From positions 1 through 39,472 of the forward strand of contig RBNJ01000140.1 in the NCBI GenBank assembly GCA_003990765.1: a stretch of DNA of 39,472 nucleotides, in the 5' to 3' direction. The notes under the pieces are model-generated. The model was given only the letters and a program-made list of their open reading frames with translations, was not told the origin of the DNA and did not search any database. Numbering within the stretch: the first letter of the stretch is position 1; the number at the start of each line of letters is the position of its first letter. Origin of the DNA: Jimgerdemannia flammicorona. Its lineage: Eukaryota. Below, in pieces: positions 1-39,472 of this stretch. The translations under genes were made by a program, and so were the position numbers.

Positions 1-120
1 TTTTTTATAGTTACTTGGACTCCTTTATTCCACTAGTCTATATGAATTAACTACAAAGATAACCCACCAACATCCTATCCCATACTATCTGGGTGAAATA
101 ACCTACAAGTTCAATCAACC
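1..120 (-). mobile_element. 3' UTR and start of poly(A) tail of LINE-A (L1/Tx1-like family 1), separated from its body by Gypsy-1
   Basis: Reverse complement of 1-40 (tagactagtggaataaaggagtccaagtaactat-aaaaaa) matches the 3' end of LINE-B at ~20731-20785. Joins 9312+ through the CAACC duplication. Confidence 0.93.
116..120. repeat. 5-bp target-site duplication CAACC of Gypsy-1 (partner at 9312-9316)
   Basis: CAACC lies immediately before TGTAATA (121) and immediately after TATTACA (9311). Confidence 0.95.
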
Positions 121-937
121 TGTAATAACTCTTACTTCTACCCCTCTCTTATCCTTAGGATAATTAGAGAAGTGAACTATTACTTAGAGACTTAGTACAC
201 AATGTGTACCAAGAAGCCTTCAGTTTAAGAAAGTGCTTGCTTAAAGTAGTTTTAGCAGTAGTGCCTTATCTTTCAAAGGTCTTTCTTGGGTTTGCCTTCT
301 GTTTCAAAGGTCTTTCTCTTGTGCCGTATTTCAAGGGTCTTGTTCTTTGCTGTATACAGACTAAATTCATCTTGGAATTCAGGTTCAATGGGTTTACTTA
401 AGTCTTTGGGGATTTATATACTGGTCTCAGTTCTGGCAGAAGTTAGCTAGGCTTCTGGAGTTTGGTCAGAAACACTAGAGTCACTTAGAGGTCATTACTA
501 AGACTCAGGGGAATGTGTGTAGGGAGGGGGAACTTGATTCTTATATCAAGGACTGAACTAAAACTACTTTATTTCAGATGGAAACTGGGGGGTATTTATA
601 CAAGTTGGTCTGCAATTTCTAACTAAGTATGAGTGACTAATTTGGTAACTATAATGAGGTTTGTAATCGCGACCTTTGTCAGGTGGTTTTTGGTAAAGAA
701 TATCTTTGTGATCAGGACCTCAATTACTAGGCAGTGATCAGCAGCTGTGGCAACTGTTGCTGTAGCACTGATTGTTGGAGATAAGCTGGATATCATTTTC
801 TGCATTAATTTGCATTGTTCATCACTCACTATTCATATATCACACTCAATTGTATGATGATATCATTGCTCGCCGGGTCACATGCTCACTCATCATTTGT
901 CGCATCCCATCTGTTCGTGCTCTTTCATTCTATTACA
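121..937 (-). repeat. 3' LTR of Gypsy-1
   Basis: TGTAATA...TATTACA termini; direct repeat of 8495-9311; adjacent to the PPT. Confidence 0.97.
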
Positions 938-950
938 TTCTTCCCCCCTT
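938..950 (-). other. Polypurine tract of Gypsy-1
   Basis: Minus strand reads AAGGGGGGAAGAA directly before the 3' LTR. Confidence 0.9.
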
Positions 951-2334
951 AGAAATCAATATTCTCGTTGATTGAGAAATTGAGAACCAGGGGAGAGAAA
1001 GGTGGGGAATCCTCCTCAGGGTCATTACCATCTTCTTCAAGAGCAGGGGGGGTGGTGGTTGCAGATGGCTCACTGTCCAGAATGGAGAAGTCAATGAGGT
1101 CTGCAAATGGTTCTTACATTGGAATAGGTGCTGGTATAGGGGTTCTCCATCTGATGCAGTTGGGACCATCCAAGTAGGGCTCTTGATCTTCATGCCTAGG
1201 AATATCCATTTGGATAGGCAGTCCTTCAAAGAGGTCAGAGAGACCTTAGAGCCATTGGTCAGAGTTGTCATTCAGGAGGGGGCTCCAGTAGGGTTCATAG
1301 TCAGTAGACTTGAGGGCAATCCAGGAGTTGGCTTCTTGGGCAACCTTGACTTCTAGGGCATCGACCTCAGAGAAAGAGAGGTTCTGGAAGTCCTTCAGTT
1401 ACATGTAGTTGAGGTTGGGGATCACGAAGGGTGCATGGCACATGATTTGATGGACCTTCTTGGCAAGTCTTTGCTCGTGTCTGTTAGGTGGGTCCAATCA
1501 GAGACTTGGTCCATGGGCAGGTCCTATACCTATTGGAGGAGTTGATGGCCAATCTCGTATTCATACCAGATCTCTAGGCAGCTGGTAGCAAGGTAGGCCA
1601 TTTCAATAATTTCATGGTGGTCAAGGACATACTGTCCTAGGTCTGGGCTGGAGAGGTTAAGGGCCTCTGAGCAGCGGTTCCTTTCTTGGATGGCAACCTG
1701 GATGTGTCCAAAGAGGCGTTCAACCTGGCTAGGGAGGGGCTGGCTATGGCGGGCAGTTTGGCAGCAGGTGGCAGGCATTCTTGTCTTGTCTTTTCTTTGT
1801 GAGGAAAGGGGGATGAGAGTTGCAGGGTATTCTTGCCTTGGGTCTTTATACTTATTCACCTGTCTGATGTGACCTTCCTTTGGTCATACTTCCTGGCAAA
1901 ATGCATGACCTGTGCTGTAAGCAGGATATGTGCTGGTCACATGAGAAAATCCTGATTTCAAAGATCTCATCACCCATAGTTGTGGTTACACAGGGTTAAC
2001 AGGTCTTGGTCCACTTTTTTTTTGTCTGGTTGGCATATTTGCGAGAACTGGCCATCCTTGTCTAGGGCGAGGGCTCCCATTGTCGTGGCTGGGGGTTCGA
2101 ACCTCTCGGAAATAGGCTTTCTTGTAATTCGAGGCAATTCTTTAGTAACAATATCTGTCATGTGGATGACTTAGACTGGTTTCGACATAGTCAGCTTTCC
2201 TAAGTTTCAAATGAAGCATCTGTTATCATCCAGCAGAAATGACACAGATGGCGTAAAACAGAGTTGTTCAAATGTATTTTGCTGTACTGTACTAGATTGT
2301 TCTTTTGCTTGGTATCTTCTTATTGGTTATCCAT
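949..2334 (-). pseudogene. Extra ORF3 between pol and 3' LTR, unknown function (best-supported core ~949-1865)
   Basis: Homologous to 31557-32923. Stops are single transitions that differ between copies, a 21-nt indel preserves frame, and the stop codon overlaps the PPT. The 5' limit is uncertain. Confidence 0.6.
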
Positions 2335-2439
2335 AGTGTTCCTTTTTCTCTGCAATGTTTGGTATTTTATATTTCCAGTTAAAAATATGTGGTACCCTTC
2401 TGCTCACTGTGTGCTCCTATACTTAGAGCTGTAGTTCCT

Positions 2440-2625
2440 TCCTTTGCTGGGGGGTGAGTGTTTCCATGTAGTCCTGGAGGGCTTCACGTACATTCTTCAG
2501 GGCTTCTTCTTTTTCCCAGGTAGCATCATGGGTGGGGTAACCCTTCCACTTGATCAGGAAAAAGCACTTGACTGTTTTGGGATATTTGCAGACCTTGTGG
2601 TCAAGTACTTCCTCAATTTCGAATT
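2440..2625 (-). other. Integrase C-terminal chromodomain (group I type)
   Basis: EFEIEEVLDHK...FFLIKWKGYPTHDATWEKEEAL; aromatic cage residues F, W and Y are present. Confidence 0.92.
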
Positions 2626-2779
2626 CCTCATGATCATTGATCCTAATTGGGGGTGGTGGTGGAACTGTATGCTCAGGGAATGGGTTCTCATGGTAGTCCA
2701 CCAATTGGCTGATGTGGAATACTGGGTGTACTCAGATATTGTGGGGAAGTTGCAACTTGTAGTTAACTTCACTGATTTT

Positions 2780-3720
2780 TTCCATAATCTTGTATGGTCC
2801 AATTCTTCTAGCACAGAGTTTCTTGGCTGGTTATTATGCCAGAGTGTCTGAGTGGAGGTGGTCTGTTCTAAGCATGACCTTGTCACTAATATTGTAGGAG
2901 GCTTCTCTTTGCTTCAAGTTCGCATACTTGATCTGGTAGTCTTGTGCTTCAATGAGAGCATCTCTTGTCATTCGGGTGAGGTCAGAAATGGTCTTGGCCA
3001 GATCTTGGGCTGCTGAGACTGCTGATTTCGCAGTAGTACTTGGAGTCCTTGGGTGTTGACCATGGTTCAGGAAGAATGGAGTCTTCTTTGTAGAGGTTTG
3101 CTGACTGTTGTTGTAGGCAAACTCAGTATGAGCTAGGTACTTGTCCCAATCATTTTGCTTATAACAGCAGAAGATGCTAAGCATCTGTTTGAGAGTCCTG
3201 TTTGTTTGCTTGTTTTGACCATCAGTCTGAGGGTGGTAGGCAGTAGAGAACTTCAGCTTGGTTCCATGGAGGGAGAAAAATGCCTTCCAGAAGTTGCTTG
3301 TGAACTTGGTATCTCAGTCAGATACAATAGTGCTAGGTATGCCATGTAGCCTGAATACTTGATTGAGGAAAATCTTGGCAATCTCTGGTACTGTAGCAGT
3401 AGTCTTGGTGGATACAAAATAGGCTTGTTTACTTAGGCAGTCCATGAATACCATGATGGCATCCCATCCTGCCTTGGTCTTGGGGAGTTGGACAATGAAG
3501 TCCATTGCAATCTGGTCCCAATTGTGACTTGGGATAGGCAAGGGTTGCAGGAGTCCTGCTGGTAGCTTGTTACTACTTTAGAATCTTTGGCACATCTCGC
3601 ATGAGGCCACAAAGTCTTTGATATCCTTAGTTATCTTTGGCCAGTAGCACTCTCTTGAGAGGAGGTTGTAGGTCTTTTCAAAACCAAAATGTCCAGCTGC
3701 AGGGGTATCATGGAGTTCCT
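2780..3720 (-). other. Integrase domain (HHCC, DDE core, GPY motif)
   Basis: HDTPAAGHFG...[38 protein letters not shown]. Confidence 0.93.
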
Positions 3721-3959
3721 GTATGATCTTGAGTCACAGAGTATTATTGCTGGGTACAACCACTCTGTCATGGTCCCTGTAGATAAGTCCATCATGGTAG
3801 GCAAATCTCTTGGCCATTTGCCTCATGGGTTCTGGAACCTCGGCCTCTGGGTCTTGGCAGAATTGAAGGAAATTCATCAGAGGGCTGTCTTGCTGGTAGC
3901 CATCCTTGATCATTTGGGTAAGGTCTCCAATTACTTTGACCATGAAGACAAGTTCGTCT

Positions 3960-4330
3960 TCCAAGTACCTGGAGAAACCATCAGCCACACGGTTGGTTTT
4001 GCCTGGGATATACTTGATTTCCATATCAAAGTTGGTAATGATTTCCATTCAGCGGACTTGTCTGTAGGTCAGAATAGGCTGTGTGTGAATATACCACAGT
4101 GCATGGTGATCTGTATAGGCCACAAATGGCTGTCCTAGGAGAAAATAGCACCATTCTTGGAGTACAGTGACAATAGCCAGGAGTTTCTTCTCATGGGTGG
4201 TATACCGAGTCTCAGCTGGCTTGAGCTTCTGTGAAAGGTAGGCCACTGGGCAGTCTTCTTGGCTAAGCACTGCTCCAATAGCATTATCAGAGGCATCTGT
4301 GGTCAGAGTGAATGGCCTGGTAGGGTCAGG
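3960..4330 (-). other. RNase H domain
   Basis: FTLTTDASDNAIGAVLSQ...YTTHEKKLLAIV...YTDHHAL...YIPGKTNRVADGFSR. Confidence 0.93.
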
Positions 4331-4479
4331 TGCAATTAGCACTAGGGCTTCAGTAAGGAGTCTCTTGAGGTGGTCCATAGCTAGAGTGTATTTGGGGGTC
4401 CATTCAGCTTTGATGTTCACTTCTTTGTGGGCCAGACTGGTCAATGGGGCTGCAATAGCAGAGTATCCTTGGATAAACC

Positions 4480-5150
4480 TTCAGTAATAACTGGCAATAC
4501 CTAGAAAGCACTGGAGTAGCTTGAGGGTTGTAGGGATAGAGATATCCTTGAGGGCTAATATTTTCCAGGGGTCCACGTTGATACCTTCAGCAGAGATGAT
4601 GTGTCCTAGATATTCAATCTGGTCTTGGTAGAACTTGTATTTGCTCATCTTGGCATAGAGCTGGTGTTCTTGCAGGAGGGTTGGTACTTGTCTGAGATGG
4701 GTGTAGTGTAGCTCTACTGTCTCGCTGTAGATTAGTATATCATCAATATACACAAGGACACAGATGTTGAGGAGTGGTCCAAAGATGTCATTCATCAGAT
4801 ACTGGAATGTTGCTGGTGTATTGGTCAATCCAAAAGGCATGACTCAGAACTGGTAGTGTCTAAACCGTGTTCGGAAAGCTGTCTTCTCAATGTCTTTTTC
4901 ATCAATGAGAATCTGGTGGTAGCTATTTCACAAATCCAGTAGAGAAAAGGTCTTTGCCTTGAAGATTTGGTGTAGCAACTCATAAATTCTGAGCAAGGCA
5001 TACTGATTCTTGATAGTGATCTTGTTGAGGGCTCTGTAATCAATACACATTTGCAGAGAGCCATCCTTCTTCTTGACAAATAGAATGGGGGCTCCAAATG
5101 GAGAGTGGCTGGGTTCAATGTATCCTTGGGCCAGTAGTTTGGTCAATTCA
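4480..5150 (-). other. Reverse transcriptase domain
   Basis: [53 protein letters not shown]. Confidence 0.96.
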
Positions 5151-5489
5151 TCCTTGAGGGTCTTGAGCTCAGGTTGAGCCAGTTGATAGATACTCTTGTA
5201 TGGGGGTTCAGATCCTGGAATAAGATAAATTCCATGTTGGATTTGGCACTTGGGTGGAAGTCCTTGAGAATCTTGAAATATATCTTGGAATTCTTCAAAT
5301 AGTTCTTGAGCTTCTGTTGGAATTGGACTACTTGTAGCTTCAGTGACTTCTTGTCCTGTAGAGATGAAGTAGGTGTTTCCCTTTTTTTTGAGATAGTCTC
5401 TTCATTTGAATGGCAGAGATGATTTCGATTCCTTGGTAGTTGGTACCTTCCTGGGGTGTCAGGGTGATCTTTCTGCCTTCGTGGGTCAG

Positions 5490-5820
5490 GTTAACCTCAT
5501 TAGTTCTCCAGTTGATGTCTGAGTTATGCTGGGTCAACCAGGCTTTTCCTAAGATAATGTCTTGTCCTGGGAGATCTACAATGCTGAAGTCCAACTTCTC
5601 TTGATATTTGCCAATCTTGAGCAAAAGGTCTTCACAGATCTTGGTCAATGGTGCAGTCTTTCCATCACCAAAGGTAACACTTCTTTTCTCAGTAGTTGGT
5701 CTGCTTCAGGCTCTAATCCTCTTGGCAGTCTTGGTGCTGATGTAGTTTCCAATAGCACCACTATCAAGCAAGACATTGACATTTTGTCTGTAGACTTGGC
5801 CTGTAAACTTGATGCAACTA
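5490..5820 (-). other. Aspartic protease domain
   Basis: VNVLLDSGA catalytic motif near 5755-5780; DIILGKAWL. Confidence 0.9.
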
Positions 5821-6140
5821 TCCTCCTTCTTGATGGTATTGAGCTCTTCATCCTCGTTATTGTCCCAATTGCTGTCAGTCTCCTCGAAGTCAGTTTCTCC
5901 CCATCCTTCACAAGGAGGGTTGTCTTGTTTGGGTCCCTCAGTCTGTTGAGCTTAGCGCTTCTCGGATTGAATTTTGAAAACTTTGGAGAGGCATGTATGG
6001 CATTCACCAACATGTTCCATACAGTACATTCAAATAGAATGAGGGCATCATCCACATGGTGCATAACCATATGCAATTCTCTTGTACCAGTTTTCATCAT
6101 CTTCCTTCATAGTAGTGACCTTTTGACTGGGAGGTTTGTT

Positions 6141-6530
6141 GGTAGATCCAAACCCTTTCTTGCCACGATCTGTCTGGGAGAGTTCAGGGACTTCTTCAAT
6201 AGTGAGATCTTGATGGATTTCTTCAATGATGGCTTGGGCAATTCTTTGGCCTGCTTTGACTTCAAATGATGTGTCTCCAAAATTTCGCAATATGACATGG
6301 ATTTCACCAGTAAATCCTTGATCAACTACTCCTCCGCCTAGCCCAATGTTGAACTCTTTGGCTAGGCTACTTTGCTCAGCAAAGCAGATATATGTTCCTT
6401 TGGGAGCTTGCATTGCAATTCCTGTTTGCACTGTAGCATTGGTGCTTGGTGGGATAGTGAGGTCTTGGCTGCTGTAGAGGTCATATCCAGCATCAGTTGG
6501 GTGGGCCTTAGTGGGGATGGTAGTCTTGTA
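6141..6530 (-). other. dut: Trimeric dUTPase domain inside the polyprotein
   Basis: All five motifs are recognisable: AGYDL, (R/Q)SSLA, GVVDQGFTGEI, GQRIAQAI, RGKKGFGST. Confidence 0.95.
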
Positions 6531-6639
6531 CCATATCTTCTGTACTTTGATGATATTCTCAGGGTTCTTCTTTACTGGGCCTTCTCCAATAACAGTAATG
6601 TTCTTGTTACTGGGTTCGCCTGTTCTATTCTTCTTTTCA

Positions 6640-7604
6640 GAGCATCTGAATGAGATGTTTCCTGCCTTCTTACAGATAAAACACAATCCCTTTTCATGGA
6701 GCTGCCTCTTTTCATCCTCAGTGGGAGGTCTGGATCCCCTGGGGTTTTGCTGGTTCCTTTGATCATTCTGTTGATCATATCTTTGATCATTCCTCCTGGT
6801 AGGATTTCTCCTATCTTAGTTATCCTTCTTGTATTCTTGATTTTGTAGAGCTTATGTAGCAAGGATTTTGCAGGCTCTTCTTTGTACTTGGACAAAGCAC
6901 CATGAGTAGTGGGGACATCCTTGGGGGAGACCTTGTTCCTTGATCTTCTGGGTGAGCCAGTCTGGTAGGACTGCAAAGAGATAGTTGGCTCTGGTACCAT
7001 TGATGGCCAAATTGTTCTCCTGATAGGTAAGTCCAACAGTTTTGAGATAGGCATCCATTCTGGTGACAAAGATCTCTAGATCCTCTTTGCCATTCTTGTG
7101 GAACTTCATCTGGGACAGTTTGTTCCATGTTTCTTGTATATAGGCCACATTTTGGAATTTGGTCAGTAGCAAGGCCTTGAGTCCTGGGCCTGCTTCGTAG
7201 TCATCCTAACCTGGTCTATTGTTGCCAGGTACTTGTCCATTGACTTGAGGGTGGGCTTCCCAGGTTACTGGGTGTTGTTCCAAGATTCGCCAGAATTCGG
7301 CTGCTGTTTCAGTGAAGAATGTGGCTACTATTTCTACTTGTACTACTGATGTGGCAAACAGCTGTTGAAGGGTGCTGTTCTGGTTGTTGGTGAGCATTCC
7401 TATAGGTACTCAGTTGTCATTCCATTGGTTTGCTCGGTAGCCTGTGTCAACTGCATTGATGAAGTTTTCAATGTTACTGTTTTTTCCACTAAATGTTGGA
7501 ATTCGCAAGGTCTTGGTTGGTTTGTTCTGTTCAGCAATCTGTCCTACTATCCCTGCTAGTGCTACTAGCTGGGTGGTCAGTGCTGTAATGTTGACATCTA
7601 CCAT
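6640..7604 (-). other. gag: Gag core with CCHC zinc knuckle
   Basis: IPTFSGKNSNIENF gag-type motif; knuckle CFICKKAGNISFRC (CFICKKAGHISVKC in Gypsy-3, a perfect CX2CX4HX4C). Confidence 0.85.
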
Positions 7605-8479
7605 TATGTTGACTAGTGGTGATGGGCCTGTTAGGGTAGATTCTCCTGAAGATTGATCTGCTTGATGGGGTTGTGGTGCTGTATGACTTGGAGTTACTTG
7701 GTTCCTAGATATTAAGTCAAAGAGTCCTGTGAGAGAGGGTAAACCAAACCTCTATATAGGTGGCTGAGTTGGTTCTGGGGTCTGATCTTCTTGACCTGTG
7801 GTTCCTTGGTAAATTTCTAGGCCTGCTGTTCCTCATTGACTATCGTCAGACTGGTAACCTGTAGAGTCTTCGTCTGACTCCCTTCCCTGATGAGATAGTG
7901 CATCCTTGTACTGACTAGGTCTTTCAAAGAGGATATCAGTCTCTGGCTGGGTTGATGGACCTACTCCTTGTTCAGCAGTAGGGGATGTGTGACCTGTTTA
8001 CTCATTCTTGTACCTAGTTATGGCAGAGGCATAGTATACAACTAGTCTGTAGTAGAGGGAGGTCTTGGTTGGTGTATGATGATACCTGTCAGAGGCAATC
8101 CACTTGGCAGCTGCTTCTCTTACAGCAGGGGGTGTAATATAATCTAAAAAATCCTAGGTGGCTGCAGCAGTAGATTCTGGGGTCCTAGTGATTCCAATGT
8201 GTCCTTGGAGGAGTTCATAGAACCTATGGCAGCTAACAATATTCCTAAGACCTGGGTGGTATGTCCTAAATGTCTGGTATAGATCCTTATAAGCCTGGTC
8301 AATTACAAGCTGGTGGGTCCTTGGGTCTGTGGTTTCCTGGTACCACCTGGTCCTAATGGCAAGGGCTTCTCTGGCTCTGGTTTGGGGATCCACAGTTATT
8401 TCTGGGGGTTACTCCTGTCCAAGGTTGGTCTTGTTCCAACTTCAGGAGTGTGTTCTTTATTGTCTTCTTGGCTGGTAAT

Positions 8480-8491
8480 CCACTGCTACCA
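8480..8491 (-). other. Primer-binding site, tRNA type (probably initiator Met)
   Basis: Minus strand TGGTAGCAGTGG, 3 nt after the 5' LTR; conserved at 27138-27149 and 39071-39082. Confidence 0.8.
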
Positions 8492-8494
8492 AGT

Positions 8495-9311
8495 TGTAAT
8501 AACTCTTACTTCTATCCCTCTCTTATCCTTAGGATAATTAGGGAAGTGGACTATTACTTAGAGACTTAGTACACAATGTGTACCAAGAAGCCTTCAGTTT
8601 GAGGAAGCACTTGCTTAAAGTAGTTGTAGCAGTAGTGTCTTATCTTTCAAAGGTCTTTCTTGGGTTTGCCTTCTGTTTTAAAGGTCTTTCTCTTGTGCCC
8701 TATTTCGAGGGTCTTGTTCTTTGCTGTGCACAGACTGAATTTGCCTTGGAATTCAGGTTCAATGGGTTTACTTAAGTCTTTGGAGATTTATATATCAGTC
8801 TCAGTTCTGGCAGAAGTTAGCTAGGCTTCTGGAGTTCAGTCAGAAACACTAGAGTCACTTAGAGGTGATTACTAAGACTCAGGGAAATGTGTGTGGGGAG
8901 GGAGGACTTGATTCTTATATCAACAACTGAACTAAAACTGCTTTATTTCAGATGGAAACTGGGGGGTATTTATACAAGTTGGTCTGCAATTTCTGACTAA
9001 ATATGAGTGACTAATTTGGTAACTATAATGAGGTTTGTGATCGCAATCTTTGTCAGGTGGTTTTTGGTAAAGAATATCTTTATGATCAGGACTTCAATTA
9101 CTAGGCAGTGATCAGCAGCTGTGGCAACTGTTGCTGTGGTGCCGATTGTTGGGGATAAGCTGGATATCGTTTTCTGCATCATTTCACATCATTCATCACT
9201 CGCTATTCATATGTTGCACTTGATCATATGATGAGGTCATCGCTCGCCGGGTCACGTGATTGCTCGTCATTCATTGCATCCCATCTGTTCGCGCTCTTTC
9301 ATTCTATTACA
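8495..9311 (-). repeat. 5' LTR of Gypsy-1
   Basis: TGTAATA...TATTACA, 817 bp, adjacent to the PBS. Confidence 0.97.
8967..8974 (-). promoter_or_regulatory. Putative LTR TATA box (TATAAATA) with AATAAA about 20 nt downstream
   Basis: GGGGGTATTTATA and TTTATT are conserved in all four complete LTRs (for example 593-600 and 568-573). Confidence 0.6.
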
Positions 9312-12300
9312 CAACCTACTCCAATTTTCCACTGCACCTCACCCTCACCTAATATCAAATGACCCTGACTCCCCACTATAATATCTTGTACTTAACTACC
9401 CCCAACTTCTGTTGCCTATCCTGGTACCACCAACCCTGTATTACTTCCCATACTAGCCAATGCCATTGCTCAACCAGGTCCCCAATTCTCATCCAACATT
9501 CGCCTTCAAAGACCCATCACCAGTATGCTGCCATTAAGACCCACACTCCTAAAATCCACCCAACACCTCCCCAAATGTCCCCAACATCTCCCACCAGTCT
9601 CCTCCAGATGATGACACTAATCGACTCTCCCAGCCTCCTTCTATCAGAGCCCCAATATTCCTCCAGCATCTGCCAATAGCCCTCCACCCCTGGACAGGCC
9701 TCAATGACATGCTCTGGGGTCTGAACTACTTCTCCAGAGCTCTCTGCACACCATTCACAATTTCTGCATCTATTGACCACCATCCATCCTGTCTGATAGT
9801 TCAACATGACATTCCTTCTCAGAAACCTCCACCAAACCACCCAATACCGAGGAGATACCACCTTATTCAGAGTAGTGGCCCATCTCCAAATTCTACCCCA
9901 TTTCCACATCTTACCAATACCAGCTGTCTGCCATCCCACCGGCCACCGCTCAAGAGGGCCTGACCTGGCCCATTCCATTGCCTCAACCAGAGAGTAGTCC
10001 TTCAGCTCCTTTCCTCCTATCCTAAGTAACTCAAGTTGCTACCACCACTGCTCAGGGTCCACCCCCTCCTCTATTGCTGCCACCTCTGGCCCCATTAGGC
10101 CCATCGTAAGCCAGGCCTCCACGATGCCCCACCAGAACCCTTTGAACTGCATTCTCCCCACAGACCCAACCTGAAGTAGCCCTCGCAGATCCTTCCTCTC
10201 CGTGCCCTAGAGGCAGAACCTGATCTTCCAATTGTCCATTGCCAATCTGCCCCAGCTCTCTTCTCCTAATTCCACTAGTTGGCGACCCCACCAGCCCCTA
10301 AGTGCCTTCAACCTTCACCGAAAGTCCACCAACCCCAAACCACCATTAGGAATTGGCCGCACTAATACTTCCCATCCAATCTGTGGCTGTCTACCCTTCC
10401 AGAGCCACCCTTCAATAGCCTTCTTGAGACACCACACTACCCAACCTGAGAAATCTAGGTGATAACCCAGGTACCACAGCTTCGGCAGCCAGTACACATT
10501 CAGGACCACCACTCTTCCTGCTAGAGAGAGGTTTCGACCAGCCCAATCCATCAGCACACCTTCCCATTTTTATACCATGGAATTCCACCACTCCTTCAGC
10601 AGAACAGTCCCAAAAACTGAAAACCATATCCCTAAGTACTGGACTGTCTCTTCCTTAGACACTACTCATCCAAGCCCTGCTACCCCTAAGTCTGCACCAA
10701 GCTCTAAGGTTTCACACTTCCTCCAGTTCAACTTTGCACCCGCCAACCCCTCATACTATTCTATTCCTTCCCTTAGAATGTCCACATCCTCCACACTGCT
10801 GAGCCCCACCACCATGTCATCTGCAAAGATCCCCAGTTGCTAAACTACCTCACCCATATGCTGTCTATTCAGCTGTCCTCTCAGCCAGGCCAGCACTGGC
10901 TCTAATGAGAGGATATAAAGAAGCAGAGAAAGAGGGTTCCCTTGTAGAACCCCTCTTCCCAAGGTAAACTCTGGACTGCTCCAGCCATTCATCAGTACTG
11001 CCCCTCAGCAGCCTCACACCAGCCCCATCAACCATCCAACCTCTCTTAGCTGAAATCCTACTTTCTGGAGTCCCGCTTCTAGGTAACACCACCATACCCT
11101 ATCATAGGCCTTCTCTTGATCCAAAAAGACTATCCTCCCATCAATCTGCCTACTCCTACAGCCTTCCAAAACATTTTGCACCCAGGCAGTACTGTCTCTA
11201 ATTTGCTGACCCTTCACAAAGCCCCTCTTCTCTTCTCCTATCAGTCTTCCAACCCACTGCTACAATCTTCCCACTAAGATTTTGGAGGCTAGCTTCCTGT
11301 TGACATTCGGCAGCATGATCGGCCGCCAATTACGCCACTCCCTCCTGTCACCTTTCTCCTTGTACAGCAAAGACACCAGACCCAAACTTCCATTCCCAAT
11401 CCACCTTCCTTCTTCAAGTACAAAATTAACCATTTCAACAAGCTAAGCTCCAAATTCCACCAGAAACTCCTTCCAAAATTCCCAAGGGAGACCATTCTCC
11501 CCTGACAAAGAACCACTCGGTGCCTTCTGCAAAACCTCCAACACCTCCTCCAAAGATACTCTGCTGAATACTGATGCTCCAATCTCTGGTAGTGACACTA
11601 CTGGCCAATCACATTCTAGAGGTGCCTCTGCAACATCCTCTACTCCAACACCCCCTCCCATGTCATCATCACTCTAAAGGGTCCGCCATTGTCCTGAGAT
11701 CTCCTCCAACATATCCACTATACTGGTGACCTCAACACTATCCTCTTGCAAAACTGAAGACCAGCTGTGTCGAACATTCCTCACCTTCAAGACACCAGAT
11801 AGGTACTTAGTCAGTCTTTCACTCTCTTCCAGTCATCTAGTCCTTAGGCACACTAGGAGCCCATCTACAACTCTATTCTCAGCCTCCCTCAAGGTTGCCT
11901 TTAAGTTGACTACTTCTCTAGTAAGTTGACCCTTCCTCTCTTCTGCCAGTGAACCATCCTTCAACAGCTTCAGCTGCCACCTCAGACCCCTTTCAACTCT
12001 CCTTTCCTTGTCCTTTTGCTCCTTTCCTACCACTTCTCTGGTGTCTCTCCAATATGCACCAGCAAGGTGCTTAAATCTGCCCCACCAATCTGCAATAGAT
12101 AGACCTCCAGCCACCCATCATCCTACTTCTTGTTGGGTCACATGGACGAATCACTCTCATTCTGCTGAATGCTGGAGCAGAGCTACATTGAGATGTCAGT
12201 ACCCGCCTCCCCCATTAATTGCCTGGAATCTCCCACTCACCTCCACTCCCCAATGGTCTGACCATGGGCACCACCATATCCCGACTGCATTGAAAACATT

Positions 12301-12945
12301 ACCCCAATGTTCAGCTACCAGCACCCAGTCAATCCATGTACCAACTATCCCATTGTCTATAGAATGCCACCTGGTAAAGGGGTCTGACCCATCTCCTGCC
12401 CTCAATCGTACACCATCCACCAATCCCATGCCCTTCTCCACCTAAAGCCACTGAGACAGCCCTGGAGAGACTGCTACCCCAGCCCTGCCATCAGACTGAT
12501 CTAGAGTACAGTCCCTAACTATATTAAAGTCACACACCAAAATGTCCAACCCTAGAGTCACTCAATCCTCCCAAGCCAGCCACTCCTCCACCCATTGCTT
12601 TCGCTCTCTGCCAACTGCTGGCAGATATACAGAGCCCACCAAGAGTCCATCTCCTTTCCCTCTCTTCAACCTTCCCCACACCAATCGATCACCAAAAAAT
12701 TCTATATCAACTAACTCCCCCTTCTCAACTTTAACCAGAATACCAACTTGCTTACTCTAACCCACATTCCCAAACCATTCCTGACTCCACAACTCATAGT
12801 CCTCCTCCCCATAGGCTCAAATATCTTGAAGAAATACCACATCATACCTCCAGACCTTCAACTATCGAAAGAGATGCCACTGCTTCACACCATCTTGCAA
12901 GCCATTGATATTGATAGACAGAATTCATAGGTCATACTTCATCAT
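9312..12945 (-). pseudogene. LINE-A ORF2 (AP endonuclease - RT - C-terminal Cys/His finger)
   Basis: ILSININGL; WIDWV...WSDH; GENGLPWEFW; FLDQEKAYDRV; FADD; YLG; CEWC...PEHVIEAC. Confidence 0.92.
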
Positions 12946-12959
12946 GGAAAATTTTGAGT

Positions 12960-14828
12960 TTAGATATCGACCGCCACTGCTGCCACCTTCTCAGCTCAGC
13001 CCTTAATGATGTCTTGATACTCCTCACAGACTGCTCACCAAATTCTTTCACCATTGACACTGCTGCAGAAGAAGTCCACTCACTTGGATGCCACCTTACA
13101 GATATCTGCCATTCGGTCATCATCTACCTCATACCCTTCATCCTCCAGAAGGGCTGCCACCATTGCAGTCACAAACTTCAGTCTCTACAGTGCCACCTTG
13201 AGAAATCCTTCCCACGTCTCCAGAGAACCCTGAAACACATCCACTTTCTTAATATCATCCTCTGCCAGCTCCTCCAGAACTGCCTGGAACCAACCATCTG
13301 CCACTATAGCCATCGGCCCCGGAGTTGCAGGCCTAGGAGTCTGGCAAAGCTCCTGAAGCAGTTCTCTGTCTGCTGAAACATCCAAAGTGACATCCACCAG
13401 CTCATCCTCTTCAGAGACCTTATCCAGCCTCACTATCTCCCCTGCTTCTAGACATTCCCAGTGTACATTCACTGACCTAGCCATCACCATGTCTTCCATC
13501 AGAGTTTCAGGAATTACCTCCACATTTTCTTTGAATCCTTCTCCTTGCTCTTCCTCACCACTCACCCACTTTCCTGTCACTGGTGTATGTGCTGATTCCT
13601 CCACTCCCCCCAACTGCAAGAAGGACACCTCCACCACCTCCACCCCTTCTATTTGATTCCTGTCAGATGCTACCCTTTCAACCTCCTCCTCCTCAGATGC
13701 TTGCAGCACTGCCTGCAGCTGCTCCCAGTTCATCCTATGCCATCGCTTCCTCTTGCATTCTGTCTCAATCCAGATCCAATCCTTAGCAAATTCCTCCCAT
13801 TTTCTTTTCCACAAAGCCTTTGCCTCATCACGCTCCTCGAGGGCTATCAGCAGCTCCTCTTCTTCCTGCTCGGAGCCTTTCCTCCTCCAGACCCAGCAAT
13901 GATGCTCCCCAACATGAATGACCTCTGGCCAGTCTCGCCCCAAGCCAGTTGCCTCCTTTCCCTCCAGCCACACCATTGCCTCATAATTACCATTCCTCAA
14001 CTTGGTGCCCTCCCAAAATGTAAATCTGAAATCCACCATCTTGCCAAAGCCTTCCAGAGCCTTGGCGATCACCATCTTAGTCTCCTGCCTGCTCAGCATC
14101 AGCAGTCCTTCCACCACCAACCTCACTGCATGCGGGTCCTATCTCAGGCACCTCGCCATCCCCACCTTAACATTCTTGACCATCAACCCCTTCTCCAAGG
14201 CCTTCACCATGGCCTCCTCCTCAATGAATCCAACCTCTACCACCTCTGCCGAGAGGATAAACCTCAGTGACTCAGTCCCTGCAACCTCCTCACCCACCAG
14301 CCATAGAACTTCCTTGGCCAATAGACCAAGGCCCAAGAAGTTGGTGGAGACTGCCCACGACAACACTGACTTATGGAAGAACAGTCATACCACCAGCTCT
14401 CCAGTTCCTACTGCCAGAGTTACCTTGTTCTTACTACCAGATATGCCAGCCACCATCTCGCTAGGAGCTACTACACCACCAGCAGTCCCATCTCCAGCCC
14501 CCAGCCCAGCCCCAGGAAAGCCAGTCCCAGCTATCACACCCCTGCACCCCTGACCCCTGTCAGGTCCCTGGCCAGTCAGCTGACCAGTCACCTGACATCC
14601 ACCCCTGTCAACACTACACCCCTGCTGCCCCCCAACTGTAGGCCTAGCAGCTGCCCGCTTACTCCCCACCACTGTATGCCATCCACCCAATCCTGCTACT
14701 GATCTATGACCTCCTGTTTGCCCTCCAGCCCCTCCTTGACCAGCTGCTGCTGTGAAACTCTTGGGGAGGCCCAGGCCAGGTCTCCTCCTCTCTAGGCACT
14801 CTGAGCTTAATGAGCCTTAGGTCGCTAT
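12960..14828 (-). pseudogene. LINE-A ORF1
   Basis: Fragments at 14385-14690, 14139-14366 and 13185-14126 are homologous to ORF1 of LINE-B and LINE-C. Start is approximate. Confidence 0.8.
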
Positions 14829-15179
14829 ACTATGGAAACTTGATGGATTTGAATGAAACTTACTGTGAATTATTGCCAGACTTCTGCCACACCTTGCACA
14901 CCAGTATGAACGAAGTGAAAACTTGAAAACATATTGCTTTTCGCAAAAGGTTGTCTATGTGGCTTAGCTCGCTCCAAGTGGTTTGAGCAAAAGAAGTCTG
15001 TGATCAGGGGACTCCTTTTGCTCAAACTATTCAGAGCAAGCTAAGCCACATGGACATCTTTTCATGACAAGCAACACATTTTCAAGTTTTTCTGTCATCT
15101 ATTCTGGTGTACAAGGTGCAACAGGAGTCTAGCTACAGTATACAACAAGTCTCATCTGTTTCAGTGGAGTTTTCATCGG

Positions 15180-16990
15180 ATGGTAACCCAAGGTTCATCA
15201 AGTTCTAAGCATTTGGAAAGAAGGAGGCCTGGTCTGGGTCTTCCTAAAAGTTTTGCAGTGACAGTTGGAGCTGGTGTAGGGGCAAGAGGAGTAGGTGGTC
15301 AGGGGAGAAAGGCTGGTATTGAGAGTTGACACACAGTGATGGGGGGCAGGAGGGCAGTTACTAGGCCCATGGAGGTAGGGCAGGTGGGACATAGTATTGA
15401 CAGGGGTGACGGGTCAGGTGCCTGCTAGGGGCCAGGGGTCTGGAAGTAGTGTGGCTGAGACTGGTATTCCTGGGGCTGGGCCAGTGGCTGGGGTGACTGC
15501 TGGAGTGTTGGATAACAGAAAGAAGGCGATGATGGTAACAGGTTCTGATGAACTGGTGGTGTGTCCCTTCTTCCACAAGTTGGTGTTGACATGGACCATT
15601 TCAGCAAATTTTCTGGGACTGGGGATGTCTGCTAGGGAGGTCTTGTGGCTAGTGGGACAAGAGATTGCAGGGGCTGAGTCACTGAAGTTCATCCCATCAG
15701 CTAAGGTAGTTGAGATAGGATTTGTCAAGGAGGAAGAGATGGTGAAGGCCCTGGAGAATGGGCTGGTCATCAAGAGCATCAAGGTTGGTATGGTGAGGTG
15801 CCTGAGATGGGACCCATGGACAGTGTAACTGGTGATTGAAGGGCTGCCAACATTGGGGAGACAGGAGACCAAAGGAATGGCAGCAGAGGCACTGGGGGCA
15901 TTTGGTGAGATGGTTGATTTTGGATTCATGTTCTGGGAGGGGACTAAGCTGAGGAATGGCAATTGTGAGGTGATGGTGAGGCTGGAAGGCAAGGAGGCCA
16001 CAGGGCAAGAGAGGGATTGACCAGAAGTAATTTATATCAGAGGGCAGGAGTGTAAAGTGTGGAGAAGGAAGGGTTCTGAACAGGAGGAGGAGGAATTGCT
16101 AGTTGCCCTAGAGGCTAGAGAGGCTGCAAAGGAACTGCAGAAGTAGAGATAGAAGGAGTTTGCCAAAGACTGGATCTGGATCCCAATAGATGGGAGGAGG
16201 AAGAGGTGGCAAAGAGAAAACTGAGAGCGCCTGCAGACAGTCCTCTAGGGCTTAGAAAGAGAGGAAAAGGAAAGGAGCAGAGGAGGCCAAAAATCAGATG
16301 GAAGAGGTGGAGATAGCTGAGGTGTCCTTTTCACAACTAGGGGGTGTGGAGAACTCCACTCATGCACCAGTGAAGGGGAAGTGGGCTGATAAGGAGGAGG
16401 CGACCACTGGGGGCTTTGAGGAGGTTATCGAGGTGGTACCAGAGACCCAGTTGAAGGATGTTCGCATGGCGGAAGTGGCAAATGTTCATTGGGAATGCCC
16501 AGAAGCAGGTGAAGTGATTCAGCTAGAGAAAGGCACTGAGGAGGATGACCTGGTGGATGTGGCTTCTGATATATCAGCAGATAGAGAGATACTGCAGGAG
16601 CTGAGTAGGACCCCAAGGCCAGCCACTCCTGGGCCCATAGTGATGATGGTAGATGACTGGTATCAGGCAGTGCTTGAGGAACTTGCAGAGGAGGATATCA
16701 AGGAAGTGGATGTATTCAATGGATTGCAGGAGACCTGGGAAGGGTTCCTCAATGTGGTATTGCAGGGGCCAAAGTGGGTGACAGCGATGGTGGCAGTGCT
16801 TCTGGATGATGAAGAATATGAGGTAGATGAGGACCATATGGCTGATATCAGGAAGGTGGCATCAGAGCGAGTGGATGCCTTCTGCAGTGGTATGAATGAA
16901 GCCCGTATCTGGAGGGCTATCTGCGAGGAATGGAAGGCAATAATCTGTGGTAGGGCTGCAAAGGTGGTGGTGACTCCAGCTGAGCTCTAA
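15180..16990 (+). pseudogene. LINE-B ORF1
   Basis: Fragments at 15397-15828, 15832-16020 and 16298-16990 align with LINE-A ORF1 (for example FWEGTKLRNGN and TPRPATPGP). Confidence 0.82.
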
Positions 16991-17002
16991 ACATTTATAT
17001 CA

Positions 17003-20000
17003 ATGATGATGAACAGTCTATGTATATTATCACTAAATGTCAATGGTTTGCATGATAGAGTAAAGCGAAGGTATTTGTTTCAGTAGCTAAAGATCAGGAG
17101 GTATGACATAGTATTTCTGCAGAACATTTGGGCCTATGGGGAGCAAGATTATAAGGAGTGGAGCAAGGAATGGTATGGTAGTACAGGGTGGAATGAGCAG
17201 GTGGGCATCTTGGTTGGCTTGAGGAGAGGAGAGCTGAAGGAGATTGCGATATATGGTGACCGATTGGTCTGGGGGAGATTGAAAGGAGGAGCTGGCAATG
17301 AGCTGGTGGTTGGTTCTATATATCTGCTGGTGGTTGGCAGAGAGCAAAACCAATGGGTGGAAGGTTGGCTGGATTGGGGAGGCCGAGATGAGATTGGGCT
17401 GGACATTCTGAGAGGAGACTTCAATATGGTGCATGACAGGACACTAGATAGGTCTGATGGTGGAGTCGGTGTGGCAGTTTCTACAGAGCCTCATGATGGC
17501 TTCAAGTTGAGAAGGAAATGGGATTGGTTGATGGAGTATGACAACATCAAGGTGAGAAGTCAGGGCCATTCACTAGGTGGCATCCAATTGGTAAGGATTT
17601 GGTTAGCATAAGGATTGACTGGATTCTGGTAGCAGAACACTGGGGCAATGTTTTGGATTCAACAGAGGTATGGTGGTGTCCCTGGTCAGATCACTGGGGT
17701 GTGGAGGTATGTGGGAGATTCCAGGTGGCCAGTAGCAGTGGAGACAGATAGAGACTTAATGTAGCACTACTCAAGAGACAGGTAGAGCAGGATCAGTTTG
17801 TTAAAATTACAAGACAGGAAGTGGCATAGTGGAAGAACAGTGGCCAGTCAATAACATAGTGGTGGGGGAAATTTAAACATCTGGCAGATGCATATTGGCA
17901 TGATGTAGGAGAGGTAGCTGAGAGAGAGCAGAAGGATAGAGAAAGGAGAGTGGAGCAGGGACTTCGCTGGTGGCTGAGACTTCTGAAAGGAGAGAATACC
18001 TCAGGAGAACGATGCTCCCTATTGATCAAGGAGGTGGCTGAGTTGTGGTCAGATTTGAAGGCAGCAGAAGATAGGGTAGTGAATGGGTTGCTGGCAAGAT
18101 TGCGAGCAAAGTGATTAAAAGAAGGTGAACGACCCACCAAATACTTATCCAGAATCTTGAAGGCCAGGAGGGTGTGGCACAGCTGAGCTTCAGTGTTGCA
18201 AGAGGATGGAACTGAGGTGACTGATATCACAGATATGCTTGGGAAGATCTCAGGTTGATGGTGCACCCTATGGCAGAATGATGGAGGGCTGGTGGAGGGA
18301 GAGACAGCACTGGAGGCTAATAACAATTTGGTTGGCAGCTGGCCAGTGATGGCAGAGCCTGCAATTGGTGGGGCGGTAATGGGTAGGGTGACCCTTGAAG
18401 AGGTGTTAGAGGTTCTGAGGAAAGTGCAGGCTGGTTCATCACCAGGGGAGGATGGACTGCCTTAGGAGTTCTGGAAGGAGTTTTGAACAGAGTTTGGGGC
18501 ATAGCTCGTGGAAATGGCAAACTTTATGCTGGGGGAAGGCTGCTGGATTGGCAATGGCTCCTTAGGGCTAGTCTCTCTGCTCTATAAGGAGAAAGGGGAC
18601 AGATGTGTGTGGTGGAACTGGAGGCCCATCATGTTACTGAATGTGAATAGGAAGTTGGTCTCCAAGATTCTGGTAGGGAGAATGTAACAATGGATTGGCC
18701 AATTGGTGGGTGATGAACAGCAAGGGTTTGTAAGGGGGAGACAGATTCGAGACAGCACAGCCTGGGTGCAAAATGTTTTGGAGGGTTGTAGAAGCCAGCA
18801 GGTAGATGGAAGAATAGTGTTCTTCGACCAGGAAAAGGCGTACAATAGGGTGCAGTGGAACTACTTGGAGGTAGTACTACAGAAGGCCGGGTTTGGCATG
18901 TGGGAGGCTCGAAAACTAATGGGTCTGGTGTGAGGTTGCCAAGCAGCAGTGTTGATGAATGGGTGGAGTGGCCCAGAGTTTTTCTTAGGGTGAGGTGTGC
19001 CACAGGGGGATCCTCTTTCGCCCCTGCTTTATATTTTATCTTTGGAGCCCTTGTTGGCATGGCTGAAGGGGAGGATTACTGGGTTGAATATGGGGGATAT
19101 GGTTTGGAAGCTGGGGGCCTTTGTGGATGATATGGTGTTAGGGTTAGGCAGTGTGGAAGATGTGGCGAGCTTGCAGGAAGGGATAGGACAGTATGAGATA
19201 TTAGCAGGGGCAAAGCTGAACTGGGGCAAGTGTGAGATCATGGAGCTTGGAGCTGGCTTGGGGGAGCATAGACACTTTGGACAATTAGTTGGTCCTGGGG
19301 AGGCAGTTCAATATTTGGATATCTGGTTCTTGGTATATGGGATGGTGCTGCCGAAAGAGTGGTGGTGTGGATTGATACAGAAGTGGGAGAATGCCTTGGT
19401 GGGCTGATCTAGGAGGGGCTTCTCTTTGATTGGGAGGATTGTAGTCTTGAATGTATATTGGTTACCAAAGCTGTGGTACTTGGGATACCACCTGGACTTT
19501 CCAGGATGGGTGGTACAGAAACTGAAGAAGGTGGTTGAAGGATGGCTATGGCAGGGAAGGAGACCATAGATTAGTTGGGAGATAATGGTGATGCTGAGGG
19601 CAGATGGAGGTCTGGGGCTGGTGGACTTGAGAAGACATCTGAAGGTACTTTGGGGCTGGTGAGGTTATCAAATGGCAGAATTAGGAGGGGAGGGTTGGAG
19701 CAAACTGGCTATGGATAACTGGGAAGTTAGATTCTGCCCCCAGAGTGAGGTTTGGAAGGATATGCAAGGTTTGCTCCAGGTTGGAAGGGTTGGCAGGTTG
19801 TGCTACCAGGGATTCTGGTGGAGTATTGTGGAAGCTTGGCTAGTGATGGGACTTATGGGCCCAGAGCCTGGTGAAGAATAGGAGGACCTAGAACAGCAAT
19901 GGTGGCAATTTAGTGTGATTTATATTAGTGGCCACCTGTTGGTTGAATACTCTCTAACTGGGGCGATGGAGTGGATCCAGGCAGGTCTGCTTGAGAGGTG

Positions 20001-20637
20001 GCCAGTTGGTTGGCAGAAGGCTGGGTTTGGAGAAGAGAGGGAGTGGGGTCGAGTTTGGGGCTGGGGGACCTCACTACTCAAGATTGCCCCACCTAAGTTC
20101 TGGGTGGTATAGTGGCAATTTTTGCAGAGGAATATCATGCTGGGGTATAGGATGGGGTGGATAGTAGATGAGGGTGCAAAGGAATGTGAGTGGTGCTGTG
20201 AGCTGGATGGGGGAGTAGTGCAGATGCCGGAGCATGTTCTGGTGGCCTGTCCAGGGGTTGAAGGATTTTGGTGGACATTAGAAGGTTATTGGGGGGAAGA
20301 GAGTGGACAGGCAGGGGGCCCCACTTGTCAGATGATCAAGCATAGACTGGTGGGAGATATTGGGGACATTTGGGGAGGCCTGGGTCGGATTATCAGCATC
20401 TGGATGCTGATAGCAGTGCACTGGCAATGGGTGTTCGAGAGAGATCCTTGGATGGAAATTGGAGAATTGGTGGAGCAGTGGAAGGGGTTACTCCTGGAAG
20501 TGGTGCAAGGGTGGTAGTATCAGGGGAAGAGGCACCAGTTGGGGGCCATGAAGAAGGTGTTAGACATTGTCCAGAGGAGTCAGGAGTATCTCGTACTTAG
20601 TGAGAAGGGGGTGAGGTGGAAAGAAGGTGTAGACTGA
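17003..20637 (+). pseudogene. LINE-B ORF2 (APE-RT-zinc finger)
   Basis: ILSLNVNGL; GDFN; RIDW; SDH; PGEDGLP; WRPIMLL; QQGFVRGR; DQEKAY; VPQGDPLSPLLY; FVDD; CEWC...PEHVLVAC. Confidence 0.94.
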
Positions 20638-20785
20638 AGGGCTCTTCCTTGTATTATGATTTAATAGTCAAGGGTTGGGTTCATTGTTGTTCTAAGGTAA
20701 TCGATGGGATACATGGATAGTGTAATTCTATAGACTAGTGGAATAAAGGAGTCCAAGTGACTATAAAAAAAAAAAAAAAAAAAAA

Positions 20786-21125
20786 TTGTTGGGTTCCAGG
20801 TATAGGAGGGGACATCTATTAGGACAGGTGATGTAGATGTGAGAATTAGACTTCCAGAAAGGGAGGCCATATGGAAAACAAGTAACTGGCCCTCAGTGTT
20901 GATGTGGGGGGCTTTTGTATAAGGGTGTTGAGGGTGAGAGGGAATGAAGAGGAGGAAGAGGACTTGTTGGAGGCCCTGGAGAAGTTGAGTGGTACTGTTG
21001 AGAGGAGGGCAAAGGCCTGGAAATTGTATGAGGAGTCGATGCATTTATGGAAAGCAGATTCGAACTGATAAGAAGCAGTAGGAGTAGGCCCAGGGGTGCA
21101 GGAGGTAGAGAGAGTTGTTGGTGAG
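20786..21125 (+). mobile_element. Internal ORF1 fragment of a family-2 LINE (probable host element, possibly part of LINE-D)
   Basis: Aligns to LINE-C ~22025-22375 (EGTSIRTGDVDVRI, WPSVLMWGAF, EEEEDLLEALE, WKLYEES). Confidence 0.88.
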
Positions 21126-21207
21126 GCACCTTTCACTGGTAACATTCAGGTGACACAAGACTCAGACAACACTTTTGACAATGTTTTGGTGAAAAGCGAC
21201 TAGCAAC

Positions 21208-23235
21208 ATGGAAAGCAATGACCATACAGGTGCATATACTAGGTCGGGGGGATCTAGGGCCTTTGACTGGCAGCAGGTGGGAAGGGGATATGGCCTGGGG
21301 ATGTGGGCTTTCAGTGGGTTGAAGAATGGAGAAGGCTCTGGAGGGGGACCAGTGTCTGGTGGCAATAGGAGAAGGTTTGGTCTCCCAAGCTTCACTGACA
21401 AGGTTAAGGGGAGTGGGTGGCCGGCTAGTAATAGGGCTGGTGCTGCTGAGGGGAAAGGCAAGGCAAGCCTTGGGAGGGGAAGTGGTGCTTTAGCTGAGAG
21501 TGCAGGTGTAGGGGCTGGAGGTGCTGTGGCTGGGGGTGTGACTATTGATGAGAGTGTGACAGGGAATCAGGAAAAAAAAGTAGATGTGATGGCTGATGGC
21601 CAGGAGGGGCAGGGGTTCCCGATGCAGAAGGGGGACCTGGCAGTTGGTGTAATGGGGCTGGCAGTGACCCCATTACTCAAGAAGTCGATCTCGGAGTTTA
21701 CAGTGACCTTGTGCTTCCGGGGCTTGGTAGTGACGGCGAGGATGGTCCTGGGGCTTGTCTTAAAGCAGGTGGCTGGGGCGGCCTCGGTGAAGTTCTTGAA
21801 GGGTTTGGAGGGGGTCAAGGTAGGATTTGAGGAGGCTGGTCTGCTGGATGAGGCACTGAAGACTGGGGTCGTGGTTGGGGAGATAGTGGTCCCCATGGTG
21901 TGGTGCTTGCGATGGGACCCCAGAGTGGTGCAGCTTCTGGTGAAGGGAGTGCCCATGGTGACTAAGGAGGAGACTAGGAAGCAGGTGGAGGAGGTGATGA
22001 TTGAGTATGGTGATGTGGTGGATATCAGCTTTCAAGTGTGGGAGGGGACAGCGATCAGGACAGGTGACATTGATGTCAGGATTCAGCTGACAGAAAAGGA
22101 GGCCACAGGGAAGGCAAGTGACTGGCCTTTGGTGCTGATGTGGGGGGCTTTCAACTGTAAGGTATCGAGGGTGAAGGGGAGTGAGAAGGAGGAGGAGGAC
22201 TTGTTGGAGGCACTAGAGGAGATGAGTGGAGCTGTGGAGAGGAGGGCGAGGACCTGGAAGTTGTATGAGGAGTCGACACATCTGGAGGTTGTGGAAGGGA
22301 AGCAAATCTGCATAGACAGAGGGCAGTGGGAGTGGGTGCAGGGGCATAAGAGGCAGAGGGAGCTACTGGCGAGTATGACGGCCAAGGCGAAGAAGAAGGT
22401 GGTGGGGGATGAGGTGTCTGGGAGTATTGAGGCCAGTGTCTGGGCTGGTAATGGGGTAGGGGAGGTAGAGGTAGAAAAGGAAGGAGATGGGAAGGTGCTG
22501 AGCAAGGACCCTTTTGCCGATGGCACCTTCAAGGTCTGGGAGCCAGAATTGGATTCCACCCCCCCCCCTCTGATCAGGAGGGGCCCAGCTGCGAAGAGAA
22601 GGGCGTCAGAGGATGTGCTGATGAAGGGGGCCCAGCGAGTGTGTTTTGGGGTTCCTGATGTGGTGAAAGGGGGACAAGTGGTGGCGGCTGGTGAGGATGA
22701 GCTGGTGGATGTCCCTGAGGAGGAGTGGGATAAGGCTGCCAGTGTGGGTGCTGACACCACAATGTTGGATGTGGGGTGGCTGGGGACTCCTGGAAGGAAG
22801 GAGGTAGGAAACTTGCTGTGGATGAGCAAGGTGATGGATAACCTTACAGCTGATGTATTGGGAGAAGTGGACCTGTGGGTTATGCCTGAGGAGTACTGGG
22901 AGAGGATTCTGCATGGTGAGGGAGTAGTGGAGGCACTGAAGGGGGAGATTCTTGTAATCCTATTAAAGGAGAAGGGATATGAGATTGATGAGGTGAGGAA
23001 GGCGGAGCTGGTGGTGGCTACAGGTGAGCAGGCAATATACTGCTGGGCTGAGCAGCATGGTTTGCAGCTCTGGAGGGAGGCCTGTCTAGAGTATCGAGAG
23101 GAATTTGAGAAGAGGGAAGATGAGGTGATGGTAGAACTCCTGGGAGGATTAGAGGCATGGGATGCTGGGGAAAGGGAACTAGCTGCTGAACGTGAATTGG
23201 ACTTGGTGCAGGAGGAGCTGAATGTGGACTTGTAG
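21208..23235 (+). CDS. LINE-C ORF1 protein, 675 aa, uninterrupted; Gly-rich N-terminus, possible RRM-like middle, acidic C-terminus
   Basis: Longest ORF in the window; ATG start conserved in LINE-E (30312); lies directly upstream of APE-RT ORF2. Confidence 0.88.
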   Translation: MESNDHTGAYTRSGGSRAFDWQQVGRGYGLGMWAFSGLKNGEGSGGGPVSGGNRRRFGLPSFTDKVKGSGWPASNRAGAAEGKGKASLGRGSGALAESAGVGAGGAVAGGVTIDESVTGNQEKKVDVMADGQEGQGFPMQKGDLAVGVMGLAVTPLLKKSISEFTVTLCFRGLVVTARMVLGLVLKQVAGAASVKFLKGLEGVKVGFEEAGLLDEALKTGVVVGEIVVPMVWCLRWDPRVVQLLVKGVPMVTKEETRKQVEEVMIEYGDVVDISFQVWEGTAIRTGDIDVRIQLTEKEATGKASDWPLVLMWGAFNCKVSRVKGSEKEEEDLLEALEEMSGAVERRARTWKLYEESTHLEVVEGKQICIDRGQWEWVQGHKRQRELLASMTAKAKKKVVGDEVSGSIEASVWAGNGVGEVEVEKEGDGKVLSKDPFADGTFKVWEPELDSTPPPLIRRGPAAKRRASEDVLMKGAQRVCFGVPDVVKGGQVVAAGEDELVDVPEEEWDKAASVGADTTMLDVGWLGTPGRKEVGNLLWMSKVMDNLTADVLGEVDLWVMPEEYWERILHGEGVVEALKGEILVILLKEKGYEIDEVRKAELVVATGEQAIYCWAEQHGLQLWREACLEYREEFEKREDEVMVELLGGLEAWDAGERELAAERELDLVQEELNVDL

Positions 23236-23266
23236 AGGATGGGATCACTTTCTGACATTATTCCTT

Positions 23267-26200
23267 ATGAACAGTACAACAAACATTTTCTCTTTGAACA
23301 TGAATGGGCTGAGGGGGTCTGGTTGGCATAAGAACATTTTTACTTGGCTCAAGGGATTAGAGGCTGATCTCTTTTTACTACAGGATGTACAGTGTGAGGA
23401 TGAGGATGATCAGGTGAAGTGGACTATGGAATGGGGCAGGGCATCTGCTTGATTTGGAAAAGTGGCAATTTTGATGTGGAAGGGCAGAGGTGACTTGGAG
23501 GGGATCAGGAACTGGGGGGACTGTTTGGTCTGGGGGGATTGGCAGTGGCCAGGATGGGAGTCGGTGAGGGTTGGCTCTTGCTATTGCCCTGTAGTTAGGG
23601 GTGAGAGGATTGCTTGGATTGAGGAGCTGCTGGAGGAGGGTATTCTCCTAGAAGAAGGGGTTGATATAATTGGAGGAGACTTTAATATGGTTCGGGATTA
23701 GCGTCTGGACTGCACTGATGGTGGGAGGAGTGCAGGAGGGAGAAGTGGAGGCCTGGATGCATGGGAGGAGGTGGAGAGGTTGAGCTCCTTAGGAGATATG
23801 GGTCAAATGCGATGAGGTGACTCCAGGGTCTATATATATTGGGTGAATGGCTTGGGTACAAGGATTGACTGGATTATGACAGCAGAATGCTGAGGGTTGG
23901 ATATCTGGAAGGTATTGGAGATGGAATGGTGCACATGGTCTGATCACTGGGGACTATTGGGACAGGGGCAGTTTGGGGGGAGTGGAGATGGACCCGGATA
24001 TTGGCACCTCAACTCCTCCCTACTAGCTGAGAAGGGGTTGTGGGATTCTTGGGAAGAGGACATTCAGGTGAAAGTTTCACACTGGCAGTGTGAGGGTTTA
24101 TCAGTGGGTGTTTGGTGGATGAGATTGAAAGAGGCTGCGAGGGTCTATTGAGAGAGGCTGGGAGAGAGGCTGGGAGAAGTAGGAGGAAGCGCATGAGGTG
24201 TGCTTCCAGCAGGCTGAGGAGATTGCAGATGGATTGGGCTGGTTTACTTACTTCCGATGGGGTAGAGGATTGGAGGTTGGCACAGGTGAGATTGGAGGTA
24301 TTGGAACTGCAACAGGTGGTGAGAGAAGAGGAGGAGGTGCATATGTGAGGTATGGCTGCTAGGCTATGGTGGCAGGGGCTTGAGGAGGGTGAGCAGCCTA
24401 CTAGATATTTATCCCATCTGCTTAAGGCATGGAGGGTGAGACATCAGTGGGAGGGTGTCCTTGATGCTAATGGAGATATGGTGCATGGCATGCAACAAAT
24501 CCTAGAGGTTCTGAAAGAGAGATGGCAGGGTTTGTAGAGTGAGGATGAAGGGGGTGCTGATGAGGAGGCTATTGAAGAGGCATTAGGAGAATGGAGGCCA
24601 TCACAAGTGGCTGGACTGGATGACTTGGCTTTGCCGGTGCGAGGTGAGGAAGTCCAGAGTATCCTTGTGGCAACTAAAACTGGAATGGCACCTGGGGAGG
24701 ATGGACTACCATGGGACTTCTGGAAGAAGATGGTCAAGATCTCTGGCATTCTGGGGGAGATGACTGCTCTCTGTAATCATGTTCTTCAGAGTAGTGAATG
24801 GGTTGGGGAGCAGGACCTTGGGCTAGTGGCTTTATTGTACAAAGACAAGGAGAGAAGAGAAGACTGGAAGAACTGGCGGCCAATCATGCTTTTGGACATG
24901 GACAGGAAGATGGTAACTAAGGTGGTTGTCGCAAGGCTGCAGAAGGTTGCCCAACAGGTTCTGGGGGAGGAGCAGTGGGGCTTTGTTGGAGGAAGGCTTA
25001 TTCGAGATGGGACTGCTTGGGTGCATGGTGTCATTGAAGGGGCCTGGGCCTGCGGCCTGGATGGAAGGTTGGTCTTTTTGGATCAGGAGAAGGCCTATGA
25101 CCGGGTCTGGCTGGTTTGGCTGGGCAAGGTGTTGTATTGGTATTCCTCCTGGATTTCAGGCTTCTATGGTGAATTTTCTCAAGGGCAGTCGGGCAGCACT
25201 GTTGTGTAATGGCCACTGGGGTCAGGCATTTATCTTGAGGAGAGGGGTTCCTCAGGGTGACCCCTTGTCCACTATTCTTTATGCTCTCTCATTGGAACCG
25301 TTAATAGATAGGATTCGCCGAAAGGTGGTGGAGCTCTCTATCTATAGCATAGTATGGAAGGTGGGGGCCTTTACAGATGATATGGTGGTTGGCCTTAGGT
25401 CTGTGGCAGATGTTGAGGCGCTTCAGGAGACAGTGGAATGGTATGAGATTCACTCTGGGGTGAAGCTCAACTGGCATAAGTGTGAAACCATAGTGCTAGG
25501 GAATGGACTGGTGGGTGGAGATATTATTAGAACAATTATCCCTACTGGTGAGATGGTACGTTATCTAGGCATCTTCCTCTCTTTATATGGTTCTGTCTTG
25601 CCATGAGTATGGTGGGAGAGCAGGGTGGCTATTTGGGGGAAGGCCCTTCAAGGTTGGGGAGGCTGCCATATCTCTCTAGCAGGGTGGGTATCGATTCTGA
25701 ATACATACTGGTTTCCCAAGCTATGGTATGTAGCATATCACTTAGACTTCCCAGCTTGGGTGGTGAAGAGGCTGATGAAGGTAGCTAGGGATTGGATATG
25801 GGCAGGGAGGAGGTCCCAGGTCTGCTGGGATACTCTTGCGATACTGGTGGACAGGGGAGGTCTTGGCCTTGTGGATTTCCCTAAGAGGTTACACTGCTTG
25901 TGAGCCTGGTGGCTGAAGAGAGCGGCTGAACTGCAGGGAGGGGGTTGGGTACTTCTGATGCAGAAGGTGTGGGAGGTGAGAACCTCCCCTCGAGGGTCCT
26001 CAGGAGATCTACTCTCTTTGGTAGAGCTTAATGGAACTCAGCGGCTGTGGTTTAAGGGCTTTTGGTAGGGAGTGGTCGATGGAGCACACTGAATTGGTCT
26101 GCGCTGGCAAGGTAATGAGAGGGAGGTGTTGTGGGGTCCTCATATGTAGCAATGGGATAGACTCCTTCTGGGGGGTGCTCCACTCATTGCTTTTGATATT

Positions 26201-26907
26201 GGGGATGGAGTAGAGTGTCAGCAGAGTCTTGGCCAAGACCTTTGGCTGAGCAGTTGGCAGATAGTCGGGATTGGTGAAGGGTGGGACTGGGCTGGTATCT
26301 GGGCTTGGAGCACTGAGGTGAGGTGGTGGCTCCCCCCCAAGTTCTGGGTAGTGTGGTGGCGAATACTGTGGAGGAACATCATACTGAATTTCCACACCGG
26401 GCATCAGGTGGATGGTGGCTGTTTTGATTATGAGGAATGTTACAATGTAGGGCAAGTTGGAGGTTTGGCGCAGATGCTGGAACATTGGCTGGGGGAGTGT
26501 GAGGTTTTGGGGGACTTTTGGGTTGCAATAGGAAATAGATTGGGTGTAGAGTGCAGGCCGGCGGGTGTAGGGGATCGGTGGGAGGACTTGAGGTCTCAGC
26601 TGGTGGGGGGGGTGGGTGATAGTTGGCTCACTGTCAGGTGGGTGTTAGTAGTTTGGGTGGGTCTGGCAGGACATTGACTATTTGTGTTTGAGGAGGGGCA
26701 GCAGATGAGCTTGCAGGAGAAGGTTGTAAGATGGGAGGAGATGTTGGGGGATCTGTTGACTGGATGGTAGATAGGTTGGGGTCCTTCAGGGAGGTGGCAG
26801 TGAGGTTTGGTGACAAAGATATGTGAACAGAGTGATGGGAGGGTGGGAATTGTATTCGATAGAGTGGTGTTTCATCGAGAAGGGGTAGGGGGGAGGGGCC
26901 CCCCTAG
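23267..26907 (+). pseudogene. LINE-C ORF2 (APE-RT), multiple stops and frameshifts
   Basis: IFSLNMNGL; FLLQD; GGDFN; SDH; PGEDGLPWDFW; NWRPIMLL; DQEKAYDRV; RRGVPQGDPLS; FTDD; YLG. 3' end is approximate. Confidence 0.92.
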
Positions 26908-26985
26908 GGGGATTGGTTAGGGGGTGGGTTTATTATATTTATATAGGATAGATGGGTGTAATAAAGGACAAGTCCAAGTGACTAT

Positions 26986-27014
26986 AAAAAAAAAAATAAA
27001 AATAAAAATAAAAA
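26986..27014 (+). repeat. Poly(A)-derived tail A11(TAAAAA)3
   Basis: Read directly from the sequence. Confidence 0.9.
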
Positions 27015-27962
27015 TAGCAAGGGCTTCTCTGGCTCTAGTTTGGGGATCCACAGTTGTTTCTGGGGGTTACTCCTGTCCAAGGTTGGTCTTGTTCCAACTT
27101 CAGGAGTGTGTCCTTTGGTGCCTTCTTGGCTGGTAAACCACTGCTACCAAGTTGTAATAACTCTCACTTCTACCCCTCTCTTATCCTTGAGATAATTAGG
27201 GAAGTAGACTATTACTTAGGGACTTAGTACACAATGTATACCAAGAAGCCTTCAGTTTGAGGAAGCGCTTGCTTAAAGTAGTTGTAGTGGCAGTACCTTA
27301 TCTTTCAAAGGTCTTTCTCTGGGTTGCCTTCTGTTTCAAAGGTCTTTCTCTTGTGCCCTATTTTGAGGGTCTTGTTCTTTGGTGTGCACAGACTGAATTC
27401 GCCTTGGAATTCAGATTCAATGGATTTACTTAAGTCTTTGGGGATTTATATACTGGTCTCAGTTCTGGCAGAAGTTAGCTAGGCTTCTGGAGTTTAGTCA
27501 GAAACACTAGAGTCACTTAGATGTCATTACTAAGACTCAGAGGAATGTGTGTGTGTGGGGGGACTTGATTCTTGTATCAAGGACTGATCTAAAACTGCTT
27601 TATTTCAGATGAAAAACTGGGGGGTATTTATACAAGTTGGTCCATGATTTCTGACTAAGTATGAGTGACTAATTTGGTAACTATAATGAGGTTTGTGATT
27701 GTGACCTTTGTCAGGTAGTTTTTGGTAAAGAATATCTTTGTGATCAGGACCTCAATTACTAGGCAATGATCAGCAGCTGTGGCAACTGTTGCTGTGGCAC
27801 CAGTTGTTAGGGATAAGCTGGATATCGTTTTCCATGTCATTTTGCATTGTTTGTCTGTTCATTATTCATATGCTATGCTCAATCATATGATGACGTCATC
27901 ACCGGGTCACATGATCATTTGTCTTGTCGTATCCCATCTGTTCGCTCATTCATTCTATTACA
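27015..27962 (-). mobile_element. Gypsy-2 remnant: 5' LTR, PBS and about 135 bp of leader
   Basis: 27017-27152 matches ~8359-8494; PBS at 27138-27149. Confidence 0.93.
27153..27962 (-). repeat. 5' LTR of Gypsy-2
   Basis: TGTAATA...TATTACA, 810 bp, same LTR family. Confidence 0.96.
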
Positions 27963-30229
27963 ACATGTCTGGAATACTGGAAGGACTTCTAGGAAAAGGA
28001 GGATGGGGTAATGGTGGAGCTTCTGGCTGGGTTGGAAGCACAGGTGACTGAAGAGAAGGCACTGGCTGCAGAATATAACTTGGACTTAGCACAGGAGGAG
28101 CTGAATATAGATTTGTAGAGGGTATGATTGATAAACAATATTATTCCTTATGAACAGTACAACTAGTATTTTTTCTTTAAATGTGAATGGGCTATGGGGA
28201 TTAGGGCAGCATAGGAACATTTTTACTTGGCTTAAGAGATTGGAGGCTGATCTCTTTTTACTGCAGAATGTACAGTGTGAGGATGAGGAAGATTAAGTAG
28301 AGAGGACTAGAGAATGGGGAGGGGCTACTACTTGGAATAGCAAAGTGGCAATTCTGGTGAGCAAGGGTAGAGGGGACTTGGGTGGAATTCAGAGCTGAGG
28401 AGACCATTTGGTCTGGAGAGAATGGCACTGACCTGGGTGGGAATTGGTGAGGATTGACTCCTATTACTGCCCTGCAATTAGGAGTGAGTGGATTGAGTGG
28501 ATTAGGGATCTGTTAGAGGAAGGTGTCTTCTTGGAGGAAGGTGTCAATGTTCTGGGAGGTGACTTTAATATGGTGCAGGATCCACAGCTGGATAGAACTG
28601 GTGGAGGAAAAAGTGCAGGTGGGAGGAGTGGTGAACTGGATAAGTGAGAGGAGGTAGAGAAACTTAGCTCCTTAGGGGATATGGGCAGAACATGGTGGGG
28701 TGACAGGAGGGTCTATACACACTGGATAAATGGACTGGGTACAAGGATTGACTGGATTCTGATAGCAGAATGTTGGGGTGCTGATGTTTGGAGGACTCTG
28801 GAGGTGGAGTGGTGCCCTTGGTCTGATTACTGAGGGCTATTGGGGCAGGGACAGTTTGGGAGGAGTGGAGATGGACCTGGACATTGGCACCTTAACTCCT
28901 CTCTGCTGGCTGAGAAGGGGTTGTGGGACCCATGGGTGGAGGATATCCAAGTAAAGATCACCACCTGGATACAGGAGGGATCATCTGTGGATGTCCAGTG
29001 GATGAGGTTGAAGGAGGCTGTAAGGGTTTATTGGGGAGGAGCTGGTAGGGTGGCTGGGAGGCTGAGAAGGAAGCAAGTATGGTGTGCTTCTAATAGGCTG
29101 ATTAGATTGCAGATGGAGTGGGCTGAGTTGCTTCATTCTAAAGAGGTGGAGGATTGGAGGTTGGAGCAGGTGAAATTGGAGGTGATGGAGCTACAACAAA
29201 TATTGCAAGAGGAGGAGGAGATTCATATGAAAGGAATAGCTGCCAGGCTATGGTGGCAGGGGCTTGAGGAAGGGGAGCAGCCCACTAGGTACATACCTGT
29301 CAAGGCTCCTTCAAGCTAGGAGGGTGCACCACCGATGGGATGGGGTCATGGATGCTGAGGGAGTTATGGTGTATGGCACACAGCAGATCTTGGAGGTACT
29401 GAAGGAAAATTGGAGGGGTCTGTAGAGTGAGGAGGAAGGGGGTGCTGATGAGGAGACAATTGAAGATACATTGGAGGAGTGGGAGCTACTGCAAGTAGAC
29501 AGACTAGGTGATTTGATCCTACTGGTCCAGGAGGAGGAGATCCAGAGAGTCCTTGCAGCAACTAAACTGGAGACAGTGCCAGGAGAGGATGGGTTGCCTT
29601 GGGACTTCTGGAAGAAGATGGTAAAGGTTTCTAGAGTATTAGAAGAGATGGCTGCCCTCTGTGATCATATTCTTCTGAATGGCAAGTGGGTTGGCAAGCA
29701 GGACTTGGAGCTGGTGGTCTTATTGTACAAAGATAAGGGGAGGAGGGAGGACCGGAAGAACTGGAGGCTAATTATGCTTCTGGATATAGACAGGAAGATA
29801 GTGACTAAGATGATTGTGGCAAGGCTACAGAAGGTTGTCCAACAGATTCTAGGTGAGGAGCAGCAAGGCTTTGTAGAAGACAGACTTATCAGAGATGGGA
29901 CTGCCTGGGTGCACAGCATCATTGAGGAGACCCAGGCTTGTGGACTAAATGATAGACTGGTCTTTTTGGACCAGGAGAAGGCCTATGACCATATTTGGTA
30001 GATATGGCTAGGCAAGATACTGGACAGAATTGGTGTTTCCCTAAGGTTTCAGGCTTCTATGCTGAATTTGTTGGAGGGCAGTAGGGCAGCACTGTTGTAT
30101 AATAGTTACCAGAGTTTGGCATTTCCCTTGAGAAGAGGAGTTCCTCAGGGAGACCCACTGTCCCCTATCCTTTATGCCCTTTCTTTGGAACCTTTGATGG
30201 ATTGGATACATTAGAGGGTGGCAGGGCTC
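27963..30229 (+). mobile_element. LINE-D (family 2): end of ORF1 plus ORF2 from ATG 28150 into RT, interrupted by LINE-E
   Basis: Collinear with LINE-C ~23080-25337; GGDFN, PGEDGLPWDFW, DQEKAYD, GVPQGDPLS. Confidence 0.92.
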
Positions 30230-30727
30230 CATCTTTCTCCAGTAACATTCAGGTTACACAACCTTTTGGCAACACTTTCAATACAGTTTCTGGAGAAAAG
30301 CTACTAGTATCATGGCAACCAATGAGCATCCTGAGGTGCATACTGGGCAGGGTGGCCCTGGAGCATTCAAATGGCAGCAAGTGGAGAGAGGCCCCGGCTT
30401 GGGGGGTAGTATGAGGGGCCTGCTGGCAGGAGGCCGCAGTGGAGAAGGGGGCAGAGCTGGAGGCCAAGGGTCTGGCAGGGTGAGCTTTGCAGAGAAGGTG
30501 AAGGAGGGTTGGCAGGGGGCTGGACTGGAGAGCTGGCTGAGAGGGGGGAAGGTACCAGTGAAAGATACCAGACAGCAACCACTTGGGGGTACCTCTCTGG
30601 AGGGCCATAAGGGTGGAGCTGGGGTGGTAGCAGCTAGGGCAGGGACTGCTGATGGGGGTGTGATGGGCGATTTGGAAAAAAATCTAGATGGGACTGCTGA
30701 TAGTAAGCCAAGTGGTGGGAAGGGCAC
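30230..30727 (+). mobile_element. LINE-E (family 2): 5' UTR and start of ORF1 (ATG 30312), interrupted by Gypsy-3
   Basis: Matches the LINE-C 5' end; ORF1 similarity AFKWQQVERG/AFDWQQVGRG and SFAEKVK/SFTDKVK. Confidence 0.88.
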
Positions 30728-31545
30728 TGTAATAACTCTCACTTCTACCCCTCTCTTATCCTTAGGATAATTAGGGAAGTGGACTATTACTTAGGGACTT
30801 AGTACACAATGTGTACCAAGAAGCCTTCAGTTTGAGGAAGCACTTGCTTATAAGTAAGTGTAGTAGCAGTGCCTTATCTTTCAAAGGTCTTTTTCTTAGG
30901 TGCCTTTTGTTTCAAAGGTCTTTCTCTTGTGCCCTATTTCAAGGGTCTTGTTCTTTGCTGTGCACAGACTGAATTCGCCTTGGAATTCAGGTTCAATGAG
31001 TTAACTTAAGTCTTTGGGGGTTTATATACCAGTCTCAGTTCTGGCAGAAGTTAGCTAGGCTTCTGGAGTTTAGTCAGAAACACTAGAGTCACTTAGATGT
31101 CATTACTAAGACTCAGGGGAATGTATGTATATGGGGGGGACTTATTCTTGTATCAAGGACTAAACTAAAACTGCTTTATTTCGGATGGAAACTGGGGGGT
31201 ATTTATACAAGTTGGTCCTATGATTTCTGACTAAGTATGAGTGACTAATTTGGTAACTATAATGAGGTTTGTGATCGTAACCTTTGTCAGGTGGTTTTTG
31301 GTAAAAACAACTTTGTGATCAGGACCTCAATTACTAGGCAATGATCTGCTGCTGTGGCAACTATTGCTGCAGTGCTGATTGTTGGGGATAAGCTGGATAT
31401 CGTTTTCCATGTTGTTTCGCATCATTTGTTCATTCGTTCGTCACTCACTATTCATATATCATGCTCGATCATATGATGACGTTATCACCGGGTCACATGA
31501 TCACTCGTCGTTCATCGCATCCCATCTGTTCATCATTCTATTACA
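30728..31545 (-). repeat. 3' LTR of Gypsy-3
   Basis: TGTAATA...TATTACA, 818 bp; left flank GGCAC is the predicted TSD. Confidence 0.96.
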
Positions 31546-31558
31546 TCCTTCTCCCCTT
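31546..31558 (-). other. Polypurine tract of Gypsy-3
   Basis: Minus strand AAGGGGAGAAGGA before the LTR. Confidence 0.88.
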
Positions 31559-32923
31559 AGAAATCAATGTCCTCGTTGATTGAGAAATTGAGAACCAGGG
31601 GAGAGAAAGGTGGGGAATCTTCCTCAGGGGCAGGGGGGGTGGTTGTTGCTGATGACTCGCTGTCCAGGATGGAGAAGTCAATGAGGTCTGCAAATGGTTC
31701 TTGTATTGGAATAGGTGCTGGTGTAGGGGTTCTCCATCTGATGCAGTTGGGGCCATCCAAGTAGGGCTCTTGGTCTTCATGCCTGGGAATATCCATTCGG
31801 ATAGGTGGTCTTTCAAAGAGATCAGATAGGTCTTGGAGCCATTGGTCAGGGTTGTCATTCAGGAGGGGGCTCCAGTAGGGTTCGCAGTTAGTAGACTTGA
31901 GGGCAATCCAAGAGTTGGCTTCTTGAGCGACCTTGACTTCTAGGGCATCAACCTCAGAGAAAGAGAGGTTCTGGAAGTCCTTCAGTTGTATGTAGTTGAG
32001 ATTGGGGATTGCGAAGGGTATATGGCACATGATTTGATGGACCTTCTTAGCAAGTCTTTGCTCGTGTCTATCTAGGTGAGTCCAGTCAGAGACTTGGTCC
32101 ATTGGCAGGTCCTTTGTATGTTAGAGGAGTTGATGGCCAATCTCGTATTTGTGCCAGATTTCTAGGTGGCTGGTAGCAAGGTAGGCCCTTTCAATAAGTT
32201 CATGGTGGTCAAGGACATACTGTCCTAGGTCTGGGCTGGAGAGGTTAAGGGCCTCTGAGCAGTGGTTCCTTCCTTGGATGGCAACCTGGATATGTCCAAA
32301 GAGGCAGTCAATCTGGCTTGGGAGGGGCTGGCTGTGGCAGGCAGTTTGGTGGTGGGTGGCAGGTATTCTTGTCTTGTCTTTTCTTTATGAGGAAAGGGGG
32401 ATGAGAGTTGCGGGGTATTCTTGCCTTGGATATTTATACTTATTCACCCATCTGATGTGACCTTCCTTTGGTCATGCTTTCTGGCAAAATACATGACCTG
32501 TACTGTAAGCGGAGCATGTGCTGGTCATATAAGGAAATCCTGATTTCAAAGATCTCATCACCTATCTGTGGTTACACAGGGTTAACAGGTCTTGGTCCAC
32601 TTTTTTTTTTGTCTGGTTGGCACATTTGCAAGGACTGGCCATCCTTGTCTAGGGCAAGGGCTCCTATTGTCATGGCTGGGGGTTGAAACCTCTCAGAAAT
32701 AGACTTTCTTGTAATCTGAGGCAATTCTTTAGTAACAATATCTGTCATGTGGATGGACTTAGACTGGTTTCGACATTGTCGGCTTTCCTAAGTTTCACAT
32801 GAAGCATCTGTCATCATCCAGTGGAGATGATACAGATGGCGTGAAACAGAGTTGTTCAAATGTGTTTTGCTGTACTATACTAGATTGTTCTTTTGCTCAG
32901 GTATCCTCTTGTTGGTTATCCAT
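31557..32923 (-). pseudogene. Extra ORF3 of Gypsy-3 (181-aa open segment 31557-32102, extending upstream through TAA codons that are CAA-like in Gypsy-1)
   Basis: Homologous to the Gypsy-1 ORF3 region; ends at the PPT. Confidence 0.62.
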
Positions 32924-33013
32924 AGTGTTCCTTTTTTCACTGCAATGTTTGGTATTATATGTTTCCAGATAAAGATATGTGGTATCCTTTTTACTCGCTG
33001 TGTGCTCCTATAC

Positions 33014-36000
33014 TTAGAGCTGTAGTTCCTTCCTTTGCTGGGGGGTGAGTGTTTCCATGTAGTCCTGGAGGGCTTCATGTGTATTCTTCAGGACTTCTTC
33101 TTTTTCCCAGGTGGCATCGTGGGTGGGGTAACTCTTCCACTTGATCAGGAAAAAGTGCTTGACTGTTTTGGGATATTTGCGGACCTTGTGGTTAAGTACT
33201 TCCTCAATTTCGAATTCCTCATGATCATTGATCCTAATTGAGGGTGGTGGTGGAACTATATGCTTGGGGAATGGGTTCTCATAGTAGTCCACCAATTGGC
33301 TGATATGGAATACCGAGTGTACTCGAATATTGTGGAGAAGTTGCAACTTGTAGTTGACTTCGCTGATTTTTTCCATGATCTTGTATGGTCCAATTCTTCT
33401 AGCATGGAGTTTCTTGGCTGGTTGTTGTGCCAGGGTGTCTGGGTGGAGGTGGTCTGTTCTAAGCATAACCTTGTCACCAATATTGTAGGAGGCTTCTCTT
33501 CACTTCAAATTCGCATACTTGGTCTGGTAGTCTTGTGATTCTATGAGAGCATCTCTTGTCATTTGTATAAGGTCAGAAATGGTCTTGGCCAGATCTTGGG
33601 CTGCTGGGACTGCTGATTTCGCAGTAGTACTTGGGGTCCTTGGGTGTTGACCATGGTTCAGGAAGAATGGAGCCTTCTTTGTGGAGGTTTGCTGACTGTT
33701 GTTGTAGGCAAACTCAGCATGGGCTAGGTACTTATCCCAATCATTTTGCTTGTAACAGCAGAAGATGCTAAGCATCTGTTTGAGAGTCCTGTTTGTTCGC
33801 TCGGTTTGACCGTCAGTCTGAGGGTGGTAGGCAGTAGAGAACTTCAGCTTGGTTCCATGGAGGGAGAAAAATGCCTTCCAGAAGTTGCTTGTGAACTTGG
33901 CATCTCGGTCAGATACAATGGTGCTAGACATGCTATATAGCCTGAATACTTAGTTGAGAAAGATCTTGGCAATCTCTGGTGCTGTAGCAGTAGTCTTGGT
34001 GGGTACAAAATGGGCTTGTTTACTTAGGCAGTCCACGAATACAATGATGGCATCCCATCCTGCCTTGGTCTTGGGGAGTTGGACAATGAAGTCCATCACA
34101 ATCTGATCCCAATTGTGACTCGGGATAGGCAAGGGTTGCAGGAGTCCTGCTGGTAGCTTGTTACAACTTTTGAACCTTTGGCACATCTTGCATGAGGCCA
34201 CAAAGTCTTTGATATCCTTGGTCATCTTTGGCCAGTAGAACTCTCTTGAGAGGAGGTTGTACATCTTTTCAAAACCAAAGTGTCCTGCCACTGGAGTATC
34301 ATGGAGTTCCTGCATGATTTTGAGTCACAGAGTATCATTGTTGGGTACAACTACTCTGTCATGGTCTCTGTAGATAAGTCCATCACGGTAGGTGAATCTC
34401 TTGGCCATTTGCCTCATGGGTTCTGGAACCTTGGCCTCTGGGTCTTGGCAGAATTGAAGGAAATTCATCAGGGGCTGTCTTGCTGGTAGCCATCTTTGAT
34501 CATTTGGGTAAGGTCTCCGATTACTTCAACCATGAAGATAAGTTCATCTTCCATGTACCTGGAGAAACCATCAGCCACACGGTTGGTTTTGCCTGGGATA
34601 TACTTGATTTCCATATCAAAGTTGGTAATGATTTCCATCCAGCAGGCTTGTCTGTGGGTCAGCATGGGCTGTGTGTGAATATACCACAGTGCATGGTGAT
34701 CAGTGTAGGCCACAAATAGCTGTCCTAGGAGGAAATGGCGCCATTCCTGGAGTGCAGTGACAATAGCCAGGAGTTCCTTCTCATGGGTGGTATACCAGGT
34801 CTCAGCTGGTTTGAGCTTTTGGGAGAGGTAGGCCACTGGGCAGTCTTCTTGACTGAGCACTACTCCAATAGCAATATCAGAGGCATCTGTGGTCAGAGTG
34901 AATGGTCTGGTAGGATCAGGGGCAATTAGCACTAGGGCCTTGGTAAGGAGTCTCTTGAGATGGTCTATAGCCAGGGTGCATTCAGGGGTCCATTCAGCTT
35001 TGATGTTCTCTCCTTTACAGGCCAGACTGGTCAATGGGGCTACAATAGCAGAGTATCCTTGGATAAACCTTCAGTAATAACCGACAATACCCAGAAAGCA
35101 TTGGAGTAGCTTGAGGGTAGTAGGGATAGGGATATCCTTAAGAGCTGATACTTTTTGGGGGTCCATGTTGATACCTTCAGCAGAGATGATGTATCCTAAG
35201 TACTCGATCTGGTCTTGGTAGAACTTGCATTTGCTCATCTTGGCATAGAGCTGGTGTTCTCGCAGGAGGGTCAGTACTTGTCTAAGGTGGATGTAGTGTA
35301 GCTCTACTGTCTCACTATAGATTAGTATATCATCAATATACACAAGGACACAGATGTTGAGGAGTGGTTCAAAGATGTCATTTATCAGATACTGGAATGT
35401 TGCTGGTGCATTGGTCAATCCAAAAGGCATGACTCGGAACTGGTAGTGTCCAAACTGTATTCGGAAGGCTGTCTTCTCAATGTCCTTCTCATCAATGAGA
35501 ATCTGGTGGTAGCTATTTCACAAATCCAGTAGAGAAAAGGTTTTGGCCTTGAAGATTTGGTATAGCAACTCATCAATCCTGGGCAAGGCATATCAGTTCT
35601 TGATGGTGATCTTGTTGAGGGCTCTGTAGTCAATACACATTCACAGAGAGCCATCCTTCTTCTTGTCAAATAGAATTGGGGCTCCAAATGGAGAGCAGCT
35701 GGGTTCAATGTATCCTTGGGCCAGTAATTTGGTCAATTCATCCTTGAGGGTCTTGAGGTCAGGTTGGGCCAGTTGGTAGATACTCTTGTATGGGGGTTCA
35801 GATCCTGGGATAAGATCAATTCCATGTTGGATTTGACACTTGGGTGAAAGTCCTTGAGGATCTTGGAATACATCTTGGAATCCTTCAAATAGTTCTTGAG
35901 CTTCTGTTGGAATTGGGCTACTTGTGGCTTCAGTGACTTCTTGTACTGTACAGATAAAGTAGGTGTTTCCCTTTTTTCGAGAGAGTCTCTTCATTTGAAT

Positions 36001-38984
36001 GGCAGAGATGATTTCGATTCCTTGATGGTTGGTACCTTCCTGGGGTATCAGGGTGATCTTTCTGCCTTCATGGGTCAGGTTAACCTCATTGGTTCTCCAG
36101 TTGATGTCTGGGTCAACCAGGCTTTTCCTAAGGTAATGTCTTGCCCTGGGAGGTCTACAATGCTGAAGTCTAACTTCTCTTGATATTTGCTAATCTTGAG
36201 CAAAAGGTCTTCGCAGATCTTGGTCAATGGTGCAGTCTTTCCATCACCAAAGGTAACACTTCTTTTCTCAGTAGTGGGTCTGCTTCGGGCTCCAATCCTC
36301 TTGGTAGTCTTGGTGCTGATGTAGTTTCCAGTAGCACCACTATCAAGCAAGACATTGACATTTTGTCTGTGGACTTGGCCTGTGAACTTGATGCAACTAT
36401 CCTCCTTCTTGATGATATTGAGCTCTTCATCCTCGTTGTTGTCCCAATTGCTGCCAGTCTCCTCAAAGTCCATTTCTCCCCATCCTTTGCAAGGAGGGTT
36501 GTCTTGTTTGGGTTCCTCAGTCTGTTGAGCTTGGCGCTTCTCGGATTGAATTTTGAAAACTTTGGAGAGGCATGAATAGCATTCACCAATATATTCCATG
36601 CAGTACATTTGAATAGAATGAGGGCATCGTCCACATGGTGCATAACCATCTGCAATTCTCTTGTACTAGTTTTCATCATCTTCCTTCATGGTAGTGACCT
36701 TTTGACTGGGAGGTTTGTTGGTAGATCCAAACCCTTTCTTGCCATGGTCTGTCTGGGAGAGTTCGGGGACTTCTTCAATGGTGAGATCTTGACAGATTTC
36801 TTCAATGATTGCTTGGGCAATTCTTTGGCCTGTTTTGACTTCAAATGATGTATCTCCAAAATTTTGCAAGATGACATGGATTTCACCAGTAAATCCTTGG
36901 TCAACTACTCCTCCTCCTAGCCCAATGTTGAATTCTTTGGCTAGGCTGCTTCGCTCAGCAAGGCAGATGTATGTACCTCTGGGGGCTTGCATTGCAATTC
37001 CTGTTCACACTGTAGCATTGGTACTTGGTGGGATGGTTAGGTCTTGGCTGCTGTAGAGGTCATATCCAGCATCAGTTGGGTGGACCTTAGTGGGGATGGT
37101 AGCCTTGTATCATATCTTTTGTACTTTGATGACATTCTCAGGGTTCTTCTTTCCTGGACCTTCTCCAATAACAGTAATGTTCTGGTTACTGGGTTTGCCT
37201 GATCTGTTTCTTTTCTCAGGGCATTTGACTGAGATATGTCCTGCCTTCTTGCAGATGAAGCACAATCCTTTTTCGCAGAGCTGCTTCTTCTCATCCTCAG
37301 TGGGAGGTCTGGGTCCTCTGGGGTTTTGCTGGTTCCTTTGATCATATCTTTGATCATATCTTTGGTCATTTCTTTGATTATTTCTCCTGGTAGGATTTCT
37401 TCTGTCTTGGTTATCCTTCTTGTGTTCTTGATTTCATGGAGCTTGTGTAGCAAGGATTTCACGGGCTCTTCTTTGTACTTGGGCAAAGCACCATGAATAG
37501 TGGGGGCATCCTTGGGGAAGACCTTGTTCCTTGATCTTCTGGGTGAGCCAGTCTGGTAGGGCTGCAAAGAGATAGTTGGCTCTGGTACCATTGATGGCCA
37601 AATTGTTCTCCTGGTAGGTAAGTCCAACCATTTTGAGATATGCATCTATTCTAGTGGCAAAGGTCTCTAGATCCTCTTCGCCATTCTTGTGAAACTTCAT
37701 CTGGGACGTTTGTTCCATGTTTCTTGTATGTAGGCCATATTTCAGAATTTGGTCAGTAACAAGGCCTTGAGTCCTGGGCCTACTTCATAGTCATCCCAAC
37801 CTGGTCTATTGTTGCCAGGTACTTGTCCATTGACTTGAGGGTGGGTTTCCCAGATTACTGGGTGTTATTCCAAGGTTCGCCAGAATTCGGCTGCTGTTCC
37901 AGTGAAGAATGTGGCTACTGTTTCTACTTGTGCTGCTTGATGTGGCAAACAGCTGTTGAAGGGTGCTGTTCTGGTTGTTGGTGAGCATTCCTATAGGTTC
38001 TCAGTTGTCATTCCATTGGTTTGCTCGGTAGTCTGTGTCAACTGCATTGATGAAGTTTTCAATGTCACTGTTTTTTCCACTGAATGTTGGAATTTGCAAG
38101 GTCTTGGTTGGTTTGTTCTGTTCAGCAATTTGTCCTACTATCCCTGCTAGTGCTGCTAGCTGGGTGGTCAGTGCTGTAATATTAGCATCTACCATTGTAT
38201 TGACTAGTGGTAGTGGGCCTGTTGGGGTAGGTTTTCCTGAAGATTGTTCTGCTTAGTGGGGTTGTGGTGCTGTATGACTTGGGGTTACTTGGTTCCCAGA
38301 TATTAAGTCAAAGAGTCCTGTGAGAGAGGGTAAACCAAACCGCTGTATAGGTGGTTGGGTTGGTTCTGGGGTCTGATCTTCTTGACCTGTGGTTCCTTGG
38401 TAAATTCCTAGGCCTGCTGTTCCTCGTTGGCTATCATCAGACTGGTGACCTGTAGATTCTTCGTCTGACTCCCTTCCCTGATGAGATAGTGCGTCCTCGT
38501 ACTGACTAGATCCTTCAAAGAGGATATCAGTCTCTGGCTGAGTTGATGAGCCTGCTCCTTGTTTAGCAGTAGGGGATGGATGGCCTGCTTGCTCATTCTC
38601 ATACCTAGTTATGGCAGAGGTATAGTATACAACTAGCCTGTAGTAGAGGGAGGTCTTGGTTGGGGTATGATGATATCTGTCAGAGGCAATCCACTTGGCA
38701 GCTGCTTCTCTTGCAGCAGAGGGTGTAATATAATCTAAAAAATCCTGGGTGGCTGCAGTAGTAGATTCTGGGATCCTAGTGGTTCCAATGTGTCCTCGGA
38801 GGAGTTTGTAGAACCTATGGCAGCTAATAATATTCCTAAGTCCTGGGTGGTATATCCTAAAGGCCTGGTATAGATCCTTATAAGCCTGGTCAATTACAAG
38901 CTAGTGGGTTCTTGGGTCTGTGGTTTCCTGGTACCACCTGGTCCTAATGGCAAGGGCTTCTCTGGCTCTGGTTTGAGGATCCAC
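33014..38984 (-). pseudogene. gag-pol: gag-dUTPase-pol polyprotein of Gypsy-3
   Basis: CCHC knuckle, dUTPase, LLDSGATGNY, YIDD, TDASD, HDTPVAGH...CKMC, IGPYKI and chromodomain. Confidence 0.94.
36720..37105 (-). other. dut: dUTPase domain of Gypsy-3
   Basis: AGYDL, ERSSLA, GVVDQGFTGEI, GQRIAQ, GKKGFGST. Confidence 0.95.
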
Positions 38985-39070
38985 AGTTGTTTCTGGGGGT
39001 TACTCCTGTCCAAGGTTGGTCTTATTCCAACTTTAGGAGTGTGTTCTTTGGTACCTTCTTGGCTAGTAAA

Positions 39071-39082
39071 CCGCTGCTACCA
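39071..39082 (-). other. Primer-binding site of Gypsy-3
   Basis: Minus strand TGGTAGCAGCGG. Confidence 0.8.
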
Positions 39083-39085
39083 AGT

Positions 39086-39472
39086 TGTAATAACTCTCAC
39101 TTCTACCTTAGGATAATTAGGGAAGTGGACTATTACTTAGAGACTTAGTACACAATGTGTACCAAGAAGCCTTCAGTTTGAGGAAGCGCTCGCTTATAAG
39201 TAAGTATAGTGGCAGTGCCTTATCTTTCAAAGGTCTTTTTCTTGTATGCCTTCTGTTTCAAAGGTCTTTCTCTTGTGCCCTATTTTGAGGGTCTTGTTCT
39301 TTGCTGTGCACAGACTGAATTCGCCTTGGAATTCAGGTTCAATGGGTTTACTTAAGTCTTTGGGGGTTTATATACCAGTCTCAGTTCTGGCAGAAGTTAG
39401 CTAGGCTTCTGGAGTTTAGTCAGAAACACTAGAGTCACTTAGATGTCATTACTAAGAATCAGGGGAATGTGT
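39086..39472 (-). repeat. 5' LTR of Gypsy-3 (partial; about 12-bp deletion near 39107)
   Basis: Begins TGTAATA and matches 30728 onward. Confidence 0.95.

Follow-up and report, generated by a model that had tools for sequence, protein, structure and literature searches.

Does the additional reading frame that lies between the end of pol and the polypurine tract (PPT) of a fungal chromovirus encode a protein, and what might such a protein do for its element? The question is raised by a 39,472-nucleotide stretch of DNA from Jimgerdemannia flammicorona (contig RBNJ01000140.1), analysed here as a whole and referred to as the window, for which a sequence-only reading had proposed an accessory protein of 300–460 aa, encoded by positions 949..2334 in the env position. 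Conserved extra ORFs of LTR retrotransposons represent a long-standing gap, and reviews give their origin and function as unknown. The relatives described below, at least 148, 152 and 150 natural copies in three lineages of one genome, make transactivation, anti-silencing and RNA export directly testable.

Anatomy of the carrier element

The carrier (family A) shows a chromovirus layout, with the Ty3/Gypsy order of protease, reverse transcriptase (RT), RNase H (RH) and integrase together with LTRs, primer binding site (PBS), PPT and target duplication (Table 1). Pfam searches matched dUTPase, protease, RT, RNase H and a chromodomain, the latter at the C-terminus of the integrase (PF00385, E 5.6e-13). 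A third LTR of the same family (27013–27851), next to which about 130 nt of internal sequence are retained, apparently represents a third copy that is truncated or interrupted. Several decayed elements with strong GC skew occur in both orientations at about 9320–27000 and 28000–30700; these are probably LINE-like, and an RT match was located among them at 24917–25606. CpG in the region is down to 0.13–0.21 of expectation, and the genome contains four C5 DNA methyltransferase matches and 44 matches to one fungal transcription-factor family. Downstream of pol, a non-coding module of 300 nt is shared at 73–78% identity by a chromovirus and by Gypsy elements that lack a chromodomain, whether or not the ORF is present; it contains the B-box-like word GGTTCGAACC.

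Table 1 Features of the window and of related contigs; positions refer to the window unless a contig is named.
Feature	Position	Strand	Remarks
Ty3/Gypsy element, copy 1	121-9311	minus	LTRs, PBS, PPT, 5-bp target duplication
Target duplication CAACC, 5-bp	116-120 and 9312-9316		
3' LTR	121..937	-	main TATA near 600; AATAAA downstream
Polypurine tract	938..950	-	overlapped by ORF stop codon
Accessory ORF, copy 1	949..1778	-	ATG 1778-1776, TAA 951-949; 276 codons
TATA box, putative internal promoter	1845..1850	-	72 nt upstream of ATG; core invariant in 51/51 copies
Two GTCAC(A/G)T motifs	1867..1945	.	upstream of internal TATA; also in U3 of both LTRs (877, 9251)
Non-coding spacer module	1980..2330	-	73-78% identity to post-pol region of family C and of a Gypsy element without the ORF
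Chromodomain (PF00385), end of pol	2423..2731	-	pol stop codon 2423-2425
Protease, RT, RNase H, integrase region	2834..5705	-	decayed
dUTPase (PF00692)	6048..6815	-	upstream of protease
PBS	8480-8491		
5' LTR	8495..9311	-	91.3% identity to 3' LTR
Element, copy 2	about 30700-39472		
Accessory ORF, copy 2	31557..32366	-	269 codons; TATA 32438-32433
Spacer matches elsewhere	L089 1675-1979; L069 2551-2905; L091 2979-3281 and 7219-7521		
dUTPase in relatives	L077 4425-5546; L089 about 5000-5440		

Extent and state of the accessory reading frame

The extra ORF between pol and the PPT is a genuine gene. A sense-strand frame with the peptides quoted earlier is found in both window copies between the chromodomain stop (2423–2425) and the PPT, and its TAA (949–951) does overlap the PPT (938–950). 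The coding part, previously extended to position 2334, is restricted to 949–1778, while 1779–2334 is a non-coding stretch upstream of the ORF that shows no codon-position bias. Likewise, the product comprises 269 or 276 aa instead of the 300–460 aa proposed: the start codon ATG is kept in 46 of 51 family A copies and the TAA in all 51, a methionine marks the same N-terminus in 19 of the 20 stop-free copies retrieved, and the frame 5' of it shifts from copy to copy.

Neither window copy is intact. Copy 1 is broken by a 1-nt deletion near 1486 that is found in this copy alone and by five internal stops (1532, 1526, 1401, 1248 and 1116), and is thus not one continuous frame; copy 2 has lost the start codon and carries one internal stop at 32123. 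We rely on two samples of copies. The first consists of the best 30 of 40 scored DNA matches (89–100% identity) plus window copy 2, giving 31 copies chosen by DNA likeness regardless of open frames, two of which are stop-free; the second, of 51 copies, includes 20 chosen for open frames. A protein search, the ranking of which favours intact copies, scored at least 148 family A copies, 40 of them stop-free over the query.

Across the 31 copies, none of the sense-frame codons between the TGA at 32474 and the TAA at 31559 (copy 2 coordinates) is a stop in at least half of the sequences, and both bounding codons are present in all 31. Each of the other five frames contains 8–21 majority-stop columns over 32561–31557 in the same sample, and the openness of the sense frame exceeds chance. 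Frameshifting indels within the ORF are confined to single copies, and no frameshift is fixed by majority; the one shared indel is the frame-keeping 21-nt difference noted earlier, by which 22 of the 30 other copies differ from window copy 2.

Selection and decay

For codon-position counts and pN/pS, all CpG-touched columns were removed. Variants found in at least three copies fell on codon positions 1/2/3 in the numbers 29/24/58 within the ORF (p=1e-4), compared with 19/20/20 and no bias in the spacer (p=0.97). For variants present in at least two copies, the family A ORF gave a pN/pS of 0.46 (0.34–0.60), next to 0.52 in pol, 1.31 and 1.48 in the two shifted frames and 0.67–1.26 in the spacer, and the shared variants of families B (20 copies) and C (16 copies), introduced below, both gave 0.28. 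These results show that the ORF was under purifying selection while the elements multiplied, which supports the accessory protein of the sequence-only reading. Singleton variants of the ORF (pN/pS 0.85) are near neutral, as expected from decay after insertion.

The pN/pS values probably underestimate the constraint on the ORF, since the class of shared variants is enlarged by C>T changes that recur at CpA sites. Within 31557–34390 and related loci, C>T changes are strongly biased to CpA, with about 10% at ACA/GCA compared with 1–2% at ACT/GCT, and this RIP-like signature, beside CpG decay, accounts for recurrent stops. The commonest shared stop requires 11 changes for its 11 carriers, which led us to reject a stop-carrying subfamily copied in trans. 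A CpG-retention scan of families A, B and C, a weak and time-averaged proxy, revealed no protected zone; the fraction of CpG kept was 0.20 in the putative internal promoter, the most decayed part, versus 0.33 in pol.

Features of the predicted protein

The maximum Kyte-Doolittle value over 19 residues was 0.71 for the window ORF and 0.29–0.82 for five natural proteins of the family, i.e. no hydrophobic segment is present, and the absence of a signal peptide or transmembrane segment noted earlier was thus upheld, as was the conclusion that the protein is not env. The five proteins contain 0–5 cysteines, none of them conserved. Their first 40 residues are basic, less so in family E, and they end in acidic tails of 59–128 residues with 10–31 D/E versus 2–5 K/R. 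The tail carries aromatic and leucine clusters, and two short motifs, DLIxF and PxxLNF, are kept in families A, B, D and E and absent from C, while the tails of A, B, D and E are otherwise unalignable.

After a first AlphaFold model (pLDDT 40) had been set aside, an AlphaFold2 model based on a 30-row alignment yielded a mainly helical core of 211 residues (pLDDT 69, pTM 0.61) with a 37-residue helix and a small C-terminal hairpin; a Foldseek search with this model returned no match at E≤0.001 in PDB or BFVD, which is no evidence for a new fold, and its best VIA match reached Z 4.1 with an rmsd of 3.2 over 83 residues. Pfam scans of single proteins and of 30 aligned members gave no family match (best E 0.018; three weak, unrelated families at E≤1 for the 30 members) and no recognisable DNA-binding motif. 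Sequence searches of the PDB gave one match at E 0.4 and then none, and the ESM Atlas returned only unnamed or low-scoring clusters, its own model having a pTM of 0.17, an outcome that speaks neither for novelty nor for absence. We gave no weight to two further candidates, the repeat protein P0127 (E 4e-4) and P0135 (E 0.07).

Relatives in other element families

Database searches retrieved homologues of the ORF at 27–66% identity, all unnamed or hypothetical and mostly located on short contigs. Within the same genome, at least 152 matches belong to family B and at least 150 to family C. The family B elements (contigs L077 and L075) are dUTPase-bearing Gypsy elements with LTRs of 1.5 kb, both of which contain the ORF, and two elements of family C likewise have it in both of their LTRs, of about 2.3 kb; in either case the ORF is part of U3, upstream of the main TATA and AATAAA, and is preceded by the PPT. 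In families A and D, the gene is instead placed directly 5' of the PPT, contig L051 of family D showing ATG, ORF, TAA, a purine tract and then an LTR-like start, with pol off the contig. Neither L077 nor L089 showed a chromodomain downstream of the integrase. With homologues inside both LTRs of two non-chromodomain Gypsy families, the proposed tie to the env position of a chromovirus is not supported, and the finding that L087, a chromovirus of the same genome, lacks such an ORF indicates that the gene is not generally needed. The query P0123 gave no match in the genome of the window at the strict threshold of E≤1e-75.

An RT-RH tree placed B and C as sisters (98/95) within a group (100/96) that includes non-chromodomain insect and plant rows, and A falls among unnamed chromodomain-bearing rows with weak support (86/76), the tree being one without named reference elements. 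The row C_L082, which comes from a different element whose pol lies close to a family C LTR, was left out of family C. The identities of the ORF (A–B 44%, A–C 35%, B–C 28%) disagree with those of RT (A–B 36%, A–C 36%, B–C 43–45%), which points to cassette exchange between lineages. Transfer of the gene among the three lineages is the simplest reading that we infer from these comparisons. A dUTPase is found in all three ORF-bearing families, before the protease in A and between protease and RT in B and C. Overall, three Gypsy lineages encode a selected, soluble accessory protein, either at the 3' end or within U3.

Several further observations concern these relatives. Contig L078 contains two tandem D-like ORF copies at 5000–8100 that are extremely AT-rich and show RIP-like hypermutation, and its LTR resembles that of family A. 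The LTR flanks of L075, L077 and L085 show that B and C apparently insert at ATAT-like sites, which differ from the 5-bp CAACC duplication of the window element. On L095 and L097, tandem repeats of about 70–80 nt follow the family C ORF in U3, and words of the GTTGC/GGCAAC type are found repeatedly in LTRs of families A, C and D.

A putative promoter upstream of the ORF

A TATA-like site was found 61–87 nt upstream of the ORF start in 51 of 51 family A copies, at 86–90 nt in all 22 copies of family B and at 80 nt in the single copy of family D. In family C, the pattern matched one of 13 rows, one row being mis-cut, and a weaker TTATTTAA-like site can be seen by eye at about −63. The same pattern had no match in 550 nt of spacer, 1382 nt of pol and 806 nt of ORF in copy 2. 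With 8 nt, the TATA box is the longest invariant run of the 644-nt non-coding stretch among 51 copies, longer by one base than the longest of four other invariant runs (6–7 nt), in a stretch where A/T columns are often invariant (238 of 359). An exact 20-nt leader before the ATG is common to B and D despite their different gene placement. In families A and D, U3 and the vicinity of the internal TATA both contain the motif GTCAC(A/G)T, which was not found 5' of the ORF in B and C.

The recurrence of the TATA box at 61–87 nt in all 51 copies suggests that the gene has a promoter of its own. Moreover, because the ORF of B and C lies upstream of the main LTR TATA and AATAAA, its 5'-LTR copy could be read neither from the main LTR promoter nor by splicing, so that a separate promoter would be needed, which fits the TATA evidence. 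Thus, we regard an own promoter as likely. A spliced transcript, for which the sequence-only reading had suggested looking, fares less well, given that the in-LTR location in B and C and the TATA box make splicing appear less likely than independent initiation.

Possible functions of the accessory protein

Our preferred reading is that the region constitutes a mobile gene cassette, consisting of a TATA promoter, a short C/A-rich leader and the ORF of 269–276 aa, carried at the 3' end of a fungal chromovirus that has a dUTPase. The ORF would be transcribed from its own promoter into a short mRNA that ends at the LTR polyadenylation signal, independently of the gag-pol RNA, and the protein may act in trans on element expression, as a transactivator or as a counter-silencing adaptor, in a genome that appears to methylate and mutate its repeats. 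By analogy with foamy-virus Tas and with the gene23 of maize Grande, which probably works in this way too, we assign such a self-promoted, trans-acting regulator a probability of roughly 0.45. The C5 DNA methyltransferase matches, the CpG depletion and the charge distribution of the protein count in favour of this reading. Against it stand the Pfam scans without a recognisable DNA-binding motif, the CpG-retention scan without a protected zone, the family C rows without a canonical TATA, the small margin by which the TATA box is the longest invariant run, the absence of GTCAC(A/G)T ahead of the ORF in B and C, and the chromovirus L087 without the gene.

A broader version of this proposal, tentative and still rather doubtful, sees an undescribed regulatory family, in which a promoter-plus-ORF cassette moves between chromoviruses and non-chromodomain Gypsy elements as well as in and out of U3. 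Within U3, every solo LTR would become a self-expressed gene acting in trans on several families, a circuit with the Tas- or Sag-like layout of complex retroviruses that could possibly serve counter-silencing. Apart from this broader version, the findings indicate that a chromovirus can swap its accessory cassette with distant Gypsy lineages and that solo LTRs can encode protein.

Among the alternatives, an RNA-handling factor that binds the genomic RNA, possibly at the 300-nt spacer, and promotes its export or translation would suit the basic N-terminus and the conservation of the spacer (73–78%) between distant lineages. That a Gypsy element can encode a protein of this kind is documented by CERV of Cer1 from Caenorhabditis elegans, a novel regulatory protein distinct from env for which an export function was shown (PMC10309623). 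According to the same source, however, CERV is made from a spliced mRNA, and neither splicing nor export is indicated for the gene described here. In addition, spacer and ORF are unlinked, as family B has the ORF without a spacer match and L091 the spacer without an ORF match, which weakens a pair of the Rev/RRE type; the spacer shows little shared structure (SCI 0.26 and 0.35, no clear common fold), and an Rfam scan over 100–2500 gave one chance match (E 4.5). We consider this function unlikely.

An improbable alternative is a Nef-like cytoplasmic adaptor, or a helper of the particle or of integration, the tail motifs DLIxF and PxxLNF of which would dock on host machinery for trafficking, autophagy or degradation. 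In its favour, these two short hydrophobic motifs persist in acidic tails of A, B, D and E that can otherwise not be aligned, DLIxF may resemble a clathrin-box motif, and nef and sag likewise occupy U3. Yet family C has neither motif, and a factor bound to capsid or integrase should follow pol, whereas ORF and RT identities diverge in opposite directions (44% versus 36% for A–B, 28% versus 43–45% for B–C).

For an env-like protein, or one for cell-to-cell spread made by splicing, the position between pol and PPT in family A and an acceptor-like sequence ahead of its ATG, in which AG follows a run of pyrimidines, could be cited; this reading is nevertheless very improbable, considering that B and D lack such a run, that the 5' LTR location in B and C is unfit for a spliced 3' gene, and that the protein has no signal peptide, membrane segment or conserved cysteine. 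Finally, a chance open frame or a passive host fragment without a role for the element, to which the two broken window copies, the scarcity of stop-free copies in the DNA-likeness sample (2/31) and the near-neutral singletons might point, is hardly tenable, as pol decays alike (0.98 versus 0.73 stops per 100 codons in the ORF), shared variants are constrained in three families, homologues can be aligned down to 27% identity, and the commonest shared stop arose separately in all 11 carriers.

Comparison with known systems

Judged by their sequences, the homologues form a protein family without a Pfam match, and neither this family nor any ORF within the LTRs of fungal Gypsy elements was described in the literature searched, from which subscription papers were mostly absent. 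The placement of a protein gene within or overlapping U3, as in B and C, recalls sag of MMTV and nef of lentiviruses. Sag is a membrane glycoprotein and Nef is myristoylated; the accessory protein, by contrast, lacks a membrane segment and has no Pfam match to either. Anti-silencing factors of the VANC type cause local loss of methylation at target motifs of their own family; the CpG-retention scan, as a weak and time-averaged proxy, showed no corresponding protected zone in A, B or C.

Extra ORFs of LTR elements have been treated before (PMC3248453), including those of plant Gypsy elements (PMC7264820). For fungal Gypsy elements, a figure legend names an 'add. ORF' of unknown function, and dUTPase-bearing chromoviruses are covered as well (Novikova 2010, PMC2864245); this legend comes without sequence, position or promoter, so that the comparison with the accessory family is one by description only. 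In bdelloid rotifers, ORF3 types occur on unrelated LTR lineages, several with dUTPase, and comprise env, GDSL esterase or DEDDy exonuclease genes (PMC5408684). The same extra ORF on unrelated lineages and its modular exchange are parallels to the present case, but the cited rotifer ORFs belong to recognisable families, whereas ours is of no known family and varies in position relative to the PPT.

Closer to the preferred reading, gene23 of maize Grande is transcribed from its own upstream promoter and has a nuclear product (PMC7264820), and Retand carries TRP28 ORFs between pol and the 3' LTR (PMC11963269). Both resemble our case as family-wide conserved extra genes in the interval between pol and 3' LTR. 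As described, they are antisense genes of plant non-chromoviruses, while the fungal ORF is in sense orientation, matches no Pfam family and occurs in LTRs as well.

Foamy Tas has about 300 aa, and Pfam includes a foamy Bel model. Tas/Bel1 resides in the nucleus, has an acidic activation domain and acts on targets in both the internal promoter and the LTR (PMC517496). Host and element class are different here, Pfam scans gave no sequence match, and the accessory protein is known from sequence only. The parallels to Tas as described would lie in a gene near the 3' end, an internal promoter, an acidic domain and target sites in both promoters, for which the putative counterparts in our families would be the TATA box that A, B and D keep at a set distance from the ATG, the motif shared between U3 and internal promoter in A and D, and the acidic tail.

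Follow-up and report, generated by a model that had tools for sequence, protein, structure and literature searches.

The 39,472-nucleotide contig RBNJ01000140.1 of Jimgerdemannia flammicorona, called the window in what follows, contains a chromovirus with a dUTPase encoded between its nucleocapsid (NC) and its protease (PR). The locus raises the question of where this enzyme came from and what it did at that position. It raises a second, because Gag is preceded in the same frame by a long open region in which AUG codons are almost absent: could such a region be translated, and how? The reading that best explains the whole, to which we give a probability of about 0.6, is that of a chromodomain element that carried its dUTPase within the polyprotein and made a long and a short form of Gag by non-AUG initiation and leaky scanning.

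The element (copy A; Table 1) lies between two copies of caacc, a target duplication of 5 bp (116-120 and 9312-9316). Among further copies that were checked the 5-bp flanks match in three of four, with a mismatch in the remaining one. A DNA search of the genome for the family (family 1) gave 835 candidates, of which 40 were scored, with other copies at 92-94% identity. The set of 22 copies used below comprises 20 full-length copies from those 40 together with the two long copies of the window; the 21 others align with copy A at about 89-92% identity. Copy B is 91.2% identical over 8809 columns, and its translation places a dUTPase at about 36714-37140. The start of transcription of family 1 was placed from the TATA-like box. 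In a search for the primer tRNA the nearest genomic tRNA was tRNA-Leu(TAA), whose match to the primer-binding site (PBS) is imperfect.

Table 1. Features of family 1 in the window.
Feature	Position	Strand	Details
Copy A, full-length LTR retrotransposon, decayed	121-9311	minus	9191 bp; TG...CA ends
5′ LTR of copy A	8495-9311	minus	817 bp; TATA-like box 8974, AATAAA 8947
Four-codon uORF	8855-8869	minus	ATG in 18/21 copies, stop at codon 5 in 21/21
Primer-binding site	8480-8491	minus	from sequence; alike in all three families for which the leader was read
AUG-free extension, in frame with Gag	7607-8408	minus	264 codons scored
Gag capsid region	6860-7604	minus	first AUG 7604, ATG in 18/22 copies; without Pfam family
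CCHC zinc knuckle (nucleocapsid)	6642-6683	minus	His absent in copy A, present in 18/22 copies
dUTPase domain, five motifs	6141-6560	minus	I 6491, II 6380, III 6332, IV 6251, V 6167-6141
Cys/His cluster, putative zinc site	5991-6056	minus	CP[H/C/F]...Y...CxxC
Aspartic protease	5480-5800	minus	DSG at 5765; Pfam gag-asp_proteas 5.7e-07 (copy B)
RT, RNase H, integrase, SH3-like domain, chromodomain	2424-5380	minus	Pfam on copy B
ORF3, sense strand	949-1880	minus	open frame after a stop common to 16/16 copies
Polypurine tract	938-950	minus	from sequence
3′ LTR of copy A	121-937	minus	LTR-LTR identity 91.3%
Truncated copy: 5′ LTR, leader, start of extension	27013-27962	minus	88.7% identity to element positions 1-957
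Copy B, same family	30728-39472	minus	5′ LTR cut by contig end

Copy A is not an intact gene, its frame being interrupted by about a dozen stops between 8408 and 5400, and just one of the 22 copies is free of stops from NC to protease. Pairwise divergence across the family is 7.7% (element positions 818-8369), and about 90% of the differences are transitions. On both strands the rates of decay are 0.63-0.71 at CpG, 0.13-0.16 at CpA and CpC, and 0.04-0.06 at CpT; the decay is of the methylation type, biased to CpG and including non-CpG sites. Family 1 is a high-copy chromodomain Ty3/gypsy retrotransposon that is now dead.

Pieces at least 85% alike to the family occur in four public contig sets (X1, X3, X5 and X8) from soil, root and one coded organism, and in these runs they cover 25-30 of 30 bins. 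Elsewhere in the window, the region from about 9320 to 30700 holds several decayed elements in both orientations with a strong GC skew. Three ORF pieces there match RVT_1, and these elements are probably non-LTR retrotransposons.

Read in a single frame, the domains of family 1 follow one another in the order extension, Gag, CCHC knuckle, dUTPase, Cys cluster, PR, reverse transcriptase (RT), RNase H (RH), integrase (IN) and chromodomain. From 8399 to 5400 the 22 copies have no majority stop in this frame, whereas 4-26 per region are counted in the other two frames combined. Two majority stops lie beyond this stretch, at 4930 and at 2911, both on CpG-type sites. The frameshift near 5388 in copy A is absent from all 20 other copies that cover the site. 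Thus the frame is continuous over the copies and the frameshift is private to copy A, from which we conclude that there is no programmed gag/pol frameshift, in agreement with the preliminary description of this locus. In single-ORF elements such as Tf1 the ratio of Gag to Pol is adjusted by degradation.

A homologue search with the NC-dUTPase ORF among longer proteins returned one protein of the same family, P0001, from 593 candidates. Using P0001 to search 1.84 billion representatives, Gag homologues were found in P0004, P0008, P0014, P0021 and P0046. The CCHC knuckle is present as described (6683-6642) save for the His lost from copy A, and the Pfam zf-CCHC match in P0001 is weak, lying under the cut-off. 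The protease Asp is kept in 20 of the 22 copies. In copy B Pfam matches RVT_1, RT_RNaseH, Integrase_H2C2, SH3_Tf2-1 and Chromo (1.9e-12). The chromodomain lies at the integrase's C-terminal end and matches CDY/HP1 structures, with the aromatic cage residues F, W and Y aligned with those of CDY; in the accessible part of PMC3350952 such a cage belongs to group I chromodomains. The element therefore has what identifies a chromovirus (LTR ends, PBS, polypurine tract, target duplication, PR-RT-RH-IN order and a C-terminal chromodomain), in agreement with its first assignment. The nearest RT relatives of a sister family (see below) include many chromodomain-bearing proteins; the backbone of the RT trees is poorly supported.

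We note that a hydrophobic V/I-x-x-I/L/M motif occurs at every domain boundary in this and related families; in copy A the positions are 6620-6590, 6130-6100, 5850-5820 and 5420-5400. Those flanking the dUTPase are candidate protease sites, judged by eye.

The dUTPase is called by Pfam (PF00692) with E=6.1e-32 and 110.5 bits (cut-off 22); the match spans positions 3-128 of the 129 in the model. In the PDB it is most similar to cellular homotrimeric dUTPases (E=1e-30). The Pfam match begins 39 codons after the knuckle, where a spacing of about 40 residues had been noted, and the domain lies upstream of the DSG protease in both long copies of the window, copy B (30728-39472) having the same layout. 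The enzyme had been described as complete. All five motifs are indeed found in frame, with the qualification that copy A lacks the Arg of motif II.

Is family 1 alone in this genome? A PF00692 search gave 8265 first-look dUTPase candidates, of which 150 were scored, and revealed one intron-bearing host gene. Thirty dUTPase loci were read: 28 belong to family 2, one to the sister family, and one is a retrocopy of the host gene. After 20 more stretches four families were resolved, in each of which the dUTPase follows NC and precedes the protease. The sister family is about 9.6 kb long, has the same accessory parts as family 1 and is about 55% identical to it in RT. Families 2 (L042-L070 and L079-L083; about 6 kb with ~400-bp LTRs) and 4 (L094, L095 and L098) are plain chromoviruses of NC-dUTPase-PR order that have neither extension nor Cys cluster, and their dUTPases group with the metagenome protein P0209. 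The sister family has a stop between NC and dUTPase (L092 3017) in 8 of 11 copies; the other three carry CpG-type alleles at this site, so that decay is likelier than programmed read-through.

The preliminary description suggested that family 1 had captured its dUTPase independently, and proposed separate RT and dUTPase trees. In both free dUTPase trees the element enzymes fall into three separate groups, the deep branches disagreeing, and pairwise dUTPase identity among family 1, the sister family and families 2/4 is only 36-44%. Both results count against a single ancient capture in a chromovirus ancestor of all four families, which we regard as a tentative alternative. It would account for the enzyme occupying the same slot in four families and for PBS sequences that are alike in the three that were read, and AU tests on the dUTPase do not reject family 1 and the sister group as one clade (p-AU 0.945 and 0.196). 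Neither is family 1 with the sister family rejected for RT (p-AU 0.197, with 40 of 71 rows kept). The donor of the dUTPase and the number of captures were not recovered from the dUTPase or the RT trees. An independent capture of the family 1 enzyme is plausible.

The host dUTPase gene (L072 1-1147) has three GT-AG introns, read by eye. At L041 1498-1905 (minus strand) there is an intronless, decayed copy of it with an A-run behind it. This is a processed pseudogene, and host dUTPase mRNA therefore gets reverse-transcribed in this genome. In the dUTPase tree the retrocopy groups with proteins of fungal appearance, which, along with the style of the introns, the group I-type chromodomain and the occurrence of the family in soil and root data, suggests a fungal host. 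The element dUTPases are 40-44% identical to this retrocopy, which makes a recent capture from the host's own dUTPase unlikely. With at least four dUTPase families, the genome is a test bed for the question of why retroelements keep capturing this enzyme.

The state of the domain in the copies bears on its function. All 22 copies retain the Asp of motif I, the Asp of motif III and the motif IV Gln. The motif II Arg survives in six copies, its codon being a decayed CpG site, and the motif V Arg in eight. All 22 copies lack the usual Gly of motif II and have Phe in place of Tyr in motif III, the usual residues being taken from alignments of the yeast and human dUTPases. Among transversion variants in the dUTPase, 11 of 13 in family 1 (p=2e-4) and 12 of 16 in the sister family are at third codon positions; for the two families together this is 23/29 (p=5e-7), compared with 41/117 in non-coding parts. 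Shared and single variants were pooled for this test after a first look. Such a bias is consistent with purifying selection in the period when the family was active. The same test on gag of family 1 gave no signal (16/47, p=0.51). We conclude that the dUTPase was under purifying selection during the spread of the family, and from its sequence it was very probably an active enzyme.

The exclusion of uracil is its likely role. The dUTPase would be made within the single polyprotein, packed into the particle and probably cut free by the element's own protease. There it would lower dUTP locally, so that reverse transcription would yield less uracil-containing cDNA. The available parts of PMC2864245 and PMC4531489 give use in non-dividing cells as the rationale for an element dUTPase. 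It is unlikely that the domain was kept mainly for a non-catalytic role, by trimerizing NC, or to supply dUMP for dTTP. The NC-dUTPase of M-PMV co-folds, imposing trimeric symmetry on NC (PMC1802613, in the text available), and motifs II and III of family 1 do deviate from those of the cellular enzymes, but the catalytic Asp and Gln residues are invariant. Moreover, in other Ty3/gypsy elements the dUTPase is remote from NC, encoded either after PR and before RT or after RNase H and before IN, which argues for selection on the enzyme and not on its fusion to NC.

The Gag extension, the Cys cluster and the 3′ ORF all recur in the sister family, and Gag and the Cys cluster recur in metagenome proteins, so the suggestion that this is an accessory-rich lineage is borne out. 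Nine proteins contain the Cys motif. In most of them it comes after the dUTPase; P0004 has it ahead of the dUTPase, and P0046 has the motif but lacks a dUTPase. The modules of the lineage are thus not in a fixed order. Relatives with both dUTPase and Cys cluster (P0011, P0018, P0025 and P0089) came from the search of 1.84 billion representatives with P0001. The 28-aa piece that leads into the Cys cluster of the sister family has no match in the PDB. In ORF3, 29 of 54 transversions are at third positions (p=0.0016). Pfam offers nothing better than E=0.066 for ORF3 and hence no known family, and BLASTP with parts of the ORF3s of family 1 and the sister family detected no similarity, leaving homology between the two unproven. 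In the ESM Atlas neither the extension nor ORF3 had anything better than leads, all of them under 0.9.

A survey of domain order among relatives, as had been proposed, yields the four genome families with NC-dUTPase-PR and metagenome loci with other orders. In a metagenome scan of 80 loci none had the extension or the Cys cluster; 50 had the dUTPase only and 30 had other Ty3/gypsy layouts. No relative was found in IMG/VR. At 27 of the 80 loci (L099-L148, L177) a Ty3/gypsy element has its dUTPase directly after RNase H, and before the integrase where this is covered; most of the 27 also match the SH3/chromodomain query. This is the position of the non-primate lentiviruses, and it lies outside the three positions given in the accessible text of PMC2864245. 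In L130, L169 and L174 the dUTPase follows PR. P0014 and P0018, both known from proteins alone, are each on an ENA contig of 8463 bp. If this is one contig, Gag is split there from dUTPase-PR in two ORFs, a layout closer to that of the betaretroviruses.

We turn to the extension, which the preliminary description named without mention of its lack of AUG codons. It is bounded by a stop at 8411 in 21 of 21 copies and by the first in-frame ATG, at 7604 (18 of 22). It has no majority stop in the Gag frame, against 8 and 18 in the other two frames. The extension of the sister family likewise runs for 284 codons without a majority stop; over both families the other frames have 8-23. The two extensions are homologous over their first ~170 residues (E=2e-9, 25% identity over 171 aa).

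If a site is counted, in any frame, when 75% or more of the copies have ATG there, the extension of family 1 has one such site and that of the sister family none. By comparison, downstream windows of about 800 nt have 10-22 stable ATGs (eight windows, family 1) and 14-19 (six windows, sister family). The void is significant (Poisson p=3e-6 and 6e-8, respectively) and is specific to ATG in that the counts of CAT and GAT are normal. The exception in family 1 is site 8011, with ATG in 16 of 21 copies. Wherever ATG reaches at least 20% of copies within the extension, ACA also occurs (9/9 sites in family 1 and 4/4 in the sister family), mostly with ACG, whereas the ATG sites of Gag (11/11) have no ACA or ACG alleles. 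The ACA and ACG alleles are the mark of CpG decay, and it follows that the extension has no inherited AUG in any frame.

Third-position bias in the extension is significant for the pooled families (38/80, p=0.006), with p=0.053 and 0.031 for each separately. The first ~140 codons are predicted to form a helical domain, in a model of low confidence (pLDDT 52); a fold search with this model returned unrelated helical bundles only, with a best Z of 6.8. A profile search with the extension matched a single protein among 8000 candidates, P0154, which is of the same family. P0154 is an independent family member known from the protein alone, with no Pfam hits, and is called without a stop from the residue of a candidate GUG start (below) through Gag. 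Taking the frame and its conservation together, the extension was in all probability translated.

Given that the extension has no AUG, how might translation begin? Upstream there is a short uORF. Of the ATGs after the TATA box and before that of Gag, only the one that opens this uORF is free of CpG-type alleles; in copy A it is broken. The sister family has a uORF of the same layout (ATG in 8/9 copies, stop in 9/9). Near the head of the extension a candidate GUG start lies at 8393-8391, which reads GTG in 19 of 21 copies; position -3 is a purine and +4 a G in 21/21. Pattern counts at this site gave at least 40 instances with G and at least two without, one of the latter being ATG and possibly unrelated. 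In the sister family the near-cognate candidates at the head of the frame are CTG and ATT. Near-cognate codons are common, and one at the head of a frame is therefore weak support. In a family without the extension (L080) a Met lies about 70 nt past the LTR.

The mechanism we favour, by analogy with viral systems discussed below, is a non-AUG start combined with leaky scanning. Ribosomes would translate the four-codon uORF and then resume scanning. A minority would initiate at a near-cognate codon, the best candidate being the GUG at 8393, producing a minor long Gag-Pol isoform with the helical domain. The majority would scan through the AUG-free stretch of about 800 bases, reach the AUG at 7604 and make the major short Gag-Pol. 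Our best guess is that the helical domain has a regulatory or targeting role in the minor form. No strong leader hairpin of the shunting type was found; folding of the leader gave z=-1.37, with -1.2 to +0.8 near the PBS, in decayed copies. Just upstream of the extension both families have a GTTGG...CCAAC hairpin (8449-8409 in copy A and about 1110-1165 in L092), which is not stronger than shuffled sequences and is possibly a packaging or dimer signal.

An AUG might alternatively be supplied to the extension by splicing from a short upstream exon, with unspliced RNA still scanned to give ordinary Gag-Pol. The introns of the host are GT-AG, and 20 of 21 copies of family 1 have a GT at offset 11 of the uORF, whose phase is compatible with four YAG sites at 8376-8346. 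We nevertheless consider this improbable. In the sister family the uORF contains no GT, and the earliest YAG (L092 1280) is downstream of the point at which homology starts (about 1187). For an AUG ahead of the TATA box to be used, transcription would have to start further upstream.

More improbable still is that the extension is a relic, once started from an AUG as in P0004 and P0021, that lost its start and became an AUG-purged 5′ UTR: the long N-terminal regions of these two proteins contain Met, which counts against an AUG-free reading, the similarity of the extension to them yields only leads (E=0.011 for P0004 and 0.33 for P0021) and its selection signal is modest, but 264 and 284 codons without a majority stop, where the other frames have 8-23, persist in families only 25% identical there, and a purge of AUG from three frames should have taken long enough for stops to accumulate.

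If the extension was translated by leaky scanning as set out above, LTR retrotransposons make two forms of Gag by non-AUG initiation and long-range leaky scanning. In a search of mostly open-access literature we found no LTR retrotransposon for which a Gag extension with a non-AUG start had been reported. Annotation that relies on AUG does not see such domains, and if this one is translated, fungal retrotransposons may have more accessory content than has been counted.

It remains to compare family 1 with known systems. In the Gypsy elements of Postia placenta the dUTPase is placed at the amino-terminus of Pol (PosPlaTy3-3), at the carboxyl end, or between PR and RT, according to the accessible text of PMC2864245, which also points to dUTPases in PosPlaTy3-4 and -5, in Phanerochaete elements and in Tuber Tmt1. 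PosPlaTy3-3 is, like family 1, a fungal Gypsy element with dUTPase upstream of protease, and two plain chromovirus families in the present genome have the NC-dUTPase-PR order too. The novelty first claimed for the position is accordingly withdrawn; the position was already known and family 1 adds one case to the pattern. The architecture had thus largely been described with respect to position. That does not extend to the accessory parts, since the same text, the comparison being with its description only, has no Gag extension, Cys cluster or tied extra ORF for PosPlaTy3-3. In Entomophthora, dUTPase, aspartic protease and zf-CCHC domains are jointly enriched, as stated in the available part of 10.1101/2023.09.13.557621; in that of PMC3248453 no mention of dUTP was found.

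The rotifer elements Juno, Vesta and TelKA and the planarian element Burro have the order PR-dUTPase-RT in the accessible parts of PMC5408684 and PMC6431247. As described there they resemble family 1 in being Ty3/gypsy-like with a dUTPase and extra ORFs, and Juno has an extra Zn knuckle after its dUTPase. They differ in that the enzyme lies between PR and RT, and the rotifer elements have no chromodomain.

The order NC-dUTPase-PR is shared with the betaretroviruses (MMTV p30 and M-PMV), and to this extent the parallel drawn in the preliminary description holds. It does not hold for expression. The betaretroviral dUTPase is a gag-pro trans-frame protein (PMC4531489) that is fused to NC (PMC1802613), so that, as far as these sources are available, a gag-pro frameshift is needed and the fusion is kept, whereas the frame of family 1 is continuous. 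Family 1 is also unlike the betaretroviruses in having about 110 codons and a Cys cluster between dUTPase and protease, and a chromodomain on its integrase.

MLV glyco-Gag is a membrane glycoprotein. Its start codon is a CUG, 88 codons ahead of the AUG of Gag (PMC5120145, in the part available), which adds 88 residues, while the extensions of family 1 and the sister family are about 260-285 residues, predicted to be helical and known from sequence alone. We are somewhat inclined to the view that this is an undescribed chromovirus lineage that converged on an NC-adjacent dUTPase together with a glyco-Gag-like long Gag, i.e. one with about 260-285 extra residues and a non-AUG start, and that has in addition a putative zinc motif and a 3′ ORF under selection. 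In rice tungro bacilliform virus (RTBV), ORF I starts at AUU and is followed by leaky scanning over 900 AUG-free nt (PMC5902531, accessible text). Like family 1 on the reading favoured here, RTBV has a short 5′ uORF and a non-AUG first ORF, with about 900 AUG-free nt before the AUG of its polyprotein. In the same text, RTBV ORF I is separate and is reached by shunting over a stable hairpin, whereas the extension of family 1 is fused to Gag, and no strong hairpin was found in its leader. A device for making two forms of Gag, if it is true of LTR retrotransposons, is one documented so far for gammaretroviruses and plant pararetroviruses.
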